This document shows positions 1-64,000 of a stretch of DNA of 64,000 bases, piece by piece; the stretch's first letter is position 1, and the number at the start of each line of letters is the position of its first letter. The stretch covers positions 67,033 to 131,032 of the forward strand of contig CAYWJU010000002.1 in assembly GCA_964458645.1 (NCBI GenBank). The letters run 5' to 3'. The notes below the pieces were generated by a model, which did no database searches, had not been told where the DNA came from, and saw only the letters and a list, made by a program, of their open reading frames with translations. The translations under genes were made by a program, and so were the position numbers. Source of the DNA: an uncultured Candidatus Peribacteria bacterium (GTDB lineage Bacteria; Patescibacteriota; Gracilibacteria; Peribacterales; Peribacteraceae).

Positions 1-1680
1 CTTGGCGATCTTGTATTTTGCCCACTCGTCGTCGGTGAACAGGCGCACCAAGTCGGTAATGGCACCGCCTTCGTCCTCGTCGGCCATCAACGTGAGACAG
101 CCGTTGCGGAAGTAGTCCTGGATGCGCGGGCCGAAAATTTCTTCGCCGAACATCTTCACCATCATGCTCATAGCGTCGAGTGCGATAAGGTCTCGCTCTT
201 CGTCGTTCTTGCCCTCCAGCATGTTCAGGCCCATCGGCCGGCCGGTATCTGCCGGGTTGAAGTAAATGACGTCGTCGGCACGTTCGCGTGGCACGTACGG
301 CAGCAAGTCTTCAATCAGTGAACCGTGCGGATCGACCACGCAGATGCCGTGCTTTTTGTGGAAGTCCTGGCGTGCCATTAGCTGGATGACCGATGATTTA
401 CCGGTACCTGTCTGACCGATGACGTAGAAGTGGCGGAAACGGTCTTCGTTCTTCATGAAAATTTTCTTCTTCTCGCCGCGGTAGGTGTTATAGCCGAGGA
501 ATAGGCCTTCCTCGGGAATGTTCTTGGGACACGGCGCGATCTTGAAGTTCTGCCATTTGATCGTGCTGACCTTGTTGTACTTAATGTTCGGGAAATGGAA
601 GATGCTGGCCAATTCGGCGGTGCCGAGCAGCAACTTCTTGCTGAACCAGCGCTGCCACAGCGGGCGGCTGGGGTTGCGGCGAATGAAGCGGTAAATCAGG
701 TTGATGTTCGAGTGGTAGCGCGTGCGCTTGAAGCTGTTGCCGCGGATATCGTTGAACTGCGAAAAGCCACCCACAATCGTGTCCAGCAGCATGTTGCTGC
801 GGTCGGCGGTTTCGGCCGAAGCAACGATGCGGATGACCGCCGTGAAGCCCGGTGAGTTGGCTTTTTCGTCCATGCCTTTGCTGAGCTCCTCCACCATGCT
901 GGTGATGCGCTCGCCGCTGGACGTTTCCTTGAACTGGTCTTTGCCGTCCGACGAGAACATGTCGACCAGCGAGCTGATCCACGACATGGGGTTTTTCCAC
1001 GAGAAGCCGCCGCCTTTCTTGGGGTTGAGCAGTTTCTGGGCTTCCTTCTGCACCTTATCCTGCCACTTGGGCAGTAGCGGGCGCAGCACCACCTGCACCG
1101 CGGCGCCTTCGTTCTTGCTCAATTTGGAGAACGCGTTGGTAATGGCGTTGAACGGGTCGCTCTTCAAGTGCTGGTAGCTCTTGAACGGATAGACGAAACT
1201 CTTGGATGGCAGCAGGTACGTGGACGACGTCACCGAGTTTTTCGTGAAGATGTTGTAGTCCTCCACTTCGTCGATGACCGCGTCGGGGTAGAACGAGGTG
1301 ATCTGCTTTTCGATGATCGGTGCCACGCGACGCGGCGCAACCACGAAAATAAGGATTTCGCCGGCCAGCGCTGCGTACTCGAACGAGATGAACGGCGAAC
1401 CTTTCCAGTGTCGCTGAATGCTGCTTTCGGCCAAGCTTCCAAACGTCTGGTACAGGTGGTCCATGACGCCCAGTACTTCTTTAAAATCTTTGCCGGTCGA
1501 GAACTGTTCTGATTCCTGCTCCTTGTCTTCTTTGCCCTCTTTTTTCGGCATCAGAATCTGCAAGAAGACGAGCTGCTTTTCGCGTTTGCGGTCCTCCATC
1601 CGGCGCATCATTTTCAGCCCATGACGGATTCCCAGCACAATTGCCGCGATGCTGCCGATAAGGATGAGAAATGTCTGCAC
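1..1680 (-). CDS. VirD4/TraD/TraG-like membrane-anchored P-loop ATPase, paralog A (C-terminus runs off the window)
   Basis: Own translation of the minus strand; the ORF is absent from the ORF track because it is truncated. GTG at 1680 follows an in-frame TAA at 1699-1701. One N-terminal hydrophobic helix (TFLILIGSIAAIVLGI). Walker A GQTGTGKS at 394-417. Blocks VVDPHGSLIED, RPMGLNMLE and IFGPRIQDYFRNGCLTLM are shared with ORF 24046-26670. Confidence 0.8.
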   Translation of the reverse strand, partial: MQTFLILIGSIAAIVLGIRHGLKMMRRMEDRKREKQLVFLQILMPKKEGKEDKEQESEQFSTGKDFKEVLGVMDHLYQTFGSLAESSIQRHWKGSPFISFEYAALAGEILIFVVAPRRVAPIIEKQITSFYPDAVIDEVEDYNIFTKNSVTSSTYLLPSKSFVYPFKSYQHLKSDPFNAITNAFSKLSKNEGAAVQVVLRPLLPKWQDKVQKEAQKLLNPKKGGGFSWKNPMSWISSLVDMFSSDGKDQFKETSSGERITSMVEELSKGMDEKANSPGFTAVIRIVASAETADRSNMLLDTIVGGFSQFNDIRGNSFKRTRYHSNINLIYRFIRRNPSRPLWQRWFSKKLLLGTAELASIFHFPNIKYNKVSTIKWQNFKIAPCPKNIPEEGLFLGYNTYRGEKKKIFMKNEDRFRHFYVIGQTGTGKSSVIQLMARQDFHKKHGICVVDPHGSLIEDLLPYVPRERADDVIYFNPADTGRPMGLNMLEGKNDEERDLIALDAMSMMVKMFGEEIFGPRIQDYFRNGCLTLMADEDEGGAITDLVRLFTDDEWAKYKIAK

Positions 1681-1714
1681 GTTTCTATGGTAACACTTTT
1701 ACGTCGTTCTTTGC

Positions 1715-4700
1715 TTACGGTCGTCCTATCACCCCCCACCACAGCTCTCCCACCGGCGTCTCCGGCATGGGCGGCACCTGCAACTCCGGTCCCAGCACGT
1801 CCGACAACACCGTAATCAGCTGTCCCCAGGTGAGTGCTTTCCCATCGCCCACATTCCCCATGCGCCACACCTCGGCGTCCTGCACGCCGGTCAATTCCTG
1901 CAAGATGCTCGTCTTCAGCTCTGCAAACACGCCTTCCGCCTCCAATCTGGTCATGGCTCCCGTCCGTACCCGCGTGTACAGCACGTACGACGCAAGCAGC
2001 CTGCTCGCATTCGTCACCGACACCGGCGCACTGAAGTCTTTCTGTTCTTCCAGCGTCAAATCCTGCGCAAAGCTCAGCGGTGTCAGGTCGAACTCCCGAA
2101 TCGGACGTTGGAAGCTGTGCAGCAACCGCTGCACGTACGTCGTTCCATCCGCAGTGCCAAACACCCGGTCTGGCGAGAAGATGCGGTTGGCCGTGCCTCC
2201 GCCACTCACATCCACGCCCCCTCCTCCCAAGCGCTGCACCGCATCGGAGTAGCTCTCCAGCGGATGACACGTCATCTTCATGCCCGCATCCACCAGACCG
2301 ATCCAGGTCACCGGCTTGTTCGCACCCACGCCGATCGTTCCTGCCTGCACACCGTACTCACTTGGGCGTCCGGTCATCAGCCACCGTGTGCGTCCTTCGG
2401 CATCGCCCGTTCCCACCGACAGCAACAACTGCAAGCGCTGGAACAAGTTTCCTTCCGCATTCGGCAGAATGTCCGACCGCACCGATGTCGCACGACCAAT
2501 GTCTTGCACCATGCACGGACGACGATCAATCACGCCTGCCGCCGCCAAGTACTCCTGTTCCATGCTCTGATCCCAGCGCACTTCATCCGGCAATGCCGAC
2601 AGCGTCAGCTTGCCTCCCGCAAACGCCGCCTTCACCAGCAAGTCAGCCGCCTCCGACGGCGTCACGCCGCCTCCCAGAGCCACTTCGAACCCGCGTGGCA
2701 GCACGCCTGCTTGCTTCAATGCGGCAAACACACCGCTCGTTCCATCGTCCTCCGTCGCATCCGGCGGCAATGCCGCCGTTCCATCCGTCTTCAGCTTCAA
2801 CACGGCCGCCACCATCGCCATGGCCTCACGCTTCGTCACCGGAGCATCGCCATCGGCAACCAGCACTCCACCCGCATTCCTGCCCACCGGAACACCCTGG
2901 GCGAGCAGCGCGTACGCATTGCTCATCCACGACGTTCCTCCCGCAGTCTCCGGCACCGGCACATCGGCCAGCACCCCCGATGTCCATCCTTGTTCCTTGG
3001 CGGCCGACCGCAATCCTTCCCGCAGCGCATCGCCGCTCTTCGACAAGCTCAGACACTGCGTTCCGGCCAGCAGTTCAATGAACTCCTTGCGGCTCACCAA
3101 TGGCTCAGCCAATGCGCCGTCCTTCACCAACTGTTGTCCGTACAAGTTCTGCAAACTCCAGAGCAACGCCTGGGCAACGCTCTTGCCATCCGTCTCCACC
3201 GTTCCAATGCTCAGACACGGTTTGTAGCCAAGCAGTTTCTGGCTCTTCCAGCCCAACCCCACCGTCACCGTTTCTCCTGCCACAACCTCCACCGATTGCC
3301 CTTCTGCAGTCGCTACATATCCTTGCAGCACACCAGACGAATCCACCGCCTGAACAACGTATGTTCCGGCCGGAAGGCTCATCTCGAATGCTCCATTCAC
3401 GTCCGCCACCACCGCCTGCGTCACCGCAGCACCTTCCACGTCCGTTCCCGTCGCCTCCACCCGCACGCCGCCGAACGCCGTACGCTCACCCTTTTCCTTC
3501 TTGCCGTTGCCGTTCACGTCCACGAACAGTTGCCCCGCAAGCGTGCCAGACGGCACCCCGGCCTCACCGCCTCCCGACTCTTGCCCGGACAACCAGTAGC
3601 CGCCACCGCCACCGCCCTCACCGCCGCTTGTCGTTCCTCCGCCACCCGTACTGCCACCCGTCGTTCCTCCGCCACCGCCACCTACCAAACAATCGCTGCC
3701 GATGGTCAGCGTCTGTTCAGCCGACTCACTGCTCAGCCTCAGCCCCGTATCCACCGTCTTCACTCCCCAGTAGTACGTTGCTCCGCACGCCAACCGATTC
3801 ACCAACCGCTGCCGGCTCTGTCCATTCGGCATCATGCGATCCGCATAGTTCGGACTGGCCACCTTGCCCGAAATCACATCGTGCCCATTCGACACCGTTC
3901 CCACCCGCACCTGGTACTGCAGCTGCCGTGTCGGTGTAATCGCATCCGAACCGGAGCCCCACAACATGAGTACATCCACCTCGTTGTAGTAGTAGACAGT
4001 GATTTTTACGTTATCGATCGATGGAGTTGAGTTTCCAACACCGCAAGGAAACTGCGTTGCGGAAAGAGCAGCACCGAAATTGGTCGCATTAATATCACTG
4101 GTCGTCCACGTTTCGCCCCACAGATCGGTAGAACCGCCGTAATCGATAAACGTGCCGCTTGGCCAAAGTGAGCCCAGGCTTTTATCTGTGCTGCCGATTA
4201 CGCCGCGCTTCACGATACGTACGCCGTTGTCCCACATGCCGCAACCGCCATAGTTCTTGTTCCACGAGGCCACGATGCCGACAATCGTTGAGCCGGAAGC
4301 AATGTTAAAACCGAAGTCCGTCGCCTGCAGCCAATGCGTGGTGTGGTTGGTCATGTCCATCAGGCCGCCGCTGGCGCTGACGCTATTGAGCGTGAAGATG
4401 TTTTCCGGATGCAGCCAGGGCATAGTTCCCACACCTGCAATGTCAGTGGCCATGAGCGGCATTCTTGGCGTGGAGCCGGTAGAGCGACTTGCGCTGATGG
4501 TTGAAAGGAGTGTTGTGGGCGCAGTAGGGCTGTCGTTTGGTGTGGAGAACGCGATCGAATTCACATAGTGGCGATTCGGTCCGCCGCTACCGCCGCAGTT
4601 CGTGTCATCATTGCCGGCGATGTAATCCAAGTCGGAATCGGCATCGATATCCGCGAGTGCGACTGCAATTGTGCAATCGCTTTCTTCGGTTGGAGCTCCG

Positions 4701-5986
4701 ATTTGACTGAATGTGCCGGATCCGTTGTTCACCCAAACCTCATTTCCAGCATTGATGCTAGTAATATCTCCTCCTCCCAGCAGAACGTCTACGTCGCCGT
4801 CGTTATCAAGATCTGCCAGGCCTACTGAGCGAGCTTCGGCAACAGTGCCGAAGGTCTGACCAAATGCAAAAGCATTTCCTGTGCCGTCATTAAGATAGGT
4901 CGACACCTGTCCGCCGATGTGCAGGGAGGCGATGATATCGATATCTCCATCACCATCCAGGTCTGCCGTATTCAGTGAATGATTGTATGCACCAGCCAAC
5001 GCAGTCAATTGTGAAAAAGCCCCTGTGCCGCTATTGAGGTGTACCAAAACGCTGCTGTTAGAATTCAGCGTGGCGACGTCCGTGAATCCGTCACTGTTGA
5101 AGTCCGCTGCAGTAATGAGTGAGCAGGCCGGTAATTGCGATGCCACCTGCATGAATGCTCCGGCGCCGTCATTGCGGAACGCCGATAGGCCATATCCGCT
5201 GACCGGACAGCCAATCACATCCAAGTCGCCGTCGTTGTCCATATCGGCGAGTGCAATATTCATAAATGTAACTACGCCACCAGTATAAAAATCGGACGCC
5301 GTGAAGTTTCCAGAGCCGTCGTTCAGGTACTTCGTCAAAGTGTTGACTGTAAACGGTGTTCGCAGGCCAATCAGGTCTATATCTCCGTCTCCGTCAATAT
5401 CTCCAGCTCGCATTGCCTTCGCAGTATGTGAAAGTCCGAAGTCTGGACCTGGCGTGAAGACGGCGGAACCATTGTTGGAGTACAGATTGTTTTTTTGAAT
5501 ATCGGTGCTGTCGCTGTTTGCGGCCACGTAGTCCAAATCGCCATCGCCATCGACATCGAAGACGGGTAGAGCGATAGTTTTTTTGGATTCAGCTGTAAAG
5601 CTCAGTAGTGAAAAACTCACGGGAAACGCGGCGTAGACAATCGCTGCGAACTGCGCAGTCAGAATGCATACGGCCAAACCGAATACGGCGACTTGTAGAC
5701 TTTCGTTCCAATGTGGCAGGCGCAAACGGTGCAATTCGACATGGGACAGCGATACAGAATGCACTCGCCATTGATTCGCAACTGTGTGCCATAGCTCGAA
5801 GAAGCACACCAGCGAAAGGAGGAGGCCGAGCGATACCAATGCGACTGCCAGTGCGCCAGACGTGTCTGCAACCGGACTGTCTGTGCCGTAGTTCATTGCA
5901 AACCGTTGAGCCAGCAGCCATAGGGCTAGCCCTGTACTAAGCAGGTGTATGCAGCCGAGAATTGCGGTCGACCGTGAAACGCGCAT
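1715..5986 (-). CDS. Giant envelope protein: N-terminal TM segments, FG-GAP/VCBS beta-propeller repeats, Gly-rich linker, carboxypeptidase-regulatory-like domain, SLH-like repeats, unknown C-terminal domain
   Basis: Repeated DxDGDGDxD plus NDGxGxF motifs (DVDGDGDLDYV, DIDGDGDIDLI, DMDNDGDLDV, DLDGDGDIDI, DLDNDGDVDV, DIDADSDLDYI). GGGGGGTTGGSTGGGG linker. FVDVNGNGKKE...AGTYVV beta-sandwich. VSRKEFIELLAG, VTKREAMAMVAAVL and VTPSEAADLLVKAAF repeats. ATG 5986 was chosen because TGcTACAAT (5996-6004) lies 9 nt upstream; the ORF-track GTG at 6013 is upstream of that -10 box. Confidence 0.85.
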   Translation of the reverse strand: MRVSRSTAILGCIHLLSTGLALWLLAQRFAMNYGTDSPVADTSGALAVALVSLGLLLSLVCFFELWHTVANQWRVHSVSLSHVELHRLRLPHWNESLQVAVFGLAVCILTAQFAAIVYAAFPVSFSLLSFTAESKKTIALPVFDVDGDGDLDYVAANSDSTDIQKNNLYSNNGSAVFTPGPDFGLSHTAKAMRAGDIDGDGDIDLIGLRTPFTVNTLTKYLNDGSGNFTASDFYTGGVVTFMNIALADMDNDGDLDVIGCPVSGYGLSAFRNDGAGAFMQVASQLPACSLITAADFNSDGFTDVATLNSNSSVLVHLNSGTGAFSQLTALAGAYNHSLNTADLDGDGDIDIIASLHIGGQVSTYLNDGTGNAFAFGQTFGTVAEARSVGLADLDNDGDVDVLLGGGDITSINAGNEVWVNNGSGTFSQIGAPTEESDCTIAVALADIDADSDLDYIAGNDDTNCGGSGGPNRHYVNSIAFSTPNDSPTAPTTLLSTISASRSTGSTPRMPLMATDIAGVGTMPWLHPENIFTLNSVSASGGLMDMTNHTTHWLQATDFGFNIASGSTIVGIVASWNKNYGGCGMWDNGVRIVKRGVIGSTDKSLGSLWPSGTFIDYGGSTDLWGETWTTSDINATNFGAALSATQFPCGVGNSTPSIDNVKITVYYYNEVDVLMLWGSGSDAITPTRQLQYQVRVGTVSNGHDVISGKVASPNYADRMMPNGQSRQRLVNRLACGATYYWGVKTVDTGLRLSSESAEQTLTIGSDCLVGGGGGGTTGGSTGGGGTTSGGEGGGGGGYWLSGQESGGGEAGVPSGTLAGQLFVDVNGNGKKEKGERTAFGGVRVEATGTDVEGAAVTQAVVADVNGAFEMSLPAGTYVVQAVDSSGVLQGYVATAEGQSVEVVAGETVTVGLGWKSQKLLGYKPCLSIGTVETDGKSVAQALLWSLQNLYGQQLVKDGALAEPLVSRKEFIELLAGTQCLSLSKSGDALREGLRSAAKEQGWTSGVLADVPVPETAGGTSWMSNAYALLAQGVPVGRNAGGVLVADGDAPVTKREAMAMVAAVLKLKTDGTAALPPDATEDDGTSGVFAALKQAGVLPRGFEVALGGGVTPSEAADLLVKAAFAGGKLTLSALPDEVRWDQSMEQEYLAAAGVIDRRPCMVQDIGRATSVRSDILPNAEGNLFQRLQLLLSVGTGDAEGRTRWLMTGRPSEYGVQAGTIGVGANKPVTWIGLVDAGMKMTCHPLESYSDAVQRLGGGGVDVSGGGTANRIFSPDRVFGTADGTTYVQRLLHSFQRPIREFDLTPLSFAQDLTLEEQKDFSAPVSVTNASRLLASYVLYTRVRTGAMTRLEAEGVFAELKTSILQELTGVQDAEVWRMGNVGDGKALTWGQLITVLSDVLGPELQVPPMPETPVGELWWGVIGRP

Positions 5987-5995
5987 AATCCTCTT

Positions 5996-6004
5996 ATTGT
6001 AGCA
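5996..6004 (-). promoter_or_regulatory. Extended -10 (TGcTACAAT) 9 nt upstream of ATG 5986
   Basis: Sequence match on the minus strand. Same geometry as many other genes in the window. Confidence 0.5.
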
Positions 6005-6050
6005 GAAAAACACCCTTTTTGAAAGAGCGTCATGGCTCCGTCTCTGGCGA

Positions 6051-6428
6051 TTACGCGGCCTTACTCTTCACCAGGCGCTCCACCATTTCCATAAGCGATT
6101 TGATCGTCATGTCTTTCTTCACAAAGTAATCATCTACCTTCAGTGCTGCACCGCGGTCACGGTTTGCTTGGTCGGCGAAATTGGTCAGGATGATAATCGG
6201 AAACGTGCGCATGTCGGGCGCAAGCTTCTCCAGCACGCCGAAACCATCGAGCACCGGCATGTTGATGTCCAGCAGCATCAGATCAGGCTTTTTGGCTTGA
6301 ATAAGAGCCAAAGCCTCTTGTCCGTTGGTGGCCGTACGCACCGAATAGACGTCCTTATTGAACTTGCGCATATACAAGTCCCGGAGGACCGTATCGTCTT
6401 CGGCGATGAGTACGTCGTACATGACCAT
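6051..6428 (-). CDS. Single-domain response regulator (CheY-like receiver)
   Basis: VLIAEDD...LMLLDINMPVLDG...IIILTNFAD...KVDDYFVKK receiver motifs. The start was moved to ATG 6428 (MVMYDVLIAEDD) because the longer ORF overlaps tsf. Confidence 0.85.
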   Translation of the reverse strand: MVMYDVLIAEDDTVLRDLYMRKFNKDVYSVRTATNGQEALALIQAKKPDLMLLDINMPVLDGFGVLEKLAPDMRTFPIIILTNFADQANRDRGAALKVDDYFVKKDMTIKSLMEMVERLVKSKAA

Positions 6429-6435
6429 TAGGCAC

Positions 6436-6441
6436 ATCATA
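6436..6441 (-). promoter_or_regulatory. -10 box TATGAT, 7 nt upstream of ATG 6428 (leaderless-type)
   Basis: Minus-strand sequence cgtgTATGATgtgcctaATG. Confidence 0.5.
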
Positions 6442-6508
6442 CACGAAAACGCCCCAAAAGTGAAGAAGTGTTTGTAGGGGGCAACAGTGGAGAGGGGTTT
6501 TTCACGAC

Positions 6509-6546
6509 AAAAAAGGTTCGGAGTTGCATGGAGCATTCCGAACCTT
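6509..6546 (-). terminator. Rho-independent terminator downstream of tsf
   Basis: 10-bp stem AAGGTTCGGA/TCCGAACCTT followed by a T-run on the minus strand. Confidence 0.65.
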
Positions 6547-6577
6547 CTGAGTCTTAAAAACCTTTTTAGCCTTTTCT

Positions 6578-7348
6578 TTAGACCGCGACGCGTACGTAGG
6601 CAGTCACATTGGCGGCACCGAGCATTTTGCCGACGGTCATGGTCTGGTCCTTCACGAACGTCTGAGTGATGAGTGCGTTTTCCTCGCGGAATTTCTTTTC
6701 CTTGCCGATCATGATTTTTTCCATGATTTCGGCCGGCTTCTTCTCTTTCGCCAGCTGATCCTTCCAAATGTCGCGCTCCTTGGCGACGGATTCGGACGAC
6801 ACTTCCTCGGGCTTCACGTACGTCGGATTCATGGCGGCGGCATGCATGGCCACGTCGGTTGCCTGTGCAGACGTTCCGCCATCCAGACCGACGACCACGC
6901 CGATCTTGCGATTGCTGTGAACGTAGCTGCCGATCACACCGGCTTCCACGACCTTGGTCTCGCCAACGGACACGTTCTCGCCGAGCTCCAGCACGGCGGC
7001 CGGAACTTTGTCCTTGGCGTAGGTGTCTAGGCCAGATTGTCCTTTGTCATGCAGCGTCTGGGCCAGCGTCTGACCGAGCGTGGTGAACGGTTCGGAGCGT
7101 GCAACGAAGTCGGTTTCGCATTTTACGAACACGAGTGCAGCTTTCTTTGCCGAAGTGGCAATGAAGATGCCGCCTTCGTGCTGCTCGCGATCAGCCTTCT
7201 TCACGGCCTGGGCCTGGCCCTTCTTACGCAAGATTTCAATCGCCTTGTCGGTGTCGCCGTTGGCTTCGTCGAGGGCGTTCTTGGCAGCCAGGATTCCGGC
7301 GCCGGTGCGGGCGCGCAGTTCAGCGACTTGTGCGGGTGATACAGCCAT
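6578..7348 (-). CDS. tsf: Translation elongation factor Ts
   Basis: N-terminus VSPAQVAELRARTGAGILAAKNALDEANGDTDKAIEILRKKG (UBA-like EF-Ts signature). Located immediately downstream of rpsB. Confidence 0.95.
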   Translation of the reverse strand: MAVSPAQVAELRARTGAGILAAKNALDEANGDTDKAIEILRKKGQAQAVKKADREQHEGGIFIATSAKKAALVFVKCETDFVARSEPFTTLGQTLAQTLHDKGQSGLDTYAKDKVPAAVLELGENVSVGETKVVEAGVIGSYVHSNRKIGVVVGLDGGTSAQATDVAMHAAAMNPTYVKPEEVSSESVAKERDIWKDQLAKEKKPAEIMEKIMIGKEKKFREENALITQTFVKDQTMTVGKMLGAANVTAYVRVAV

Positions 7349-7389
7349 AGTTTTTGGTGGAAGGTAGGTGAGTGGAGTACGGTAGGGGA

Positions 7390-8118
7390 TTACTCAGCGT
7401 CTTTGTCGTCTTTGGCCGAAGCGCGGTCGGAGGCCAGTTCGTCCTGCACGGTCTTCAAGATGAGCGTAATGGACTTCACTGCGTCGTCGTTCGACGGAAT
7501 GAACACCTTGAAGGCGTCCGGGTCGGCGTTGCTGTCGCAAATGCCGTACAGTGGCAGGCCGATCTTCTTTGCTTCCAGAACAGCGACGCGGTCGCGGACG
7601 GCGTCGACAACGAACATGGCGTCGGGCAGACCCGTCATGCCGGCCACACCGGACAGTGCAGAATCCAACTTAGCCAGTTCCTTGCGGAGCTGCGTCTGTT
7701 CCTTCTTGGTGTACTTCTCCACTTCGCCGGTCTTGAACGAGTTCTGAAGATCCAGGTAGTAGCGGATGCGGTGCTTCAGGGTTGCCCAGTTGGTGAGCAG
7801 TCCCGGGACCCACTTCTTGGTAACGACCGGCTGGCCGGTAGCGCGGCTGAGCTGTTCGATCGGCTGGAGAGATTGGAGCTTGGTGGAAACGAACAAGATC
7901 GTCTTGCCGCTCTTCTGAAGGGCTTTGAGTTCCTCGCACGTCTTCACCAAGGCCTTGCGCGTTTTGGCGAGGTCGAAGATGTGAATGCCACGGCGGACGC
8001 CGAACAAGTACTGCTTCATCTTGGGGTTCCACTTTTCTTTGCGGTGGCCGAAGTGGCAAGCGGCCTGGACCAAATCTTTTTCCGACGGAATCGGCATTGT
8101 AGAAGGGGGAATGAGCAT
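7390..8118 (-). CDS. rpsB: 30S ribosomal protein S2
   Basis: DLVQAACHFGHRKEKWNPKMKQYLFGVRRGIHIFDL and classic rpsB-tsf synteny. The start could instead be the second Met at 8097. Confidence 0.95.
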   Translation of the reverse strand: MLIPPSTMPIPSEKDLVQAACHFGHRKEKWNPKMKQYLFGVRRGIHIFDLAKTRKALVKTCEELKALQKSGKTILFVSTKLQSLQPIEQLSRATGQPVVTKKWVPGLLTNWATLKHRIRYYLDLQNSFKTGEVEKYTKKEQTQLRKELAKLDSALSGVAGMTGLPDAMFVVDAVRDRVAVLEAKKIGLPLYGICDSNADPDAFKVFIPSNDDAVKSITLILKTVQDELASDRASAKDDKDAE

Positions 8119-8278
8119 GGCATACGCGCAGCCGCTTGCTCTGGTGATGGGTGGTCCTTGGGTTCAAACTCCCGACATCTTCTCGCCGAGCGCGGAGGAT
8201 CCTCCTTTCGGAGTCAGGACCGCAGCGATCAATCGGGAGCGAGCCGCCCCTCGTTCTTCAACGGGGCGCGGTAGGTGC

Positions 8279-8308
8279 TTTATACAGGTTCTGATCCCCT
8301 TTGTGCAA
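8279..8308 (-). promoter_or_regulatory. Candidate rpsB-tsf promoter (TTGCAC-N18-TATAAA)
   Basis: Minus-strand match. It would give a structured leader of about 150 nt. Confidence 0.35.
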
Positions 8309-8322
8309 GCTTTGGTAGCCCC

Positions 8323-8535
8323 TTACTTGTCGTTTCCATTTCCAGAGAAATAGGCCATGACCGCGCGAAACTTATCACGGAGGTAGATGCCGAGGTCACT
8401 AAGATGCTCGTCTACTTCGGGTGCCGCATTGCGCTTTTCGCGTTGTTCAGGCTGTTCCCAGGGGCGAGTCGTCATCGTGTGCTTGGTAAGTGCCTCGCGT
8501 TCGACGCGCACTTGGCGATTACGGAAAATCGGCAT
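8323..8535 (-). CDS. Small hypothetical protein (about 70 aa)
   Basis: The ORF has host-like codon usage and no recognisable motif. The ORF-track start at 8541 is TTG; an ATG lies at 8535. Confidence 0.3.
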   Translation of the reverse strand: MPIFRNRQVRVEREALTKHTMTTRPWEQPEQREKRNAAPEVDEHLSDLGIYLRDKFRAVMAYFSGNGNDK

Positions 8536-8600
8536 ACGCAATGTGGGGAAGGTATGAGGTTGACTGTAAGGAGTCTTTGGAAGTGGTCAAGAAAATGATG

Positions 8601-8666
8601 TAGGACGAAGACGAAAAAGACTCCAGGACTCCAGGGCTTCAAAAAAATAGGAGAATCTCCGGAGTC
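8601..8666. repeat. GGANTCC-unit array (locus 1)
   Basis: GACTC at 8619 and 8627, GAATC at 8653, GAGTC at 8662. Confidence 0.6.
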
Positions 8667-8693
8667 AAAAAACGACCCATCAGGGTCGTTTTT
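8667..8693 (-). terminator. Rho-independent terminator downstream of glyQS
   Basis: Stem AACGACCC/GGGTCGTT with loop ATCA, flanked by A/T runs (bidirectional shape). Confidence 0.65.
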
Positions 8694-8710
8694 AAGGAGT
8701 TGCCAGAGTC

Positions 8711-10138
8711 TTAGTTTTTGAGTTTTCCGATCAGCTCATCGATCGTCACACGCTCTTGTTTCAACGTGTCACGGTCGCGAATCGTCACGGTGTCCTTGGC
8801 GCCTTGTTCGGTGTCTTCGCCCAGCGTTCCGAAGTCGACGGTAATGCACTTGGGCGTGCCGGTTTCGTCTTGGCGGCGGTAGCGCTTGCCGATGCTTCCG
8901 GTGAGATCGAAATCAATCGTCAGGTCGGTTTCTTGAACAAGTTTTGTGTACACATCTTGAGCCTTGGCAACGAGGTGTTCCTTCTTGCTAAGCGGCAGAA
9001 TAGCTACGTCCACTGGGGCCATTTTCGGAGCGAATTTTAGCACCGTGCGCACGTCGTCTTCGGCTACTTTTTCCTCGTTGTACGCTTCCAGCAAGAGTGC
9101 CAACACGGCGCGCGTCAGACCGAACGTCGGCTCGACTACATACGGCAAAAACTTTTTCTTTGGGTCGTCCGGATCGGTGTACTTCAGGTCCTGCCCCGAG
9201 AACTTCTCGTGCTGTGTGAGGTCGAAATCCGAGCGGTTGGCCAAACCGAATAATTCCCCCCAACCCCACGGGTACATGTACTCGATGTCCAGTGTGCGGC
9301 TGGAGTAGTGCGACAACTCTTCCTTGGTGTGCTCGCGGATGCGCAGACGCTCGGCGGAAAGCCCGATGTCCAAGCACCACTGCCACATTGCATCTTTCCA
9401 CTTTTCGAAGTGGACGCCTTCCGTTCCCGGTTCGATGAAGTACTCGATTTCCATCTGCTGGAATTCACGGGTGCGGAATGTGAAGTTGCCGGGAGTGATC
9501 TCGTTGCGGAATACCGTGCCGACCTGCGCGATTCCAAACGGCAGGCGCTTGCGCATGGTTTGCGACACGCTCTTAAAGTCCACGAACATGCCTTGGGCCG
9601 TTTCCGGACGCAGGTAAATGTCGCTGCCTTCGCCTTCCACTACGCCTTGTTCGGTCTTGAACATGAGGCTGAACTTCTTGGCCACGGTCCAATCCACGCT
9701 TTTGCAGTTCGGGCAGGCGATCTTCTCGGCCATGAGCATCGGCTGCACCTGGTCGAGCTTCAGAATGGCTGCGGCCTCCACACCCATTTTTTCTTCAATG
9801 AGTTTGTCGCCGCGGAAGCGCTGCTTGCATTTCTTGCAGTCCACCAGCGGGTCGCCGAAGTTGCTGACGTGGCCGCTGGCTTCCCAGACTTTGGGGTTCA
9901 TAAGAATGCCGCTCTCCAAACCCACCATGTCTTGGCGGCTGCGGACGAAGCGGTTCCACCACAATTTCTGCACGCGGCTTTTCAGTTCCAATCCCAGCGG
10001 GCCGTAGTCCCAGGTGTTCGCCAGTCCGCCGTAAATCTCGGAGCCCGGAAACACGAATCCGCGGCGTTTGCAGAGCGAGACGATTTGGTCGAGGGTGGTG
10101 GCGGGCACGGGTGAGAGATGGGAAGCGGCCCAGAGCAT
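8711..10138 (-). CDS. glyQS: Glycine--tRNA ligase (homodimeric class II type)
   Basis: LDQIVSLCKRRGFVFPGSEIYGGLANTWDYGPLGLELK... and the class II core. The true start may be GTG at 10108 (VPATTLDQIV), because ATG 10138 lies inside a TGcTATGCT -10-like box. Confidence 0.95.
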   Translation of the reverse strand: MLWAASHLSPVPATTLDQIVSLCKRRGFVFPGSEIYGGLANTWDYGPLGLELKSRVQKLWWNRFVRSRQDMVGLESGILMNPKVWEASGHVSNFGDPLVDCKKCKQRFRGDKLIEEKMGVEAAAILKLDQVQPMLMAEKIACPNCKSVDWTVAKKFSLMFKTEQGVVEGEGSDIYLRPETAQGMFVDFKSVSQTMRKRLPFGIAQVGTVFRNEITPGNFTFRTREFQQMEIEYFIEPGTEGVHFEKWKDAMWQWCLDIGLSAERLRIREHTKEELSHYSSRTLDIEYMYPWGWGELFGLANRSDFDLTQHEKFSGQDLKYTDPDDPKKKFLPYVVEPTFGLTRAVLALLLEAYNEEKVAEDDVRTVLKFAPKMAPVDVAILPLSKKEHLVAKAQDVYTKLVQETDLTIDFDLTGSIGKRYRRQDETGTPKCITVDFGTLGEDTEQGAKDTVTIRDRDTLKQERVTIDELIGKLKN

Positions 10139-10158
10139 AGCAGGAAACGGGCGCTTTT

Positions 10159-10197
10159 GCGGAGTCCAAGGAGTCTTGGCGTCACGGAGTCGCGTCC
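10159..10197. repeat. GGANTCC-unit array (locus 2)
   Basis: GAGTC at 10162, 10171 and 10187, between the divergent glyQS and ORF 10254. Confidence 0.6.
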
Positions 10198-10253
10198 TGC
10201 TTTATCAGAAGCCAAAAATCCGGTATACTGTATTCAATACCAATATCCAGTCC

Positions 10254-11552
10254 ATGCCTCCGGAGAGCCGTGAACCATTGAACGAGTCGCAGGATGCTCA
10301 CCTGAGAGTGAATCTGCCCGAACGCCCGAACCCGGCGCTGCCGTTTGCCGATGCCCAAAATAAAGAGCTGGATGCCGCCCGCGCGAAGTACTGGAAGGCA
10401 GCCGAGGATTGTTCGGTATTTCCGCTTACAGACGAAGCCAAAATCGCACTGCGACTCATCGGCGAATTAGGCCCCAAGCATTTCAAGGCTATTAACGACA
10501 AGTACGACAAAATCCGCACTCTGGTTGCCAGTTGCCAGCGGCGCATTGAGACCTCGCATGCGGAACTGGAAAAAACGAGAAAAGAACTGAAGGAGCTGAA
10601 CAAGCCTTTTGGACTGGTGCAAGAGTTGGTGGGCATGCGGAAGGTCATCTCAAAAGATGGAGTTGCCGAAGCGAATCTGATTCTCGATCTGGAGGATAGG
10701 ATAAAGGCACTCACGGCACTTGCTGATCCGTCCGTCCCGCCCGAATACGCGATGTATCAGCTGGACCAAATGACCGCTCCCGGTGCGGGAGTGCGCTATG
10801 ACTTTTCAGCTTCCGATGCTGCAAACAAGGACGTGAACAGGAAGGCCGACAAATGGGAGCAGAGCCTCGATGCGGTCGACCAGGCGGTCGGCATGGTCAG
10901 CAAGGCCGTTCCATGGGGCCCGGAGGTGTACATCGCCATGAAGTCGCTGGGTGGGACGATCGGCGGGGGTAACAGTGAAGAGATCATTCAGAAGAACATC
11001 CGGCAGTATCTGGAAATCCGCCTTGGCAAAGGCGCACGGGTAGCGTTGGCCGGAGCGGAGCACCACGATGAAATTCTGCTGGTGCTGAAGGAATCCGACA
11101 AACTGGCCGAAGTCATGCCCGAGTTGTTGCCACTGCTCGAAGAGGCCGCACCGGTTGCCGCTGATCAGGCAGAAAACAATGCGTCGCTGCTCACCAGGAA
11201 AATCCTCAAGGGATTCATCAAGCGAAAGTTCCCCAAGCTCGCTGCCGCGAAAGGGATTACCGAAGAACTCGTAGATGGCGCATCCGCCACCGATGCCGTT
11301 GCCGCCAATCGCAGGAACCTGCTCCGAGCTACCAAAAAGAGTGCTCCGGTCGTGAAAACAACCACCAACGTTGTTGCGGACGAAGCTGCGGGCAAGCTTC
11401 AGACCACTGAGTATAAAATCGACCGTTTCCAGAAAGCGGTGAAGGAAAAGATGGCCGAGCACGCAATTGATCCTGCGTTGCAGGCCGAAATTGAGCAGAC
11501 GTTGGCCGAAGTTCTCCGGGAGCGACTTGAGGCAGGGCAAAAGGCGAAATAG
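10254..11552 (+). CDS. Hypothetical protein, predicted coiled-coil rich
   Basis: Long ORF with host-like codon usage. The start was trimmed to ATG 10254 because the ORF-track start overlaps glyQS. No known motif. Confidence 0.6.
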   Translation: MPPESREPLNESQDAHLRVNLPERPNPALPFADAQNKELDAARAKYWKAAEDCSVFPLTDEAKIALRLIGELGPKHFKAINDKYDKIRTLVASCQRRIETSHAELEKTRKELKELNKPFGLVQELVGMRKVISKDGVAEANLILDLEDRIKALTALADPSVPPEYAMYQLDQMTAPGAGVRYDFSASDAANKDVNRKADKWEQSLDAVDQAVGMVSKAVPWGPEVYIAMKSLGGTIGGGNSEEIIQKNIRQYLEIRLGKGARVALAGAEHHDEILLVLKESDKLAEVMPELLPLLEEAAPVAADQAENNASLLTRKILKGFIKRKFPKLAAAKGITEELVDGASATDAVAANRRNLLRATKKSAPVVKTTTNVVADEAAGKLQTTEYKIDRFQKAVKEKMAEHAIDPALQAEIEQTLAEVLRERLEAGQKAK

Positions 11553-11618
11553 CCGACTTCCACGCTGGCAAGCCACCTACCGAGCATCGGTGTATTTCTT
11601 TATTTTAAGCCAAAAATC

Positions 11619-11627
11619 TGCTATAAT
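11619..11627 (+). promoter_or_regulatory. Extended -10 TGcTATAAT upstream of the PrsW-like gene
   Basis: Sequence match 20 nt upstream of ATG 11648. Confidence 0.5.
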
Positions 11628-11647
11628 CCTAAGATTTTATCAACTGA

Positions 11648-13222
11648 ATGACTATCCCGATCATCATCGGCGTTGTGATCGTAGCGTTCATCCTCATCCG
11701 AGTGTGGACGGGAGCCATGAACATTACGTCGGTCGAAAGCCAGTCCTTGGCCGACGTGGAAAGCAAGCATCCGTACCTGCCAAGTCTGAAAGTCATGATT
11801 GCGGCAGTCGTGGTTACGGCAGTCGTTATTTTCTTGTCGGTGCAGTACGGCAAGGGCACGACGCTGTTGACCAGCGTGGTGGATCAGTCCACTGCCTATC
11901 GCTCGTTGTTCGTGTTCTTGGCGATTCTGGCATTCGGTATTTTCGACCAGGCTCGTTGGCACGGTTCGAAGGATCGGTATCGATACTTTTTTGCGTTCGT
12001 GCTGGGTACCGTCGTTACATGGATTCTTATTGCGTTCAAACGTGCGATTTTTGAAACAGGCATTCAGCAGGATCCGTTCCTTGTGGCACTGGGTGTCGTG
12101 TGTGTTGTCATCGCTTGGAGGTTTTTGTTCGGTCCTTGGAGTGCGAGCATTAAGGCCACGGTGCTCGGCACATTCGTCTTCTGGGTGTCGTATGCCATTT
12201 TGCGACATTCCACTAGTGAAATGCTGCTCTCCACGGCGTTGGCATCACTTGTTGCCATTGTGCCGGTGATCGTCTGGTGCAAGTTGTTTTTGTCGTATCA
12301 TCGGCAGCGTCTGAGCATCGTATTCCTGGCGTTCTTTGCCGGCATGCTCTCCACCGCGCCGATCTTGTTTTACCACGAGCTGATGATGCATTCGATTCAG
12401 CTCAACTTCTTTTTGTTCAAAGTCGTCCCGCTCAGCTTCGGCAGCAGTGCGGGAGCGTTCGTGAAAACCACGTTGCTCGAGGGCGTGGGGCTGAAGACCA
12501 CGCTGGCAATCGTCCTCACCACGCTGGTGACATATCTGATTGTCGGAATCATTGAAGAAGTGAGCAAATACTGGGTGTTGCGTCACAGTAGTAAGTCTTT
12601 CTTTCGGTCGATTGACGACGTCATGCAGCTGGCCATTATCGTGGCGATTGGATTCGCCTTTGCCGAGAACCTTGTGAATCCCACGTATTTCGTCGGTTTC
12701 GTTCGTAACTACCTCATCCGTCCGGAGACGCCCATGTGGGGTGCGTTCCTCGGCAATGTCATCGGCCGTTCGGTGCTCACCAATATGGTGCACATCCTTT
12801 CTACCGGCGTGCTGGGCTACTTCTTTGGCTTGGCGTTCTTTGCTTCGCCGTTGCTGCGCGATCAATTTGCTCAGGGCAATGTTCATCCGGTTATCAACTG
12901 GATCCGTCGCCTGCTCGATCTGCATACAGAGGCCGTCTATGGTCGCTTCCAAATGGCACTCGGTTTATCTGCGTCCATCATTTTGCATGGCCTGTTTGAC
13001 TTCACGGTGTCGTTGCCCGATGTCCTGCCCGGAAACCCGGCCAGCATCGGTGCGCTGGTCGGTGCCGAGGCGAATTCATTCTTAAGTGGCATCGCCATCA
13101 CCCTGGTGCCTGCCGTGTTGTATGTGGTCGGAGGATTGTGGTTGTTGGTCTACCTATTCGCACGCAAAGAGGACATGAAAGAGTACGGCTCCGTGGTGGA
13201 GACGCAGACGTTCATCAGCTGA
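11648..13222 (+). CDS. PrsW-family intramembrane protease (multi-pass membrane protein)
   Basis: Motifs IIEEVSKYWVL, GFAFAENL, HILSTGVLGYFFG and ILHGLFDF, plus many hydrophobic helices. Confidence 0.8.
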   Translation: MTIPIIIGVVIVAFILIRVWTGAMNITSVESQSLADVESKHPYLPSLKVMIAAVVVTAVVIFLSVQYGKGTTLLTSVVDQSTAYRSLFVFLAILAFGIFDQARWHGSKDRYRYFFAFVLGTVVTWILIAFKRAIFETGIQQDPFLVALGVVCVVIAWRFLFGPWSASIKATVLGTFVFWVSYAILRHSTSEMLLSTALASLVAIVPVIVWCKLFLSYHRQRLSIVFLAFFAGMLSTAPILFYHELMMHSIQLNFFLFKVVPLSFGSSAGAFVKTTLLEGVGLKTTLAIVLTTLVTYLIVGIIEEVSKYWVLRHSSKSFFRSIDDVMQLAIIVAIGFAFAENLVNPTYFVGFVRNYLIRPETPMWGAFLGNVIGRSVLTNMVHILSTGVLGYFFGLAFFASPLLRDQFAQGNVHPVINWIRRLLDLHTEAVYGRFQMALGLSASIILHGLFDFTVSLPDVLPGNPASIGALVGAEANSFLSGIAITLVPAVLYVVGGLWLLVYLFARKEDMKEYGSVVETQTFIS

Positions 13223-13341
13223 CCATAAGAATGGATTAACACGTGGCGTACTCCACGGTTGTTTTGCCACATCGCGGCGCGTACCATACGCGGTACCTCC
13301 CGTTTCGCGTTCGTACGAATCGGGTTTCCCACCCTGTCGTT

Positions 13342-14934
13342 ATGTCCATGCGCAAGTCTCTCGCCGCCCTGTTCATCGCCGCTCAACTGCTTTCGCCTGC
13401 CGCTACATTCGCGCGTCCGGTGAGCGATATCGTCAATGTTTCTGCCGAAACGGTTTCCCGTATCGACTTCCTGACATGGTCTGCCGAAGTCACGGGTTTG
13501 CGCAAAAGCGACGACTGCACCTTGTCTTACACTCGCTATCCCAAGGGCCGCAAAGGAACATTGTGCTTGGCAAAGAATTCAGGAGCGCTGGAGGCATTCG
13601 GCCCTGTGACCATGAGCTACAACCTGAATAAGCCCATTTCACGCGGCGAAGCTGTAGATGTGCTCACTCAGATTATCGGCAAGCGCAAAGAGGCCGATGT
13701 CTCCGCATTCAAAGATGTAAAGACCACCCGCCAGAAGCAGGCCGTCATGAACGCCATCGCACTGAAGTGGATGAACCCGGTCCGTGCCGATGCATTCGGC
13801 TGGAACGATCTTCTCACCGGCACCGAAGCCTCGTCGTTGTTGCAGGCTGCCGGCGATGCGGTGCCGCTCCAATTCACGGTAAAAGTGAACCAGGGTACGA
13901 CGACTCCGCTACCGAAGGAGGAATTGATGAATTCCATCTGGCAAATTATTCAGCGCGATTACTACAAGAAGGATGAGGTCAATGGTGACGAAGCCGCCTA
14001 CAAAGCAATTGAAGGAATGGTCAGCGGTCTGAATGACCCGTATTCCACATTCTTCCGCCCCGTTGGTGCGACCGAGTTCAGCAACGGCATTAAGGGTGAA
14101 GTGAGCGGTATTGGCGCTCACGTCGAGGACAAGGGTGGCATGGTCATGATCGTGGCTCCGTTGCCGGGTTCACCGGCTGAGCGTGCAGGCTTGCAGACCG
14201 GCGACCAAATTCTGGAGGCCGACGGACATGTGTTGACCGGTATTGGCTTGGACAAAGCCGTAGGGTACATCCGCGGTGAAAAAGGTACGTTCGTAGAGCT
14301 GAAATTGCTCCGCTCCGGCATTCAAATCAGCGTTCGCGTCGAGCGTGCCATCATCTCCATCCCAGAGGTGCAGGTGAAGTGGCAGGGCGACATTGCCATC
14401 GTCGAACTGCTGCAGTTCGGCGAGACCACCGAGCGCCAAATCCGCACTGTCTTCACCGACATTGCGAAGAAGAAGCCCAAGGGCATTATTTTGGATTTGA
14501 GAAACAACCCCGGAGGCTTGCTGAGTGCGGCCGATACTGTGGTCAGCAACTTCGTTCCCCAGGGCAGCATCGTTGCCCAAGTGAAGTCGCCGAGCGAAAC
14601 TCGGAATGAAATCACCCTGGATGCCCCCACCGTTTCCGATACGACGAAAGTGGTGGTGCTGGTGAACAAGGGGTCTGCCAGCGCTTCCGAAATTGTTGCC
14701 GGCGCTCTGCAGGACTACAAGCGTGCGACCATCGTTGGCGAGACGACGTTCGGCAAAGGAAGCGTGCAGGAAGTCATCTCCTTCAGCGGAGGCGAAGCCC
14801 TGAAGCTTACCGTTGCAAACTACTTCACTCCGCTTGGTAACAAGGTCGATGGTATTGGAATCAAGCCCGATATCACCGTGACTGCCGACGATCGCGATGC
14901 ACAGTTGCAGCGCGCCTTGGATATCCTTCGCTAA
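13342..14934 (+). CDS. ctp: Carboxy-terminal processing protease (S41) with PDZ domain and N-terminal SLH-like repeats
   Basis: PAERAGLQTGDQILEADG (PDZ), LDLRNNPGG, GSASASEIVAGALQD, TFGKGSVQ. Signal peptide from MSMRKSLAALFIAAQLL. Confidence 0.9.
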   Translation: MSMRKSLAALFIAAQLLSPAATFARPVSDIVNVSAETVSRIDFLTWSAEVTGLRKSDDCTLSYTRYPKGRKGTLCLAKNSGALEAFGPVTMSYNLNKPISRGEAVDVLTQIIGKRKEADVSAFKDVKTTRQKQAVMNAIALKWMNPVRADAFGWNDLLTGTEASSLLQAAGDAVPLQFTVKVNQGTTTPLPKEELMNSIWQIIQRDYYKKDEVNGDEAAYKAIEGMVSGLNDPYSTFFRPVGATEFSNGIKGEVSGIGAHVEDKGGMVMIVAPLPGSPAERAGLQTGDQILEADGHVLTGIGLDKAVGYIRGEKGTFVELKLLRSGIQISVRVERAIISIPEVQVKWQGDIAIVELLQFGETTERQIRTVFTDIAKKKPKGIILDLRNNPGGLLSAADTVVSNFVPQGSIVAQVKSPSETRNEITLDAPTVSDTTKVVVLVNKGSASASEIVAGALQDYKRATIVGETTFGKGSVQEVISFSGGEALKLTVANYFTPLGNKVDGIGIKPDITVTADDRDAQLQRALDILR

Positions 14935-14940
14935 GCAACT

Positions 14941-14976
14941 CGCGAGAGGGAAACCCGCTGCGGTTTCCCTCTCGCG
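14941..14976 (+). terminator. Strong hairpin downstream of ctp
   Basis: Perfect 15-bp stem CGCGAGAGGGAAACC/GGTTTCCCTCTCGCG. There is no clear T-run. Confidence 0.5.
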
Positions 14977-15055
14977 GACTCTCCTTTCCCTGCGCGGAGC
15001 GGCTCCAGCGACGGGGCCCGCTAGACCCATCGCTTCGCCGCGCCTTGTAAAACGA

Positions 15056-15061
15056 TACAAT
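15056..15061 (+). promoter_or_regulatory. -10 box TACAAT, 7 nt upstream of ATG 15069
   Basis: Sequence match. It implies that the ATG at 15060 is not used. Confidence 0.45.
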
Positions 15062-15068
15062 GCCCTCC

Positions 15069-15641
15069 ATGCAAAAGCTCATCTTGGCCTCCGCCAGTCC
15101 GCAGCGCAAAACGCTCTTGTCTGGCCTTGGCGTAGAATTCGATGTCATCCCGAGCACCGTGGATGAAGAAGCCTGCACCGTTGTCGATCCGGCCGACCGG
15201 TCTGTCACGCTGGCGCGCCTGAAGGCCGAGGATGTTGCCGCCCGCAACCGCGGTGCGTTCGTCATCGGTTGCGACACGCTGGTGGTGGATAATAAGGGAG
15301 AGCGGCTGGAGAAGCCCGTGGATGAAGCGGATGCCCGCCGCATGCTGATGCTGCACGCCGGAACGCGCTCCACCGTGCACTCGGGCCTGTGTGTCATCAG
15401 TCCGTTCGGCGAAATGGAAGAGGGGATCTCGAGCTCGCATGTTTGGTTCAAAGAACTCAGCAAGCAAGACCTTGACTGGTGGATCGGCACCGGACAATGG
15501 AAAGACCGCTCTGGCGGATTCCAGATCGACGGGCTGGGTCAATTGATGATCGAGCGCATCGACGGCGACTGGACGAGCATCGTCGGTCTGCCGGTGTTCC
15601 TGCTGGGTCAGCTGCTCAACAAAAGCGGCTTCGATTTGTAA
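15069..15641 (+). CDS. maf: Maf-like nucleoside triphosphate pyrophosphatase
   Basis: LILASASPQRKTLL...VIGCDTLV...GGFQIDGLG motifs. Confidence 0.9.
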   Translation: MQKLILASASPQRKTLLSGLGVEFDVIPSTVDEEACTVVDPADRSVTLARLKAEDVAARNRGAFVIGCDTLVVDNKGERLEKPVDEADARRMLMLHAGTRSTVHSGLCVISPFGEMEEGISSSHVWFKELSKQDLDWWIGTGQWKDRSGGFQIDGLGQLMIERIDGDWTSIVGLPVFLLGQLLNKSGFDL

Positions 15642-15642
15642 T

Positions 15643-15735
15643 CAGGAATCCGAAGAAACCGACGAAGCCGACGACTCAGAGGAATGCAGTTGTTCATCGG
15701 ACTCTTTGGAGTCCTTGGATTCCTCGGAATCTACA
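15643..15735. repeat. GGANTCC-unit array (locus 3, about 10 units in a single 9-bp phase)
   Basis: GANTC at 15647, 15674, 15701, 15710, 15719 and 15728, all congruent modulo 9. The last four are GACTC, GAGTC, GATTC and GAATC. Confidence 0.75.
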
Positions 15736-15771
15736 AAAAGAACCAATGGTATCCAGAACCACTCCTGCTCT

Positions 15772-15987
15772 CTACATGTTGGAGTAATACTGGTTCTTGC
15801 GGTTCTGAGCGCGGAAACCTTCGCGCTTGAGGGCGCGGATACGCTGCAGACGGCGGGTGAGGGGCTTCTTGCGGTACTTGCGCTCGCGCAGGATCTTTAC
15901 GAAGCGTGCTTCCTGGACCTGCTTTTTAAAGCGGCCCTGCAAGCGGTCGTTCGATTCCTCGCCTTTTTTGATTGCGTAGACGGTCAT
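15772..15987 (-). CDS. rpsU: 30S ribosomal protein S21
   Basis: 71-aa basic protein ...NDRLQGRFKKQVQEARFVKILRERKYRKKP.... The start was trimmed to ATG 15987. Confidence 0.8.
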   Translation of the reverse strand: MTVYAIKKGEESNDRLQGRFKKQVQEARFVKILRERKYRKKPLTRRLQRIRALKREGFRAQNRKNQYYSNM

Positions 15988-16063
15988 AAAGCTGAGGTAC
16001 TTTAGGGGAGAGGCGGCGAGGCTGCAAGTGCAATTTGGTGGTGTCCGGGATTCTGCTTCATAG

Positions 16064-16102
16064 ACAAAAACACCCCTGCAACCGACTCCGTCGGTTGCAG
16101 GG
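16064..16102 (-). terminator. Rho-independent terminator of the TIM-barrel gene
   Basis: Perfect 13-bp stem CCCTGCAACCGAC/GTCGGTTGCAGGG with a 3-nt loop, then a T-run on the minus strand. Confidence 0.7.
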
Positions 16103-16140
16103 AATGCAGCGGATTGAAAGCAGCGACACGGAATCGTCAA

Positions 16141-17067
16141 TCAGAACGTCAGCACGCCCATCTGCTCGAGGTGGGCGAAGGTCTTGTCATAGAACACCCG
16201 CGCGTCGATGGCGGGCGGCAGCCCGACACCCAGCGGCGGAATCTCGTTGCGCGTGGCCTGCCCGAACGGCTCGGCTACGATCGGTCCTTCGTAGTTGGCG
16301 GCGGTGAGCGCCCGCCCGAAGAGGTACCAGTTGATCAGGTCGATGAAGCCCTGTTCGTACGTACCCGGCACGGATCGGAAGTCGCCGTGCGCGTGGACGT
16401 ACTTGAGGTACTTCGCCAGCAGAATGATCACGTCGTGGGGTACCTCACGCCGTTCCCGCATGTGGAACGTGTCGGCGTGGGCACCGATCTCGGGGTGGTC
16501 GATGAGCTGGAGGAGGTGTAGCAGTTCCGCGGCGGAACCGATCGCCCCCTCGTCCTCCCCGGGCCGCAGGTACTCCACCGCGACGGTGATACCCTGTCCG
16601 TCGATGATCTTGGCGACGCGCGCGTAGAACTGGCGGATGCGGTCGCGAATCACGCTTCGGCTCTGGCCGTAGCGCTGACCGAGAACGAAGCAGTTGGGTC
16701 CGGTGATGAACCGTACCTTCAGCCCGCCCGCCCGCAGCGCGTTGATGTAGTCCACGTCGGCTTGAAACGTGGCGACCGCGGCGGTGACCAAGTCCGGGTC
16801 GTTGGATAGCGGATCACCGCACGGCGGGATGCCGCCGGGGTTGCCGGGGTAGAACCGGCAGTAGGAGACGTGGTCGATGCCACCCGCCAGCACGGCTGCC
16901 GCGGTCTTGTCGGCAGGCGTCTGCAGGAGTGCAGTGCATGTCAGTTCGAGGAGCGTGCCCCCCGCCTGCTTCACGGTTCGCGCGGCGTTCGTCAGCCGGG
17001 GTTCATCACCCGGTTTGTACGTCGCGCCGAAGGCCAGCAGGTGGCCTCCGTAGGTTCGTCGGTTCAT
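16141..17067 (-). CDS. Sugar phosphate isomerase/epimerase (xylose-isomerase-like TIM barrel)
   Basis: Family-typical pattern ...VEYLRPGE...HADTFHM...YVHAHG...EPFG. Codon third positions are almost all G/C, unlike the neighbouring genes. Confidence 0.75.
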   Translation of the reverse strand: MNRRTYGGHLLAFGATYKPGDEPRLTNAARTVKQAGGTLLELTCTALLQTPADKTAAAVLAGGIDHVSYCRFYPGNPGGIPPCGDPLSNDPDLVTAAVATFQADVDYINALRAGGLKVRFITGPNCFVLGQRYGQSRSVIRDRIRQFYARVAKIIDGQGITVAVEYLRPGEDEGAIGSAAELLHLLQLIDHPEIGAHADTFHMRERREVPHDVIILLAKYLKYVHAHGDFRSVPGTYEQGFIDLINWYLFGRALTAANYEGPIVAEPFGQATRNEIPPLGVGLPPAIDARVFYDKTFAHLEQMGVLTF

Positions 17068-17241
17068 GTCTCGGTATCCTTGTGAAAAAGTTGTGGTGTG
17101 TCGCCGCTGCTGTCAACGATCGCTGCTCCTCACGTGAGAACAGCCCGCCGGAGAATCCTTCTCCGGTTGTGTGGGCTGGAACGCAAGTTGCGCACTATAG
17201 GAGAGCACGGCAAAACTGACAACCTGCCTTTGCATTAGGCT

Positions 17242-20200
17242 TTAGCGATGCGGATTCAGCACGTCCGGCCAGGCAATCAGTGGCAAGCTCTTGTTTTCTT
17301 CGAACATCTGCAGCGCCTCCACCACGCGTTTGGCCAGCTGCACGTTGGTGATGAGTGGAATGCCGCGGTCGGTGGCGATGCGACGGATGAAGTAGCCGTC
17401 GGTCTTCTCGGTCGACGACACGTGCTGCGGAATGTTAATGACCAAATCCACCCGCTGATTTTCCAGGTACTCGCGGATATTGGGACTGCGCGGCTCCGAG
17501 ATCTTATAGAGGAGGGCACTCTTCAATCCGCGTGAGGCCAGGAATTCGTGTGTGCGGCCGGTGCAGAACAACGTGAAGCCCATTTTTTCCAACGCCGTAA
17601 TCGCCGGCAGCATGTCGACTTTGTCTTCGAGTTTTCCAATCGTCAGCAACACGTTCTTGCGCGGCATTTGGAAACCGATTGCACGCAGTGACAGCAGTAA
17701 TGCCTGTTCCACGTTGGCGCCGAAGCAGGCGACTTCTCCGGTGCTGGCCATTTCCACGCCCAAGCGCGGGTCGGCTCCTTTTAAGCGACTGAAGCTGAAC
17801 TGGGCTGCCTTCACGCCGACATGGTCCAAGTCCAGTGTCTGGTAGCGCTTGCTCGGATCAGCACGCTTCAGGAGCGCCTGCGTTGCGATCTTGGCGAAGT
17901 TCACACCCGTCACTTTGCTGGCGAACGGGAACGAACGGCTGGCACGCAGGTTGCACTCAATAACAAGCAGTCGGTTGTTCTTGGCCAGGAACTGGATGTT
18001 GAACGGACCGGAGATCATAAGCCCCTGGGCGATTTTCTTGGCGATGACTTTGATTTGGCGGAACGTCTCGATATTCACCCGTTGCGGCGGCAGCACGATG
18101 GTTGCGTCGCCGGAGTGCACACCGGCGTTCTCCACGTGCTCGCCGATGGCGTACAGAATCAACTTTCCGTTCTGTGCCACGCCGTCGAATTCAATTTCTT
18201 TGGCGCCTTCTTCGAACTTACTGATCACCACAGGCGCCTCTTTCGAAAGGCGAGTGGCATCTTCCAGGTAGCCTTTCAAGTCATCTTCATCGTGCACGAC
18301 CGCCATGGCTGCGCCGGACAGCACGTAACTTGGGCGCACAATGACCGGGAAGCCGACTTTGCGTGCAAATTGCTTGGCCGAACTCAGGTCGGCGAATTCT
18401 TTCCATTCCGGCTGACGGACATCCAGCGTATCCAGCAGGCCGCTGAATTTATGGCGATCTTCGGCTTGATCAATATGCTTCGGGTCCGTGCCGATGATCG
18501 GCACTCCCGCGGCGGCAAGTTTCGGCGCCAAGGAGTTCGGAATTTGCCCGCCCATGGAGACCACCACGCCGACTGGTTTCAACAGCCGCAGAATATCCAT
18601 GACGCGCTCGAAGGTGAGTTCTTCGAAGAACAGCACGTCGCATTCGTCGTAGTCGGTGGAGACGGTTTCGGGATTGCTGTTAATCATCGTCACCTCGTAG
18701 CCTTGGTTTTGCAGTTCATGTACGGCTTGGACGCAGCACCAGTCAAACTCCACCGATGAGCCGATGGAATACGGTCCGCCGCCCAGCACCACAATGCGTT
18801 CTCGTGGCAGCGTTTCGCCCACTCGGGGCTTGCGATCGTCGAAGTTCACGTCGTGGACGTTGCCGTTGTACGTAGCGAATAGATAGTTGGTCTGCGCTGG
18901 GAATTCACCAGCCAGCGTGTCGATCTGTTTGACGACCGGATGCATGTTCGCTTCCATGCGCTGATCCATAATGTCCTGCGCTTTGGAATCGCGGATGCTC
19001 GCAATGGAGGAGTCCGAGAAGCCGGCGCGTTTTGCCTCCAGCAGGAGTTCATTGGGCAGCGTTTTGGATTTGCCCTGGAAAATCTGATTGCGAATACGCG
19101 CACAGTGTTGAATGCGTTGCAGGAACCATCGGTCGATACCGGTCTCCTTATTAATTTCTTCGGGCGTCCATTCCTGGGCAAGTGCTTCGGCAATGGCGAA
19201 GATGCGACGCGGACTCGGACTCCTTACTTCATGCGGCAGATCCTTCTTGGAAACCTTGGTGACGATGGGATACAGACCCTGTGCGCCGATGTTCAACATG
19301 CGCATGGCTTTCTGCAATGCTTCCTCGAAGTTTCGGCCGAGCGCCATGACTTCGCCCACCGACTTCATTTCGCTGGTGATTTCGTCGCTTACAAAGGAGA
19401 ACTTCTGCAAATCCCAACGCGGCATTTTTACCGCCACGTAGTCCAGCGACGGCTCGAAGTCGGCGCACGTGACGCGGGTGATGGAGTTCTTTAACTTTGG
19501 CAGTGTGTAGCCCAGTGCAAGCTTTGCGGCTATGAACGCCAACGGGTAACCGGTGGCCTTGGATGCCAGAGCCGACGAACGGCTGAGGCGGGCGTTCACT
19601 TCAATAACGCGGTACGTGCGGCTTTCGGGGTGAAGTGCGTATTGAATGTTGCACTCGCCGACGATGCCAAGATGCCGAATGACCTTCGTCGCGATGTTAC
19701 GCAGCATTTGGTACTCGTAGTTGTCGAGCGTCTGGCTGGGGGCAACCACGATCGATTCGCCGGTATGAATGCCGAGCGGATCGATGTTTTCCATGTTGCA
19801 CACCGTGATGCAGTTGTCGGCGCAGTCTCGCACGACCTCGTATTCGATTTCTTTCCAGCCGGTCAGGTCTTCTTCCACCAGAACCTGGTGAGATTCTACG
19901 AACGCAACTTTCAGCAAATCTTTCAATTCTTCGGGAGTCTTGGCGCGGCCGCTGCCCTTGCCGCCCAGCGCGAATGCGGCGCGGATGATGAGCGGGAAAC
20001 CGATTTTCTGCGATGCGGCGATTGCGTCATCCATGCTTTCGCAGGCAAACGAACGCGGCACGTCCACGCCGATGCTTTTCAGTTCGGCATTGAACAACGC
20101 GCGGTCTTCGGTTTTCCGAATGGCGTCGGTGGAGGTGCCGAGCACGCGGATGCCGTACTTCTTCAATACGCCGCTTTCTTGTAATTTCAATCCGCAGTTC

Positions 20201-20544
20201 AGTGCCGTCTGTCCGCCGAAACTGAGTGCGATGGCTTGCGGTTTTTCGATTTGGATAATTTGCTCTACAAACTCCGGTTGCACCGGAACGAAGTACACGC
20301 GGTCGGCGAGCTTCCAGCTGGTTTGGTTGGTGGCGATGTTTGGGTTAATGAGCACAACGCGCTTGTTTTCCTCTTTAAATGCTTTGATCGCTTGGCTTCC
20401 GGAGTAGTCAAATTCGCCCGCTTCACCGATTTTGAGTGCGCCGGAACCGAGCAAAAGAATCGTCTCCTGATCGCCTGTTTTTGGAAAATCGTCACCCCTG
20501 TCCATTTCGGACACCGGGGTGCCGGTGTGGTCGGCGTTCTTCAT
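17242..20544 (-). CDS. carB: Carbamoyl-phosphate synthase large subunit
   Basis: 1100 aa with duplicated ATP-grasp halves. GSGALKIGEAGEFDYSGSQA... and VLGGGPYSIGSSVEFDWCCV..., plus a C-terminal MGS-like domain. Confidence 0.97.
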   Translation of the reverse strand: MKNADHTGTPVSEMDRGDDFPKTGDQETILLLGSGALKIGEAGEFDYSGSQAIKAFKEENKRVVLINPNIATNQTSWKLADRVYFVPVQPEFVEQIIQIEKPQAIALSFGGQTALNCGLKLQESGVLKKYGIRVLGTSTDAIRKTEDRALFNAELKSIGVDVPRSFACESMDDAIAASQKIGFPLIIRAAFALGGKGSGRAKTPEELKDLLKVAFVESHQVLVEEDLTGWKEIEYEVVRDCADNCITVCNMENIDPLGIHTGESIVVAPSQTLDNYEYQMLRNIATKVIRHLGIVGECNIQYALHPESRTYRVIEVNARLSRSSALASKATGYPLAFIAAKLALGYTLPKLKNSITRVTCADFEPSLDYVAVKMPRWDLQKFSFVSDEITSEMKSVGEVMALGRNFEEALQKAMRMLNIGAQGLYPIVTKVSKKDLPHEVRSPSPRRIFAIAEALAQEWTPEEINKETGIDRWFLQRIQHCARIRNQIFQGKSKTLPNELLLEAKRAGFSDSSIASIRDSKAQDIMDQRMEANMHPVVKQIDTLAGEFPAQTNYLFATYNGNVHDVNFDDRKPRVGETLPRERIVVLGGGPYSIGSSVEFDWCCVQAVHELQNQGYEVTMINSNPETVSTDYDECDVLFFEELTFERVMDILRLLKPVGVVVSMGGQIPNSLAPKLAAAGVPIIGTDPKHIDQAEDRHKFSGLLDTLDVRQPEWKEFADLSSAKQFARKVGFPVIVRPSYVLSGAAMAVVHDEDDLKGYLEDATRLSKEAPVVISKFEEGAKEIEFDGVAQNGKLILYAIGEHVENAGVHSGDATIVLPPQRVNIETFRQIKVIAKKIAQGLMISGPFNIQFLAKNNRLLVIECNLRASRSFPFASKVTGVNFAKIATQALLKRADPSKRYQTLDLDHVGVKAAQFSFSRLKGADPRLGVEMASTGEVACFGANVEQALLLSLRAIGFQMPRKNVLLTIGKLEDKVDMLPAITALEKMGFTLFCTGRTHEFLASRGLKSALLYKISEPRSPNIREYLENQRVDLVINIPQHVSSTEKTDGYFIRRIATDRGIPLITNVQLAKRVVEALQMFEENKSLPLIAWPDVLNPHR

Positions 20545-20553
20545 GTCCGCGAG

Positions 20554-20559
20554 ATCGTA
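20554..20559 (-). promoter_or_regulatory. -10 box TACGAT, 9 nt upstream of carB ATG 20544
   Basis: Minus-strand sequence gcTACGATctcgcggacATG. Confidence 0.4.
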
Positions 20560-20649
20560 GCTGCAGGATTCCCATCCTGCAACACCAATACTCGAACATC
20601 GGAAAAGATCGCGACAGATGTTCGGCTTTCGCCGATATTCGCAATGATT

Positions 20650-20871
20650 TTAGACTTCGTGTGCCATCAGCACACGCACTCCGGCTAGCATTTCTGTGCG
20701 GATATGCGTTGCCAATTCCTTACCGCGCAGACCGCTGTCGCGGCCGGACACCAGTGCCTCTTCGCCTGTGGCGATCACTTCGTCCACTGCGTCACCCGTA
20801 CGACTTCATCCGTCAGTGTGCTCGATGACGAGGCGTTCGGCATAGCGTGAGATGAATTCTGCTGCCTTCAT
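20650..20871 (-). pseudogene. Small ORF (21 + 51 codons) interrupted by an in-frame TGA at 20806-20808
   Basis: Own translation: MKAAEFISRYAERLVIEHTDG-TGA-SRTGDAVDEVIATGEEALVSGRDSGLRGKELATHIRTEMLAGVRVLMAHEV-TAA. No motif recognised. Confidence 0.25.
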
Positions 20872-21010
20872 ACCCGCACTCTAGGAATAGCAGCGTAACT
20901 GTCAAGAATTTGGCCATATGAGGCCAATTGATAGCATGTGTAGAGAAAATAACATTTCGTTCTTTTAATGTTCTCAAGAAACCCTGTCAATCATCGGAAT
21001 GACGCTTTTC

Positions 21011-21019
21011 TGCTACAAT
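21011..21019 (+). promoter_or_regulatory. Extended -10 TGcTACAAT upstream of ORF 21059
   Basis: Sequence match 40 nt upstream of the ATG. Confidence 0.45.
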
Positions 21020-21058
21020 AGTACGATTTCTTGAAGACCAACAACCCACACCCTTCCT

Positions 21059-22426
21059 ATGTATCTTCGACTCTCTCAGTTGCGCGTGTACCCCATGGCG
21101 ATTCTGCTGACCGTGTTCATGGGAAGTTTGTTCTCGCCGGTGTACGCCAATCAGGAGCCGTATGAACAAGACTTCGTCGTCACGGCGTACTACTCGCCGC
21201 TGCCGAATCAATGTTGTTATTTCCGCGGCAGCTACGAGGAGGAAATCACGTTCAACGGTCAGGGTGTGCGAGGTGCCGACGGCACCGGAGTGTATCCCGG
21301 CATGTTGGCCGGACCGCCGAGCTATTCTTTTGGAACGGCGATCGATCTGCAGGGCATCGGCGTGGGAACCATCCACGATCGCGGCGGCCGCATCATCGAG
21401 TGGGAGAACGATGTGCATCGTATCGATATCTGGATGGGCGAAGGTGAAGCCGGGCTTGCCCGTGCCATGGAATGGGGAGTGCGTCGCGTGAAGGGCACGG
21501 TCTATCCGCTTGGCACGAAGGCTCCCGCCGAGTCGATTGTTTTGGAGAGCTTTCCATCCAAGACCAGTTCCATCGCAAGCTTGGCAAAGACCGATGTACT
21601 TGCGTTGCTGCCAGGCCTGAAGCTGGATGACCAGCGTTATGGCGTGCGAATCTTGCAACAGCACCTGAAGGACCTTGGGCAATTCGACCGCGAAATTACC
21701 GGTACATTCGGCACCGCGACCCGTGATGCGTTGGCCGTGTTCCAGAAGGAGAGGGGATTGAACGGCGACGGCACCCTTGTGGATGAACGCACTGCAGCCG
21801 CACTGGTGGCATCGCTTCAAGTGCAACGTGGACGAGTGCCGGAATTGGCCGTGGGCCTTGAACCAGGTGCAGCCGGCGCTCAGGTGCGGCTTGCTCAACA
21901 GGTTCTGCGATACATCGGCGAGTACAAAGGGCGAACCGACGGCAACTACGACGACGATATGCGGGCCGCAGTCGTGCAGTTTCAGCGTGACAGTGGGTTG
22001 ATTCAGGACGAGACATCCAATGGTGCAGGGCGCATTGGCCCCGTGACCCAGCGCGCGATTCTGCATGCCTGGCGTGCCAAGCAATCTCGCCTGAAGACCA
22101 ATGTCGTCTTGCTCAAAATGAAAGTCGCTGCGCGCGTGAAGAACGATGTACTGCCATCCGGAACATTGGCCGAAGGTGCTCGCGGAACGGCTGTGAAACA
22201 ACTCCAGCTTGCACTTGGAAGGCTTGGATTCTTCTCTGCCAAGGAAGCCAACGCCAATTTCGGAACCAAGACCAAAGCCGCGCTCGTGACCTATCAGCTC
22301 GACCGCAAGATCGTGGACTCGCAGGACGCGCACGGCGCAGGCGTATTCGGTCCGGCCACGCGCCAAGCACTCTTGGCCGATGCTCTGGATGCTGAGTGGA
22401 GGAAGGTTCGCGGTAGTGGACTATAG
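21059..22426 (+). CDS. Secreted cell-wall protein: 3D (MltA-like) domain plus three PG_binding_1 repeats
   Basis: VVTAYYSPLP...GTAIDLQGIGVGTIHDRGGRI...IDIWMG (3D-like). Three repeats of the type GxxVxxLQxxLxxLGxxxxxxxGxFGxxTxxAVxxFQ. Confidence 0.8.
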   Translation: MYLRLSQLRVYPMAILLTVFMGSLFSPVYANQEPYEQDFVVTAYYSPLPNQCCYFRGSYEEEITFNGQGVRGADGTGVYPGMLAGPPSYSFGTAIDLQGIGVGTIHDRGGRIIEWENDVHRIDIWMGEGEAGLARAMEWGVRRVKGTVYPLGTKAPAESIVLESFPSKTSSIASLAKTDVLALLPGLKLDDQRYGVRILQQHLKDLGQFDREITGTFGTATRDALAVFQKERGLNGDGTLVDERTAAALVASLQVQRGRVPELAVGLEPGAAGAQVRLAQQVLRYIGEYKGRTDGNYDDDMRAAVVQFQRDSGLIQDETSNGAGRIGPVTQRAILHAWRAKQSRLKTNVVLLKMKVAARVKNDVLPSGTLAEGARGTAVKQLQLALGRLGFFSAKEANANFGTKTKAALVTYQLDRKIVDSQDAHGAGVFGPATRQALLADALDAEWRKVRGSGL

Positions 22427-22454
22427 ATAAATTTCGCACAGAGTTTCTTCCTTT

Positions 22455-22474
22455 CCACTTTTTTAAAAAAGTGG
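22455..22474 (+). terminator. AT-rich palindrome CCACTTTTTT/AAAAAAGTGG downstream of ORF 21059
   Basis: Perfect 20-bp palindrome 29 nt after the stop codon. Confidence 0.4.
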
Positions 22475-22672
22475 AGCAAAAACGTCGCGCGGCGGTCCGG
22501 CTGGCCACGCAGATCGCGATCTGTCGTGGCTGGCCTGCGCTCCACGCGCCTCACAGCCCTAAATTTCTTTGAAATTTTTCACGGTCTGTTTCGGCGGGAG
22601 CGCGACGGCACCAGCCCGATGCGCGACACTCCATCCCGTGTCCAACAAGCAGACAAGTACGAAAGGCATGTT

Positions 22673-22792
22673 GCGAGTTCTCTCACTCAATCCACCAAAG
22701 GGGTGGCGTGCGCTGCGCGCGGGGGTCTGCTGGAGGGCGCTCAGCGCACACGCGCTTTTTGGTTCCTTTTTGTCGCTCGGACAAAAAGGAAC
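22673..22792 (+). repeat. Structured repeat element, copy 1 (candidate ncRNA or MITE-like)
   Basis: Near-identical to the reverse complement of 50425-50557. Hairpins CCACC-aaagg-GGTGG, GTGCGCTG...CAGCGCAC and a perfect 13-bp stem GTTCCTTTTTGTC-gctcg-GACAAAAAGGAAC. Confidence 0.7.
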
Positions 22793-22820
22793 AGTCAATG
22801 TAAAAAGCGTGATTTCTTCA

Positions 22821-22829
22821 TGCTATACT
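22821..22829 (+). promoter_or_regulatory. Extended -10 TGcTATACT upstream of the RlpA-like gene
   Basis: Sequence match 14 nt upstream of ATG 22844. Confidence 0.45.
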
Positions 22830-22843
22830 TCGCGTCCAACGCT

Positions 22844-23914
22844 ATGCATCGCCTTCGAATCGCCGTAGTCATTGGCTGTGTCCTTAGTTCTTTTGCCGTG
22901 GCAGCAGCCGCGCCTGCAGCCATAACGCGTCGCGATGGTTTTCTGCTGGTATGGTCCAGTATTTTGCGTCCTGTGGATGCTGTGCGCGAGACGCCCTATC
23001 TGGATGTCCCCAAAGGTTCGGTCGGATTCGACGTCATCACCTATGCCAAGGCACGTGGGCTGACCATCGACGGCGAACACTTCTCGCCCGATGATCCACT
23101 GGTCGCACGCGACGCGGTGATTTGGCTGCTTCGCACGCGCAATCTGGAGCCTATCGACGCCGAGGGAAAGAAGGAGTTCCTGAAAGTCGTCGAGCCGGAA
23201 GATGCCGGTCTGCTGGCCGACAAGTACGGAATCAACACCTACGAGCCCGACCACATGCTCACGCAGGAAGAGCTACTTGGATTGATGAGAAAACTTGATG
23301 GCGCGCTGAATGCCGAGGTGCACGAGGCCAGCCTGTATTCAGAAAAATTCCATGGCAAAGGGACTGCGTTCGGCGAGACGTTTGATATGCATGCACTCAC
23401 TGCAGCACATCGCTCATTCCCGGCAAATACGCTGGTGAAGGTGACGAATGTCGAAAACAAGAAGAGCGTCGTCGTTCGTATCAATGATCGCGGACCGTTC
23501 GTACAGGGCCGAGATATGGACTTGAGTTTAGGTGCCTTCTTGCAGATTGCGGAGCGATCGAAGGGACGCATCGATACCACATTTGAGCGACTCGGCGATT
23601 CCACCATGGTGAACCGATGCGGCGATTCTTCTATGCAGAGACGGATCAGTCGTGATGTCATTTTGGCTCCCGGCATCCCGCATCGTTTTGCATTGGGCGA
23701 GGAATTGGCGTTATCGGCCAACAAGTTCTTCGTGGTGCGCGGCATTCGCTACCCCGACGGTACGCTACAGGATATGCAAGATTGGGTGAGTCCCGACGAG
23801 CATTTTTCCTTTTCCCCAAGCGCCGTAGGAGGCTATCAGTTCATCCTAGGAACCACTGCAGGGCGGCTTCGGACGTTGACCATGGAAGTTGCCGATTGCA
23901 CCACCGGAAGCTGA
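22844..23914 (+). CDS. rlpA: RlpA-like lytic transglycosylase (double-psi beta-barrel) with N-terminal SLH-like repeats
   Basis: [61 protein letters not shown]. Signal peptide [22 protein letters not shown]. An alternative ATG lies at 22820. Confidence 0.85.
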
Positions 23915-24045
23915 TCTCGTCATCCTTGACTTTCATGAGTTCTCTGAACTCCTTGGTATGGCTTTCTTGTGCCAAAAACGCTGTATTTGTTCGGGTTTTT
24001 ATGATAGAATACTAGGATTTATGTCTATAAGATAAATCACACAGA

Positions 24046-26670
24046 ATGGTCTTCATCCTTCGATTGCTCTTCTGGCCCATCTTGCTCCTCGTCGTAGAGG
24101 TCTTCTCGTTTGTGTTTAATTTGGGCATTTGGTCGAGCTTTTGGAATTGGCTCGTAGAAGATATCGGCTGGATGACGACAGGAGGAAAAATTCTGTTGCT
24201 GGTCACCGCGTATTACCTCATCCGGTATTTCATTTTCTGGCTGCGGTTTACGTACGCTTGGCACGCGTCCAAGAAGCTTGTGTGCGTGAAGGTCATTCTT
24301 CCCCGCAGCGACAGTAAAATCGACCAAGAGAAGCGCACCGAAAAGGATTTCAAAGAAAAAATCGCCATCATGGAACAGTTGTTCCGTGCGCTGTATGAAG
24401 TGAAGGATCTTACGGTGTGGAACGTGATTGAATTTTGGATTACGCGTTTCATTACCATCAGCTTCGAGCTTGTGGTGGAAGAGGGTCTGATTTCATTCTA
24501 CGTGCTGTGCCCAAAGCGCTTGGAGTCCATTGTGGAAAAGCAAATCACATCGTTCTATCCGAATGCAGAAGTCATTCCAAAAAAGACGCCCGACATTTGG
24601 CCCAAAGGATACAAGCTGGTCGGGTACAACTTGCTCTGCCGCAAGTCGTACGAATACCCGTTGCGCTTTTACGACCACATGCAGGATGACCCGCTCAACG
24701 ACATTATCAACGTGCTTTCCAAGCTGAATCCCGATGAAACAGCCACCGTCCAGCTGATCATCACCCCCACGTTCACTGAGCATTGGTCCAAGCGTATTAA
24801 GGGCATTGCCAGCGAAAGCTTCAAGGGCCACAAGAAGAGCTTTATCCAGAAAATCCCGGGTCTTGGCTTCATCGGTACGGCCATCAACATGATCACCAGC
24901 GACGATGCCGCCAAGAACTTCGCCCCCGGCTCCAAGGGCGGCGATGCGTTCGTGCGCATGCTCCAGCCCGAGGAAGAATTGTTCAAGCGCATGGGCGAGA
25001 AGGCCGGAATGTCGGGCTACCACACCACCGTCCGCGTGCTGGCTGCCGCCAAGACGTGGGAGCGCGCGCTCGACATTACCAACAACTTGCAAGTTGCCTT
25101 CAACGTGTTCAAGGACATGTACGGCAATTACTTTAGGAACCGCCGCATGATGACGGACTTCATGCCGCTCGAAATCAATCAGAAGCTTATCTATCCGCTG
25201 TGGCTGCGCCGCATCAACGGCTATGCCCATGCCCGTAACCTGCTGACCGAAAAGGAATTGGCGTCCATCTACCACTTCCCAGACAGCCGCTACAACACCA
25301 TTCCGAACATCGACTGGGTCAAATACAAGATTCTTCCTCCTCCTCCGGTCGAATTCAAGTCGGGCGTCCAGCTCGGTATCAACCGCTTCCGCGGATTGGA
25401 AACCATGGTGCGCTTCATGGACAAAGACCGCACGCGTCACCAGTACATCATCGGTAAATCCGGTTCGGGTAAGTCTGCCTTGCTCAACTGGCAGTCGCGT
25501 CAGGACATCGCGAACGGCGCGGGTCTGTGCATCGTCGACCCGCACGGAGACCTGATCGAAGACGCTCTCGCCCACACCCCGAAGGAGCGCGCCAAGGACG
25601 TGATCGTATTTGATCCGGCCGACACCGAACGACCCATGGGCCTGAACATGCTCGAAGCCAAAACGTCGGAAGAGAAAGACCGTGCCTCGCTCGACGCGAT
25701 GGAAATCTTCATCAAGATGTTCGGTAACGAAATCTTCGGACCACGTATCCAGCACTACTTCCGCAACGGTTGTCTCACGCTGATGGACGACGAAGAGGAA
25801 GGTGCCACGCTCATCGACGTGCCGCGTCTGTTCGTGGATGACGAATTCCAGCGCTACAAGGTCAGCAAGTGCAAGAACTCGGTCGTGCGCGGCTTCTGGA
25901 GCAATGAAATGGCCAAGACGGGTGCACGTGAAAAAGAAGAAATGATCCCGTACTTCTCGGCCAAGTTCGGTCCGTTCGTGACGAACGCCACTATGCGCAA
26001 CATCATCGGACAACCCAAGTCGGCGTTCAACATCCGCGAAGTCATGGACACCGGCAAGGTGCTGCTGGTGAACCTGTCCAAGGGAAAAATCGGCGATACC
26101 AACGCTCAGCTGCTGGGACTCATCTTCGTGAACAAGGTGAACATGGCGGCCATGAGCCGCGCCGACATCCCGCAGAAAGACCGCAAGCGCTTCTACCTGT
26201 ACGTCGACGAGTTCCAGAACTTCATCACCGACGCATTCGCGACCATTCTCTCCGAAGCTCGTAAGTACGAACTCGGTCTGGTGATGGCCCACCAGTATAT
26301 CGGCCAGCTGGTCGGCAAGACCGAAGGCTACGGACAGGCCAGCTCCAAAATGCGCGACGCCGTGTTCGGTAACGTGGGTACCATCATGAGCTTTAAGATC
26401 GGTGCCGAAGACGCCGAGTACATGGCCAAAGAAATGGCTCCGGTCGTGTCCGAACAAGACGTCATCGGCATTCCGAACTTCAACTGCTACGTGAAGCTGA
26501 ACATCAACAACACTACGTCGCGTCCGTTCTCGCTGGCGACCATTTACGACGAGTCCGATCGAAACGAGAAGCTCGGTGCGCTCATTAAGGAATACAGCCG
26601 CATGAAGTACGGCCGCAAGAAGGTGTTCGTGGACCAGGAAATCGAGGATCGCATTGGAATCGCTAAGTAG
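24046..26670 (+). CDS. VirD4/TraD/TraG-like membrane-anchored P-loop ATPase, paralog B
   Basis: N-terminal TM helices. Walker A GKSGSGKS. IVDPHGDLIED, RPMGLNMLE, IFGPRIQHYFRNGCLTLM, Walker B-like FYLYVDEFQNF, LVMAHQYIGQL. Confidence 0.85.
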   Translation: MVFILRLLFWPILLLVVEVFSFVFNLGIWSSFWNWLVEDIGWMTTGGKILLLVTAYYLIRYFIFWLRFTYAWHASKKLVCVKVILPRSDSKIDQEKRTEKDFKEKIAIMEQLFRALYEVKDLTVWNVIEFWITRFITISFELVVEEGLISFYVLCPKRLESIVEKQITSFYPNAEVIPKKTPDIWPKGYKLVGYNLLCRKSYEYPLRFYDHMQDDPLNDIINVLSKLNPDETATVQLIITPTFTEHWSKRIKGIASESFKGHKKSFIQKIPGLGFIGTAINMITSDDAAKNFAPGSKGGDAFVRMLQPEEELFKRMGEKAGMSGYHTTVRVLAAAKTWERALDITNNLQVAFNVFKDMYGNYFRNRRMMTDFMPLEINQKLIYPLWLRRINGYAHARNLLTEKELASIYHFPDSRYNTIPNIDWVKYKILPPPPVEFKSGVQLGINRFRGLETMVRFMDKDRTRHQYIIGKSGSGKSALLNWQSRQDIANGAGLCIVDPHGDLIEDALAHTPKERAKDVIVFDPADTERPMGLNMLEAKTSEEKDRASLDAMEIFIKMFGNEIFGPRIQHYFRNGCLTLMDDEEEGATLIDVPRLFVDDEFQRYKVSKCKNSVVRGFWSNEMAKTGAREKEEMIPYFSAKFGPFVTNATMRNIIGQPKSAFNIREVMDTGKVLLVNLSKGKIGDTNAQLLGLIFVNKVNMAAMSRADIPQKDRKRFYLYVDEFQNFITDAFATILSEARKYELGLVMAHQYIGQLVGKTEGYGQASSKMRDAVFGNVGTIMSFKIGAEDAEYMAKEMAPVVSEQDVIGIPNFNCYVKLNINNTTSRPFSLATIYDESDRNEKLGALIKEYSRMKYGRKKVFVDQEIEDRIGIAK

Positions 26671-26757
26671 AGGATTCCGAGGACGCCGAAGAATCCGATG
26701 ATTCCGAAGAATGTTTTCGTCGTACTCTTCGGCTTCGCCGGTTTCTTCGGACTCTTG
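26670..26757. repeat. GGANTCC-unit array (locus 4, two arms in opposite orientation)
   Basis: GATTC at 26673, GAATC at 26691, GATTC at 26700, GACTC at 26750. The right arm runs directly into the -10 box of the next gene. Confidence 0.7.
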
Positions 26758-26764
26758 ATACACT
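26756..26764 (+). promoter_or_regulatory. Extended -10 TGaTACACT, 6 nt upstream of ATG 26771
   Basis: Sequence match with leaderless-type geometry. Confidence 0.5.
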
Positions 26765-26770
26765 GTCGCC

Positions 26771-27790
26771 ATGACTCGATCAGAGCATATTCAAATCTTC
26801 GTGGAAGAAATTTGGAGTTGGTACTCCCGCCACAAACGCACGCTTCCTTGGCGCGACTTGAAGGTGAAGGACGACACGCAGCGCGCCTATGCGGTGTTAG
26901 TTTCCGAAATCATGCTGCAGCAGACCCAGGTGCCGCGGGTCATTCCAGCGTTCAGGGCTTTCCTAGAGCGGTTTCCGACACTTGGCGATCTGGCCAAAGC
27001 CGGAAACGCCGACATCATTCGGCAGTGGAAGGGGATGGGCTACAACAACCGCGCTCTTCGCTTGCGCGATGCTGCCCGAACGATTGTGGAACAACATGGC
27101 GGAGTCTTTCCGAAGTCCATGGAAGAACTGCTGAACATCAGCGGCATCGGGCACTACACCGCGGCCGCCGTCCGCAACTTCGCATTCGGCATTCCGACTC
27201 CATGTCTGGATACGAATATCCGCCGCGTGCTGCACCGCACGTTCGTCGGCGCCGAGAATCCGGACGGTACGTGGAAGAAAGATGATGAGTACCTGCTGAA
27301 ACTTGCGGGGGAAGTCTTGGCAGTTGCGATCTCTCCCGTGAAGAAAAACAGAGGGTCCTCGGACTCCTTGGATTCTTTGGTTTCTTCGGAATCCGGTGGG
27401 CGTCACGGGCCGGCGGACTGGCACGCTGCCCTCATGGACTTCGGCTCCCTCGTCTGCACCAAACGCGCTCCAAAATGGGACATCTGTCCGTTGACAAACA
27501 GAGGCGCGATGTTGGCTGCCTATAAAGTAAAAGAAGGAACAAAAAAGTTGATCAAGAAGGAGCCTGGCCGCGAGATCGCGGGCAAGTTCGTCCCCAACCG
27601 CATCATCCGCGGACGGGTGGTGGACGCGCTGCGCGATCACCCCAAATTGTCCGCCGACCAGATCGGCAAGCGCGTGTGCGTGGACTGGACCATGGGCGAT
27701 CATCGCGCGTGGCTGACCGGCATCATCGCCGGACTGAAGCGTGACGGTGTTCTTTCCGATGCCGGCAACGGCTTCGCGCTCAAAGACTGA
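26771..27790 (+). CDS. mutY: MutY-like HhH-GPD adenine DNA glycosylase (no NUDIX-like C-terminal domain evident)
   Basis: LPWR...YAVLVSEIMLQQTQVPRVIPAFRAFLERFP...WKGMGYNNRALRL...ISGIGHYTAAAV...LDTNIRRVL. The Fe-S loop is VCTKRAPKWDICPLTNRG. Confidence 0.8.
   Translation: MTRSEHIQIFVEEIWSWYSRHKRTLPWRDLKVKDDTQRAYAVLVSEIMLQQTQVPRVIPAFRAFLERFPTLGDLAKAGNADIIRQWKGMGYNNRALRLRDAARTIVEQHGGVFPKSMEELLNISGIGHYTAAAVRNFAFGIPTPCLDTNIRRVLHRTFVGAENPDGTWKKDDEYLLKLAGEVLAVAISPVKKNRGSSDSLDSLVSSESGGRHGPADWHAALMDFGSLVCTKRAPKWDICPLTNRGAMLAAYKVKEGTKKLIKKEPGREIAGKFVPNRIIRGRVVDALRDHPKLSADQIGKRVCVDWTMGDHRAWLTGIIAGLKRDGVLSDAGNGFALKD
27352..27398. repeat. GGANTCC-unit array (locus 5) embedded in frame in the MutY-like CDS
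   Basis: GACTC at 27361, GATTC at 27370, GAATC at 27388. Translated as RGSSDSLDSLVSSESG. Confidence 0.7.
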
Positions 27791-27810
27791 TTGTCGGTTC
27801 CTGGCCGGAC

Positions 27811-27819
27811 TGGTAGCAT
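27811..27819 (+). promoter_or_regulatory. Extended -10 TGgTAGCAT, 6 nt upstream of ATG 27826
   Basis: Sequence match. Confidence 0.5.
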
Positions 27820-27825
27820 CCGGTC

Positions 27826-28113
27826 ATGGCCTCATTCTCCGATATCCGAAATTCGTTCAAGCTCCAGCAGCAAGCCAAGAAGATCCGCAAGGAGCTCAAG
27901 AGCATCCACGTCGAAGCAGAAGCGCAAGGCGTGAAAGTCATTGTGTCCGCCGAAATGGAGGTCGTAGAGGTCATCATTGATCCGACCGTAACGCTGGATC
28001 GCGTGCCGGGCTTACTGAAAGATGCCATGAATCGTGCCATTAAGAAGGCACAGCTCATTTCGTCCGAGCGCATGCAAGGCATGATGGACCAAATGGGTAT
28101 AAAGGGTGCTTAA
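27826..28113 (+). CDS. ybaB: YbaB/EbfC family nucleoid-associated protein
   Basis: 95 aa. QQAKKIRKELKSIHVEAEAQGVKVIVSAEMEVVEVIIDP...LLKDAMNRAIKKAQ. Confidence 0.9.
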   Translation: MASFSDIRNSFKLQQQAKKIRKELKSIHVEAEAQGVKVIVSAEMEVVEVIIDPTVTLDRVPGLLKDAMNRAIKKAQLISSERMQGMMDQMGIKGA

Positions 28114-28580
28114 ATTGTTTTGTGTTCGCCCGGTCGTAGCAGCGCTGCTTCCACACCGTTGATGATTTGGCGACCTTCCAGCTTTCCTGCGGCAAAGATA
28201 TGGCCGATGAGTTGTCCGCATTCGAGTAGATGTCGTTCGACGCCTGCGGCTGCTGTATTGTGTTGTCCGAATCTCTGTGCAATCTTCAGCGCTTCGATAA
28301 GTGTATCGCGCGCGTTCGTCTCATTGAGATCGGTGGCCTTTTCCAGTGCAACACTCACTGTTCCGGCCGCCGATTCCTGGCCGGCTGAAAACAGGAACAT
28401 GCAACTGGTCCAACAGGCATCCAAGCAGGCGATCAGACGTTGGGTCTGTTGGTCCGGCGGCAGTTGTGCAGCTTCGATTCGGGCGGCGTTGATCGTCGCC
28501 TCTACGGCATGCAGCGGCGCCGACGTAAGCGATAACTTGTATGCGTCGCGGACCATCGGTGGCAATACACTTTTAGCCAT
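28110..28580 (-). CDS. Hypothetical protein
   Basis: 156-aa ORF with host-like codon usage. TATACT box (28590-28595) lies 9 nt upstream of the ATG. No motif recognised. Confidence 0.55.
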   Translation of the reverse strand: MAKSVLPPMVRDAYKLSLTSAPLHAVEATINAARIEAAQLPPDQQTQRLIACLDACWTSCMFLFSAGQESAAGTVSVALEKATDLNETNARDTLIEALKIAQRFGQHNTAAAGVERHLLECGQLIGHIFAAGKLEGRQIINGVEAALLRPGEHKTI

Positions 28581-28629
28581 GAGGCAATGAGTATAGAGAA
28601 AGTCAACTATCCTGCAAAGGGAGTGTCCT

Positions 28630-28635
28630 TAGAAT
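28630..28635 (+). promoter_or_regulatory. -10 box TAGAAT, 7 nt upstream of mltG ATG 28643
   Basis: Sequence match. Confidence 0.5.
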
Positions 28636-28642
28636 CACGAGT

Positions 28643-29656
28643 ATGAAGCGTTTCATTCTTGTCGCCGTTGTCGGCGCTCTTCTCCTGTGCATATGGGCAC
28701 GGATGATGCTTGCTCCGGTGAATCCGAGCAGCGTTGCGCCGATTATTCTGACGATCGCGAAGGGTGATTCGGTTGCGGATATCGCAATGAAGCTGGAGGA
28801 GTACGGCCTCATCCGTTCGGGTTTCGTCTTTAAGCTGTATGCGCGTGCGAAGGGCGCACACACCAATCTGCAGGCTGGGACATTTTCGTTGAATCAGTCC
28901 ATGTCGGTTGACGACGTTCTCATTACGCTTCGCACCGGCAAGTCCGGCGAAATAAGCATTACCATCCCGGAGGGATGGACGGTTGCCGCCATCGATGCAT
29001 TCATGGCTTCCAAAGGACTTGGAAAACCCGGCGATATTCTGGATTGCGCGTATAGCTGCGATTTTTCAGACAGTGATTTTCTGCCCAAGAACAACTTCGC
29101 CACGCGTGCCGATGGGTACGGCTCAAAACTGGAAGGTTATTTGTTCCCCGAAACATATTTCGTTGCCGTAGACGGCTATGCGCCCGAAGCGTTTTTGCAC
29201 CGCATGCTGGAGACGTTTCGCCTTCGCGTTATCGACGGCCATGCAACGGACATCGGGCGCAGCGGTCGGGCATTGCACGATGCCGTTACCATGGCCTCTC
29301 TTGTCGAAGAAGAGTCGCGCCACGAAGAAGAGCGTCCGATTGTCGCTGGCATTCTTTGGAAACGGGAAGAGGCCGGGACTCTTCTGGGCGTAGATGCAAC
29401 GGTGCGTTACCTGGTTGGGAAGCCGATCGGTGCAATTACCGTTTCCGATCTTGCATCGGATTCTCCCTACAATACGCGCAAAGTTGCCGGCTTACCGCCG
29501 GGTCCTATTGCGAGCCCGGGTATATCGGCGATTCTTGCGGCATTGCAGCCTGAAGCATCGGAATATTGGTATTACCTACACGGAAACGACGGCGTCATTC
29601 ATTATGCTCGTACCAACGATGAACATAACGTAAACAGGGCACGATACCTTCGTTAA
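28643..29656 (+). CDS. mltG: Endolytic murein transglycosylase MltG (YceG family)
   Basis: N-terminal TM helix. LEGYLFPETY, ASLVEEE, SPYNTRKVAGLPPGPIASPG. Confidence 0.9.
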   Translation: MKRFILVAVVGALLLCIWARMMLAPVNPSSVAPIILTIAKGDSVADIAMKLEEYGLIRSGFVFKLYARAKGAHTNLQAGTFSLNQSMSVDDVLITLRTGKSGEISITIPEGWTVAAIDAFMASKGLGKPGDILDCAYSCDFSDSDFLPKNNFATRADGYGSKLEGYLFPETYFVAVDGYAPEAFLHRMLETFRLRVIDGHATDIGRSGRALHDAVTMASLVEEESRHEEERPIVAGILWKREEAGTLLGVDATVRYLVGKPIGAITVSDLASDSPYNTRKVAGLPPGPIASPGISAILAALQPEASEYWYYLHGNDGVIHYARTNDEHNVNRARYLR

Positions 29657-29726
29657 AGATGCGTGCTGGCTCCATGGAAGCATTTGTTTGTTTTTCACCT
29701 ACAATGAGAAGAACACGCTCTAATAA

Positions 29727-29754
29727 TTGATAAAAACAAGAAATATTGTACTAT
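29727..29754 (+). promoter_or_regulatory. Sigma-70-like promoter TTGATA-N16-TACTAT
   Basis: Near-consensus hexamers in an AT-rich patch upstream of the high-GC3 ORF 29908. Confidence 0.5.
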
Positions 29755-29907
29755 GCATTTGTCAGTGTTCGCATTGGCAATTCCGTTCATTCGCACTACC
29801 GCTCTTTGTACCTAGGCTCCTCTGGCGCATGTCGTATTGTGCGTCGCAGGAGCCTAGGTACCCCGCAACGTTGCGGACTCAGAGGCTTCCTCGTTGGGAT
29901 CACCCCA

Positions 29908-30318
29908 ATGACTGGTTTCCGTTTCCCTGCTCCGACCGACGCCGCCGACCTCGCGCTCGTGCCCCCCTCTGGCCCCGTGGCGATCATCGTCCACGAGTAC
30001 GTGGGCATGGTCGGCGATTACGACAACAAGTGGGGCGAGTTCGACAACCGCGCCCCGGTCTACCGCGCGAAGCTGATCCTGCGCTCGCCGGTCGCCATCC
30101 GGCTCGCCGTTGCCTTCGGTGGCAAGCGCCGCGCCAACATCAAGCTGTGCGTGGCCGATCAGCTGTACGTGCTGGACCTCGACGCGTACGTCAACAGCGA
30201 CGATGGGGACCTGAAGATCCGCGTGCTGTTCAACGGCAACGTGCTGGAGTGCGCGGTGAGGGATCTGTGGTCCGCGGACGAAGAGGTCGCTAAGGTCTGT
30301 GACCTCATCGCGGGCTGA
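29908..30318 (+). CDS. Hypothetical 136-aa protein with very high GC3
   Basis: ORF trimmed to ATG 29908 (MTGFRFPAPTD...). Third codon positions are almost all G/C. Own promoter, structured leader and terminator. Confidence 0.55.
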   Translation: MTGFRFPAPTDAADLALVPPSGPVAIIVHEYVGMVGDYDNKWGEFDNRAPVYRAKLILRSPVAIRLAVAFGGKRRANIKLCVADQLYVLDLDAYVNSDDGDLKIRVLFNGNVLECAVRDLWSADEEVAKVCDLIAG

Positions 30319-30346
30319 TAAGCGAAGTAGTGAGCTGAACGGGAGA

Positions 30347-30374
30347 CCCCGGTGACGCAAGTCGCCGGGGTTTT
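30347..30374 (+). terminator. Rho-independent terminator
   Basis: Stem CCCCGGTGAC/GTCGCCGGGG (one mismatch), loop GCAA, then TTTT. Confidence 0.7.
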
Positions 30375-30441
30375 CCACGTGCATTTCCTACTCCTATGCA
30401 TCACTCTTTTCGCTCGATAAACGCCTGCGTACGCGAAGATG

Positions 30442-30843
30442 CTACGCTTGTGCTGTTTTGCGTTTACCGACGAGGTATGGGTGATTTCGAAGCGCCAGAA
30501 TACGCGGATCTACCGGGCCGGAAGCATTGGCAAGAGCCGTCTCCAAGACGTCGAGTACGCAGGTGCATGTGTCCATCAGCAAAAACTGGATCGCCTGATC
30601 GCGCTCCGGTCCAGTGCCGGACACAACGAGGTTCGCTTCCATCCAGTGGTCTACCGGGAACACGATATCGCCATAGGACCCCAACGCATTCCGAATAGCC
30701 CGTCGGTGTTGGAACGACTCCGGCGCCAGCGGCCGTAGCACTGCCTCCACTTGCTCGTTGGTCGGGCGAACGTTGGGCTCCGGAAACGCTTCGCGAATAG
30801 TGGCGGCAATGTCTGCAGGGGTGTGCGATGGCATGTATTGCAT
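30442..30843 (-). CDS. Hypothetical protein (second gene of an ORFan pair)
   Basis: ORF trimmed to ATG 30843 (MQYMPSHTPADIAATIRE...), 13 nt after the stop of the upstream gene. Confidence 0.5.
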   Translation of the reverse strand: MQYMPSHTPADIAATIREAFPEPNVRPTNEQVEAVLRPLAPESFQHRRAIRNALGSYGDIVFPVDHWMEANLVVSGTGPERDQAIQFLLMDTCTCVLDVLETALANASGPVDPRILALRNHPYLVGKRKTAQA

Positions 30844-30856
30844 GGTAGCGGATGCA

Positions 30857-31657
30857 CTACTGCCACTGCATCGCGTTGCGCATGCGCTCAATGTACTTCT
30901 TGGCTTCTGATGCCAGGAACAGCGACGGCACGAACTGATCGGGGAATTCTGTTTGCGGAGCATGCGACGGCCGGACAATGAGCGTACGCCGCTGTGTCGC
31001 CAGCGCCATGTACGTATCCAAATCTTGAATACCAGGCCTGGTCACTGTGGGCTCCACGTCCAGATCGGCGCAAATACTTTCCAGAGTTTGGATGGAGTGG
31101 ATGCAGAGCTGCGTACTCCAATCGGCACGCTGCTCGCTAGAGGTATCGATACAGCCTCCGGCAAACAGGACATCCCGTGTGAAAGAGTGCGTGGCATCGC
31201 GCAGGGCTTCCACGCGCTCGCGCAAGCGCTGATGGAAATTCCTGCTCTTCAACATGTGCGCAGCCGGATTAATGTGCGCAAGCAGCGCATTCTCTTCCAA
31301 TGGTGTCGCGCCGCTCTTGGCAATGCCCATCGCCACAAGCATGTGACAGTTATTCACATGTTCGGAGTTGATGTCCTTGGCAGTCACCGGTGAAATGCCG
31401 TAGTCCATCATCGCACCCAGTAGTACGCCATCGGTGGTTTGGTCGGCAGGAATGCAGCGAGGCGAGAACTCGGTATGACCAACCAACTGGCCCATGCTCC
31501 TCAGCACATCATCGTGTGGTCGTTCCCCAACAGGCACATACACGCCATTTGGCAGTACGAGTCGTTCGTTAAGCGGTGTGTGCCAGTCGATGCGCAACTG
31601 CGGCACACCAGTAGCGATGCCTGCTTTGCCGGGCAGGAACGAGGGCTTTGTGGGCAT
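30857..31657 (-). CDS. Hypothetical protein (first gene of an ORFan pair)
   Basis: 266-aa ORF. TAATAT box (31664-31669) lies 6 nt upstream of the ATG. Confidence 0.6.
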   Translation of the reverse strand: MPTKPSFLPGKAGIATGVPQLRIDWHTPLNERLVLPNGVYVPVGERPHDDVLRSMGQLVGHTEFSPRCIPADQTTDGVLLGAMMDYGISPVTAKDINSEHVNNCHMLVAMGIAKSGATPLEENALLAHINPAAHMLKSRNFHQRLRERVEALRDATHSFTRDVLFAGGCIDTSSEQRADWSTQLCIHSIQTLESICADLDVEPTVTRPGIQDLDTYMALATQRRTLIVRPSHAPQTEFPDQFVPSLFLASEAKKYIERMRNAMQWQ

Positions 31658-31755
31658 AGCGGCATATTAAATCATATATTTTTTTTCAGTCAATTTTTGC
31701 AGACTGCGCCCGTTACCGATCGGAGCGCAGCGGTCTGGGAAAAAGCGCTATTTTC

Positions 31756-31764
31756 TGCTATACT
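31756..31764 (+). promoter_or_regulatory. Extended -10 TGcTATACT, 6 nt upstream of ATG 31771
   Basis: Sequence match. Confidence 0.5.
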
Positions 31765-31770
31765 GTCCTG

Positions 31771-32475
31771 ATGCGAACATTTCTCGTCTTCTCCGTCATC
31801 GCGCTCTACATTGCGGTCGCATTCGTGCCGCCGTCCTCGCAGAATTTGCAGGCGGCAATGTTGCAGCTCAATGAGTCCAGGCTTTTTACCGGAATTCATG
31901 TCGGCAGCGTTACAGCCGCAGGCCAGAAGGTCGATCTGCTTGCCACGGCAGGCTTATTGAAAGACTTGGCGACCAAGGTAGCAACCACGTCGCCGCAGTC
32001 TGTTGTCAGCGGTGCTTCCGGCAAAGAATATGCCGAAAAAATCACGCAGGCTGCCGGTGTAATTGCCGCAATCGGTGGCAAGTCGACCGATGAGCTGAAG
32101 GTTGATTTGCGCAATGAGTTGGCAAAGAAGGCGGCAGAAGCGATTCAGAATATCGGCAAAGGCAAGCCGGCCGGAAGCATTGCCTGGAAGAGAATATTGA
32201 AGAATGAAGTCGACCCAGTCGTACTGGAGCAGCTACAACTGATTCAGGCTGCGATTGTGGCTAGCGACGTTCGATTGTGCGGTGCATTGCCGTATGCAGC
32301 CCCGGTTGAACGGACTGCCGACGGAACCACATTCATGACTCCTTCACATGGCGATTACCTTGCCTACTGCCTGGCACGCGTCACTGGTGAAGGCAGTCGA
32401 TGCGATCAAATCGATGATCGTATTGCTCCCGCACTGCAAACAGCATGTCGCGCGGATTTCGGATCCGATGTCTAG
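31771..32475 (+). CDS. Hypothetical exported protein
   Basis: N-terminal hydrophobic signal/anchor MRTFLVFSVIALYIAVAFV. No motif recognised. Confidence 0.6.
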   Translation: MRTFLVFSVIALYIAVAFVPPSSQNLQAAMLQLNESRLFTGIHVGSVTAAGQKVDLLATAGLLKDLATKVATTSPQSVVSGASGKEYAEKITQAAGVIAAIGGKSTDELKVDLRNELAKKAAEAIQNIGKGKPAGSIAWKRILKNEVDPVVLEQLQLIQAAIVASDVRLCGALPYAAPVERTADGTTFMTPSHGDYLAYCLARVTGEGSRCDQIDDRIAPALQTACRADFGSDV

Positions 32476-32516
32476 TGCTCCCTTTTGTCTTTCCGACGTA
32501 CACTTCCCCTATCCGT

Positions 32517-33134
32517 ATGATCATGAAGAAGCGCAAAATCAAGATCGGAGTCATGGGTTCCGCCAGCGGACCGCAGATTGAGGATCCCATTGCCCGACAG
32601 AAGGCTCGCGAAATCGGCGAAGAAATCGCCAAGCGCGGTCACGTGTTCATTAACGGCGCCTGCCCGGGACTGCCGCACGATTCCATGCTTGCCGCAAAGG
32701 AAGGCGGCGGGCTGACCATGGGTATTTCGCCGGCGTTCTCCGAGTACGAGCACATCAATGAGTATATGTCGCCTGCCGGTCACGACATCATCGTATTCAC
32801 AGGTCTTGGTTTCATGGAGCGCGACATCATCAACATCCGCTCCAGTGACGCCATCGTCATCGTCGGCGGCGGTATCGGCACGTTGAACGAATTAACCATC
32901 GCCTACGATGAGGGTCGTCCGATTGGCATTCTCACCAACTCCGGCGGCATCAGCAATGCCGTGCCGCACATTGTAGAAGAGCTCTGCAAACGTACCATTC
33001 CTCCAAATATGGTGTTCGATGACGAACCCAAGAAGCTCTTAGACAAGCTGGAGGTCGTCATCGAGGCCTATCCACTGCCGATCCACGAAGACGGGCGCGT
33101 CAAAGACTCCAAGGGAGGAAATGCCCGAGGCTAA
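32517..33134 (+). CDS. LOG/TIGR00725-family (SLOG) Rossmann-fold protein
   Basis: KIGVMGSASG...INGACPGLPHD...VIVGGGIGTLNELTIAY (PGGxGTxxE-like motif). The start was trimmed to ATG 32517. Confidence 0.75.
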   Translation: MIMKKRKIKIGVMGSASGPQIEDPIARQKAREIGEEIAKRGHVFINGACPGLPHDSMLAAKEGGGLTMGISPAFSEYEHINEYMSPAGHDIIVFTGLGFMERDIINIRSSDAIVIVGGGIGTLNELTIAYDEGRPIGILTNSGGISNAVPHIVEELCKRTIPPNMVFDDEPKKLLDKLEVVIEAYPLPIHEDGRVKDSKGGNARG

Positions 33135-33194
33135 TACGGCAAGCGAACCAAAGAAGACCGCGACGACAAGAGCCGAACGCTCCTTGTTGCCCCT

Positions 33195-33219
33195 GCCTGC
33201 CGGCAGGCTTGATTTTTTG
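33195..33219 (+). terminator. Rho-independent terminator
   Basis: Palindrome GCCTGCCGGCAGGC followed by TTGATTTTTTG. Confidence 0.6.
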
Positions 33220-33224
33220 TCTTC

Positions 33225-35159
33225 TTATTTTTTTGTTCCAACGATTCCCATCTTGATCATTTCGTTGAGCAGTGCCTTGGCATCGGTGTTGTTTGGATTC
33301 TTTTGCAACAGGCCTTTCAGCAGCTCCAGAGCCGCAGCATTGTGTCCTTGGCGCAGTTCGACTGCACACAGTCGCAGTGTTACCTCGGTGAGTTCCGGAT
33401 TCAGTTCCAGTGCTCTGCGAAAGTTCGATGCTGCAGCTGGGAAGTTTTCTTGCCGCTCGTGCACAATGCCGAGCGCTTGCCAACCCTCGGCGAAGCGCGG
33501 ATTGATTTCCATGGCCTTGGTCAGTGCTGCTTCGGCTTCCGGTAGTCGGTTGGTATGCTCGTACACGCTGCCCAGGTTGATGTATGCGGCGGTAAATTCG
33601 GGCTCCAGTTGGATCGCACGTTCATAGGCGGCAATGGCTTGTTCGCTGTTCCCAGCTTCCTGTTCAATAATTCCAAGGCCCATCTGCGGTTCGGGTTTCT
33701 GCGGGTACGCGGCAATGGCTTTCTGATATTCGGCTTTGGCCAAATCCGTACGCCCCTGGAGTTTGTAGATGTTGGCGAAATTGGTGTAGACCTCCATTCG
33801 TGGGTGGATCGCAAACGCAGCACGCGTTTGGGCCAATGCTGCATCCAGCCTTCCGGCTTCACGGTCGATGATCGCCAAGTTCAAATGTGCGGCGATGGCG
33901 TCCGGTTGCTTTTTCAGGGCATCGCGGAACAAGACTTCGCTGTTGCGCCAGATCGTCGTTTGCAACGAGGCCAGTACGCCAAATGTTCCGAGTATGCCAA
34001 GAATGCCAATTCCGGCGATGCCGGCATTCCGGTCCAGCGTTCGTGTGTCACTGCTGCGCCGTACGATGTACTCCAACAGCAAGCCGAAGACCAAAAAGAT
34101 GCCTATGGACGGCAAGTAGGCATAGCGGTCGGAGGCGAAATACACTTCGCCTCCTTTGGCAAAATTCGTAAATGACGGCAAGAGGTTGATCAAAAAGAAT
34201 ATGAGTCCGAACGCCGCCATGCGAGAGCGGAATGCCAGCCAGACCGTAAATGCCATGAGCGCCAGCGTGAGAATCACGGGCACGAAGAAGTCCTGTGATG
34301 AAATCGCTATGGTCTTGGTGTACGGATACAGCACCGTCAGATCGGTGGGCATCACCAGCTTCTGGACATAGAACATGGTGCTCTTGGCCGCCATGAGGAT
34401 TTTGTCTCCCGTTCCGGTGGATTCCAGGACTTCGCGCTTGCCGAACAGTGCCACGATTCCGAGTGTCACAGACAAGGCAGCGTAGGGGAGTTTCTCCGCT
34501 ATTGCGCCTTTCGTGAGTACTCGGCGCCGCACCCAGTCGATGAGTACCAGCATCACCGGCAGCATGACAATGGACACCTTGGCCAACAGTCCGAGGGCGA
34601 ACAGCGCGACGCTCAGTCCGTAGATCCACCACTGTCCGCGAACCCGGTCTTCAGTGGGTGCGTAGTGCACGTATGCCAACAGCGATGCCAAGCAGAAGAA
34701 CGTCGAGAGCGTATCTTTGCGAGCACTTGCCCATGCCACCGCTTCCACATGCAGCGGATGCGTGACGAACAGCAATGCAACCAACCAGCCGAGCCATGCT
34801 TTGCCCGTCAACTTGCGAACGAATGCCATTGCCAGCAGTGCGCTGAGCGCATGCAAAACCAAGTTGCCTAGGTGATAGGGCAACGGATTCAGTCCGCCCA
34901 TGGCGTAGTCCACCTGCCAACTGAGCAGCGTGAGTGGAATATAGAGTTCCGGATCATAACTTGTGAATGCGCGCCGTATGTTCTCGGCGTTCACATCTTT
35001 GAGAATCGTATTGCCGTAAATGAGGGCGGTGTCGTCCCACGATACGAATGCATTGTGCAACGATGCGCCGTAGACAATGAGCGCCACGGCTGAAACAAGC
35101 AACGCGGGCAGCCCGATATCGAGCAGGAACCGCCGGAGCCGGGACGTCTCGCTCATCAT
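33225..35159 (-). CDS. Multi-pass membrane protein with C-terminal TPR repeats (PMT/TMTC-like glycosyltransferase architecture)
   Basis: About 10 hydrophobic helices. FVSWDDTALIYGN motif near the N-terminus. At least six TPR units (AIAAYERAIQLEPEF..., ALTKAMEINPRF..., NFRRALELNPEL...). Confidence 0.75.
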   Translation of the reverse strand: MMSETSRLRRFLLDIGLPALLVSAVALIVYGASLHNAFVSWDDTALIYGNTILKDVNAENIRRAFTSYDPELYIPLTLLSWQVDYAMGGLNPLPYHLGNLVLHALSALLAMAFVRKLTGKAWLGWLVALLFVTHPLHVEAVAWASARKDTLSTFFCLASLLAYVHYAPTEDRVRGQWWIYGLSVALFALGLLAKVSIVMLPVMLVLIDWVRRRVLTKGAIAEKLPYAALSVTLGIVALFGKREVLESTGTGDKILMAAKSTMFYVQKLVMPTDLTVLYPYTKTIAISSQDFFVPVILTLALMAFTVWLAFRSRMAAFGLIFFLINLLPSFTNFAKGGEVYFASDRYAYLPSIGIFLVFGLLLEYIVRRSSDTRTLDRNAGIAGIGILGILGTFGVLASLQTTIWRNSEVLFRDALKKQPDAIAAHLNLAIIDREAGRLDAALAQTRAAFAIHPRMEVYTNFANIYKLQGRTDLAKAEYQKAIAAYPQKPEPQMGLGIIEQEAGNSEQAIAAYERAIQLEPEFTAAYINLGSVYEHTNRLPEAEAALTKAMEINPRFAEGWQALGIVHERQENFPAAASNFRRALELNPELTEVTLRLCAVELRQGHNAAALELLKGLLQKNPNNTDAKALLNEMIKMGIVGTKK

Positions 35160-36526
35160 TCTTTGTCTAAGTAAGTCGGACGTTCGCGTTGCGTGCTTTT
35201 GGTGACCCAGCGAATCGGCGTCCCGTCGAAGCCGAACGTTTCACGTAGGCGGTTGTCCAAATAACGCAGCTGTGTCACGCCCACGTTCTTCGGGTTTTTC
35301 ACGAAAACCACGAATGTCGGAGGAATGTCATCCGCCTGCGTGATGAACTTGCTGCGGGCGATTTCGCCAAGTGGTTGGCCGTAGGTAACGCGCTCGAACC
35401 ATTTCTTCAGTTCGCGCATGGGGATACGGCGTACGCGGGCAGCCTGCACGGACTCTGCGACGTCGAAAATTTTCAGCACGCCGTCACGGGTCTTTGCCGA
35501 AACCGGCATCATTTTGGCGAAGCGGCAGAAGTTGAGCATCAGCTGGACGTCGGCCATTTTTTCCTTGCGCGCCTCGCCTTTCAGCGTATCAATTTTATTA
35601 ACCAGAATGATCATGCCCTTACCCGATTGCACGATAAGGCTGGCGATCTTTTTGTCCTGCTGTGTGACTTCCTTTTCGGTGGCGTCCAGCACGAGCACCG
35701 CAATGTCGCAATGCTCCACTGCCTGTACCGTGCGCAGCATGGAGTACCGTTCGATTTCAGGAAGTGTTCGGGCGTGCTTTTTAATGCCGGCCGTGTCTAC
35801 CAGCACGTACGGATGCTCCTGGAAGTACACAACCGTATCGGTGCTGTCGCGAGTTGTACCGGCGACCTCGGATACCAACAAGGCGGCCGTTTCGCGCTGA
35901 GCGTCGTTCATCATCGCGTTGACGAGCGAGCTTTTGCCCACGTTGGGTTTGCCCACGATGGCGATGCGTAGTGCCGTGTCCGTGCGTTCCTCCAGGCGGC
36001 CGAAGTGCAGCTTTGTGAGTTCATCCGTAATGGCGTCGCGCAGCTCATCTATGCCGCGGTTGTGCGTGGCGGAAATGTGGATGATGTTGTCGCCCATGCG
36101 AATCTCGTGCGGCTGCGGGGCGACCTCTTCGGCGATTTCATCGTTGTCGATTTTCGTGAGCGTTACGATCACGGGAACGTGGCGTTTACGCTTCTTGCGC
36201 AGCACGTCAATGATGCGATGGTCGTCTTGGGTCAATTGCTCCTTGCCGTTGATTGTCAGCAAAATAAGGTCGGCGTGTTCGAGTGCAAGCATCGACTGGC
36301 CATAGACGTCCTCTTCGAAATCTTTGTCATCGGTGGCGCCCATACCGCCGGTGTCGACCAGTAGGTAGCTAACCTCTTCGTTGTCGATGCGTTCGGAAAT
36401 ATGGTCGCGGGTTGTGCCTGGAATTTCGCTTACGATCGCACGGCGTTTTCCAACCATGCGGTTGAAGAGCGTCGATTTGCCGGTATTCGGCCTGCCGATG
36501 ATCGCAACCGTGGGTAATTTGGCCAT
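35156..36526 (-). CDS. der: Ribosome-associated GTPase Der (EngA)
   Basis: Two G domains (GRPNTGKSTLFN, DTGG; GKPNVGKSSLVN, DTAG, NKID) plus a KH-like C-terminus. Confidence 0.95.
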   Translation of the reverse strand: MAKLPTVAIIGRPNTGKSTLFNRMVGKRRAIVSEIPGTTRDHISERIDNEEVSYLLVDTGGMGATDDKDFEEDVYGQSMLALEHADLILLTINGKEQLTQDDHRIIDVLRKKRKRHVPVIVTLTKIDNDEIAEEVAPQPHEIRMGDNIIHISATHNRGIDELRDAITDELTKLHFGRLEERTDTALRIAIVGKPNVGKSSLVNAMMNDAQRETAALLVSEVAGTTRDSTDTVVYFQEHPYVLVDTAGIKKHARTLPEIERYSMLRTVQAVEHCDIAVLVLDATEKEVTQQDKKIASLIVQSGKGMIILVNKIDTLKGEARKEKMADVQLMLNFCRFAKMMPVSAKTRDGVLKIFDVAESVQAARVRRIPMRELKKWFERVTYGQPLGEIARSKFITQADDIPPTFVVFVKNPKNVGVTQLRYLDNRLRETFGFDGTPIRWVTKSTQRERPTYLDKE

Positions 36527-36533
36527 GCGCCAC

Positions 36534-36539
36534 AGTGTA
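36534..36539 (-). promoter_or_regulatory. -10 box TACACT, 7 nt upstream of der ATG 36526
   Basis: Sequence match on the minus strand. Confidence 0.45.
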
Positions 36540-36559
36540 CACCGCTTTCACAGTTCTTC

Positions 36560-37390
36560 TTAGGCTTTTTTCAGCGGAATCGATTCGCGGGGGTCTGCGA
36601 TCTCTATTGCGCGGTCGCCATATTGCCTGAGCATGTCGTGGATAATCGCCAGCGGCATGCTATAGCCCATTTCCTCCCAGCCCAGCGCTTCCAGGCGGAA
36701 TGCTTGGATACCTGCGGCTCCCTTGTGCACCCGAGCGGTGCGGTCCCCGAGTGTCACGTCGGCAACAACGCCGGACTTCGATGTGGTGTAGTCCGTGGGC
36801 GTCCCTGCGTAAAAGCCCTCTGTCGTTTTGAAGTGCTGCGAACGGTCGTCCAAACCAACGCGCATGACAGCAGTCAGACGCAGTTGTTTTGCATAGGCAT
36901 CTTTATCCACGTCGCCGCCTTTCAGACGGATGCTGGCCAAACCCACCGCCATACGCATGATCGGACCGTTGTCGATTGTGCCGGGCTTCGGCAAGTCACC
37001 GCTTTTGCGCGGACGAAAAACGATCGGTGTCATCATATTTCCCAAGCCCTGATTCCTGACGCCGCTGAATGCAAGAATGTCACGCACGGCATGCATCTGT
37101 GAGGCAATGCGATAGACCACGCCGATGATTTTCTCGTGGTCCTCGAATCCGCTCAGGCGTCCTTGTGGGATACTCGCCCAGACGCGCTCGAACGCTTGCA
37201 CCACGCATGCGGCCAGCGGATCACTCTTCATCTTCTCTAGATCGAAGTTGGCGAACACCACTTGTCGCAGCTGGTCCTTCTCGGCATCCCAATACTCCAG
37301 CGCGTCGCGGGGAGGCAGGCTGGAAATGCTCTGCAGGTGACCGCCGAGAAACGGCGCCAGATTGTCGACTGCTGAAATGGTACTGGCCAT
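36560..37390 (-). CDS. Hypothetical protein (second gene of an ORFan pair upstream of der)
   Basis: 276-aa ORF, 5 nt after the stop of the upstream ORF. No motif recognised with confidence. Confidence 0.6.
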   Translation of the reverse strand: MASTISAVDNLAPFLGGHLQSISSLPPRDALEYWDAEKDQLRQVVFANFDLEKMKSDPLAACVVQAFERVWASIPQGRLSGFEDHEKIIGVVYRIASQMHAVRDILAFSGVRNQGLGNMMTPIVFRPRKSGDLPKPGTIDNGPIMRMAVGLASIRLKGGDVDKDAYAKQLRLTAVMRVGLDDRSQHFKTTEGFYAGTPTDYTTSKSGVVADVTLGDRTARVHKGAAGIQAFRLEALGWEEMGYSMPLAIIHDMLRQYGDRAIEIADPRESIPLKKA

Positions 37391-37395
37391 ACTGT

Positions 37396-38259
37396 TTAGG
37401 AAAATTGCGCGGAAAGAAGATTGCTGGGGTGTAGGCGCAACAACGTTTCAATCGCGCGCGTCGGTCCGGTCACATTCAGATTGGATTCCCAAGCGAATTC
37501 GCGTACTTCGGTGCGGCCGGGAAGCCTGGAGAAGTTTCGTGAAGGCACGGCGTGTTTCTGTCCTCCGATCATGATTTCCGCAGGCCAATCATTATCTTTC
37601 GGTTCAGTCGCATCGATATGGCTCAGCCCCAGGACGCCGCGCATTTTTTTATCGTCGCCGCGCCCGATGTGCACGTCGTCAACGAGCTTGCGCAGCCGAG
37701 CCACGACCGATGCCTGATCGGACTGTATGGCTGGCAGCGTGAGGTGTTTGCGAATGACCGGTTCGCATGCCAATACCAACGTGGCTGCTTCATTGCGTTC
37801 ATCATTGCGCTCTTTCATCTTGGCAGGTGGCGCTTTCATGAGTGGCTGGAAATGAAGTGCCGTGGTCGTAGTCATGGCATCACTCGGTCCTTTGCCGGCC
37901 GCAGTAAGCAGTGTACGAATAGTCGTTGCCTGGGCGCCGAGCATCAGCAGTACCGATCTCCAACGACAAGTGGATTCATAGTCGTTGCCGTCATGGAGTT
38001 GCGGATAGCGGTTCTTCAAGAAGTCGAGAAAAAACAGGTCCGATGAACTTACGGTTGGAAATGCCAGCGACCCGCGATGTGCGGCGCGAATCGCATTCAA
38101 AACGTTGTCGTTGCTACCATCGGGCATCAGCTTTCGCAGCTCCTTATTTGCAGTGATCAGTGCCTCGCGCACATCGTCGGTACGGCCGCATTCCGTGCTT
38201 TTCAGCGCGGTTCCGATGTGGTTTTCCCACTTCGATAGTTGATCGAGCGTTCCAGGCAT
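37396..38259 (-). CDS. Hypothetical protein (first gene of the ORFan pair)
   Basis: The ORF-track start at 38298 is TTG. ATG 38259 is preferred because TTGACA-N17-TTTGAT lies just upstream. Confidence 0.55.
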   Translation of the reverse strand: MPGTLDQLSKWENHIGTALKSTECGRTDDVREALITANKELRKLMPDGSNDNVLNAIRAAHRGSLAFPTVSSSDLFFLDFLKNRYPQLHDGNDYESTCRWRSVLLMLGAQATTIRTLLTAAGKGPSDAMTTTTALHFQPLMKAPPAKMKERNDERNEAATLVLACEPVIRKHLTLPAIQSDQASVVARLRKLVDDVHIGRGDDKKMRGVLGLSHIDATEPKDNDWPAEIMIGGQKHAVPSRNFSRLPGRTEVREFAWESNLNVTGPTRAIETLLRLHPSNLLSAQFS

Positions 38260-38358
38260 ATGGCCGGATATCAAAGGCGAACCCGCACCTACTGTCAACG
38301 TCGTCCCAATGCGATACTCACTTTATCCCAAATACTGGCGAACGCGGCTTTCTGGCAC

Positions 38359-38364
38359 TAGGAT
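38359..38364 (+). promoter_or_regulatory. -10 box TAGGAT, 6 nt upstream of leuS ATG 38371
   Basis: Sequence match. Confidence 0.5.
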
Positions 38365-38370
38365 GTCGCC

Positions 38371-40824
38371 ATGCCGAATTACGAGCCGACCGCAGTCGAG
38401 TCCAAATGGCAGAAGAAGTGGGAGGAAGCCAAGGCCTTCGAAGCCGACCTCAGCAATGCCAAGGACAAGTTCTACTCCATGGTCATGTTCCCGTACCCGA
38501 GCGGCGACAAGCTGCACGTGGGCCACTGGTATAACTTCGCACCCGCCGACAGCTACGCGCGTTTCCAGCGTATGAAGGGAAAGAGCGTGTTCTGTCCCAT
38601 GGGCTTCGATGCATTCGGTCTTCCGGCCGAGAACTACGCCATTAAGACCGGCATCCACCCCAACGAGTCCATCGCCAAGAACGTGCAGACCATGATCACG
38701 CAGCTCAAGCGCATTGGTTGCATGTACGACTGGGACAAGATGGTAAACACGTCTACGCCCCAGTACTACCGCTGGACGCAGTGGTTGTTCTTGGAAATGC
38801 ACCGCCACGGACTGGCCTATAAGAAGAAGGGCAACGTGAATTACTGCCCCAAGGATCAGACCGTGTTGGCTAACGAGCAAGTCTGGGAGGGCAAATGCGA
38901 GCGCTGTGGCACCGAAGTTGTGCAAAAACCGCTGGAGCAGTGGTATTGGAAGATCACCGACTACGCCCAAAAACTCCTGGACGGCCTGGATGGTTTGGAT
39001 TGGCCGGAGAAAACCAAGATCATGCAAAGGAACTGGATCGGCCGCAGTGAAGGCGTGAATATCAAATCGCGTGTTAAGGATTTAGGCGATGAGTTCGAAG
39101 TCTACGACTCGGTGCCCCAGACGTTCATGGCCCAGACGTTCACCGTCATCGCGCCCGAGCATCCGCTCTTGCTGAAGATGATTAAGGGCACGCCGCAGGA
39201 ACCGGAGATCCTTGCCTTCATCGATAAGATTAAAAAGAAGAAGGCTGCCAAGCGCTTCAATTTCGATGAAGACGTGGAAGGCATCTTCACCGGCCGCTAC
39301 GTAGACAACCCCTTCGGCACCGGTGACCTGCCCATCTGGGTGGCGTCGTTCGTGGTCATGGACTACGGCACCGGCATCGTGCACTGCTCGGCCCACGACC
39401 AGCGCGACTTCGCGTTCGCCAAGAAGTATGGCATCCCGCTGCGCCCCGTCATGTTCCCGGCCGATGCCAAAGAAGCCGAGAAGGTGAAGAATCTGGAAGT
39501 CTGTTACTCCAAAGAGCCCGAAGCCGTTCTGCAGCAGCCCGAGAAGTTCAAGGGGCGAAAATGGGGCGAGGTCCGGCCGGACATCATCGATTTCATGGAG
39601 AAGGATATGAAGATCGCCAAGCGCTCGGTGCACTATCGCCTCCGCGATTGGCTGGTCTCCCGCCAGCGCTACTGGGGCGCACCCATCCCCATAGTCTACG
39701 ACCCCGAAGGTAATCCGCATCCGGTGCCCGAAGAGCACTTGCCGTGGACACTGCCGACCGACGTAGAGTTTCGTCCCACCGGCGAGTCGCCGCTCAAGCT
39801 CAGCAAGGAGTTCGTCGAGCGCACCGAAAAGATCTTCGGCAAGGGCTGGCGCCCCGAGTACGACACCATGGATACGTTCGTGTGCTCCAGCTTCTATTAC
39901 CTTATGTATCTGGCCGGTCACCAGCAGGAGCCGCTGTCGCAGCACCCCGGCATCACCGAGCTTATCGACGTGAAGACCGAGAAGAACTGGATGCCCGTGG
40001 ACATGTACATCGGTGGTCCGGAGCATGCTTGCATGCACCTTATCTACGCGCGTTTCGTGATGATGGCACTCAAAGATTTCGGCTACACGGAGCACTCTGA
40101 GCCGTTCAAAAAATTAGTTCACCAAGGACTCATTACCAACCAAGGTGCCAAGATGAGCAAGAGCAAGGGTAACGTCGTAAGCCCCGATGCATTCGTCGAT
40201 CGTCACGGCTCCGACGTGTTTCGGTTGTACCTCATGTTCATGGGTCCGTTCACCGACGGCGGCGACTGGAGCGATACCGGCATCCGCGGCACCGATCGAT
40301 TCGTACAGCGCATCTGGCGCGTGGTCAGCGAGAAGTCCAAGACAGGCTTCACCGATGGCCCCGACGTGCTGGCCATGCTGCACAAGTCGATTAAGAAAGT
40401 TGCCGAGGACATCGAGAAGCTACATTTCAACACGGCCATTTCGACGCTTATGGAATTGCTGAATCTCATCGAGGCAAAGGAGAATATTTCGCAGGAAACC
40501 GGCAAAGCAATCGCGCTCATGTTGTCGCCCATCGCGCCGCACTTGTCCGAGGAGCTGTGGAATTTGCTCGGCGGCAAGGGCTTTGCTATGGATCAGTCAT
40601 GGCCCACATTCGATGCCAAATACCTGGTGCAGACCACGCTCACCATCGTCGTACAGGTGAATGGCAAATTGCGAGCCAACATCGAAGTTGCTGCCGACAC
40701 GCCGGAAAGCGACATTCTTGCAAAAGCAAAATCCGATCCCCACGTGCAGAAGTTCCTGGAAGGGAAAACGCTCAAGAAGGAAATCTACGTGAAGGGCAAA
40801 CTTGTCAGCTTAGTTGTTGCCTAA
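38371..40824 (+). CDS. leuS: Leucine--tRNA ligase
   Basis: MFPYPSGDKLHVGHWYNF (HIGH), CP1 editing domain, KMSKSKGNV. Confidence 0.97.
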   Translation: MPNYEPTAVESKWQKKWEEAKAFEADLSNAKDKFYSMVMFPYPSGDKLHVGHWYNFAPADSYARFQRMKGKSVFCPMGFDAFGLPAENYAIKTGIHPNESIAKNVQTMITQLKRIGCMYDWDKMVNTSTPQYYRWTQWLFLEMHRHGLAYKKKGNVNYCPKDQTVLANEQVWEGKCERCGTEVVQKPLEQWYWKITDYAQKLLDGLDGLDWPEKTKIMQRNWIGRSEGVNIKSRVKDLGDEFEVYDSVPQTFMAQTFTVIAPEHPLLLKMIKGTPQEPEILAFIDKIKKKKAAKRFNFDEDVEGIFTGRYVDNPFGTGDLPIWVASFVVMDYGTGIVHCSAHDQRDFAFAKKYGIPLRPVMFPADAKEAEKVKNLEVCYSKEPEAVLQQPEKFKGRKWGEVRPDIIDFMEKDMKIAKRSVHYRLRDWLVSRQRYWGAPIPIVYDPEGNPHPVPEEHLPWTLPTDVEFRPTGESPLKLSKEFVERTEKIFGKGWRPEYDTMDTFVCSSFYYLMYLAGHQQEPLSQHPGITELIDVKTEKNWMPVDMYIGGPEHACMHLIYARFVMMALKDFGYTEHSEPFKKLVHQGLITNQGAKMSKSKGNVVSPDAFVDRHGSDVFRLYLMFMGPFTDGGDWSDTGIRGTDRFVQRIWRVVSEKSKTGFTDGPDVLAMLHKSIKKVAEDIEKLHFNTAISTLMELLNLIEAKENISQETGKAIALMLSPIAPHLSEELWNLLGGKGFAMDQSWPTFDAKYLVQTTLTIVVQVNGKLRANIEVAADTPESDILAKAKSDPHVQKFLEGKTLKKEIYVKGKLVSLVVA

Positions 40825-42374
40825 GCCGCCGTCAGCCGGTCGTAGGTTCCTCGCAATGCTTTCAGCAGGCGAGAAGCCGAAGCGATAAGTGCGCGCTCCC
40901 GGGTGGAATGCTCATCGAGAATGGTCGCGACAGGAAGCACGGTCGCTTGTGGGACCAGTTCGGGGTAGGCAGCCGCCAAGCTGTTGCGGATGGCGCCGAC
41001 TTCCACGAAGCAGTGTCCGCCCACTGGAGCCGCGCCGCCGCTCGTTTCGGTTGTGGCGGCCAGTGCCGCTTGGATCAGCGGCGCATCCGGCGGCGTAAAG
41101 CACCCCGGCACGACCGGACCCGCTTCTATGTGCATGTTCGCTGTTCGCAAGATTCGCCGTATGGCCATGCCGTATTCGGTCAATGCTTCTTCGAGGTCAC
41201 CCCGGACGTAAATATCCATTTCCAGCGAAGGTGGCCCGTCGCCCAGCGGCACGATTTCCATTTTGCCCAAGTTGCTGGAAAGCGATGCTTGCATGCCGTG
41301 TGATGCAATCTCTGCCGCCCCATCCTGCACGTTCGTAAACATCCGCATCAGGTCATCGTGCACGCTCTTGCGCAGCGCCGCTTGCCGCGCAATCGGATGC
41401 ATCGTCAGTGCGCCTTCCTCCACGCTGGCACTTTCGCGCAGGTGCGCCGCGACCGCAGTGCGCCAGTTGTCATCGGCCGTATCTGGAATCCACACTGTGG
41501 CGTATGCAGCCTTCGGCCACGAGGATTTTCCTTCGCCGCCACCCATGTCGTTCAGCAAACGGGAGCCTGGAGGCAAGAGCGGCAATACTCCTTTGAATAA
41601 CGTCCGCGTAGCGCTGGGCGGGCGCAGGTGCGCAGTCAGTCCCGAGTGTCCGCCAGGATGTCCGCCGATATCCAGCCGGTACGTCTGCCCTCCCTCATAC
41701 GAAAAACCCTCGTCTTCGTACAATACCGTGGACGCGCGGATGTCCTGATACCCGGCGCAGTAGATGCCCACATGCCCTTCGGTGTTGCCGTCCAGGCTGA
41801 CGAGGTAGGGGATCGCTTTATCGATGCCGTGGTCCTTGGGATCGAAGTGGAGGGCCGGCTGATTGTCGGTTTCCTCGCGCGCCGTGAACAGCATTGTAAT
41901 TGGGCCATGGTCGCCAAGCTCCTCGAGCCCTTCTGCAAAGGCCATGCTCCCCGCCACGCCGAGACCATTGTCCGCCCCCAAGGTGGTGCGATCTGCCTGA
42001 ACATGCTCGCCGTCGGTCAGAAGCGTTATTCCATCGCGCGAAAAATCGTGCGCTTTGCCTGCATCCCGGATGCCCACCATGTCCATGTGCGATTGCAGTA
42101 GAAATCCCGGGGCGTTGCTTCGAGTACCCTTTCCTGGAAGATGTACGGACAGATTCCCGTGAGAGTCGGCGGTCACGCGTGCGTCGGGAAAACGCGCGGC
42201 CCACTTTGTCAGAAATGCCCGCACGCCGGCTTCGTTGCCGGACAACCGCGGGATGTCGCTGAGTTCCTGGAAAATTTTCCAGAGCCGCGCAGGAGAATGT
42301 TCTTCGGGTACGAACGTGCGTAGATCGGAGGTGTTCATAGCTCCGCACGATAAACTCTCGTTCCGCGAAGTCAA
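40821..42374 (-). CDS. M20-family dipeptidase (PepD/aminoacyl-histidine dipeptidase-like)
   Basis: LLQSHMDMVG, TLGADNGLGVA, MLFTAREETD. Confidence 0.8.
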   Translation of the reverse strand: MTSRNESLSCGAMNTSDLRTFVPEEHSPARLWKIFQELSDIPRLSGNEAGVRAFLTKWAARFPDARVTADSHGNLSVHLPGKGTRSNAPGFLLQSHMDMVGIRDAGKAHDFSRDGITLLTDGEHVQADRTTLGADNGLGVAGSMAFAEGLEELGDHGPITMLFTAREETDNQPALHFDPKDHGIDKAIPYLVSLDGNTEGHVGIYCAGYQDIRASTVLYEDEGFSYEGGQTYRLDIGGHPGGHSGLTAHLRPPSATRTLFKGVLPLLPPGSRLLNDMGGGEGKSSWPKAAYATVWIPDTADDNWRTAVAAHLRESASVEEGALTMHPIARQAALRKSVHDDLMRMFTNVQDGAAEIASHGMQASLSSNLGKMEIVPLGDGPPSLEMDIYVRGDLEEALTEYGMAIRRILRTANMHIEAGPVVPGCFTPPDAPLIQAALAATTETSGGAAPVGGHCFVEVGAIRNSLAAAYPELVPQATVLPVATILDEHSTRERALIASASRLLKALRGTYDRLTAA

Positions 42375-42396
42375 TGTCCGGGTTAGTCACTCCGTG

Positions 42397-43083
42397 TTAA
42401 TACGCCACGAAAAACTCAGTGGCTGGCCGTACAGAGACCGCTGCGCGGATGCACTGGTCATCCAGCGGCAGCACCTCGGCATGCGTCACCGGCATGCCGG
42501 ATTCTTCCAGCAATCCGCATAATCCGTCGACGTCGAAGCGCGTACGGGTACGGATGAACTCCGGATCACCTACCTTCTTTCGCCACAACGTTTCCTCGTT
42601 GGCCCGCAGTAATTCCACCAGCGGAAGGCGACCCTTCAGCATGTAATCGACGATCAGAAACTCTGCATCCGGGTGGGCATCGCGCAGTTTGCTCAATGTC
42701 ATACGCGCCTGTTCCGGCTCCAGCGAGCACAGCACGAATGCGATGCTGACAAGATTGATCTTGCCCCGGTCGTAGCCAAATGCCTCCTCTGGTCCGACAA
42801 TGCGGCTTTGTCCGCGCGGTTGGGCGATTGCCGTATACCGGTCGTACAGTGCCAGCGAGTCTCCCGGCAGCAATCGCTCTTCGATCAGCCCGCGCGACAA
42901 TCCGTCGCTCCCTGTGCCGAAATCCAGCGCGTGTACCGCTCCTTGGCTGGAGCGGATGTGGCTGATGCGGTGTTTATAGAGCCCCTGCATGCGCAAGAAC
43001 GCCTGCATGTGCCTCCCGTCGGTGTACACCTTGGTCAGGTCGTGGCCTTCGGGTGCGGGCGGGGGTGAATCGAGTCGGTCCAT
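42397..43083 (-). CDS. Class I SAM-dependent methyltransferase
   Basis: Motif I ALDFGTGSDG. Motif region INLVSIAFVLCSLEPEQ...FLIVDYM. The start was trimmed to ATG 43083. Confidence 0.75.
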   Translation of the reverse strand: MDRLDSPPPAPEGHDLTKVYTDGRHMQAFLRMQGLYKHRISHIRSSQGAVHALDFGTGSDGLSRGLIEERLLPGDSLALYDRYTAIAQPRGQSRIVGPEEAFGYDRGKINLVSIAFVLCSLEPEQARMTLSKLRDAHPDAEFLIVDYMLKGRLPLVELLRANEETLWRKKVGDPEFIRTRTRFDVDGLCGLLEESGMPVTHAEVLPLDDQCIRAAVSVRPATEFFVAY

Positions 43084-43085
43084 TG

Positions 43086-43808
43086 TCAGGTGGTAATGCC
43101 GACGCCTTCCAAATGTTTCTGACGCAGACGCAGCGGCATGGGCGCTTTGCTGATGTCCAACGACTCTTCGGTCCAGTCGGCATCCATGTCCGGCGTCCAC
43201 AAAGCCGCCGAACGGCTTCCGGCGACCAGTGCGCGTCCGGCCGGCAGCCGGTGGCCGCGTACCGATGCCATAGTGCCTTGCAACAGCGCGTACAGACTGT
43301 GGTAGGTGAACTGCAGGTGCTCCTCCAGGTAGATGTGCCAGCTCTTTTCGGCGATACGATTGCGTTCCAGGTCTGCCGTAAACAGCACGGCTGCTTCGGC
43401 TTGGGTCATATCCCGCATCGTGTAATCCGCAATCATAATCATGGCATGCGGGCAAGCATCTGCGATGTCCGCCAGGAAGTCGCTTCGGCGCTCTTCGGGC
43501 ACATCGTGGAGCACGTAGTTGACCAGCACGAGGCCGATGTCTTGCAACCGGTCCGCCGTCGTATCGCCAATGCCCTGCAGCCGGTTCACCACATCCTCAG
43601 GCTCGCACATGATGCCGATCGTCCGGCTTTGCTTCCGTGCCGTCAGCTTCAGTGCCCGGGCTCCCAGAGGACTGCGTTGCACGAAGTCCACGGCCAGGTT
43701 ATTGGGCGGCAAGAGCGTACGTGAATCCGATCGTTGAAACCTGTCGATGGTCCGCAGCATATCATCGGCTGCCTGCATGGACGTATCGGGAGTGGTCCGT
43801 ATTCCCAT
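43086..43808 (-). CDS. Methyltransferase-fold paralog with a degenerate SAM-binding loop
   Basis: IGLVLVNYVLHDVPEERRSDFLADIADACPHAMIMIADYTM parallels the downstream paralog, but no GxGxG motif is present. TGcTAGACT box lies 8 nt upstream of the ATG. Confidence 0.55.
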   Translation of the reverse strand: MGIRTTPDTSMQAADDMLRTIDRFQRSDSRTLLPPNNLAVDFVQRSPLGARALKLTARKQSRTIGIMCEPEDVVNRLQGIGDTTADRLQDIGLVLVNYVLHDVPEERRSDFLADIADACPHAMIMIADYTMRDMTQAEAAVLFTADLERNRIAEKSWHIYLEEHLQFTYHSLYALLQGTMASVRGHRLPAGRALVAGSRSAALWTPDMDADWTEESLDISKAPMPLRLRQKHLEGVGITT

Positions 43809-43816
43809 AGTTGCAA

Positions 43817-43825
43817 AGTCTAGCA
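43817..43825 (-). promoter_or_regulatory. Extended -10 TGcTAGACT, 8 nt upstream of ATG 43808
   Basis: Sequence match on the minus strand. Confidence 0.45.
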
Positions 43826-43928
43826 GGCTAGCGTACGAAAGCTAATTATTGAGAAATATCATCCAAACAACCGCTCTTACATGTATACAAAAAGAGATCA
43901 AACATTTTGTTATAAATAAGGGCTAAAT

Positions 43929-44312
43929 TTAGTTTGATCCCAATTTTTCTGATTGGCGTAAAAGATGAATGGCACGCGATCGAGCCCTTCTTTCAGCCTC
44001 AAAAAGACGGTGCAGCAGTGGGCCTGCCTTCGGGTGACGGTCCAGCAGTCCATCCAGCCGCATAAGAAGGATCATGGAGCGGCCTCGTTCACCTTTCTCA
44101 AATGCCGTAGGGTCGAAGGCGTCGTCATGTTCTTCCATCAGCGCAAAAGCTTCGGCCAGCGTGCCATCGTCATGCCGGTGTTCCTGGAGGAAGCGGCGCA
44201 GTTCATCGGCGATCACCACGGACATATCGTTACAGCGCTCGATGCTCATCTGAACAACCAAGGAATGGAGAGGTGGTTCTGCTTCGGAGCTATGCGGCGA
44301 TTCAGGGCTCAT
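43929..44312 (-). CDS. Hypothetical acidic protein
   Basis: 127-aa ORF with no recognisable motif. Confidence 0.45.
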   Translation of the reverse strand: MSPESPHSSEAEPPLHSLVVQMSIERCNDMSVVIADELRRFLQEHRHDDGTLAEAFALMEEHDDAFDPTAFEKGERGRSMILLMRLDGLLDRHPKAGPLLHRLFEAERRARSRAIHLLRQSEKLGSN

Positions 44313-44503
44313 GGGATGGTTGGTCGTTACATGGAGGCTCGATACGGTAGCGGATCATTTTATCGCTGCAAAGCAGGCTTTCGGGTGCCTTCAGTATCGT
44401 CAGCCGGAAGCCGGCTGCAACCTTTTGGTCCGGCCAAGCGGGGTTCATGGCGAAGACCGGCTGACGCATTGCGTTTGCCCGAGTCTTCGATCATGCTCAC
44501 TCC

Positions 44504-45943
44504 GTGTCCAAACTCCATCCATTCGATCGGTATTCGCCGGTCACCGACGTCGTCGAACTCAAGCGAATGAGTGACTTGCCGTTGCGAAAATCAAAGCGTG
44601 TTAACACGCTGAAATCGAGTGTGGAGGACTTTAAAATTTGGGCCGGCACTAAACAGTGGAAGCTTGAGCCGGTGCCCTGGTGCAACGAGGCGTTCTATGT
44701 GGACCGCGAAAACCGCGACGAGGCACTTGGGAAAGATCTTCTCCATGTGCTCGGCCATACCTACATGCAGGAGGCGGCCAGTATGTTGCCAGTGGCACTG
44801 CTCGATCCCCAGCCTGGTGAGGTCATTCTAGATATGAGCTCGGCACCGGGCAGTAAGACCACCCAAATCGCCGCCAAGTTACAGAACAGGGGAGTGATCG
44901 TCGCCAACGACGTCCAAGAGAAGCGCATGTGGGCGCTGGCGTCCAACCTGCAGCGTAGCGGTGTGATGAACGTGGTGGTCACCAAGAAGGTCGGCCAGTG
45001 GTTCGCGCGCAGCATGACCGAACGCTTCGATCGCGTACTGTGCGATGCGCCATGCACCGCCCAAGGCACCGCCCGGAAGGATTCCGATGCACTGATGTAC
45101 TGTTCCGATGACAACATCGGCAAGATGGCTCGGCTCCAATTGGAGCTGCTTGAATCAGCCATTCATGCTACCAAAGTCGGTGGTCGAATCGTCTACTCAA
45201 CTTGTACGTTAACACCTGAAGAAAACGAGACTGTATTGGGCTTAATAATGAACAAATTTAGTGATCAATTAACGATTATTGATCCAACACCCGGCCTTGG
45301 GTTTGACTTGAGCAAGGCGCGCGAGGAATCCAAGCGCGTTCAGGATTGGATTCAGACCAAGCAGCAGTTCCCGGCGTTCCGCCTGTGGCCGCAAACCTAC
45401 GACACCGAAGGCTTCTTTGCTGCAGTCTTGGAGAAGCGTGCACCGACTCGCCATGCTGAAAGAATCGAAGGACCCTTTCCCAAGCTAGATATTCTTCCCA
45501 AGGCACGCCGTAAGGAGTGGATCGATGCAAACCAAGATTGGTACGGAGCCCCATTTGTAGAGGAAAACGAGGTTCTCTTCAGTAAGAAGGAAAACTTACA
45601 CATTATTACCCAGGAGGCGGCTGATTTCGCCATTCCGACCATGGCGTACATGGCAGGGTTGCCGTTCGGCAAGCAGACAGAACATGGCCTGGCACGCATG
45701 TCACATGAGATGGCAACTTTGCGTGGAGCTAGGGCTCGCGAGCATATTTTGCACCTGAATGAAGAACAGCGGAAGCATGCTCTTTCCGGTCGCGACATTC
45801 CCTACGATAATCCCGGTCATGGCGACCTCTTGTTGTCCATAGATCACCCTGCCGGGAAGCCCTTACTCTTAGGCAGGGGAATGCTTATGAAAGGCAGGAT
45901 TCTGAATCGTTTGCCGAGAGAGATTGTGAGGATGTTCAGTTAA
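44504..45943 (+). CDS. NOL1/NOP2/Sun-family rRNA cytosine-C5 methyltransferase (RsmB/RsmF-like)
   Basis: LDMSSAPGSKTTQIA, FDRVLCDAPCTAQGTARKD, GGRIVYSTCTLTPEENE. The ORF-track start is GTG; ATG 44567 is an alternative. Confidence 0.85.
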   Translation: MSKLHPFDRYSPVTDVVELKRMSDLPLRKSKRVNTLKSSVEDFKIWAGTKQWKLEPVPWCNEAFYVDRENRDEALGKDLLHVLGHTYMQEAASMLPVALLDPQPGEVILDMSSAPGSKTTQIAAKLQNRGVIVANDVQEKRMWALASNLQRSGVMNVVVTKKVGQWFARSMTERFDRVLCDAPCTAQGTARKDSDALMYCSDDNIGKMARLQLELLESAIHATKVGGRIVYSTCTLTPEENETVLGLIMNKFSDQLTIIDPTPGLGFDLSKAREESKRVQDWIQTKQQFPAFRLWPQTYDTEGFFAAVLEKRAPTRHAERIEGPFPKLDILPKARRKEWIDANQDWYGAPFVEENEVLFSKKENLHIITQEAADFAIPTMAYMAGLPFGKQTEHGLARMSHEMATLRGARAREHILHLNEEQRKHALSGRDIPYDNPGHGDLLLSIDHPAGKPLLLGRGMLMKGRILNRLPREIVRMFS

Positions 45944-45994
45944 GCATTCCAGGCATTTCAACAGGTCCAAGGGGTGCAAGGGAAAATATTAATC

Positions 45995-46033
45995 GTTGGA
46001 CTCCTCGGACTCTTCGGTTTCTTCGGACTCCTG
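45995..46033. repeat. GGANTCC-unit array (locus 6), fused to the dnaG -10 box
   Basis: GACTC at 45999, 46008 and 46026. Four tandem 9-mers TYGGWYTCY. Confidence 0.7.
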
Positions 46034-46039
46034 TATACT
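46034..46039 (+). promoter_or_regulatory. -10 box TATACT, 9 nt upstream of dnaG ATG 46049
   Basis: Sequence match. Confidence 0.5.
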
Positions 46040-46048
46040 CACTCTCCC

Positions 46049-47809
46049 ATGGACGCAAAAGACGACATCCGCGCACGGCTCCCGATCGAACAACTTGTCG
46101 CACAGTATTGTCAGCTACAGAAAAAAGGTCGCAATTACGTCTGTTTGTGTCCGTTCCATAACGACAAGAAGCCCAGCTTATTGGTATCGCCGGACAAGGG
46201 AATCGCGTACTGCTTTGCTTGCCAGAGCGGTGGCGACATCTTCTCCTTTACGCAGCGCATCGAAGGCGTCGATTTTCCGACCGCTCTTCGTATGTTGGCC
46301 GAAAAGACCGGCGTCGAGTTGCCCAAAGATAGGGCACGAGACACTGCACCAAGAATCGAGAAAGATGCAAAGGAGCGCATGAGGGACTGTCTCCAGAAGG
46401 CCTCTGAGTTTTATCAGGAGAAACTGAAGGCTGTACCGGCTGCATTCGAGTATGTACAGAGGCGTGGCGTTACAGAAGAGTTGCTGCAAACATTCGGTAT
46501 CGGCTACGCGCCAGATTCTTTTTCCGAAACATATGATCATTTATTGAAGGCTGGCTTCAGTCGTTCGGAAATTGTTGGTGCGGGACTTGGCATTCAAAAA
46601 GAATTGTCCGAAGAACGTATCTACGACCGTTTCCGCCACCGCATCATGTTCCCGATCGGTGACGCGCAGGGTCATATTATCGGCTTTGGCGGTCGCACTA
46701 TGGGCGACGCCGATGCGAAGTATGTGAATAGCCCCGATGGACCGCTGTATCACAAATCCACCGTGTTGTACGGATTGTTCCAGGCTCGCGATGCCATACG
46801 ACAGTCGCGCAATGTGCTTCTTGTGGAGGGCTACTTCGATGTCGTCGCTGCACACAAGGCCGGCGTGAAAAACGTCGTCGCCGTCAGCGGAACCGCGCTC
46901 ACCGAGGATCATGTGCGGTTGCTCAAGCGCTACGCCGATTCAGTCATCCTGTGCTTGGATCAAGATCGTGCCGGACGGCAGGCTGCTGACCGTGCGTTCC
47001 AGCTGCTGAGCAAGGCGCATACTCGCGTGCAGTCGGTTGCTATACCGTCCAAGGACCCTGACGAGCTTGTGCAGAAAGATGCAGCACTCTTCGCCACGAT
47101 TGTTGCAACCGCGGCGGTCGAATATGTGGAAGGCGTCATTGAGCAAATGCGAACCATGCCCGATATCTTGGAACCCAAAGGCCGCCTGCGGATTACCGAA
47201 ACGCTCTTTCCATTGCTTGGAGCAGTCCCGACGTCGGTGGAGCTGCGCTCCTATTTGGAAAAAATGACTGTGGCCTTCGGCATGCGTATTTCCGAAATAG
47301 AGGCCGACTTCCGCGCTTGGCGTGCCGGTGCAGAAACCCCCAGTCGCAAAGCCGAAGTCGTTGCCATTGCAGAGCAGACGCCGTTCAAGCGCATCCAGCT
47401 GTGCATCGGCCTTGCGATCGTGTACCCGCGTACGCGACCCATGCTTGCCGAGCTCATTCCACCCGACGAAGAAGATTGGAATCGCATTCGAGTGGCGTTG
47501 TCGACTGCGGATGCAAAGCTGTCCATCGAGGATATCCTCACTCTTGCCCAAGCCGATGGCGCCCTGAAAGAGCAGGTCGGCGTGCTGACCATGTACTGCG
47601 AAGAGAACTTCGCTCTGTGGGCAGAGGCAGTCGCCGTGCGTGAGATGAAAAAATTGTGCACCGCTACCAATCGCGAGTTGATGATCCGCAAGCAAAACGA
47701 AATCGTTACTGAACTGAAGGAAGCGCGTAAATCCGGCCGCGCAGACGAAGAAGTGCGCCTCCTGACGAAGTACCAGCAGGTGTTGAAGTTATCCAAAATG
47801 GCAGGTTGA
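46049..47809 (+). CDS. dnaG: DNA primase
   Basis: Zinc finger CLCPFHNDKKPSLLVSPDKGIAYCFACQSGGD. RNA polymerase core. TOPRIM LLVEGYFDV...LDQDRAG. The ORF-track N-terminal extension is a translation of the repeat array. Confidence 0.93.
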   Translation: MDAKDDIRARLPIEQLVAQYCQLQKKGRNYVCLCPFHNDKKPSLLVSPDKGIAYCFACQSGGDIFSFTQRIEGVDFPTALRMLAEKTGVELPKDRARDTAPRIEKDAKERMRDCLQKASEFYQEKLKAVPAAFEYVQRRGVTEELLQTFGIGYAPDSFSETYDHLLKAGFSRSEIVGAGLGIQKELSEERIYDRFRHRIMFPIGDAQGHIIGFGGRTMGDADAKYVNSPDGPLYHKSTVLYGLFQARDAIRQSRNVLLVEGYFDVVAAHKAGVKNVVAVSGTALTEDHVRLLKRYADSVILCLDQDRAGRQAADRAFQLLSKAHTRVQSVAIPSKDPDELVQKDAALFATIVATAAVEYVEGVIEQMRTMPDILEPKGRLRITETLFPLLGAVPTSVELRSYLEKMTVAFGMRISEIEADFRAWRAGAETPSRKAEVVAIAEQTPFKRIQLCIGLAIVYPRTRPMLAELIPPDEEDWNRIRVALSTADAKLSIEDILTLAQADGALKEQVGVLTMYCEENFALWAEAVAVREMKKLCTATNRELMIRKQNEIVTELKEARKSGRADEEVRLLTKYQQVLKLSKMAG

Positions 47810-48029
47810 TCATTACTCGAATACGGATGCCGTGCTGCGTAGCCAGCCAATTTCGTAAGGCTTCTTGTCATGGTTCTGTTGCTGCCAGAGCCGAATGACG
47901 GCTTGTACTGCCGCCGATTGCGCGGCCTTCTGACTAGGCAGTGCATCTGCAGGAAACCTTGCGACGCTTCACTTGGACTTCTCGGCTTGCAACAGACAAG
48001 CTCTGCCTCTATCCTCTGACCCCGTATCT

Positions 48030-49424
<1,395 letters not shown>

Positions 49425-49427
49425 TCC

Positions 49428-50372
49428 TTGCCGCGTATGCTGCAGTCCACTGGTGCATTGCTAAGTGAAACGTGGAGCTTTTTGCTTGTCCGATGGAAGT
49501 CCGTCGGCATTGCCCTGATTGCATTCACCATGCTCTTGGCGGTGAACCAGGCATTTTTTGCACGGCAGCTCGATGCCAACATTGCCGGCATTCTTACGCG
49601 CACAGGGCTGACCAGCGAGCAATTTGAAACACAGCTGGTCGACTTGCTGCAGACGGGAGCCCCGGCCGATGAAGTCGATCGGATTTTGGAGGCGCTCCGT
49701 CAGAGTATGGCAAGCGGCGTTTCGGCTGAGCAGTACGGATTTACGCCTACCGCCAGCAATGCTGGGCTGTATTTTGTCATCACTTCCATGCCGTTGGTCT
49801 TTGCACTCATGCTTATTGCCGCCGTAATCCTTGCGGTGTCGGCAGTGTTTTTCATGCTGTTGTCGGTGCAAGACGGACGTGGGCCGGAAGATGCAGCACG
49901 TCAATTGCCTGGGAAAATCATGGCCATGTCGTTGTTGCTGCCCTGGATTTTCTTTCGGTCGTTTGCCTGGTTTCCCATTCTTGTGATTCTCTTGGTGGCC
50001 TTTGCCCTGCCTCCGGTCGCGTTCTTACCGGCTTGCTTCGTTGGCTTGCTCGCGGCCGTCACATTGACATCCCGGTACATGCTTGCGCCGGTATTGCTGC
50101 TTGGCGGCCAGAATGGAGTGCTGAAAAGTGCTTCCATTAGCCGTGCAAAGACGAAAGGATTCATCCTGGCAATCCTTGGTTCAAGAATCACATTGGCGCT
50201 GTTTCTTATCATCGTTATTTGGTTGGCCTCGGGCTTGGTTCAAGTGTTGTCATCGGTGGTACCCAAGGCCGGTTTCCTTGTTTGGTTGTTTACGCTGGAG
50301 GTCAGCGTTGCGTTTGCAGCGGTTTTTCATGTGCGGTTGGCGAGGGCGGTAATGTTGAAGAATAGGGCGTAG
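49428..50372 (+). CDS. Hypothetical multi-pass membrane protein
   Basis: Six or more hydrophobic helices. TTG start 4 nt after the rpoD stop, with an alternative ATG at 49437. Confidence 0.6.
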   Translation: MPRMLQSTGALLSETWSFLLVRWKSVGIALIAFTMLLAVNQAFFARQLDANIAGILTRTGLTSEQFETQLVDLLQTGAPADEVDRILEALRQSMASGVSAEQYGFTPTASNAGLYFVITSMPLVFALMLIAAVILAVSAVFFMLLSVQDGRGPEDAARQLPGKIMAMSLLLPWIFFRSFAWFPILVILLVAFALPPVAFLPACFVGLLAAVTLTSRYMLAPVLLLGGQNGVLKSASISRAKTKGFILAILGSRITLALFLIIVIWLASGLVQVLSSVVPKAGFLVWLFTLEVSVAFAAVFHVRLARAVMLKNRA

Positions 50373-50424
50373 TTGGGTGATGAATCGGAATCGGATCATG
50401 GGAAGAGTCTATTTAATTTCCATT

Positions 50425-50557
50425 GTCCCTTTTTGTCCGAGCGACAAAAAGGAACCAAAAAACGTGTGTGCGCTGAGCGCCCACGGCCGCTGCGGCGGCC
50501 AGACCGCAGGCCCCCGCGCGCAGCGCACACCACCCCTTTGGTGGCTTGAGCACTCGC
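50425..50557 (-). repeat. Structured repeat element, copy 2 (inverted relative to copy 1)
   Basis: The reverse complement aligns with 22673-22792. It carries an extra internal hairpin CTGCGG...CCGCAG. Confidence 0.7.
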
Positions 50558-50842
50558 GCCTTTGGTTCTTCTCGCTCACGTCTTCTCAGGGCCCGTAGTA
50601 CGGCAGAACCCTCGGCCGTTTCAAAGAGCTGATTCCTCACGCACAAGAAGCAGCCAGACGACAACGTCCATTCGGTTACGCATGGAGGGTAAGGGAGGTT
50701 CGGAGGGCCAAGGGAATCCCAAGGGGACTGCGCATCAAGCCTCTCGCTTCGCTCAAGTGCTTGCTGCTGGGAGCTGTGCTAGGTTCCCTGGTCCTCCGAG
50801 GAAGAATCTTTGGCAGCTTCAACAATGGATTGGCCAATGAAA

Positions 50843-50851
50843 TGCTATGAT
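50843..50851 (+). promoter_or_regulatory. Extended -10 TGcTATGAT, 8 nt upstream of ATG 50860
   Basis: Sequence match. Confidence 0.5.
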
Positions 50852-50859
50852 CATCTCCG

Positions 50860-53817
50860 ATGAAGTCCTTCAATGCCGAATACGCCCGACTTAACCCCGA
50901 CCAACGCCGCGCGGTGGACACCGTCGAAGGCCCGGTCATGGTGGTGGCAGGTCCTGGCACCGGCAAAACACAGACCGTTGCCATGCGCGTTGCCAATATT
51001 CTCCAGAAGACGCAGGCCAAGCCCGGCAACATTCTGTGTCTTACCTTCAGCAACAGCGGTGCTACCGCCATGCGTGAGCGCTTGCGCAAACTCATTGGTC
51101 CGGATGCCTACGGCGTGCACGTGAATACCATCCACGGGTTTTGTAATGAAATCATTCTCCAAAACCCGCAGGTGTTCGAGCAATGGTCTGCACTGGAGCA
51201 AATCAGTGACGTTGAGCGCTATCGTGCCGTTCGGGGAATCATCGATGAAATGCTGCCCGACTTGGAGTTGGTGAATAAGAAAGATCCGCATCGTGGTATT
51301 TCCGACATTCTCAGCCGCATGAGTTTGTTCAAGCGCGAAGGGAAGGCTGACCCGGCCGAGCTTGCGCGCATAGCCGATGAAAACGATGCCGTTCTTTCGC
51401 AGCTCAGTCGCGAAGGCACCAAGGCGCATGAAAACAACTTGCGCAAAGCCCGTAAGTTCCGCGACCTAGTGCGCGTGTTCGTCCGCTATCAAGAAGTACT
51501 GAAAAAAACACAGCGCTACGACTATGACGACATGATCTTGGGAGTGATCCGCGCGCTCTCGGAAGAAGACTGGCTACTGGCCTCTCAGCAGGAGCGCTAT
51601 CTGTATCTGTTGGTCGATGAATTTCAGGATACCAACGGCGCGCAGTACAGACTCATTGAGTTACTCACGCAGCCGCGTACGCCCGAAGATAACCCCAACT
51701 TCTTCGTGGTCGGCGACGACGACCAGGCCATCTACCGGTTCCAGGGCGCCAACCTCACCAATATCTTGTCGTTCCATAAGCGCTTCCCAAAGGCGCCGAT
51801 CATCGTGCTGAAGACTAGTTACCGTTGCACGCAGCCTATTTTGGATGCCGCCAATGCGCTTATTTCCAATAATACCGAGCGGTTGGTCGGTCGTATCGAA
51901 GGCCTGGATAAAACCCTCACGTCGGCCTCGAGTCACAAAGTCATCAAGCCGGTACTGTTACTCAGCCCCAGCGACATGACCGAACCCTTCCTGATCGCCG
52001 ATCTCATCGACGATCGGTTGGCCGATGGCATGGTGCCGACCGAGATTGCAGTACTCACACAAACCAATGCCGAGTTGCGCCCCATCTACGACGTGCTCAC
52101 CGCGCGCGGTATTCCGGTGCAAATGACCGGCCGCATCGACTTGTTGTTACACCCCATGGTTCAGCAAATCATCGCCATCTTGAAGGCGATCCACAAGCCG
52201 ACGGACAGCGGATTACTGGGTGCTGCCATGGCCTGCGAATGTTTCGGCTGCCATCCGGCCGATTTGGGCCGCATCTTCGAAAGCCAGCGCAACGAGAAGG
52301 CAGGCTTGCAGGAAGTGCTTTTGCAATTCGGGCCGAAGAAGACCAATGATCCGGTCGAGCTGAATGATCGCGAGCAGGTGCTGAAGACGCGTGACGTGCT
52401 TCTTGATTTGCATCAGAAACTGGGGAGTCGCACCGTGCTCGAGACGCTCGAACATGCGCTCAAAGAGAGTGTGCTGCTGACAATTGCCACCGTCGGCGGC
52501 AAGTCGGTGGACCCGCTGGATTACGCCGCCATTCAGGAATTTTTTGACCGCGTGAAGTACCGTTGTTACGAATCGCCGCAGTTCAGCTTCGAGTCATTCT
52601 TAGATGATCTAACCATGTACGGCGACCCGGATTACGGCGACCTGCGCTTGAGTTACGACTTGCCGCATCTTACCGATGCAGGCGTCCAGCTCATGACCGC
52701 GCACCGCAGCAAGGGTCTTGAATTCGAGACCGTCATTCTTTCGAATTTCCGCGACCGCCACTGGAACAACCGCATGAGTCATGCCGGCATCTCGGTACCC
52801 GAGGATTTGCTGTTCGGTTGGGAGAAAGAACAAAAGTCATTCGAGAAAGGCCAAGATGAGCGCCGCGTGGCATTCGTGGCCATGACGCGTGCCAAGCAGG
52901 AGTTGCTGTTCACCTGTGCCAAGCAACTTACCTCTGGCGATCGTAATAAGGCCGTGAGTCCGTCGTCGTTCTTCGCCGAATCGGGCGAATTGCCGGAGCA
53001 GGAAAAAGAGCTGAAGAACCCCGAGCAGGCGGTCAGCTTATTGCTCAAGCCGCCGCGACACATCGATGCCGAGTTCGCCGCATTTCTGAAGCATCGCCTG
53101 AAAGACTACGCGCTGTCTGTGACCGCGTTGAATCACTTCTTGGAAGATCCGCAGTTGTTCCTGGAGCGCGACTTGTTGCAAGTGCCGCAATCCAAGCAGT
53201 CCAGCTTGGTGTATGGCAATGCAGTACACGACGCGCTGAAGCAATGGTCCATGCGAACCAAATCGGGCAAGCCTATGACCGACAGTGAGTTCCTGGAAGC
53301 ATTCCGTACCTACTTGAATGAACGCGAGGTCCTTACCGATGCCGAACGCAGCCGTCTGACCAGGCTTGGCGAGGAATCGCTGCCACGCTATTTCGAGCAG
53401 CGGTTGGCGGGCACATTTCCGACCATTGCGTACGTCGAGCATTCCATTTCCACGCATCTGGGCGATATTCCCATCAAAGGAAAATTGGACCGTATCGATC
53501 TGGAGAATCCTGCTTCGGCCAATGCCATGGTACTCGACTTTAAGACAGGCCGCCCCAAGACCGAGGCGCAGATCCTGGAAGGGGATTACTTCCGCCAGCT
53601 TGTCTTCTATGCCCTGCTTCTGCAGCACGGAATGCCGCATCTGACGCCGATTGCCTTCACGCTGGATTTCATCGGCGAAGCTGCCGAGCATCCGGTTGAA
53701 CGCACCTTTCAGGTGACAACCGCGCAGAAGCTTGAGCTTGCGAAAGTGGTGAAGGCGGTCTGGAAGAAAATCAACGCACTCGACTTTACCCCGCTCGAAG
53801 CGAAGGATTTGGAATAG
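50860..53817 (+). CDS. UvrD/PcrA-family helicase fused to a C-terminal PD-(D/E)XK nuclease domain
   Basis: VVAGPGTGKTQT, LLVDEFQDTN, VVGDDDQAIYRFQGA, TAHRSKGLEF, VAMTRAK. C-terminal GKLDRIDL...VLDFKTG...YFRQLVFYALLL. Confidence 0.9.
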   Translation: MKSFNAEYARLNPDQRRAVDTVEGPVMVVAGPGTGKTQTVAMRVANILQKTQAKPGNILCLTFSNSGATAMRERLRKLIGPDAYGVHVNTIHGFCNEIILQNPQVFEQWSALEQISDVERYRAVRGIIDEMLPDLELVNKKDPHRGISDILSRMSLFKREGKADPAELARIADENDAVLSQLSREGTKAHENNLRKARKFRDLVRVFVRYQEVLKKTQRYDYDDMILGVIRALSEEDWLLASQQERYLYLLVDEFQDTNGAQYRLIELLTQPRTPEDNPNFFVVGDDDQAIYRFQGANLTNILSFHKRFPKAPIIVLKTSYRCTQPILDAANALISNNTERLVGRIEGLDKTLTSASSHKVIKPVLLLSPSDMTEPFLIADLIDDRLADGMVPTEIAVLTQTNAELRPIYDVLTARGIPVQMTGRIDLLLHPMVQQIIAILKAIHKPTDSGLLGAAMACECFGCHPADLGRIFESQRNEKAGLQEVLLQFGPKKTNDPVELNDREQVLKTRDVLLDLHQKLGSRTVLETLEHALKESVLLTIATVGGKSVDPLDYAAIQEFFDRVKYRCYESPQFSFESFLDDLTMYGDPDYGDLRLSYDLPHLTDAGVQLMTAHRSKGLEFETVILSNFRDRHWNNRMSHAGISVPEDLLFGWEKEQKSFEKGQDERRVAFVAMTRAKQELLFTCAKQLTSGDRNKAVSPSSFFAESGELPEQEKELKNPEQAVSLLLKPPRHIDAEFAAFLKHRLKDYALSVTALNHFLEDPQLFLERDLLQVPQSKQSSLVYGNAVHDALKQWSMRTKSGKPMTDSEFLEAFRTYLNEREVLTDAERSRLTRLGEESLPRYFEQRLAGTFPTIAYVEHSISTHLGDIPIKGKLDRIDLENPASANAMVLDFKTGRPKTEAQILEGDYFRQLVFYALLLQHGMPHLTPIAFTLDFIGEAAEHPVERTFQVTTAQKLELAKVVKAVWKKINALDFTPLEAKDLE

Positions 53818-53941
53818 TTTTCTATCCATCGTAGTACGGAGAAAGAAACACCTTTGACATGCAACAAACAAAATCGGCTGAGACGGTTGCGCAAAGTCAA
53901 TCGTGTCGGCATCAGTTGATTGCAAAGATTTGCGTTCTGCC

Positions 53942-53947
53942 TACAAT
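53942..53947 (+). promoter_or_regulatory. -10 box TACAAT, 6 nt upstream of ATG 53954
   Basis: TTGCAA-N16-TACAAT arrangement. Confidence 0.5.
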
Positions 53948-53953
53948 CCACCC

Positions 53954-54889
53954 ATGGCGGCTCCCGTTGTGCCGGCACGACTCTCCGATCTGGAGTTTCT
54001 GAGCGCCTACGATGAGTACGCCCGCCTGCGTGGTCCTCTCGATCCAAAAGAGCATCCCAAGTGTGCTGCAGTGTCCAAGGCGGTGAAGCGACGCATTATT
54101 GAGGCGATGATGGTGAACTGGGCATTCGGTGGCCCCATTAAGTCCAGCATGACCCCGGCGGTCAGCGCAGGTCTGGGTTTACTTGTTTCGCGTTCGCCCT
54201 ACGGCGGCTTGGTTGGAACCGCACTCGGCGCCGGTGTGTCCTGCCTGGGTCCCATGTACACCAAGTGGCACTTGAGTGCATACGCTGAAAGTGACCCCGA
54301 TTGCACGCTGGAATCCATGGCCGAATGCTGGAAGGCACTGAATGCTGGCCAGGGTGACGGCTGGGACGTTCGAAAACAGCGAGTAGAGCCCAGCCTGGGT
54401 TCGGTCCCCAATGGCTTACGGCGATGGATGGGCATTGCATTCATCTACGTCCAAAGCAGCACCTCGCTGCGGCGACTCTTCAGCGATGTGTATACCGATT
54501 CACTTACCGCTTCACCTGCGTTGCAAGGAAAAGTACATGAAGGCAAAGACATGTTGTTGCATGAACGCGAACGTGAGGTGAGACTGAAGGAAGATGAGCT
54601 GTCCAGTTTGCGAGCGAAGGTAGATGAGCAGGCGGCTGTCATCAAAGGCCTGCAAGAGAACGGCGCATATGGTGATGAAGCTGCCAAAGGCACCGACGGT
54701 CGTTTGGGCGCAGTAGAAGAAACAGTCGCCCGGATCCTGCACGGACTAGGGCCCTTGCTCAGCCATTTAGCTGCCGACGAAAGCGCTGATGTTACAGTGG
54801 TCCAGTTACATGTGCAGTCCCGACGGGTCATTGGTGTAGTGCCAGTGAAGCCCAACCCAGGCAGTCACGAGGGTTCCACTGCAACGTAA
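53954..54889 (+). CDS. Hypothetical protein (Gly-rich hydrophobic segment plus coiled coil)
   Basis: 311-aa ORF. AGLGLLVSRSPYGGLVGTALGAGVSCLG, and a heptad-like EREVRLKEDELSSLRAKVDEQ. Confidence 0.55.
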   Translation: MAAPVVPARLSDLEFLSAYDEYARLRGPLDPKEHPKCAAVSKAVKRRIIEAMMVNWAFGGPIKSSMTPAVSAGLGLLVSRSPYGGLVGTALGAGVSCLGPMYTKWHLSAYAESDPDCTLESMAECWKALNAGQGDGWDVRKQRVEPSLGSVPNGLRRWMGIAFIYVQSSTSLRRLFSDVYTDSLTASPALQGKVHEGKDMLLHEREREVRLKEDELSSLRAKVDEQAAVIKGLQENGAYGDEAAKGTDGRLGAVEETVARILHGLGPLLSHLAADESADVTVVQLHVQSRRVIGVVPVKPNPGSHEGSTAT

Positions 54890-54970
54890 CAGAAAAATGG
54901 TAGGTATTTTGTAATCTCTTACACTATTTCAGCCCTATATTAAGAGAAAAATACTGATCTTCTTTTGTGT

Positions 54971-55561
54971 TCAATTATTCGTCAAAAATTCACGAAACAG
55001 TGCCAATGCTCTCCCTCTATGACTTGTACTATTTTTTTGTTCGACTTTCATGGCTGAGTATACGACTGAATAGCCATCTGGCCTGAAGCATGCAGATATA
55101 GGTAAGCCCGGTAAGAAGCCAGCTTCTAGTGTTTCGGTGATTACGCCGGAGCAAGCACCGTTAAAGATGTGTTCTTCGCCCTTTGGGTCGATATAGGCAA
55201 TGCAGCAAACGAATGTAGCCTTCTTATTCTTCTCACTTGCCATGCGCTGTAGAAAATATTCTATCCATTCCTTGTCCGTGGCTTGAGGACCGGCTCCCCA
55301 ACGCCTGGTAGCAATGCCCAGTTCGCCAGCGAGAGCGTCCACGACAATGCCGGAGTCATCTGCCATTGTGGGAAGCTTAGAAAGCTCATGGAAATGGCGT
55401 GCTTTGATGAGCGCATTCTCTTTGAATGTTGTTCCGTGTTCGTGGGGTTCGGACTGTATGCCAATGTCGCTGGGTCCGACCAATTCAATGGGTAGGCCTG
55501 AAAGTGATTCGCGAATTTCGATCAACTTTCCTTTGTTGTTGGTACCGGCGAGCAGGCGCAT
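54971..55561 (-). CDS. rdgB: Non-canonical purine NTP pyrophosphatase (RdgB/HAM1)
   Basis: LLAGTNNKGKLIE...ENALIKA...MADDSGIVVDAL...STSHRGRAL. The start was trimmed to ATG 55561. Confidence 0.9.
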   Translation of the reverse strand: MRLLAGTNNKGKLIEIRESLSGLPIELVGPSDIGIQSEPHEHGTTFKENALIKARHFHELSKLPTMADDSGIVVDALAGELGIATRRWGAGPQATDKEWIEYFLQRMASEKNKKATFVCCIAYIDPKGEEHIFNGACSGVITETLEAGFLPGLPISACFRPDGYSVVYSAMKVEQKNSTSHRGRALALFREFLTNN

Positions 55562-55575
55562 GCCGAGAGTGTACC

Positions 55576-56184
55576 TCAGGCATTCCGGGGTGCTAGTTCT
55601 GCCCGCAATTCTCCGACAAGAGGCCCGAAAAGCCGCTGGACGTCCGCTTCCACCCTGCGGATGGATTGATCGACGCGTTCGGCCAGCAGTACCGCGTGCC
55701 ATTCAGGTCTTTTGTGCTCCATCTTCGCCGCGCCTTGGGAAATCTTCAGCATCGTGATCTCATGGAGTTCCTCGCGCGATCGAGGCTCTGTTCCTTGCGT
55801 GCGGCCGACGTGGGCTTCGTTCTCTTCGTATGCTGCTTGAACAAAATCATCAGAAAGCTCGAGCACGTTGTTGCCGCCCCGGTACACGCACCAAGCTCGG
55901 TGATGCAACCACGAGAGCAATTCGTCATGAGTGACATCCGCGTAGGGTGCCGGATGTATGGCCAGCACGATGCCGAGCAGGCGCTCAAGTTCATTGCGTA
56001 ACGCCGCTTGGATATCCAGCTCGAAATAGGCGATGCGATCCAGAAAGCGAGCACGCACGGCGTCTTCGGCCGGGTGTACTTCCTGCATTTCAATCGAAGC
56101 GGCGCCGGAGGCTTTGAGCGTGCGTATGACTACCGAGGATAGAGAGTCCTCTGCACGCTGCAATCGCGCCGAGAAGTGGTTCAT
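55576..56184 (-). CDS. Hypothetical protein
   Basis: 202-aa ORF ending 14 nt upstream of rdgB. No motif recognised. Confidence 0.5.
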   Translation of the reverse strand: MNHFSARLQRAEDSLSSVVIRTLKASGAASIEMQEVHPAEDAVRARFLDRIAYFELDIQAALRNELERLLGIVLAIHPAPYADVTHDELLSWLHHRAWCVYRGGNNVLELSDDFVQAAYEENEAHVGRTQGTEPRSREELHEITMLKISQGAAKMEHKRPEWHAVLLAERVDQSIRRVEADVQRLFGPLVGELRAELAPRNA

Positions 56185-56251
56185 GTTGTGTTAGCAAAAA
56201 CGGCTGCCATTCGGCGAAAGAATCAGATCCTACGCGTTGCAAAGAAGGGGC

Positions 56252-58483
56252 TCAAACCGTTGCGTCCTCGGACACGAAGATCTTGCGCGCCTTGGCGCCG
56301 TCGGCGGGGCCGATAAGGCCCTTCTCTTCCATGATGTCGAGCAGGCGGGCGGCACGCGCGTAGCCCACCTTCAACTGGCGCTGAAGCAAGCTGGCCGAGG
56401 CCTTCTTGGAGGCCTGCACCACGCGCACGGCATCGAAGAAGAGGTCGTCGCCGCCGTTATCGTCGGCATCCAAATCAATGCTGGCCGTACCCTGTCCGGT
56501 GTTACTGGCATTATCGTCGCCGTTGCCCAGTGTAATCTCCTCTGTCAGCACGCCACCACCGGCTACCTTCACCGCGTTGATGACGCGTTCCACCTCCTTG
56601 GTGGAGACATAGATGCCCTGAATGCGTACGGGGTTCGGCGTTGCGGCCGTCATGTACAGCATGTCGCCTTTGCCGAGCAGGTCTTCTGCACCGATGGAAT
56701 CCAGAATGGTGCGCGAGTCGATGGCACTGACCACGCGGAACGCGATGCGGGTGGGGATGTTGGCTTTAATGAGACCGGTGATGACGTCCACGCTGGGGCG
56801 CTGCGTGGCGATAATAAGGTGCATGCCGACGGCGCGAGCCATTTGGGCGATGCGGGCGATCATGGTTTCGGTGTCTTTGCGGTGCTGGCGCATCATCAGG
56901 TCGGCCAGCTCGTCGATGACAATGACGATGCGCGGCAGGATTTTCTCTTCGTCTTGCTGCTTTTCATTGAATTCAGCCAGATTACGCACGCCGGCTTCCG
57001 AGAAGCGGTGCAGACGGCGGCCCATTTCGGCGATTGCCCAACGCAATGCCTGAAGAGCTTTGTCCGACTCCGTGATGACCGGCGTGAGCAAATGAGGGAT
57101 GCCGTTGTACGGCATGAGCTCAACGCGCTTGGGGTCGATGAGGATGAACTTCAGTTCATGCGGTGCGTTCTGGAACAAGAGCGAAATCAAGAACGTGTTC
57201 ATACACACCGACTTACCGGCACCGGTTGCGCCGGCAATGAGCAAGTGCGGCATGTCCTCAATGGTTGCAACGACTGCATCACCCGAGACTCCGCGTCCCA
57301 AGGGAATGGTAAGAGGGGAGTCCGACTGGCGGAACGACGTGCTTTCCAGGAGCTCGCGCAAGTACACCGTGGAGCGAATGGCATTCGGCATTTCGATGCC
57401 GACCAAAGCCTTGCCCGGAATCGGTGCTTCGATGCGCAGGCTCTGTGCGGCAAGCGCCAGGGCCAAGTCATCTTTCAAGCTTTCGATCTTGCTCAACTTC
57501 ACGCCCTCGGACGGCTGCAGCGTGAACTGGGTGACGGTTGGACCCGGGTGCGCGTCCTTCATGGTCACGGCGATGTCGAACTCGGAGAGCTTCTGTTGAA
57601 TGAGGACTGCCTGTGACTTCAGGTCTTCGTCTTTCACCGTGAGTTCGCTGTGCTTGCCTTCCAGCAGTTCGAGTTCTGGAAATTTCCACTCCTCGAAGCG
57701 CGTGTCCTTCATTTCAATCATGCCGTTGGTTTTGGCTTTGGCGACGGGTTTCTTGGGTGCTTCATCTTCTTCTATTTTGCGTTCGGCGAACGCCGGGCGG
57801 ACGATGTTCAAATCAGGAATGACAGGCTCTTCTTCGTCTTCCTGCTGATCCAGCTTTGCGCCGCGCTCAATAAGATCCGCATCGTCCATTTCTTCTTCTT
57901 GTTCCGCCACGGCTTCGCGCTGGCGAATAACCTTCTTGCTGCTTTCCTCCGGCTTCAATTGGCGAAGAATGGCAGGAATGTCAGGCTCGAACGTAATGAA
58001 CAAACCGGCAATGAATCCAATGGAAAGCACCACGTAGCCGACTTGTGCACTAAGGAATGTAATGAACGGGAATGCCGCCATGAAGCCCACCGCGCCGGCA
58101 ACGGTGTCCAATTCATTGGCGATGGTTCCGGTGACGGGCGTGTGCAGGTGAATAAGGCCTAGGAACGCGAAGAGCGACAACGCCGGACCCCAGGTGCGCT
58201 TGGCTTCCACTTTGGGGCCGCTGGCGAAGAGCAGCAAGGTGCCTAAGACAATCAGGAACATGGGGAACAACATGCTCCAATCCCCGAACAATACTTTCAG
58301 CCCGCGTCCAATGGCGCCGCCCAGTGAGCCAGCGCTGTCCTGTAATGCGAGCAGCAGGACAATGCCCACTCCCACGAATACAATCGCCCGGAGTTGGCGA
58401 CGAGTGTGGTCTTGCAGCTCCATGCTCTTGTCTTTTCGGCTCCTGCGTCGCTTGATGGTGGTTTTGCGTCGGACCTTCGGCAT
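56252..58483 (-). CDS. ftsK: DNA translocase FtsK
   Basis: N-terminal TM helices. HLLIAGATGAGKSVCMN, IVIVIDELADLMM, IIATQRPSVDVITG, and a C-terminal winged-helix gamma domain LLQRQLKVGYARAARLLDIMEEKG. Confidence 0.95.
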   Translation of the reverse strand: MPKVRRKTTIKRRRSRKDKSMELQDHTRRQLRAIVFVGVGIVLLLALQDSAGSLGGAIGRGLKVLFGDWSMLFPMFLIVLGTLLLFASGPKVEAKRTWGPALSLFAFLGLIHLHTPVTGTIANELDTVAGAVGFMAAFPFITFLSAQVGYVVLSIGFIAGLFITFEPDIPAILRQLKPEESSKKVIRQREAVAEQEEEMDDADLIERGAKLDQQEDEEEPVIPDLNIVRPAFAERKIEEDEAPKKPVAKAKTNGMIEMKDTRFEEWKFPELELLEGKHSELTVKDEDLKSQAVLIQQKLSEFDIAVTMKDAHPGPTVTQFTLQPSEGVKLSKIESLKDDLALALAAQSLRIEAPIPGKALVGIEMPNAIRSTVYLRELLESTSFRQSDSPLTIPLGRGVSGDAVVATIEDMPHLLIAGATGAGKSVCMNTFLISLLFQNAPHELKFILIDPKRVELMPYNGIPHLLTPVITESDKALQALRWAIAEMGRRLHRFSEAGVRNLAEFNEKQQDEEKILPRIVIVIDELADLMMRQHRKDTETMIARIAQMARAVGMHLIIATQRPSVDVITGLIKANIPTRIAFRVVSAIDSRTILDSIGAEDLLGKGDMLYMTAATPNPVRIQGIYVSTKEVERVINAVKVAGGGVLTEEITLGNGDDNASNTGQGTASIDLDADDNGGDDLFFDAVRVVQASKKASASLLQRQLKVGYARAARLLDIMEEKGLIGPADGAKARKIFVSEDATV

Positions 58484-58490
58484 GGCAGTG

Positions 58491-58496
58491 ATTCTA
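58491..58496 (-). promoter_or_regulatory. -10 box TAGAAT, 7 nt upstream of ftsK ATG 58483
   Basis: Minus-strand sequence gcTGTAGAATcactgccATG. Confidence 0.5.
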
Positions 58497-58529
58497 CAGC
58501 AAAATGTGATGCCGTCACACTAGGAAAAA

Positions 58530-58558
58530 GGAGTCCAGGGACGCCGGGGAGTCCGGAG
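58530..58558. repeat. GGANTCC-unit array (locus 7) upstream of the ftsK promoter
   Basis: GAGTC at 58531 and 58549, 18 bp apart. Confidence 0.55.
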
Positions 58559-58616
58559 ATGGGTAAGCCATGGTTTCGACAATCTCTGGCGCCTCTGACT
58601 TCGCTGGCTTCCCTGT

Positions 58617-59324
58617 TTAGAGTTTCGGCAACCTGTACTCCTTTAACGCTTTCCGTTCCAGCGCATAGCCCGGCATGGCAGCTTCCACTGTTGCCCAGAA
58701 GCGCGCTGAGTGGTTGGGGTGCTGGATATGCGCCAACTCATGGACGATGACGTAGTGCAGTGTGGTACGCGGCGTGAACAAGAGTGCTGCATTCAGCATA
58801 ATCGTTCCGTCCCCGGAGCAACTGCCCCATTTGGATCTGGCAAATCGGAGTTTTACGTCGCGCACATTCAGTGCCAGCGTATCTTGGTTAATGGCATCGA
58901 TGAGCGCGACCATTTCCCGGTATTCGCTCATGCTGATGCAGTGCCATAGTTGGCGGTGTAGCTGAGTTTTCGAAAGCAGTCTTGGCACGGTCAGGGTCCA
59001 GCCGTTGGGCGTATTTTCCGCGCGGAAGCGGTTACCGTCTGTCAGCGTAAAACGGTAGACGCGACCGGAAGAAACGGTGACGTCGACTTCCTGTTGTTCG
59101 GCATTCAGTAACTGCCTGAATGGATCAACCAGCGTCTTTTGCTGCATGCGCAAAAATGCCTTGCTGATACGCCCGAGTAAATTTTCAATATGGCGTTGCT
59201 CTTCTGCCGCACTGAGTCCGCGTGCCAGTCGAATGATAATGGCTTCGTCGGTGCAAATGCCGCGAGAGCAGCGATTGCGCGTTCGTTCGACCCGATAGGG
59301 GAGCGGACTGTCGTTCATAGACGG
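58617..59324 (-). CDS. DUF45/YgjP-like (M48-related) zinc metallohydrolase
   Basis: HYVIVHELAHIQHPNHSARFW (HExxH). The ORF-track start at 59369 is GTG and lies 2 nt from a -10-like box, so ATG 59324 is preferred. Confidence 0.75.
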   Translation of the reverse strand, partial: PSMNDSPLPYRVERTRNRCSRGICTDEAIIIRLARGLSAAEEQRHIENLLGRISKAFLRMQQKTLVDPFRQLLNAEQQEVDVTVSSGRVYRFTLTDGNRFRAENTPNGWTLTVPRLLSKTQLHRQLWHCISMSEYREMVALIDAINQDTLALNVRDVKLRFARSKWGSCSGDGTIMLNAALLFTPRTTLHYVIVHELAHIQHPNHSARFWATVEAAMPGYALERKALKEYRLPKL

Positions 59325-59375
59325 CATGGATCCTAACGATACCGTGTCCGATTGGGAATCCTGGCGCACTCATTC

Positions 59376-59381
59376 TACAAT
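59376..59381 (+). promoter_or_regulatory. -10 box TACAAT, 6 nt upstream of ATG 59388
   Basis: Sequence match. It overlaps the minus-strand TAGAAT at 59372-59377. Confidence 0.45.
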
Positions 59382-59387
59382 GGTTTC

Positions 59388-60218
59388 ATGCAGACCATCG
59401 TCATCTTCGGCGGAAAGGGGTTTATTGGAACGCATTTAAAGGCCGTGTATCCGCAAGCGCATTTGCCATCAACCGACATTGCAGATGCCGTAGCCGTGGC
59501 AGCAATTCTGGATGAACTGAAGCCGGATATCGTCATCAACGCCGCCGGCAAGACCGGGCGTCCGAATGTGGATTGGTGCGAAGAGCACAAAATGGAGACC
59601 ATTCGGAGTAACGTCACCGGACCGTTGGTCTTACTCGACGAGTGCTCGAAGCGTGGCATCTACTGGGTCCACGTTGGCTCCGGCTGCATTTATGAGGGCG
59701 AAAAAGGCGGCTCCGGCTTTACCGAAGAAGATCCGCCGAATTTTTACGGAAGTTTCTATGCTCGATCCAAGTTGTGGTCCGATCAACTGCTGAAGGACTT
59801 CCCAGTGTTGCAACTGCGTTTGCGGATGCCGTTCGACGGTACGGATCACCCGCGCAGCCTGATCTGCAAAGTACGGAAATATTCAAAAGTGCTGGATGTT
59901 CGCAATTCGCTTACCTACATCCCGGATTTCATTGCCGCCACGCAAGCGCTGATCGCCAAGCGCAAGACCGGCATTTACAACATGGTGAACCCTGGCGCCA
60001 TTTCACCGTATGAAATGATGGTTCGGTACAAGAACATTGTCGACCCCTCCCATGTTTTCACGCGCATTTCGCAGGACGATTTATTAACCGTTACCAAGAC
60101 CGGCCGAAGCAATTGCGTCCTGAGCACCGCCAAGATCGAAGCGGAAGGCATCGGTTTCCGTTCGCTGGATGAAGCCGTAGAGCAGGCCATGCAATCGCTG
60201 AAGGCGCTGAACCGTTAA
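59388..60218 (+). CDS. NAD(P)-dependent sugar-nucleotide epimerase/reductase (RmlD / NRS-ER-like SDR)
   Basis: Rossmann IFGGKGFIGTHL and catalytic YARSK (YxxxK). Confidence 0.75.
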   Translation: MQTIVIFGGKGFIGTHLKAVYPQAHLPSTDIADAVAVAAILDELKPDIVINAAGKTGRPNVDWCEEHKMETIRSNVTGPLVLLDECSKRGIYWVHVGSGCIYEGEKGGSGFTEEDPPNFYGSFYARSKLWSDQLLKDFPVLQLRLRMPFDGTDHPRSLICKVRKYSKVLDVRNSLTYIPDFIAATQALIAKRKTGIYNMVNPGAISPYEMMVRYKNIVDPSHVFTRISQDDLLTVTKTGRSNCVLSTAKIEAEGIGFRSLDEAVEQAMQSLKALNR

Positions 60219-60287
60219 CCGAAGTGTCCTCCTGCGCTGAAAGAATACGCCTCGAAGAACGTCCATTGTATCGGCGGTCTTTGACAC

Positions 60288-60317
60288 TTGACCCAAAGGA
60301 ATATTCGGTAATATACT
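60288..60317 (+). promoter_or_regulatory. Promoter TTGACC-N18-TATACT upstream of the MarR gene
   Basis: Sequence match. A direct TTGACAC/TTGACCC repeat overlaps the -35 and is a possible operator. Confidence 0.45.
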
Positions 60318-60347
60318 TTGCTACCCTAATCATTTACTTCACTTACG

Positions 60348-60791
60348 ATGAGCGCCACTACAGATGATCTCATCGACTTGGTGTTCAGCTTCAGTCGTAT
60401 CATGCATCGAAAGATGGCAGAAGGTCCGCTTGATGAGCACTGCGTGAAGAATTGGTTGCAAATGCATGCGCTGTGCGTCATTCAGGAGCGTGCGGGAATC
60501 ACGATGAAAGATTTGGCCGGCATCCTGATGATTACCGCCCCTACTGCCACCACGTTCGTTGGTCGCTTGGTGCGACTTGGGTGTATCCAGCGCCTGGCCG
60601 ACGAGAACAACCGTAAGTTGGTACGTTTGCGCATTACGCCGAAGGGTCGCAAACTCATGCGCGAAACCATGCAGCGTCACACGATCCTTCTGAAGTCGAT
60701 CCTCAACCCCCTGACCACGAAAGACCAGCAAGACATGACTCGTATCTATAGAAAACTGATCGACGCCCACTCATCTTCTTCCTCCCTGTAG
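60348..60791 (+). CDS. MarR-family transcriptional regulator
   Basis: Winged-helix pattern ITMKDLAGILMITAPTATTFVGRLVRLGCIQRLADENNRKLVRLRITPKG. Confidence 0.85.
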   Translation: MSATTDDLIDLVFSFSRIMHRKMAEGPLDEHCVKNWLQMHALCVIQERAGITMKDLAGILMITAPTATTFVGRLVRLGCIQRLADENNRKLVRLRITPKGRKLMRETMQRHTILLKSILNPLTTKDQQDMTRIYRKLIDAHSSSSSL

Positions 60792-60795
60792 CCCG

Positions 60796-62565
60796 ATGTC
60801 CATTCTTGCCACCCCCCTTCGCTTACTCGGTATTGCCTGGCGATTTGTTCGTCGCCATCTTTGGAAGTTTATCCTCGGTGCGGTTGCACTCCTTATTGTG
60901 GGTATCGTCATCTCCGTTTCACAACCCAAGCAGGCCACCTATGTCACCGCCACCGCCGTTCGGGGGGATTTGATGCAGACAGTAGAGGCAGTGGGGACCG
61001 TGGTGTCCGAGAAGGATCTTGAGTTGCAGTTTCCCATTACCGACGTGGTGTATCGCGTCGAAGTGAAAGAGGGTGATCGCGTGAAGGCCGGTCAGCGACT
61101 TGCTTCCCTGCGTTCAGGAACACTCTCGGCCAGTATCGCTTCGGCATCGGCAAACGTGCAGTCTGCCAAGGCTGCCCTGCAAGCACTGACCGAAGGCGCC
61201 CGCCCTGAAGATATTGCCATCGCCGAAGCGTCGGTCGCCAATAAGCGCGCCGCATTAGATGCCGCTCGTCAGACTGCACTGAGCGCCGAAGCGAACCTGA
61301 AGACATCGGAGTTGAAGTTGTCGGTGCTGAAGTCCGAGGCATCCACTGGATTGTCCGGCCAGGTAACGACCGCCAACAGCAGCATCTCGCAGTATTTGGC
61401 ATCGGCAAAAACTGCCCTGAACGCCACTATGGGAGTCTTTAACAGCAATGAAGTGCAGGATGCGCTCGTGAAGAACCCCACCGGTGAGTACGACTCTCTG
61501 CGCACTACTCGTACCAATGCAGAGAACACGCTGAGCGCATTGCAGGGCTCTGCAGTGAACGCGTTGGACTACCAGAGTGCATTGAGGAATTTGGAGTCTG
61601 CGCGGACTGCAGTCGGTTCTGCTGCGGATAACGTGAGTCGTTCGTACGATTTTATTTCGAACCTTGCGCTTACCAGCTACTTTACAAACGCTAGTCGCGA
61701 GACGCATAAAACCAGCATCGCAACACAAAAAACCAGCGTTCAGACGGCGTTTTCCGCACTCGATTCTGCTGCCAAGAGTTTGCGCGATGCGTCTGCAAGT
61801 TACGATACGCGCATCGCCACAGAGCAATCGAGCATCACCAGTCTTCAGGGCACGCTCGACCGTGCCAAGGCCGATATTTCCACGTACCAGACTGCCCTGC
61901 AGATTGAAGAGGCTCAGTTGGCGCTGAAGAAGGCTCCGGCTCGCCAAACCGACGTGGATTCCGCCCAGGCACGCGTACGTCAGGCCCAGGCTGATTTGGC
62001 CCGTGCCGCAGCCCAGTTCAACGATACTATTCTTACTGCTCCCGTGGACGGTATGGTCACGAAAGTGAACGTGAAAGCAGGTGAAATGCGTCCGAGCACG
62101 ACTCCGTCCATCACGCTGCTTGGTAACACGCCGTACCGCATTGAGATGTTCGTTTCGGAAATCGACATTCCCAAAGTGCAGGTCAGCCAGAGTGGCTCCA
62201 TTGAACTCGATGCATTCCGCGGCTTCCCCATTCCCTTGCGCGTGGGTGAAATTGATCCGGGTGCCACCGACCGCGACGGCGTGCCGAAATACCGGGTGAA
62301 ACTCGACTTCGTTGCGCCGAAAGAAGCACTGAAGATCGGCATGACCGGCGATGCCGAAATCATTACCGGCGCCCACAAAGATGTCGTGAGCGTTCCGCTG
62401 CGAGCGGTTTTGGAGCGCGAAGGAAAGAAGATCGTTCGCATTCTGAAGCCCGACGGCAAGACCGTGGAAGAGCGCACGGTCACCACCGGTATCGACGGCA
62501 GCAATGGAGACATAGAGGTCACCGGGGTCGAAGAAGGTGAAACGGTAATCGTTCTCGTGAAATAA
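60796..62565 (+). CDS. Efflux periplasmic adaptor (HlyD/MacA family) with an extended coiled-coil hairpin
   Basis: N-terminal TM helix. Lipoyl-like VVYRVEVKEGDRVKAGQRLASL ... ILTAPVDGMVTKVNVKAGE. A long alpha-helical insert and a beta-barrel C-terminus. Confidence 0.85.
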   Translation: MSILATPLRLLGIAWRFVRRHLWKFILGAVALLIVGIVISVSQPKQATYVTATAVRGDLMQTVEAVGTVVSEKDLELQFPITDVVYRVEVKEGDRVKAGQRLASLRSGTLSASIASASANVQSAKAALQALTEGARPEDIAIAEASVANKRAALDAARQTALSAEANLKTSELKLSVLKSEASTGLSGQVTTANSSISQYLASAKTALNATMGVFNSNEVQDALVKNPTGEYDSLRTTRTNAENTLSALQGSAVNALDYQSALRNLESARTAVGSAADNVSRSYDFISNLALTSYFTNASRETHKTSIATQKTSVQTAFSALDSAAKSLRDASASYDTRIATEQSSITSLQGTLDRAKADISTYQTALQIEEAQLALKKAPARQTDVDSAQARVRQAQADLARAAAQFNDTILTAPVDGMVTKVNVKAGEMRPSTTPSITLLGNTPYRIEMFVSEIDIPKVQVSQSGSIELDAFRGFPIPLRVGEIDPGATDRDGVPKYRVKLDFVAPKEALKIGMTGDAEIITGAHKDVVSVPLRAVLEREGKKIVRILKPDGKTVEERTVTTGIDGSNGDIEVTGVEEGETVIVLVK

Positions 62566-62567
62566 CC

Positions 62568-63302
62568 ATGGAGAAGAACATTCCCCTCATCGAAATTCGC
62601 GGCCTCAGCAAATCGTACTTTAACGAAGGTATCGAGACACCGGTGCTGCATTCATTAGATCTGTCGATCAACAAGGGTGAATTCGTGGCCATCATGGGGC
62701 CGTCCGGCTCCGGTAAGTCCACGCTTATGCAAATTCTGGGGTTCCTGGACCTACAAACCAGTGGCACGTACCTGTTTCAAGGCGAACCGACACAACGCAT
62801 GGACGACGACGATTTGGCCCGCATTCGCGCAACGCGCGTGAGCTTCGTCTTCCAAGCGTTCAATCTCTTGCCGCGTACGACGGTCACGCAGAACGTCATG
62901 CTGCCCCTGTTGTACCATCCTACGATCCCGGCCAAAGAGCGTGCTGCGCGCGCACTGAAGGCGGTGGAAACAGTCGGGCTCGGCGATCGCAAAGATTACA
63001 TGAGCAGCCAGTTGTCCGGCGGACAAAAGCAGCGCGTGGCGATTGCTCGCGCTCTGGTTACCGACCCGGATGTGATTTTTGCCGATGAACCGACCGGTAA
63101 CCTGGATTCCGCCTCTGGAATCGCGGTCATGCAAGCGCTGCAGCAACTGCACAAAGACGGCCATACCATCATTTTGGTCACCCATGAGCGCACCACGGCC
63201 GAAAATGCCGAACGCATCATCAATATTAAAGACGGACACATTGAATCCGATTCGCGCGATTTCAAACGCAAATTTGCCGGCTCCCTGAAGGAGCTGAAGT
63301 AA
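62568..63302 (+). CDS. MacB/LolD-type ABC transporter ATP-binding protein
   Basis: GPSGSGKST, LSGGQKQRVAIARAL, IFADEPTGNLD, ILVTHE. Confidence 0.92.
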   Translation: MEKNIPLIEIRGLSKSYFNEGIETPVLHSLDLSINKGEFVAIMGPSGSGKSTLMQILGFLDLQTSGTYLFQGEPTQRMDDDDLARIRATRVSFVFQAFNLLPRTTVTQNVMLPLLYHPTIPAKERAARALKAVETVGLGDRKDYMSSQLSGGQKQRVAIARALVTDPDVIFADEPTGNLDSASGIAVMQALQQLHKDGHTIILVTHERTTAENAERIINIKDGHIESDSRDFKRKFAGSLKELK

Positions 63303-63306
63303 TCCC

Positions 63307-64000
63307 ATGCGCATTTCCGACACATTCCGGACGGCCATGAAAGCGGTGGGCGTGAATCGTTCACGCGCCGCGCTGACCATGCTCGGAATCATTATTGGCG
63401 TTGGATCGGTTGTGCTGATGAGTTCCATCGGCGCCAGCATGGAGCGCGTCATTCTGAGTCAAATCAGCAGCCTGGGTTCAAGAAGCATGGTGATTTTCCC
63501 GGGCAGCACCGACGGCGGCCCGAACCCGCTTGCGACCGGCTATGACAGCCTGACTTTCGATGACGTGGATGCGCTGCAAAGGCTGAATACGATTGAAACG
63601 TTAGCTCCCATCATCTTCATTCCGGGTACCGTGTCGTACGGGACGCAAGAGGCAAGTCCGCGTGTGCTCGGCGCAGTCCCGCACTTTTTCGACAATCAGA
63701 ATATTTATCTGCGAACGGGCCGCCTGATGGAAGACGCGGACAACGAAGGCGCAAAATACGTTGCAGTACTTGGTTCGGATGCCAGTGAAAAACTGTTCGG
63801 TCAGAACGATCCGCTCGGCAAGCGCATTAAAATCGGAGAGGCACATTACACGGTGATCGGCACGGTGAAGCCGATCGGTTCGCAGTTTTTCCAAAACGTC
63901 GATGACCGTATTTACGTTCCGTACAAAACCGCCCGCCAAGTCACTGGGCAAAAACACGTCAATTACATCACCATGCGTTCAACCGTAAATTCGGAGGTGG
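63307..64000 (+). CDS. MacB/FtsX-type ABC transporter permease (3-prime end outside the window)
   Basis: Own translation: MRISDTFRTAMKAVGVNRSRAALTMLGIIIGVGSVVLMSSIG..., typical of the MacB_PCD N-terminus. Absent from the ORF track because it is truncated. Confidence 0.85.
   Translation, partial: MRISDTFRTAMKAVGVNRSRAALTMLGIIIGVGSVVLMSSIGASMERVILSQISSLGSRSMVIFPGSTDGGPNPLATGYDSLTFDDVDALQRLNTIETLAPIIFIPGTVSYGTQEASPRVLGAVPHFFDNQNIYLRTGRLMEDADNEGAKYVAVLGSDASEKLFGQNDPLGKRIKIGEAHYTVIGTVKPIGSQFFQNVDDRIYVPYKTARQVTGQKHVNYITMRSTVNSEV

Follow-up and report, generated by a model that had tools for sequence, protein, structure and literature searches.

Two giant envelope protein genes flank a conserved VirD4/TrwB-type ATPase gene in a Peribacteria genome

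We analysed a window of 64,000 nucleotides from an uncultured Candidatus Peribacteria bacterium, in which a gene encoding a giant protein of 1423 aa lies next to a gene encoding a membrane-anchored ATPase. On balance, the giant protein is probably an exported, SLH-held envelope protein that combines a constant anchor with a variable head, two copies of which flank a conserved ATPase that is not their dedicated partner. The protein would belong to a two-module cell-envelope family restricted to Peribacteria. Its constant C-terminal module (aa 676–1423), comprising an Ig-like domain, a Gly linker, an SdrD_B-like sandwich, three SLH-type repeats and a 280-aa domain, would keep it on the cell wall, most likely by SLH-type binding to a wall polymer. 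The variable N-terminal module, a seven-motif FG-GAP propeller with a CBM-like jelly-roll, would act as a ligand-binding head, presumably for a glycan or a surface, and the hydrophobic segments at the N-terminus would serve export. Gene conversion may keep the two constant modules identical over an exact repeat of 2232 bp while the heads diverge. The ATPase, probably a membrane-tethered and presumably hexameric protein that joins DUF8128 to a VirD4/TrwB-type NTPase, would occupy a conserved chromosomal slot that acquired giant genes by insertion in a single clade, and would not be dedicated to the giant protein.

Domain architecture of the giant protein

The giant gene in the window (copy 1 of 2 in the genome; 1715–5986, minus strand) starts with an ATG; it could also start at a GTG at 6013 or at Met31, the start used in the public call (P0278, 1393 aa). 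Its N-terminal region (aa 1–135; 5582–5986, minus strand) has three to four hydrophobic segments and a loop that is conserved in the family, and at the end of the last of these segments is a conserved V-Y-A motif, which, judged by sequence, resembles a signal-peptidase site. Most family members have two to three hydrophobic segments and a conserved loop with many basic residues ahead of the last segment, which is itself conserved far beyond the level of ordinary signal peptides. The member P0122 (locus L007), which starts 53 nt past the ATPase stop, has a canonical signal peptide only (MRLKR-hydrophobic-AYA).

The variable half continues with an FG-GAP beta-propeller of the calcium-binding type (aa 136–490; 4517–5581, minus strand) that carries seven DxDxDGDxD motifs at aa 144–454 (approximately 4625–5557 in the window) and matches Pfam FG-GAP_3 with an E-value of 9.4e-35. 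The next domain, of ~160 aa (aa 495–672; 3971–4504, minus strand), is covered by no model in the Pfam scan and was predicted by AlphaFold2 to be a beta-jelly-roll (pLDDT 88.5). This predicted structure has a weak likeness to CBM4/11/35-type modules (TM ~0.4), and the domain recurs in very many other proteins.

The constant half starts at aa 676, inside an Ig-like domain (aa 671–770; 3677–3976, minus strand) with a weak match to Ig_Rha78A_N (E = 7e-4), and proceeds through a Gly-rich linker (aa 768–797; 3596–3685, minus strand) to an SdrD_B-like beta-sandwich (aa 805–925; 3212–3574, minus strand). The SdrD_B match (E = 6e-6, 26.9 bits) lies slightly under the Pfam cut-off of 29.7 bits, and this stretch is matched repeatedly in other proteins. 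Residues 926–1140 (2567–3211, minus strand) would form three SLH-like repeats, an assignment made by predicted fold: the model resembles the solved three-repeat SLH structures of SpaA-SLH and Sap (probability 1.0, TM 0.55–0.70, Foldseek E ~2e-3) and also matches phage SLH proteins, whereas the Pfam SLH model gave no match to the giant sequence. The protein ends in an alpha/beta domain of ~283 aa (aa 1141–1423; 1718–2566, minus strand), whose extreme C-terminal GE.WW motif is invariant across the family. The family comprises ~45 full-length representatives, with Peribacteria assemblies among the sources, and has conserved Cys pairs and calcium-type motifs, consistent with the giant protein being extracellular.

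This architecture agrees in most respects with a preliminary description of the window, which had reported the 1423-aa ORF with N-terminal hydrophobic segments, about seven calcium-type FG-GAP repeats, a separate ~160-aa domain after them, the Gly-rich linker and a C-terminal region of ~280 aa without a family assignment; this last region is still unassigned after Pfam and fold searches. The carboxypeptidase-regulatory-like sandwich proposed there found no such Pfam match, although a sandwich of the SdrD_B-like kind is present in its place below the cut-off, and the three SLH-like repeats proposed there are recovered as a predicted SLH triad but not by Pfam. The description of the giant as an adhesin-like envelope protein with FG-GAP and SLH-type modules holds.

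The ATPase and its chromosomal setting

The ATPase gene (1–1680, minus strand) runs off the left window edge, leaving the first 560 of ~827 codons in the window, and begins with a GTG at 1680. The encoded protein has one N-terminal TM helix and a Walker A motif, GQTGTGKSS, and a DUF8128 domain of ~330 aa (PF26449, found on the ATPase orthologue P0002) is placed between the membrane anchor and the NTPase. A full-length orthologue (93% identical) matches T4SS-DNA_transf, TrwB_AAD_bind and DUF87 above the Pfam gathering scores, which supports the earlier view of a VirD4/TraD-like membrane-anchored ATPase and specifies the VirD4/TrwB type. The sole PDB sequence match, TrwB, was marginal (E = 0.009). 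The window also encodes a second T4CP-like ATPase paralogue of 874 aa (24046–26670, plus strand), previously overlooked and 39% identical to the first, and, elsewhere, a true FtsK.

The ATPase belongs to the already known orphan T4CP homologues of Patescibacteria. In the sections considered here, a survey of this phylum (Quinonero-Coronel et al. 2025, PMC12102498) reports 5,713 VirD4-like T4CPs in 2,918 genomes, of which only 148 lie near virB4, counts about two orphan T4CPs per genome, suggests their exaptation and describes one genetically tested patescibacterium in which the orphan T4CP was dispensable for epibiotic growth. These sections of the survey mention neither FG-GAP nor Peregrinibacteria, and describe no DUF8128 architecture, no receiver/SLH-sortase backbone and no flanking giants.

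The giant stop and the ATPase start are separated by a 34-nt spacer (1681–1714, minus strand) in which neither promoter-like nor terminator-like sites were found. Given the shared strand, the short distance and the lack of a terminator-like site, co-transcription of the two genes and some coupling are possible. On the other side of the giant gene, a single-domain CheY-like receiver (6051–6428, minus strand; Pfam Response_reg, E = 1e-23), which keeps the acidic pocket, the Asp54-type site, the Thr and the Lys, ends 64 nt before the ATG at 5986. The gap between them contains a promoter-like site (TTCAAA-16-TACAAT with TG) and a hairpin (5996–6031, minus strand), both recognised by consensus match only. 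Pfam scanning of 21 window ORFs, besides the three proteins discussed above, revealed no VirB4, VirB6, relaxase or prepilin, and a rough scan for prepilin and histidine-kinase motifs found neither in the called ORFs. The earlier account of these surroundings, namely a 34-nt gap lacking a -10 box, a receiver 64 nt upstream with no partner kinase in the window, no genes for VirB4, VirB6, pilin or relaxase, and no classical T4SS nearby, was confirmed, as regards the missing genes within the ORFs scanned.

Comparison of gene order across 87 related loci of Peribacteria places the ATPase in a conserved backbone, glyS-rpsB-tsf-receiver-(PLD-like)-ATPase, followed by a convergent SLH-sortase gene, and the receiver is a part of this backbone and no chance neighbour; in L005, L019, L022 and L030, the neighbour of the ATPase is yceG instead. 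Identity of the ATPase is 63–99% over all sampled loci, most of which lack any giant gene within 10 kb of it. A giant gene adjoins the ATPase in ~17 of the ~31 loci of the window's clade, where it is placed upstream, downstream or on both sides, and in none of the ~55 loci of deeper clades. Giant genes always fall within the receiver-to-sortase slot, and in L086, L090–L092 and L098 the order is receiver-giant-sortase with no ATPase. This arrangement makes a functional link between the giant protein and the ATPase less likely. The dedicated adhesin-plus-translocase module put forward in the preliminary description, which had named co-occurrence of the pair in related genomes as a check, is not supported: the two genes are not consistently syntenic, the adjacency of giants to the ATPase is limited to one clade and variable in position, and giants are also found without the ATPase.

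The second giant gene and alternative readings

A second giant gene, newly recognised here, lies across the ATPase gene from the first in the same genome. Giant 1 and this paralogue (P0281) show 100% identity from aa 676 onwards (~745 aa), whereas their identity before aa 676 is only 35–45%. One copy of an exact direct repeat of 2232 bp occupies 1730–3961 and its partner lies in giant gene 2, past the left window edge, so that the ATPase gene lies between the two copies. The same giant-ATPase-giant layout is found in two MAGs, L010 (repeat of 2248 bp, 99.8%) and L006 (2097 bp, 98.4%). The constant half is near-identical within each genome and only ~60% identical between genomes, which points to concerted evolution. 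In comparison with L010, dN/dS is 0.08–0.16 for the giant gene versus 0.008–0.054 for the ATPase and housekeeping neighbours, and dN in the head is 3–6 times that in the constant half; dN/dS stays below 1 everywhere and so does not demonstrate diversifying selection.

The giant protein and the ATPase might instead constitute a minimal module for contact-dependent transfer or secretion, in which the ATPase would power DNA or protein transfer, or export and assembly of the giant itself, perhaps by recognising the GE.WW tail or the N-terminal cytoplasmic loop. The arrangement of the two genes on one strand across a 34-nt gap with no terminator-like site and their frequent adjacency in the window's clade, often on both sides, fit such a module, as do the invariant C-terminus and the conserved loop; T4CPs in general recruit substrates via C-terminal signals. 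We nevertheless consider it unlikely, because the ATPase is conserved where giants are absent, giants occur without an adjacent ATPase and move relative to it, and they have Sec-type N-terminal export signals of their own. The lack of VirB4/VirB6 channel components among the scanned ORFs and the dispensability of the orphan T4CP in the tested patescibacterium (PMC12102498) likewise speak against it.

The other two alternatives concern the giant itself. It is conceivable, if doubtful, that the protein stays in the membrane by a polytopic N-terminus while its SLH module reaches the wall, making it a membrane-to-wall tether or an envelope sensor whose head acts in the inner wall zone and whose cytoplasmic loop might pass signals to either the receiver or the ATPase. 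Conservation of the basic loop and segments before V-Y-A in most members would be odd for a discarded signal peptide and fits a retained anchor, as does the unusually conserved last segment, and the constant location of giants in the receiver-to-sortase slot is compatible with such a role. A retained anchor would, however, put the variable head beside the membrane and not beyond the wall, leaving the fastest-evolving part with the least exposure, and at least one member (P0122) has nothing but a canonical cleavable signal peptide. It is extremely improbable that the duplication of this half arose in assembly or binning and that the genome contains only one giant gene. Concern arises because the source contig is metagenome-assembled and assembly copes poorly with long exact repeats, but independent per-run assemblies yield a separate 2232-bp contig that is exactly 1730–3961 of the window, at twice the depth of its flanks (19 versus 9 and 18.5 versus 8) and with two distinct continuations at each end, and one assembled contig joins the ATPase to the second head and the start of the second repeat. 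The two MAGs come from other studies and show the same layout with repeat sequences of their own.

Comparison with known systems

The ATPase shares with VirD4, TrwB and TraD an NTPase domain of the FtsK/HerA superfamily, the Walker A motif and an N-terminal membrane anchor. It differs from them in having one TM helix instead of two and an additional DUF8128 domain, in its encoding by a gene of the chromosomal backbone that has no VirB4, relaxase or channel genes around it, in the presence of two paralogues per genome and in its marginal likeness to solved T4CPs. Its location away from virB4 and its approximate number per genome are as in the orphan T4CPs of Patescibacteria, as far as the survey sections considered here describe them (PMC12102498).

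Like Sap and EA1 of Bacillus anthracis and SpaA of Paenibacillus alvei, the giant joins an anchor to a functional domain in one surface protein and has an SLH-type repeat triad of the same predicted fold. Its repeats contain helix-initial motifs resembling T/S-R-x-E (VSRKEF, VTKREA and VTPSEA), which we take to occupy the place of TRAE in SLH repeats. Unlike those proteins, the giant is not recognised by Pfam SLH, its wall-polymer binding is putative, its triad is internal to the C-terminal half and followed by the 280-aa domain, its head consists of an FG-GAP propeller and a jelly-roll, and its N-terminus has additional hydrophobic segments in most of the family.

In the sap homologues of Campylobacter fetus and the cell-wall proteins of Clostridioides difficile, a conserved anchor is combined with a variable exposed region and recombination keeps the anchors alike. 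The giant paralogues similarly share a long identical anchor block and differ elsewhere, with identity kept within a genome and lost between genomes. In contrast to those families, there are two giant copies only, both apparently intact, on the same strand and flanking an unrelated conserved gene, and they showed no sign of switching or of silent cassettes. Finally, the FG-GAP_3 match and the seven calcium-type motifs relate the giant to bacterial FG-GAP/VCBS (integrin-alpha-type) proteins. Generic members of that group, such as the T9SS proteins of Hymenobacter, have the propeller only in common with it, whereas the joining of the propeller to SLH-type repeats and to the C-terminal module sets the giant family apart.

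Domain architecture of the giant protein and its family

The giant envelope protein is encoded on the minus strand by a 1423-aa ORF (1715–5986). Three to four hydrophobic segments (aa 1–135) precede an FG-GAP propeller region (aa 136–490) with seven DxDxDGDxD motifs, and Pfam FG-GAP_3 (PF13517) matched the protein in five stretches (E = 9.4e-35; 119.5 bits, cut-off 26.9). The motifs, read in the sequence, are of the calcium-binding type (DxDxDGD), and a propeller of about seven blades is expected for FG-GAP. The following domain (aa 495–672; window 3971–4504), which completes the variable N-terminal half or head, has a predicted β-jelly-roll fold (pLDDT 88.5) whose nearest structures, CBM4, CBM11 and CBM35, are weak matches (E about 3e-3, TM about 0.4); no Pfam model was found for it. 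No other part of the giant is shared so widely: the domain recurs in a very large number of proteins with other architectures, some of them stand-alone and ~190 aa long. Most of the top 150 representative matches cover this stretch only (E ≤ 1e-29), and in cluster look-ups of the stand-alone proteins the only label in the sources was 'hypothetical protein'.

The remainder of the giant, with its constant half (aa 676–1423), is made up of an Ig-like domain (aa 671–770; weak Ig_Rha78A_N match), a Gly linker evident in the sequence (aa 768–797), an SdrD_B-like sandwich (aa 805–925; E = 6e-6, 26.9 bits, just under the Pfam cut-off of 29.7), an SLH-like three-repeat region (aa 926–1140) and a C-terminal domain (aa 1141–1423). 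No CarboxypepD_reg match was found in the giant with Pfam. Pfam SLH (PF00395) matched neither the whole protein at E ≤ 0.01 nor aa 926–1140 at E ≤ 1. The model of this region (pLDDT 83.6) is predicted to have the three-repeat SLH fold, with Foldseek returning SpaA-SLH and Sap-SLH (probability 1.0, TM 0.55–0.70, E = 2e-3 to 7e-2); phage SLH proteins are also structurally similar to it. The segments VSRKEF, VTKREA and VTPSEA appear to place SRKE, TKRE and TPSE at helix starts, at the position of TRAE in SLH repeats. For the C-terminal domain, PDB, BFVD and Pfam yielded no relative that could be recognised. Searching PDB by sequence with the giant returned no match, and no record turned up by exact look-up for the window's proteins, the public gene call of the giant (P0278) or its paralogue (P0281). 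Domain by domain, these results therefore bear out the essentials of the anatomy given in the preliminary description: the ORF, the hydrophobic N-terminus, the FG-GAP repeats, the domain it had left unnamed, the Gly linker and the SLH-like repeats.

A word-indexed search with the C-terminal half of the giant returned a single match, and an exhaustive search of representatives was needed to reveal the family. About 45 representatives (50% clustering), all 1,100–1,600 aa long, align over the whole C-terminal 934 aa, and the named members belong to Peribacteria; a metagenome scan with a narrower alignment of the C-terminal half yielded 11 loci. Homologues point to Candidatus Peribacteria (Peregrinibacteria, CPR/Patescibacteria) as the group to which the organism belongs, and the window sequence itself is present in sludge and wastewater metagenomes. 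Conserved Cys pairs and Ca-type loops in the aligned family point to an extracellular protein. The published Peribacteria genome paper names FG-GAP proteins only among Cys-rich proteins, and these do not belong to the giant family. The family consensus ends in GE.WW.R, without a TM segment. We rejected the giant as a sortase substrate because it has no LPXTG-type signal, its C-terminus being ...PMPETPVGELWWGVIGRP.

Paired giants and their shared 2.2-kb repeat

A profile search returned P0278 and P0281, each on a 181,361-bp contig. Over about 745 aa, from aa 676 to the C-terminus, they match each other at 100% identity; before aa 676 the identity is 35–45%, and the boundary coincides exactly with a domain border. 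Independent per-run assemblies contained a separate 2232-bp contig, exactly window 1730–3961, at twice the depth of its flanks (19 versus 9; 18.5 versus 8) and with two alternative continuations at each end, and a 4.7-kb contig began at the end of the repeat, crossed the ATPase gene and reached the start of a second repeat. An assembly artefact was rejected on this evidence of depth and linkage. Two 'joints' in the per-run assemblies were not counted as deletion variants, their side matches being only 20–21 nt long.

The nearest relative with long flanks (locus L010; ATPase 99% identical, DNA about 90%) has the order glyS-rpsB-tsf-receiver-giant1-ATPase-giant2, followed by a convergent gene for a sortase fused to SLH repeats (SLH-sortase), and its giants share a 2248-bp repeat at 99.8% identity. 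This layout recurs in a more distant locus (L006; ATPase 87%), where the repeat is 2097 bp long at 98.4% identity; its constant half is nevertheless only about 60% identical to that of the window. Such identity within genomes combined with divergence between them is, as read from these alignments, a signature of gene conversion.

Rates of change between the window and L010 differed along the locus. The dN/dS ratio was 0.09–0.16 for the head and 0.08 for the constant half of the giant, 0.015 for the ATPase and the receiver, and 0.008–0.054 for rpsB, glyS and tsf, with dN 3–6 times as high in the head as in the constant half. Among the genes of the locus the giant evolves fastest, yet overall it is under purifying selection; at these ratios, positive selection on the head was unsupported. 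The constant half (window 1730–3961) had an unusually low dS of 0.20, against 0.42–0.51 for most neighbours (rpsB, 0.23), and the jelly-roll domain had a dS of 1.13. Together these values suggest recombination or exchange of the two segments between populations.

Chromosomal backbone and position of the ATPase gene

From right to left, the minus-strand genes around the giant are glyS (8711–10138), rpsB (7390–8118), tsf (6578–7348), a 125-aa CheY-type receiver (6051–6428) and, 34 nt past the giant, the ATPase gene. The last has a GTG start codon at 1680, and the window edge cuts it after 560 codons. The assignment of a CheY-like receiver at 6051–6428 was confirmed by PF00072 (E = 1.1e-23) and by the DD pocket, the Asp in LLDINMP, the Thr and the Lys present in its sequence. 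The rest of the window is chromosomal core, including carB, dnaG, rpoD, leuS, der, a UvrD/AddA-type helicase-nuclease and ftsK. On the plus strand (10068–14934), a 494-aa ORF without a Pfam match precedes genes for an intramembrane protease of the PrsW type and for a CtpB-like peptidase (PDZ + S41); these two peptidase genes also adjoin glyS in L086.

Comparison of 87 loci (80 genome loci and others) revealed the backbone glyS-rpsB-tsf-receiver-(PLD/cardiolipin-synthase-like gene, on either strand)-ATPase, followed in 69 of the 87 by the convergent SLH-sortase. The sortase gene lies just 3' of the ATPase or a giant (L006–L098; for example, L002 2738–3943 and L010 16975–18297). In ~35 Peribacteria loci the receiver and the ATPase are separated by the ~400-aa PLD/cardiolipin-synthase-like gene with two HKD-type motifs (L029–L083; for example, L036 8709–9941), and in another ~20 loci nothing but 43–376 nt lies between receiver and ATPase, which are direct neighbours there. 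One contig filed under a Kiritimatiellales MAG (L078; JAIPIN010000023.1) carries the full Peribacteria backbone glyS-rpsB-tsf-receiver-ATPase-sortase and is probably mis-binned.

On a neighbour-joining tree of the ATPase, a giant adjoins the ATPase in ~17 of the ~31 loci of the window clade and in none of the ~55 deeper loci, and where it does, it lies upstream, downstream, on both sides or in tandem. Loci sampled from the giant-protein side included both receiver-giant-sortase arrangements lacking the ATPase (L086, L090–L092, L098) and ATPase-giant-sortase arrangements (L094, L095); adjacency of giant and sortase is more constant than that of giant and ATPase. In one lineage (L005, L019, L022, L030) the ATPase follows yceG instead of occupying the receiver-to-sortase slot, and no ATPase is present in the corresponding yceG region of the window (28643–29656 onward); the orthologous gene, by this reading of gene order, has therefore moved at least once. 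The syntenic backbone and the clade-limited, variable adjacency therefore largely contradict the expectation that the giant and the ATPase stay together across related genomes. By gene order, the ATPase is a backbone gene and the giants are clade-specific insertions into the receiver-to-sortase slot.

A promoter-like TTCAAA-16-TACAAT with a TG ends 10 nt before the giant ATG (5986), and a hairpin lies 3' of the receiver. As described before, the 34-nt giant–ATPase spacer lacks a -10 box; neither a promoter-like nor a terminator-like element was seen there. Coverage of the giant by metatranscriptome contigs, which derive from a ~95%-identical relative, is confined to window 2520–3072 and does not extend to the ATPase junction. 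An extended -10 element (TGGTATAAT; 2600–2631) belongs to the giant situated 3' of the ATPase in L007, whose ATG is immediately preceded by GGAG; independent transcription of downstream giant copies is therefore probable.

The orphan coupling-protein-type ATPase and proposed roles

The ATPase fragment in the window matched TrwB_AAD_bind (21.7 bits, cut-off 20.5) and DUF87 (28.2 bits), and its full-length orthologue P0001 (93% identical) passed the Pfam gathering scores with T4SS-DNA_transf (37.3 bits), TrwB_AAD_bind (32.3 bits) and DUF87 (28.0 bits). With Walker A GQTGTGKSS and Walker B DEFQN, it carries the NTPase profile of type IV coupling proteins (T4CPs). The best score against the NCBIfam TraD, CedD and HerA equivalogs was 27.6 bits, against cut-offs of 250–970, for a fragment lacking the last 267 residues. 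Pfam scans found no match to the FtsK_SpoIIIE, alpha or gamma domains of FtsK; a genuine FtsK is encoded elsewhere in the window (56252–58483). A PDB sequence search gave only a marginal TrwB match. Thousands of relatives share the architecture of DUF8128 with TrwB_AAD_bind, T4SS-DNA_transf and DUF87, and a full-text literature search found no paper on 'DUF8128'.

A second DUF8128/T4CP-like ATPase is encoded on the plus strand (24046–26670; 874 aa, 39% identical; T4SS-DNA_transf, TrwB_AAD_bind, TraG-D_C), directly 3' of a DPBB_1 lytic-transglycosylase-type gene (pair 22526–26670). The same pair occurs in L005 with a PG_binding_1 protein in front. From its gene content, this pairing of a wall-cutting enzyme with a T4CP-like ATPase would resemble a remnant secretion module more closely than the giant–ATPase locus does. 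The reported absence of VirB4, VirB6 and relaxase genes held in the Pfam scan of 21 window ORFs beyond the giant, the ATPase and the receiver.

We propose that the giant is exported via its N-terminal hydrophobic segments and may be cleaved after V-Y-A, at the end of the last segment, which is unusually conserved across the family. As modelled, the SLH-type module in the constant half would then hold the protein on the wall and present the propeller and jelly-roll head for glycan or surface binding, and the two paralogues would combine different heads with one common anchor kept identical by gene conversion. In most family members further hydrophobic segments lie upstream, together with a basic loop that is conserved, and in the main rival to this scheme the N-terminus is retained, so that the giant tethers the membrane to the wall. 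The L007 giant (P0122), starting 53 nt past the ATPase stop, carries a canonical signal peptide alone (MRLKR-hydrophobic-AYA).

The ATPase, in the scheme of export and wall anchoring that we favour, would be an orphan T4CP homologue sharing merely a chromosomal slot with the giant, without coupling to it. The preliminary description had instead proposed an adhesin-plus-translocase module. Its parts were recovered, but a dedicated pairing is opposed by the clade-limited adjacency, the variable position of the giants and the giants that occur without the ATPase; the module retains a modest probability because gene order leaves a functional link possible. A further reading, which we consider improbable, makes the two giants and the bracketed ATPase a clade-specific working unit, in which the ATPase would recognise either the cytoplasmic loop that the giants conserve or their invariant C-terminal GE.WW tail and drive export or assembly of the giants without a VirB4 channel, or in which the 2.2-kb repeats would act as a recombination switch that excises the ATPase with one head, producing chimeric giants and surface variation.

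A life attached to other cells is assumed for Patescibacteria (CPR), yet few of their surface proteins are understood. The locus defines an unannotated family of envelope proteins, about 1,150–1,600 aa long, with three domains lacking a Pfam model, and it offers a clear, read-supported case of concerted evolution in which the anchor halves are identical and the heads have diverged. The heads and the SLH-like anchor are concrete targets for studies of host attachment. The widespread orphan T4CP-like ATPase is placed in a conserved slot beside the receiver and the SLH-sortase, and the locus cautions that adjacency alone is poor ground for calling CPR T4CP homologues secretion modules.

Orphan VirD4-like T4CPs number about two per patescibacterial genome, with 148 of 5,713 located near virB4 (PMC12102498), and the two ATPase paralogues in the window agree with that number. 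The giants are probably an SLH-anchored surface-protein family beside an already described class of orphan T4CPs. Whereas T4CPs of the VirD4/TrwB/TraG type have two N-terminal TM helices directly before the NTPase, the ATPase has one clear TM helix (aa 4–22), and about 330 aa of DUF8128 are placed between this helix and the NTPase.

Follow-up and report, generated by a model that had tools for sequence, protein, structure and literature searches.

Clustered GANTC sites in a Candidatus Peribacteria genome belong to a dispersed palindromic repeat built of 9-nt units

The clustered GANTC sites in a 64-kb stretch of DNA from an uncultured Candidatus Peribacteria bacterium (all 64,000 nucleotides of which are referred to here as the window) belong to a lineage-specific, dispersed, non-coding palindromic repeat of the Candidatus Peribacteria. 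The clusters are a by-product of this repeat, and the GANTC motif itself is not what is conserved. In related genomes the repeat mostly lacks GANTC, and therefore the clusters are probably not a methylation signal. It is rather probable that the family is a REPIN- or MITE-like dispersed palindromic repeat, also close to the GGGAATC arrays of Xanthomonas, and that GANTC is incidental to it.

Each arm of the repeat is about 36-40 nt long and usually made up of four 9-nt units with the consensus YTYGGNNTC; its approximate sequence in this genome is TCGGACTC-YTYGGNTTC-TTYGGTTTC-TTCGGANTC-CTG. Arms were found solo or as inverted pairs, with the purine-rich arm always first, and two inverted arms with a 10-25-nt spacer between them make up an element some 90 nt long. 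When single-stranded, whether DNA or RNA, the paired element gives a long imperfect hairpin with arms about 65-70% complementary, which is essentially what the original prediction had offered as its alternative: REP-like imperfect hairpins with units of opposite polarity around a short spacer. Solo arms are half-elements.

An arm-profile search of the window identified six strong arms at four loci (15644-15685, 15692-15732, 26671-26712, 26715-26755, 27356-27394 and 45991-46032), for which the overall range of E values is listed as 1e-8 to 1e-11. Two further stretches, 58529-58559 and 10162-10175, were weak matches, and 8619-8666 was missed by the profile. Of the "seven or more loci" originally proposed, four were thus clear members of the family and the other three only looser relatives of GGAGTC type. 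An exact 12-mer, GGTTTCTTCGGA, was common to all four strong loci; it occurred four times in the window, each time as the outermost two units of an arm, and not once in 100 shuffles. A position weight matrix (PWM) for the array had seven matches in the window, further matches in L073, a distant Peribacteraceae locus, and none in 897 kb of non-Peribacteria loci.

At least 12 paired elements were found, in the window, in L060, in L073, and in seven metagenome contigs (two of them in L133). The purine-rich arm came first in all 12 of the listed pairs, and the opposite order was never seen. The 24 arms of these pairs contained three units (9 arms), four units (14 arms), or six units (1 arm). Fourteen folds of 13 elements, one of them folded on both strands, gave hairpin z-scores from -2.75 to -8.8. 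Six of the seven window loci were intergenic, and elements occupied convergent, tandem, and divergent gene spacers. No match to the window was found in an Rfam search at gathering thresholds, no transposase or methyltransferase domain was found in Pfam scans of its ORFs, and an exact-protein look-up of its Maf returned no match. The window carries two hairpin repeat families.

The element at which the clustering had been described, E1, lies between the convergent genes maf and rpsU:

15643..15735, no strand assigned: E1, full inverted pair, flanked by the maf stop codon (15639-15641) and the rpsU 3' end (15772)
15644-15685: E1 purine-rich arm, units GAATCCGAA GAAACCGAC GAAGCCGAC GACTCAGAG
about 15686-15691: E1 loop
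15692-15732: E1 pyrimidine-rich arm, units ATCGGACTC TTTGGAGTC CTTGGATTC CTCGGAATC

The arms of E1 (inverted repeat I4) are 71% complementary and matched the arm profile with E values of 6e-10 and 5e-11, and the RNA fold z-scores of the element are -3.7 (+ strand) and -3.3 (- strand). The 9-bp-phased clustering of GANTC at 15643-15735 is real: six sites, starting at 15646, 15673, 15700, 15709, 15718, and 15727, share one 9-bp phase, and every start is one base lower than had been given. Four consecutive units read GGACTCT, GGAGTCC, GGATTCC, and GGAATCT, so that all four N variants are present, as predicted, with the upstream GG; the downstream base, said to be always C, is either C or T. E1 is followed by CUACAAAAAG, with no U-tract after the stem and an A-run on the + strand. 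A small ORF across E1 (MVLFVDSEESKDSKESDEQLHSSESSASSVSSDS, 15642-15746, - strand) was rejected as a gene: its only start is TTG, and it is absent in strains with identical RpsU. Elements of this kind create spurious ORFs and over-extended gene calls in annotation.

The second inverted pair, E2, separates two genes and is followed further downstream by a copy inside a coding sequence:

26670..26757, no strand assigned: E2, full inverted pair, from the TraG/VirD4-like stop codon (26668-26670) to the -10-like box of the MutY-like gene
26671-26712 and 26715-26755: E2 arms, purine-rich and pyrimidine-rich, respectively
26756..26773, + strand: extended -10-like box TGATACACT, 6 nt, and the ATG of the MutY-like gene, as read from the sequence, directly after the E2 arm
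27340..27394, + strand: element inside the MutY-like (HhH-GPD) CDS, with a strong pyrimidine-rich arm at 27356-27394 (arm-profile E 2e-11)

The E2 arms (inverted repeats I2 and I7) are 72-80% complementary, with arm-profile E values of 3e-11 and 8e-9 and a fold z-score of -3.5. When reverse-complemented, the E1 purine-rich arm agrees with the pyrimidine-rich arm of E2 in 28 of 33 positions, counted from the alignment; in general the similarity among the copies of the window is only about 70-85%, and the loops have no relationship to one another. E2 is followed by UUGAUACACU, again with no U-tract after the stem. The box adjoining E2, at whose position L060 has TGGTAGGCT, suggests a near-leaderless promoter for the MutY-like gene. 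Within that gene, a decayed purine-rich partner arm lies at about 27340-27358, and the whole element has a fold z-score of -2.0. Both arms together encode VKKNRGSSDSLDSLVSSES in a hypervariable linker, the length of which ranges from approximately 0 to 60 aa across Peribacteria (protein alignment A1). A hairpin in the MutY-like linker of L071 was too weak to be used as evidence (z -1.2).

The remaining loci of the window are a strong solo arm upstream of dnaG and the three looser relatives:

45991..46032, + strand: solo pyrimidine-rich arm GTTGGACTC CTCGGACTC TTCGGTTTC TTCGGACTC, flanked by the rsmB-like stop codon and the dnaG -10 box
46034..46051, + strand: TATACT -10-like box, 9-nt leader CACTCTCCC, and dnaG ATG, conserved in four species
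58529..58559, - strand: weak solo array GGAGTCCAG GGACGCCGG GGAGTCCGG upstream of ftsK (PWM score 19.8, arm-profile E 0.43)
10162..10191, no strand assigned: GGAGTC-type array GGAGTC CAA GGAGTC TT GGCGTC AC GGAGTC, a weak arm-profile match
8619..8666, no strand assigned: small hairpin of GACTCC and GGAGTC units, GACTCCAGGACTCCAGG ... GGAGAATCTCCGGAGTC, with a fold z-score of -2.6

The dnaG array (arm-profile E 3e-11) was kept in L194 and L197, in which DnaG is 98% identical, and was absent in L198 and L200 (70-71% identity), while TATACTCACNCTCCCATG was conserved in all four whether or not the array was present. The DnaG homologues are all about 585 aa long, consistent with the start of dnaG listed above. 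Upstream of ftsK, the orthologous spacer of L194 contains a two-armed version, the hairpin of which was too weak to count as evidence (z -1.3). The array at 10162..10191 lies in a divergent region between glyRS and an inserted segment specific to the window; it is conserved in L001, and L002 has a larger hairpin in its place (GGAGTCAGG.../...CCCCTGTTT). The hairpin at 8619..8666 is located just upstream of a classical A-run/stem/T-run terminator (8668-8692); its position is occupied by a variant in L001 and empty in L002.

Comparison with these relatives showed that the elements turn over fast between strains and species. The maf-rpsU spacer had at least four forms among contigs with identical RpsU; a 49-nt block made up of one E1 arm and the loop was present only in the window type and missing from three other strain types, and no target-site duplication was visible at this indel. 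Arrays had been expected at orthologous positions, and the orthologous spacers were indeed occupied in L001/L060, L002, and L194, by differing arrays, with the dnaG array absent from L198 and L200 as described. L002 carries AAAGACGTC in place of the GANTC units in its maf-rpsU spacer; the hairpins orthologous to E2 are built of TTTGGACTC units in L060 and TCCCCTGAN units in L002. The L071 hairpins contain TTAGGG/TTGGGG, and every intergenic hairpin of this locus has a sequence of its own while retaining the purine-first polarity. Elements were also accommodated in proteins. On the metagenome contig L116, an in-frame element in tgt forms a 22-aa insertion in Tgt, defined against a solved TGT structure, in which both of its flanks map to residue 177, and in an LTD-domain protein of L073 the repeat unit encodes SSVSSDSSD linkers.

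The literature provided several systems with which the family can be compared; nothing relevant was found on dispersed repeats of Peribacteria or on GANTC in the candidate phyla radiation (CPR). The heptamer tandem repeats of Xanthomonas (GGGAATC) and Nostoc (GGGGA(C/T)T), including those of the cyanobacterial STRR type (Rehm et al. 2015, PMC4692102), are similar in that short tandem units are spread over many intergenic sites with a modal number of four units (here three or four in 23 of 24 arms), in that many form convergent inverted pairs able to fold into stem-loops, and in that the purine- or G-rich strand is the coding strand after stop codons and the non-coding strand before start codons. 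In both cases mostly the same gene spacers are occupied in related species with highly variable length and sequence, and no mobile-element gene is associated. The Xanthomonas unit, like those of the window, contains GAATC. In contrast, the Peribacteria unit is 9 nt rather than 7 nt long, the window units have no G-tracts, so that the G-quadruplex rationale fails, elements also occur in frame in coding sequences, and the host is a small-genome CPR bacterium. The Peribacteria arms also have position-specific unit variants (the shared 12-mer), which suggests that whole arms were copied.

REPINs, which are hairpin-forming REP doublets that owe their mobility to RAYT transposases (Bertels and Rainey 2011, PMC3116915; PMC3337134), likewise consist of two inverted copies of about 35-40 nt and a short spacer that together give a hairpin of about 100 nt. 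Their singlets resemble decayed halves, and they too are intergenic, lineage-specific, and long-lived within a lineage. However, the Peribacteria arm is a tandem 9-nt array and not itself a small palindrome, its alignment contains no conserved GTAG-type head, its copies are more diverged than typical REPIN populations, and in-frame coding insertions occur. No RAYT (IS200/IS605-type Y1 transposase) was evident, as no ORF of the 64-kb window had a transposase Pfam match. With respect to MITEs, the arms act as long terminal inverted repeats, and there is no IS in the window. The Rickettsia palindromic elements (RPEs; about 150 bp, with a conserved encoded peptide, confined to Rickettsia; PMC10969869) are comparable as palindromic repeats tolerated in frame and translated in unrelated housekeeping genes, as in tgt of L116 and the MutY-like gene of the window. 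RPEs have no tandem substructure, whereas the Peribacteria copies do, are mostly intergenic, and encode a low-complexity peptide that is Lys/Pro-rich or acidic and then Ser-rich; homology is unlikely because of the host and the tandem substructure. The CIR repeats of alpha-proteobacteria, intergenic repeats with GANTC named in the same source (PMC10969869), resemble the family as intergenic repeats with GANTC-containing copies, but in Peribacteria GANTC is not conserved across the family, the sequence examined had no genome-wide GANTC signal and no CcrM-type enzyme, and the host is unrelated to alpha-proteobacteria. Finally, the TAACTGA heptamer direct repeats of Beggiatoaceae, cyanobacteria, and Bacteroidetes, for which a translational role was proposed (MacGregor 2015, PMC4679880), are almost never inverted pairs and differ in unit and period.

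The original prediction read the clusters as selection on GANTC itself, in methylation-dependent or protein-binding landing pads beside promoters of replication and division genes. The 9-bp phasing on which it drew was borne out and is far beyond chance level: GANTC pairs 9, 18, and 27 bp apart numbered 8, 7, and 8 in the window, and the means of 300 order-3 Markov simulations were 1.2, 1.1, and 1.2. The other clusters were also where they had been placed (10162/10171/10187; 26673/26691/26700/26750; 27362/27371/27389; 45999/46008/46026; 58531/58549), as was 8619/8627/8653/8662, in which the first pair is spaced 8 bp and not 9 bp. The remainder of this reading was not supported. GANTC was slightly depleted rather than enriched in the window, with 247 sites where shuffles gave 290 +/- 17 and Markov simulations 271 +/- 15, and there was no intergenic enrichment outside the arrays: the density was 3.54 per kb in coding DNA and 3.46 per kb in intergenic DNA that is not part of an array. 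The arrays, 360 bp in all, contain 25 of the 35 intergenic GANTC sites of the window, and this concentration, the four N variants in one array (according to which the central base is free), the proximity of arrays to dnaG, ftsK, the MutY-like gene, and glyRS, and the precedent of CIR (PMC10969869) are what speaks for targets of a CcrM/HinfI-type N6-adenine methyltransferase. However, GANTC is present in only 16 of the 24 window units, one third being without it, and among the matches listed it occurs in 17 of the 66 units (26%) of paired elements from other genomes, in which GGTTTC is the dominant unit; the orthologous arrays of L002 and L071 have no GANTC at all. The search for a methyltransferase was likewise negative: none of the window ORFs has such a domain, and a scan of approximately 390 kb of sequence, partly redundant, that was mostly Peribacteria loci and included six unassigned metagenome contigs with paired elements, yielded no convincing open frame of DPPY type. 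Nor are the neighbouring genes specific to replication or division, since arrays are also present in the maf-rpsU spacer, ahead of nusB, next to rpmB, and in frame within tgt and the MutY-like gene. We therefore regard methylation targets as highly improbable. The clusters arise because this species prefers A at the first N of GGNNTC, and GGANTC is the result. A related idea is that the arrays are phased sites for a DNA- or RNA-binding protein that modulates adjacent promoters or leaders, such as a ribbon-helix-helix or nucleoid-type protein polymerising on short direct repeats or a CsrA-like RNA binder of repeated GGA. The regular 9-bp spacing, the conserved GG..TC core, the approximately four units per array, and the fixed head-to-head arrangement would fit such a binder, as would the retention of the unit TTCGGTTTC in genomes of differing G+C content and the adjacency of arrays to the -10-like boxes of dnaG and the MutY-like gene; comparable proposals have been made for the TAACTGA repeats (PMC4679880). 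Yet arrays come and go at promoters with a conserved core (the dnaG promoter and leader are found in four species, the array in two), some are located in coding DNA or between the ends of convergent genes, related species have quite different units at the same sites, and the neighbours of the arrays have no gene class in common. No candidate binder was found, and this role is considered very unlikely.

That the hairpins are selected elements at transcript ends, either bidirectional factor-independent terminators or insulating, RNA-stabilising or processing stem-loops, is a more substantial proposal, which we nevertheless judge rather unlikely. In such a scheme the purine-rich 5' arm and U-rich 3' arm would provide a two-way polarity, the outer U-rich units would serve as a U-tract after the inner stem, and the construction from tandem units would simply reflect the way in which such hairpins come about. 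The positions of E1 between convergent genes and of E2 between a stop codon and the next promoter agree with it, and so do the order of A/G-rich and U/C-rich arms in all 12 listed pairs, the retention of a hairpin at orthologous spacers of different species despite replaced sequence, a UUUUU run after the L138 stem, and the TCGGCTTCGCCGG followed by TTTCTTCGGA that a consensus scan flagged inside E2. The same scan found no excess of sites over chance, and with no U-tract after the stems of E1 and E2 a canonical terminator was rejected. Some elements separate divergent genes (L080, L133b), and others are in frame in tgt and the MutY-like gene, where termination would be harmful; solo arms have no partner, and an element can be missing in close relatives that retain the neighbouring genes. 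When fold stability and G-U pair counts were compared between strands, the sense-strand fold was more stable in six of eight elements in tandem-gene context, which is not significant. A further alternative is that the arrays are parts or remnants of low-complexity coding sequence, that is, Ser-, Asp-, and Glu-rich three-codon repeats. The 9-nt period equals three codons, the frames are stop-free, MVLFVDSEESKDSKESDEQLHSSESSASSVSSDS spans E1 on the - strand, the unit encodes the SSVSSDSSD linkers of L073, and among the metagenome and viral pattern matches listed, 81-93% were inside long open frames. Those matches are consistent with ordinary coding low-complexity DNA, and since the three-unit pattern is common in such DNA of many organisms and viruses, matches outside Peribacteria are uninformative about the family. 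E1, E2, and the dnaG array are intergenic, with conserved neighbouring genes whose ends are fixed by orthologues, and the frame across E1 fails as a gene for the reasons given above. Inverted arm pairing and fixed polarity are foreign to coding repeats, and the 217 viral arrays listed contained no pair; in the metagenome collection, at least eight inverted pairs were the informative matches. A coding origin is thus scarcely credible. We give almost no credence to action by G-quadruplexes or i-motifs, the mechanism suggested for the Xanthomonas and Nostoc GGGNATC repeats with their four units. The modal number of four units, the regularly spaced G3-4 tracts of relatives (GGGGAGTCA in L002, TTAGGG/TTGGGG in L071), and the CD data on G4 formation by GGGAATC repeats (PMC4692102) are in its favour, but a nearby complementary arm would compete through the hairpin, and no stable quadruplex is expected in the window because its units have only GG and the purine-rich arm (GAAACCGAA) is without any G-tract, for which reason the quadruplex was rejected for this genome.

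Under the preferred reading of a REPIN- or MITE-like repeat, the family would behave as selfish or near-neutral DNA. Arms may be copied as modules from locus to locus, slippage would then add or remove whole 9-nt units, and the hairpin would keep the two arms complementary. Elements could survive in tolerant protein loops, where they would be read as Lys/Pro-rich or acidic and then Ser-rich stretches, because the period equals three codons and the arms are nearly stop-free. We infer that arms are copied either through gene conversion or by an enzyme acting in trans, and that the elements are nearly neutral; transcript ending or insulation and promoter spacing are plausible secondary effects. 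Several observations argue against this reading. Copies that are 70-85% alike with unrelated loops are unlike a recently active MITE or REPIN population, the locus-specific hairpins of L071 suggest that structure or composition is under selection, or that a mutational process is at work, rather than that one master element was copied, and simple selfish spread leaves the strict purine-first polarity unaccounted for. Occupancy of the same spacers across species means that the hairpins could be functional.

A more far-reaching possibility, which we consider quite unlikely, is that Peribacteria, and perhaps other CPR lineages, have a new class of palindromic repeat with arms of nearly stop-free three-codon units, made by a dedicated enzyme that adds or copies units onto 3' ends. 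From either side the purine-rich strand would read 5' to 3' inward, as if two telomere-type arrays had been joined head to head, and units would be added at the 3' ends of breaks or hairpins rather than by classical transposition. If this were true, the repeat would spread by a mechanism of its own and also drive protein innovation, seeding low-complexity linkers (Lys/Pro-rich, acidic, and Ser-rich) in essential proteins of a streamlined genome.

The results are also a caution for motif-based inference, as striking clusters of sites for a known methylation motif may simply follow from the consensus of a repeat family, and it is the relatives that settle the question. CPR genomes are small and tightly packed, yet this repeat has colonised the spacers beside essential genes and the loops of conserved enzymes. 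The three-codon 9-nt unit, the approximately four units per arm, the purine-first polarity, and the exchange of unit types at the same spacer in sister species are puzzles in common with the repeats of Xanthomonas and cyanobacteria, and the small Peribacteria genome, with its many sequenced relatives, is a tractable system for studying unit length, arm size, polarity, and unit replacement.

In the maf-rpsU spacer, bounded by the stop codon of maf (15639-15641) and the rpsU end at 15772, the GANTC cluster was confirmed at 15646, 15673, 15700, 15709, 15718, and 15727; the original prediction had these sites right but placed each start one base too high. All six sites were in register in a single 9-bp phase, and the last four units (GGACTCT, GGAGTCC, GGATTCC, and GGAATCT) carried every N variant in succession, both as claimed. 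The remaining GANTC clusters that had been named were also found in the window sequence. GANTC pairs 9, 18, and 27 bp apart numbered 8, 7, and 8 in the window, compared with means of about 1.1-1.2 in 300 order-3 Markov simulations of it. Chance falls far short of explaining the phased clustering, which is real. The proposed count of GANTC gave no excess: there were 247 sites in the window versus 290 ± 17 in shuffled and 271 ± 15 in Markov-simulated sequences, and, with the arrays left out, intergenic DNA had 3.46 sites per kb versus 3.54 in coding DNA. Within the window, 25 of the 35 intergenic GANTC sites fell within 360 bp of array DNA.

Arrays and neighboring genes in the window (genes named by Pfam search of the window ORFs)
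8619-8666, looser GGAGTC-type array
8711-10138, minus strand, class II aminoacyl-tRNA synthetase (orthologue in the Peribacteria relative L060 called GlyRS)
10162-10191, looser GGAGTC-type array
15060-15641, Maf
15643-15735, element of two facing arms
15772-15987, minus strand, RpsU
24046-26670, TraG/VirD4-like ATPase
26670-26757, element of two facing arms
26771-27790, HhH-GPD (MutY-like) glycosylase
27356-27394, solo arm within the MutY-like coding sequence
44504-45943, RsmB-like methyltransferase
45991-46032, solo arm upstream of dnaG
46049-47809, DnaG
56252-58483, minus strand, FtsK
58529-58559, looser GGAGTC-type array

The start codon of the synthetase gene is probably a GTG near 10108, and not the ATG at 10138. 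The upstream ATG is not in the reading frame in the closest relative, L001, which has an ATG in place of the GTG where the conserved MPATTLDQ sequence begins. A 1.37-kb segment of the window (10228-11595), missing from L001, had copies of the promoter-like AAGCCAAAAATCYGSTATAMT at both borders, and its open frames had no match in a Pfam search. Directly 3' of the S41 peptidase gene was a perfect 16-bp stem-loop (14940-14977, CGCGAGAGGGAAACC gctgc GGTTTCCCTCTCGCG) without a T-run, which may be a terminator of non-canonical type. A second, unrelated palindromic repeat family had copies at 22680-22780 (plus strand) and 50435-50560 (minus strand), both of which appear to be intergenic. These two copies were about 100-125 nt long and about 85-95% identical, with the core CCACCAAAGGGGTGGYGTGCGCTGCGCGCGGGGG ... 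GGGCGCTCAGCGCACACRCGYTTTTTGGTTCC and an extra 19-nt central segment in one of them.

The arrays repeat a 9-nt unit that reads YTYGGNNTC on one strand and GANNCCRAR on its complement, with three or four, rarely six, units per arm. In the maf-rpsU and traG-like/MutY-like spacers two arms, 71-80% complementary, faced each other across a 10-20-nt spacer; immediately upstream of the arm within the MutY-like gene there may be a decayed partner. A search with a profile of the arms recovered six window arms at E values of 1e-8 to 1e-11. The exact 12-mer GGTTTCTTCGGA occurred four times, every time in the outermost two units, and never in 100 shuffles; by hand count from the alignment, the reverse-complemented purine-rich arm of the maf-rpsU element was identical to the pyrimidine-rich arm of the other element at 28 of 33 positions. 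The profile matches, the shared 12-mer, and this match between elements show that units are not strung together at random in the arms. Single strands of the elements were predicted to fold into long imperfect hairpins, with z-scores of -3.3 to -3.7 in the window and -5 to -8.8 in better-preserved relatives.

The array loci were compared with those of relatives. A reference-genome scan with the Maf protein placed the window in Candidatus Peribacteria (Peregrinibacteria, candidate phyla radiation) and found syntenic relatives at 94% (L001), 81% (L002), and, more distantly, 60-69% Maf identity. There were at least four different forms of the maf-rpsU spacer among contigs with identical RpsU protein.

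Forms of the maf-rpsU spacer
Window type, 130 nt, identical in four contigs
Second type, 71 nt, GGAGTCTTGGAGAC only
Third type, 83 nt, four pyrimidine-arm units without a partner arm
Fourth type, 80 nt

In an alignment of these types, a 49-nt block of one arm and the loop was present in the window type only. In L002 the same spacer held a GANTC-free hairpin of AAAGACGTC / CTTGTCATC units. The xylose-isomerase-like TIM-barrel (AP_endonuc_2) gene adjoining rpsU (16141-17067) was likewise a strain-level presence/absence polymorphism, found in some contigs with identical RpsU protein and missing from others. The window, L060, and L002 all had a two-armed hairpin in the traG-like/MutY-like spacer, with TTTGGACTC units in L060 and TCCCCTGAN units in L002; the array upstream of ftsK, a weak solo in the window, was two-armed in L194. 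L194, the closest lineage by DnaG (98% identity), had a nearly identical dnaG array, which was missing from two species with 70-71% DnaG identity. The dnaG start region TATACTCACNCTCCCATG (46034-46051), with a -10-like box, a 9-nt C-rich leader, an ATG, and no Shine-Dalgarno sequence, was kept in four species, those two among them, and lay just upstream of dnaG in the window, L194, L198, and L200. The MutY-like gene had TGATACACT 6 nt 5' of its ATG. Judged from sequence, these two start regions suggest leaderless or near-leaderless transcripts, although AAGGAGT was over-represented elsewhere in the window.

In L073, a distant Peribacteraceae relative (58% MutY-like identity), the 9-nt unit formed an inverted pair upstream of nusB; the orthologous spacer of another species, L071 (5097-5198, between a 61-aa gene and nusB), contained inverted telomere-like TTAGGG/TTGGGG arrays, G-rich arm first. 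No array was found in 897 kb of non-Peribacteria loci. Metagenome and viral contigs were scanned for three phased units. Among the matches listed, 139 of 171 metagenome arrays lay inside long open frames, in hosts of widely varying G+C, as expected of coding low-complexity DNA, and the 217 viral arrays included no inverted pair. Inverted pairs with exactly the window architecture numbered at least eight, in at least seven metagenome contigs; one (L138) had six perfect GAAACCGAA units, a loop, and then TTCGG... units. Among the matches listed from the window, L060, L073, and metagenome contigs, the purine-rich arm came first in 12 of 12 pairs, with arms of three (9), four (14), or six units (1). 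In the listed pairs from outside the clade of the window, only 17 of 66 units contained GANTC, and 30 contained GGTTTC. A metagenome contig of 68% G+C (L134, 2060-2250) had a nested arrangement, inner inverted arrays of GACGCCAAG / CTTGGCGTC units within outer inverted arrays of GGATTTCCTGGTTTCC-type units.

Elements also occurred inside genes, which their 9-nt period and scarcity of stop codons make possible. An entire element lay in frame within tgt of a metagenome contig (L116; Pfam TGT, E 4e-122), where residues 176-197 (LKKPKKPRSPKIIGSSSVSSAS) are an insertion relative to a solved TGT, with both flanks aligning to its residue 177. Part of the linker that joins the HhH-GPD core to a conserved WHAALMDFGS block is encoded by the MutY-like array of the window; in a protein alignment across Peribacteria this linker was hypervariable and low-complexity, about 0 to about 60 aa long, with species-specific composition. 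A secreted LTD-domain protein of L073 (13983-14213) had Ser-rich linkers (SSASSVSSDSSDSS and SSVSSDSSVSSVSS) made of the 9-nt unit (TCCTCGGNT). The wobble positions of these linkers were more uniform than coding alone demands, a hint that material passes between array DNA and protein linkers.

The reading preferred in the original prediction, that the arrays are methylation-dependent (CcrM/HinfI-type, at GANTC) or protein-binding landing pads near promoters of replication and division genes, was not supported: GANTC was neither conserved in the family nor enriched elsewhere in the window, and the arrays were dispensable at a conserved promoter. Pfam found no DNA methyltransferase or transposase domain in any window ORF, and no such methyltransferase was found in the available sequence. 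Canonical terminators were rejected, as U-tracts were lacking, a consensus scan was at chance level, and elements also lay between divergent genes and within genes. The units of the window genome have GG only, against G-quadruplex motifs, and the open frame across the maf-rpsU element was missing from sister strains, against a gene. The other reading originally offered, a REP-like hairpin family, was largely right. We have high confidence that the arrays form the arms of a palindromic repeat, dispersed and lineage-specific, in which GANTC is incidental. A trans-acting enzyme or gene conversion would copy arms as modules from locus to locus; arrays would then gain or lose whole units, and the hairpin would maintain the complementarity of the two arms. 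Our confidence is moderate as to how the family spreads and as to its near-neutrality. Selection for bidirectional transcript-end hairpins would fit the fixed purine-first polarity, as would a mechanism in which arrays are built on 3' ends.

The nearest published counterpart in behavior is the Xanthomonas/Nostoc class of GGGAATC / GGGGA(C/T)T tandem repeats (PMC4692102). Common to both are a modal four units, convergent inverted pairs, a purine-rich strand right after stop codons and opposite start codons, and related species that mostly occupy the same spacers with variable arrays (PMC4692102). The Peribacteria repeat resembles REPINs in architecture (PMC3116915, PMC3337134) and Rickettsia palindromic elements in its tolerance within genes (PMC10969869). 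As far as the literature searched shows, a palindromic repeat of 9-nt units has not been described before for Peribacteria. It is of interest for its three-codon unit and strict polarity, and further for its in-frame colonization of conserved enzymes and the replacement of units between sister species.

Follow-up and report, generated by a model that had tools for sequence, protein, structure and literature searches.

The BOX elements of pneumococci (boxA-boxB-boxC), the Correia repeats of Neisseria and the ERIC/IRU sequences of enterobacteria can be co-transcribed with their neighbours and alter termination or stability. We have found a repeat of comparable build in Candidatus Peribacteria, in a 64-kb stretch of DNA (the window) that carries two copies of it. 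Like those three families it is small, non-coding, intergenic, multi-copy, hairpin-forming and modular, with insertions at fixed internal points (compare the 19-nt tip insert described below), although no sequence relation to any of them was found. Those families have inverted terminal repeats, to which the present repeat offers a candidate counterpart when its copies are compared with one another. It is unusual in this company in that one and the same end module is found on several unrelated structured bodies, in having a host that belongs to the candidate phyla radiation (CPR) and in having a core that recurs near-identically in Betaproteobacteria, i.e., across phyla, with an identical stretch given below. 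Besides, unlike in those families, a matching left repeat is present in one body class only, no target-site duplication (TSD) has been seen and the copy number is low.

The REP/BIME/REPIN sequences are, as is the present repeat, extragenic palindromes conserved as structures, and they share with it the inverted doublets (here in Ralstonia) and the landing of IS110-family elements; that REP-like repeats serve as such landing sites is known from IS110/IS1111 biology. However, a REP measures 20-40 nt, bears a GTAG-type motif and occurs tens to hundreds of times, with units on either side of a RAYT gene, whereas the present repeat spans 110-410 nt, reaches about 5-6 copies per MAG, lacks the GTAG motif and has no Y1/HUH gene near any copy. 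Intrinsic terminators share with its end module the GC stem, the run of 5-6 T and the complementary purine-rich tract upstream, all on one strand, but in the module a second, more conserved A/T-rich hairpin follows, and its copy 2 is antisense to the neighbouring genes. Finally, the omega RNAs/PATEs of IS200/IS605 elements and the bridge RNA of IS110 are likewise structured units of a few hundred nt at the end of a mobile element. The unit described here differs from them in having no adjacent cognate protein gene and no HEARO match, and in that the IS110 is inserted into the hairpin.

Two inverted copies and the larger units to which they belong

The sole long non-coding inverted repeat of the window is formed by 22686-22793 with 50424-50550, and a repeat search resolved it into two pairs of arms, 22735-22793/50424-50482 (59 nt, 95% identity) and 22686-22730/50506-50550 (45 nt, 93%). 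A sequence-only reading had reported two inverted copies here, and we confirm them: 22684-22793 on the + strand (copy 1) and 50424-50552 on the - strand (copy 2) are 93-95% identical outside one insert of 19 nt. This insert, noticed in the same reading, was placed by MAFFT at 50485-50503, where it extends the middle hairpin of copy 2 at its tip, and a longer tip of this kind is the commoner version among the copies of the family. Both copies, on both strands, beat 200/200 dinucleotide shuffles in folding (z -3.7 to -5.5). A covariance model of the module found two matches in the 64 kb, exactly the two known copies (113.1 bits, E 4e-23 for copy 1; 136.5 bits, E 3e-28 for copy 2).

Copy 1 is located between the genes for a peptidoglycan-binding protein and for a DPBB/RlpA-like protein, all on the + strand. 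Copy 2 (- strand) has two + strand genes as neighbours, one for a membrane protein and one for a uvrD-like helicase; it is divergent from uvrD, convergent with the membrane-protein gene and antisense to both. These spacers, of 417 and 487 nt, had been taken for the two longest non-coding gaps of the window; their lengths stand, but a crude ORF map has three longer ones, at 6014-6577, 20545-21058 and 43456-43964 (510-565 nt). None of the three is element-like, and by eye they seem to contain short genes, e.g., a receiver-domain gene on the - strand at 6014-6577. A Pfam scan of 20 window proteins gave only housekeeping or uncharacterised ones, with no transposase, reverse transcriptase or recombinase among them. 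Two TraG/VirD4-like paralogues (T4SS coupling protein, DUF87) at 1-1680 (-) and 24046-26670 (+) carry an inverted repeat of their own, 260 nt long and 72% identical (26-285/25585-25844). A 9-nt periodic motif, TCCTCGGACTCCTTGGATTC..., is found at or near gene ends at 15694-15744, 26717-26758, 27356-27397 and 45993-46043 and is probably a low-complexity coding repeat. The GC skew of the window was uninformative on strand bias.

The size of 120-130 nt given to the element in the earlier reading has to be enlarged. Homology with other genomes reaches some 240-290 nt further 5', and judged by this homology the reported copies are no more than the 3' modules of larger units, which are non-coding and conserved. 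The two units of the window have different 5' bodies (classes A and B), and their features are as follows.

~22445-22793, + strand: class A unit, ~350 nt
22445-22683, + strand: class A 5' body, hairpin H1 and then a nested rod-like hairpin of ~170 nt
22455-22474, + strand: hairpin H1 of class A, CCACTTTTTT/AAAAAAGTGG
22684-22793, + strand: 3' module, copy 1 (alignment, folds, covariation, covariance model)
22692-22701, + strand: tract CCACCAAAGG of copy 1
22708-22749, + strand: middle GC hairpin of copy 1, stem GTGCGCTG/CAGCGCAC
22756-22760, + strand: T-run of copy 1
22762-22792, + strand: terminal 13-bp hairpin of copy 1, loop GCTCG
22794-22843, + strand: 3' flank of copy 1, without the GGAAGAATC...GCATCA extension, holding the TGCTATACT promoter of the DPBB/RlpA-like gene
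~50424-50832, - strand: class B unit, ~410 nt
50553-50832, - strand: class B 5' body, a long hairpin, an unpaired motif and a second structured domain
50800-50821, - strand: class B left terminal inverted repeat, TGAAGCTGCCAAAGATTCTTCC
50684-50700, - strand: ACCUCCCUUACCCUCC, conserved and unpaired, in the class B body
50424-50552, - strand: 3' module, copy 2 (alignment, covariance model)
50457-50462, - strand: T-run of copy 2
50425-50455, - strand: terminal hairpin of copy 2
50373-50423, - strand: 3' flank of copy 2, with no intact extension, reaching the stop codon of the convergent membrane-protein gene

By alignment, the class A unit is common to the window and loci L004, L036, L041, L029, L021 and L016, the ~170-nt rod being variable in the length of its tip. 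The class B unit is common to the window, L019, L020, L034 and L042; the first long hairpin of its body is closed by GAAGCUGCC/GGCUGCUUC and has in the window copy an extra insert of ~58 nt. Coding potential was rejected for the element: with the 19-nt indel the reading frame shifts, and the two copies have different ORFs. A short hydrophobic reading frame inside class B, MDVVVWLLLVREESAL (50640-50692, -), is probably non-coding, since its length varies among copies.

The shared 3' end consists, in this order, of a tract rich in purines (CCACCARRRG), a hairpin that is GC-rich and varies in length, a T-run and the terminal hairpin. The latter is a near-invariant A/T-rich stem of 13 bp, TTCCTTTTTGTC-GCTCG-GACAAAAAGGRA (core TTGTC-GCTCG-GACAA), it is not followed by a T-run, and it is more conserved than the terminator-like hairpin, an invariance that in Peribacteria is partly due to our having searched with this very hairpin. 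The arrangement at 22708-22760, GTGCGCTG...CAGCGCAC ACGCGC TTTTT, has a counterpart in copy 2, and the GC hairpin with its T-run is kept in 12/12 distinct modules and in the Ralstonia arms, on one strand only. By this anatomy the 3' module appears intrinsic-terminator-like on its sense strand.

Covariation was evaluated in 12 distinct modules, folded with RNAalifold, by comparing pair counts with 500 shuffles and with slid controls. In the module 20 cells were changed on both sides, against 7.8+-2.0 in the shuffles (0/500) and at most 3 in the slid controls; the basal stem of the middle hairpin, for example, varies as CTG/CAG, CCA/TGG and ATG/CAT. The class A body had 10 pairs changed on both sides (4.6+-1.4 shuffled, 0/500; 0-1 slid) and the whole class B unit had 7 in its RNAalifold structure, mostly within the shared module. 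Outside the Peribacteria copies found with it the terminal hairpin covaries, reading CCTACTTCTTGTC-GCTCG-GACAAGAAGTAGG in Cupriavidus and CTTCTTTCTTTGTC-GCCCT-GACAAAGAAAGAAG in the metagenome locus L048, and with a C-G to A-T change in one Ralstonia copy. Regarding the three hairpins drawn in the sequence-only reading, the terminal 13-bp one and GTGCGCTG/CAGCGCAC are real, whereas the 3' arm of CCACC/GGTGG is lost in 5/12 distinct modules. A C-to-T and a G-to-A change that had been paired as compensatory do not face each other, the C/T being opposite an invariant A and the G/A two positions further out. We confirm the G-U wobble noted in the terminal stem, the U.G at GTTCC/GGGAC being the majority state (11/12 distinct modules). 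A possible closing helix, CCARRRGG/YUUUUUGG, fits 12/12 modules; only A-U to G-U changes support it and we therefore keep it as a candidate. Its need for G-U in all 12 modules would point to RNA-level selection on one strand.

A dispersed family shared with Ralstonia and Cupriavidus

We scanned one genome per species with the pattern of the terminal hairpin, leaving the loop free. The 45 loci found were distributed among Peribacteria (15, in 4 MAGs), Ralstonia pickettii RAL3 (28) and Cupriavidus laharis (2). In Candidatus Peribacteria at least 17 copies, 210-410 nt long and from five related genomes, terminate in the shared module, with several copies per MAG (~5-6 detected per incomplete MAG), and at least five of the Peribacteria hairpin matches lie no more than 50 nt from a contig end. 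The copies are intergenic and non-syntenic, their flanking genes differ, and no recurrent neighbour protein family was found beside the Peribacteria copies. Nor is the sequence 5' of the conserved units conserved between copies. L021 also has a tmRNA gene (225-632, -; Rfam 98.6 bits) at ~700 nt from its class A copy, with no relation to the element. One and the same 3' module is attached to different bodies, namely class A, class B, a 'class C' (L025), a near-minimal one (L014) and a 5'-truncated class A (L032). Modules on different bodies and in different genomes are nearly identical (repeat identity 93-100%), which fits recent spread or gene conversion.

Intact copies continue beyond the terminal hairpin in an extension ending ...TTCTTGGCRGCATCA. 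It was found in 9 or 10 copies as GGAAGAATC-(loop)-ATTCTTGGCRGCATCA, after which the similarity ends, and the reverse complement of this 3' extension, GGAAGAATC...TTCTTGGCAGCATCA, resembles the class B left end (the end sequences of the family can also be given as TGATGCTGCC or TGATGCTGCCAAG...CTTGGCAGCATCA). The class B 5' end TGAWGCTGCCRAGRATT matched it with a best z of 7.2, and 0/500 shuffles were as good. The left repeat of the window (50800-50821) matched the extensions of 6/7 copies with z = 3-6 (0-10 of 500 shuffles equal), L029 being the unmatched one. Over 28 copy pairs, z was 3-7 in 16 and above 2.4 in 19, while the direct-orientation control gave background-level scores. The match was weak or absent with the divergent extension of L029 and in most L020 and L036 pairs, and L020 itself, the sole class B copy with both ends, scored 13 versus a shuffle mean of 13.1. 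The left repeat is absent from the start of the class A and class C bodies. At the level of the family, these data suggest that full class B units are bounded by a TGA...TCA inverted repeat. Both window copies lack the right-hand extension, and hence look 3'-truncated and are probably immobile relics. No TSD was recognised at the junctions examined, where the exact termini are fuzzy.

The spacer before uvrD is a case of presence and absence. Relatives share the gene order dnaG-rpoD-(membrane gene)-uvrD, and the spacer has the module antisense to the genes in the window and L008, and no element in L046, L047, L049-L051 and L081. L025, a locus of an uncultured Candidatus Peribacteria MAG with 90% identity to the window over 5.9 kb and an identical RpoD, by which the window itself can be assigned to a Peribacteria genome, has a different body there with the module in sense orientation, over the same interval to within a few bases per junction. 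Finally, L048, a relative with only 74% identity in RpoD, carries a diverged module in the orientation of the window (26.8 bits, E ~0.001). When L025 (770-1187) was compared with the window (50373-50859), the outermost 20-25 nt at both junctions still looked related, a hint that an inversion or replacement may have taken place between the inverted ends of the element. An inversion of the 27.7-kb segment between the two window copies was discarded as the source of L025, as it gives the wrong layout.

With the covariance model we found 50 module matches (38-63 bits) in 30 loci of Ralstonia RAL3 and Cupriavidus laharis. In RAL3 the two ends of a near-perfect, ~740-900-nt palindrome each carry an outward-facing module; examples of palindromes are L002 6815-7554, L012 2914-5050 and, in Cupriavidus, L001 6310-6980. 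A core of 42 nt, ACGCGYTTTTTGGTTCCTTTTTGTCGCTCGGACAAAAAGGGAC, is identical between Peribacteria and Ralstonia/Cupriavidus, and the CCACCA-purine tract and the GC hairpin are likewise common to the Peribacteria and Ralstonia modules. The outer ends of the palindrome carry a variable number of degenerate ~38-nt units (TGGTCGATGCTCGACGGC..GCTGGTGACATG). Neither the class A nor the class B body was found in the Ralstonia arms or in 811 kb of metagenome loci. Two kinds of insertion sequence were found within the palindromes. In L012 an IS256-family element of 1.39 kb occupies the centre (3270-4656), with an 8-nt overlap at the junctions that we read as the IS256 target duplication; the palindrome cannot represent the ends of IS256, this being a separate insertion with its own overlap. 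In L024 (4110-5600) an IS110-family transposase gene lies inside the 5' arm of the terminal hairpin (GGTT|CC...TTTTTGTC), and the same gene recurs in L010, L011, L026 and L027. These insertions indicate that other insertion sequences use the repeat as a landing site and, since IS110 interrupts the hairpin, that the hairpin is its target and not part of it.

Searches for described relatives were negative. Rfam 15 (including RNase P, tmRNA, SRP, 6S, riboswitches and HEARO) gave no match in the window at the gathering threshold, in agreement with the sequence-only reading, which had recognised no known RNA. At E <= 10 the two spacers had only meaningless matches of microRNA type, in 19 related loci only the unrelated tmRNA and two tRNAs were matched, and ARAGORN found nothing relevant. 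Resemblances by eye to T-box, SRP and RNase P were discarded, with no support from Rfam. BLAST against plasmid and phage collections matched neither the window unit nor the Ralstonia palindrome, which has no Rfam match either. No hairpin match was found in viral contigs, and none with a looser hairpin pattern in JGI metagenomes. A parent IS or an autonomous partner with the same ends was found neither in the window nor in the 45 genome loci or 80 metagenome loci. Literature searches with the element sequences and for Peribacteria noncoding RNA gave nothing relevant.

Mobile repeat or RNA gene

The family is new, being matched neither in Rfam nor in the literature searched. To describe the element as a modular, non-autonomous MITE/REP-like dispersed repeat with a terminator-like end and a conserved end hairpin is the reading we favour, and we hold it to be about evenly balanced between right and wrong. 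Of the two options in the sequence-only reading, a structured small RNA or a MITE/REP-like repeat, the latter agrees with the data: the copies are multiple, intergenic and non-syntenic, they differ in presence and orientation at one spacer, their stems covary, full copies have an inverted repeat at the level of the family, and in Ralstonia the module forms the ends of a palindrome targeted by insertion sequences. The former option has neither a promoter of the local type nor an Rfam match in its favour. That reading had also named, as an outcome that would speak against it, that the element be the terminal repeat of a recognisable mobile element, which applies in part. Like MITEs, the element is short, non-coding and present in several dispersed copies, but no parent IS was found in the loci and collections searched. 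Other points contrary to a MITE are that no TSD was recognised, that the inverted repeat is significant only across copies, that no autonomous partner was found in those collections and that the copies detected per incomplete MAG are few. As a mobile repeat, the element would be spread into intergenic spacers in trans by an enzyme encoded elsewhere, a transposase or recombinase that would recognise the end hairpin and the inverted repeat. Recombination or gene conversion from copy to copy would shuffle the bodies and keep the end module uniform. Once inserted, the module should form stable hairpins in any transcript that crosses it, and in the sense direction should stop transcription.

The element is most likely not a known RNA gene; an RNA role is possible. 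Most MITEs show less multi-helix covariation than these bodies, and such covariation would suit a functional RNA. The main alternative, which we consider doubtful, is that the units are paralogous, independently transcribed RNAs of ~350-410 nt, acting in trans, with different 5' domains and a shared 3' terminator module, whose scatter is explained by duplication alone. Class B might act through the unpaired, anti-Shine-Dalgarno-like ACCUCCCUUACCCUCC. This segment (50684-50700, -) resembles the 16S rRNA 3' end and, if transcribed, could pair with ribosome-binding sites. The compensatory changes extend over several helices of the module and of both bodies, as expected of RNA genes, and the GC hairpin followed by the T-run exists on one strand only, where the G-U pairs of the closing helix and of the terminal stem would be A-C on the opposite strand. 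Besides, copy 2 has the divergent/convergent layout of a stand-alone RNA gene, and L048 retains its diverged module in the same place and orientation at the distance given above. What weighs against it starts with the promoters. A local extended -10 box, TGCTATAMT (TGnTAnnnT), precedes 9/21 window gene starts examined, 15-48 nt before the start codon, and the sense strand of the two elements has no promoter of this local type, either internally or immediately 5'. The gene starts with the box (TGCTATAMT or TGATANNNT) include 21059, 22844, 24046, 26771, 31771, 50860, 60348 and 11648; its position only 15-17 nt before several start codons suggests leaderless or very short-leader mRNAs. Neither does the lack of conservation 5' of the units favour independent transcription, and in the class A body the use of G-U versus A-C has no clear asymmetry. 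The most conserved piece, the terminal hairpin, is located beyond the T-run and so outside the predicted transcript, the Ralstonia modules are the inverted ends of a palindromic repeat, and Rfam has no match.

A combination of both ideas, a mobile RNA-encoding module recently exchanged between CPR Peribacteria and Burkholderiales, with the bodies as RNA cargo and the end hairpin as the handle of an undescribed mobilisation system, is speculative and we consider it unlikely. Slightly lower still we place a REP/REPIN-like element that a Y1 (HUH) transposase, of RAYT or IS200/IS605 type, would move in the form of single-stranded DNA, reading the imperfect terminal hairpin with its G.T, the Ralstonia palindrome being a giant REPIN and the Peribacteria copies singlets. 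The structure of the hairpin is indeed kept, most copies having a strand-specific G.T, no TSD was found, the Ralstonia copies are inverted doublets, and an IS110-family element landed in the hairpin as it happens with REPs. However, a RAYT/TnpA gene was found in 0/45 loci and none in the window, the units are ten times the length of a REP and few per genome, and the GTAG-type 5' motif is absent. An inverted repeat with TGA...TCA termini, such as the ends of class B form when copies are compared, is a signature of DDE elements. A REP family is as a rule confined to one species and not common to several phyla, whereas the present element is found across phyla.

That we deal with ordinary intrinsic terminators or spacer hairpins, alike by local duplication or gene conversion and with no mobility, is very unlikely. 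The sense-strand terminator anatomy and the presence of merely two copies in 64 kb would agree with it, but not the 42-nt core identical in Peribacteria and Ralstonia/Cupriavidus, the 17 or more copies in unrelated contexts, the conserved and structured bodies, or the orientation of copy 2, which is wrong for terminating either neighbour. An orphan guide-type RNA (TnpB/IscB omega RNA or IS110 bridge RNA), left without its protein gene and with its guide just 3' of the scaffold, is the least probable of all, since, although a large structured unit stops exactly at the element boundary with variable sequence beyond, and in Ralstonia the module is associated with an IS110-family element, there are no TnpB, IscB or IS110 genes within 8 kb of any Peribacteria copy and no HEARO or other Rfam match, and the Ralstonia IS110 interrupts the hairpin.

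Significance for candidate-phyla-radiation genomes

CPR bacteria have tiny genomes that are thought to be poor in repeats and mobile elements. In these microbes, movement or recombination of a structured repeat from spacer to spacer would be a source of rearrangement and of broken assemblies. As the repeat has a terminator-like end adjoining promoters (those of uvrD and the RlpA-like gene), it may also reshape transcription units. If the bodies are functional RNAs, they would represent new RNA classes, not in Rfam. The transcription and mobility of the element might be testable in Ralstonia pickettii RAL3, a named strain whose genome is complete. That Ralstonia and Cupriavidus have a near-identical core suggests gene flow between phyla; if a recent exchange between Peribacteria and Burkholderiales is true, the element would also mark a physical host-episymbiont link with Ralstonia- or Cupriavidus-like bacteria.
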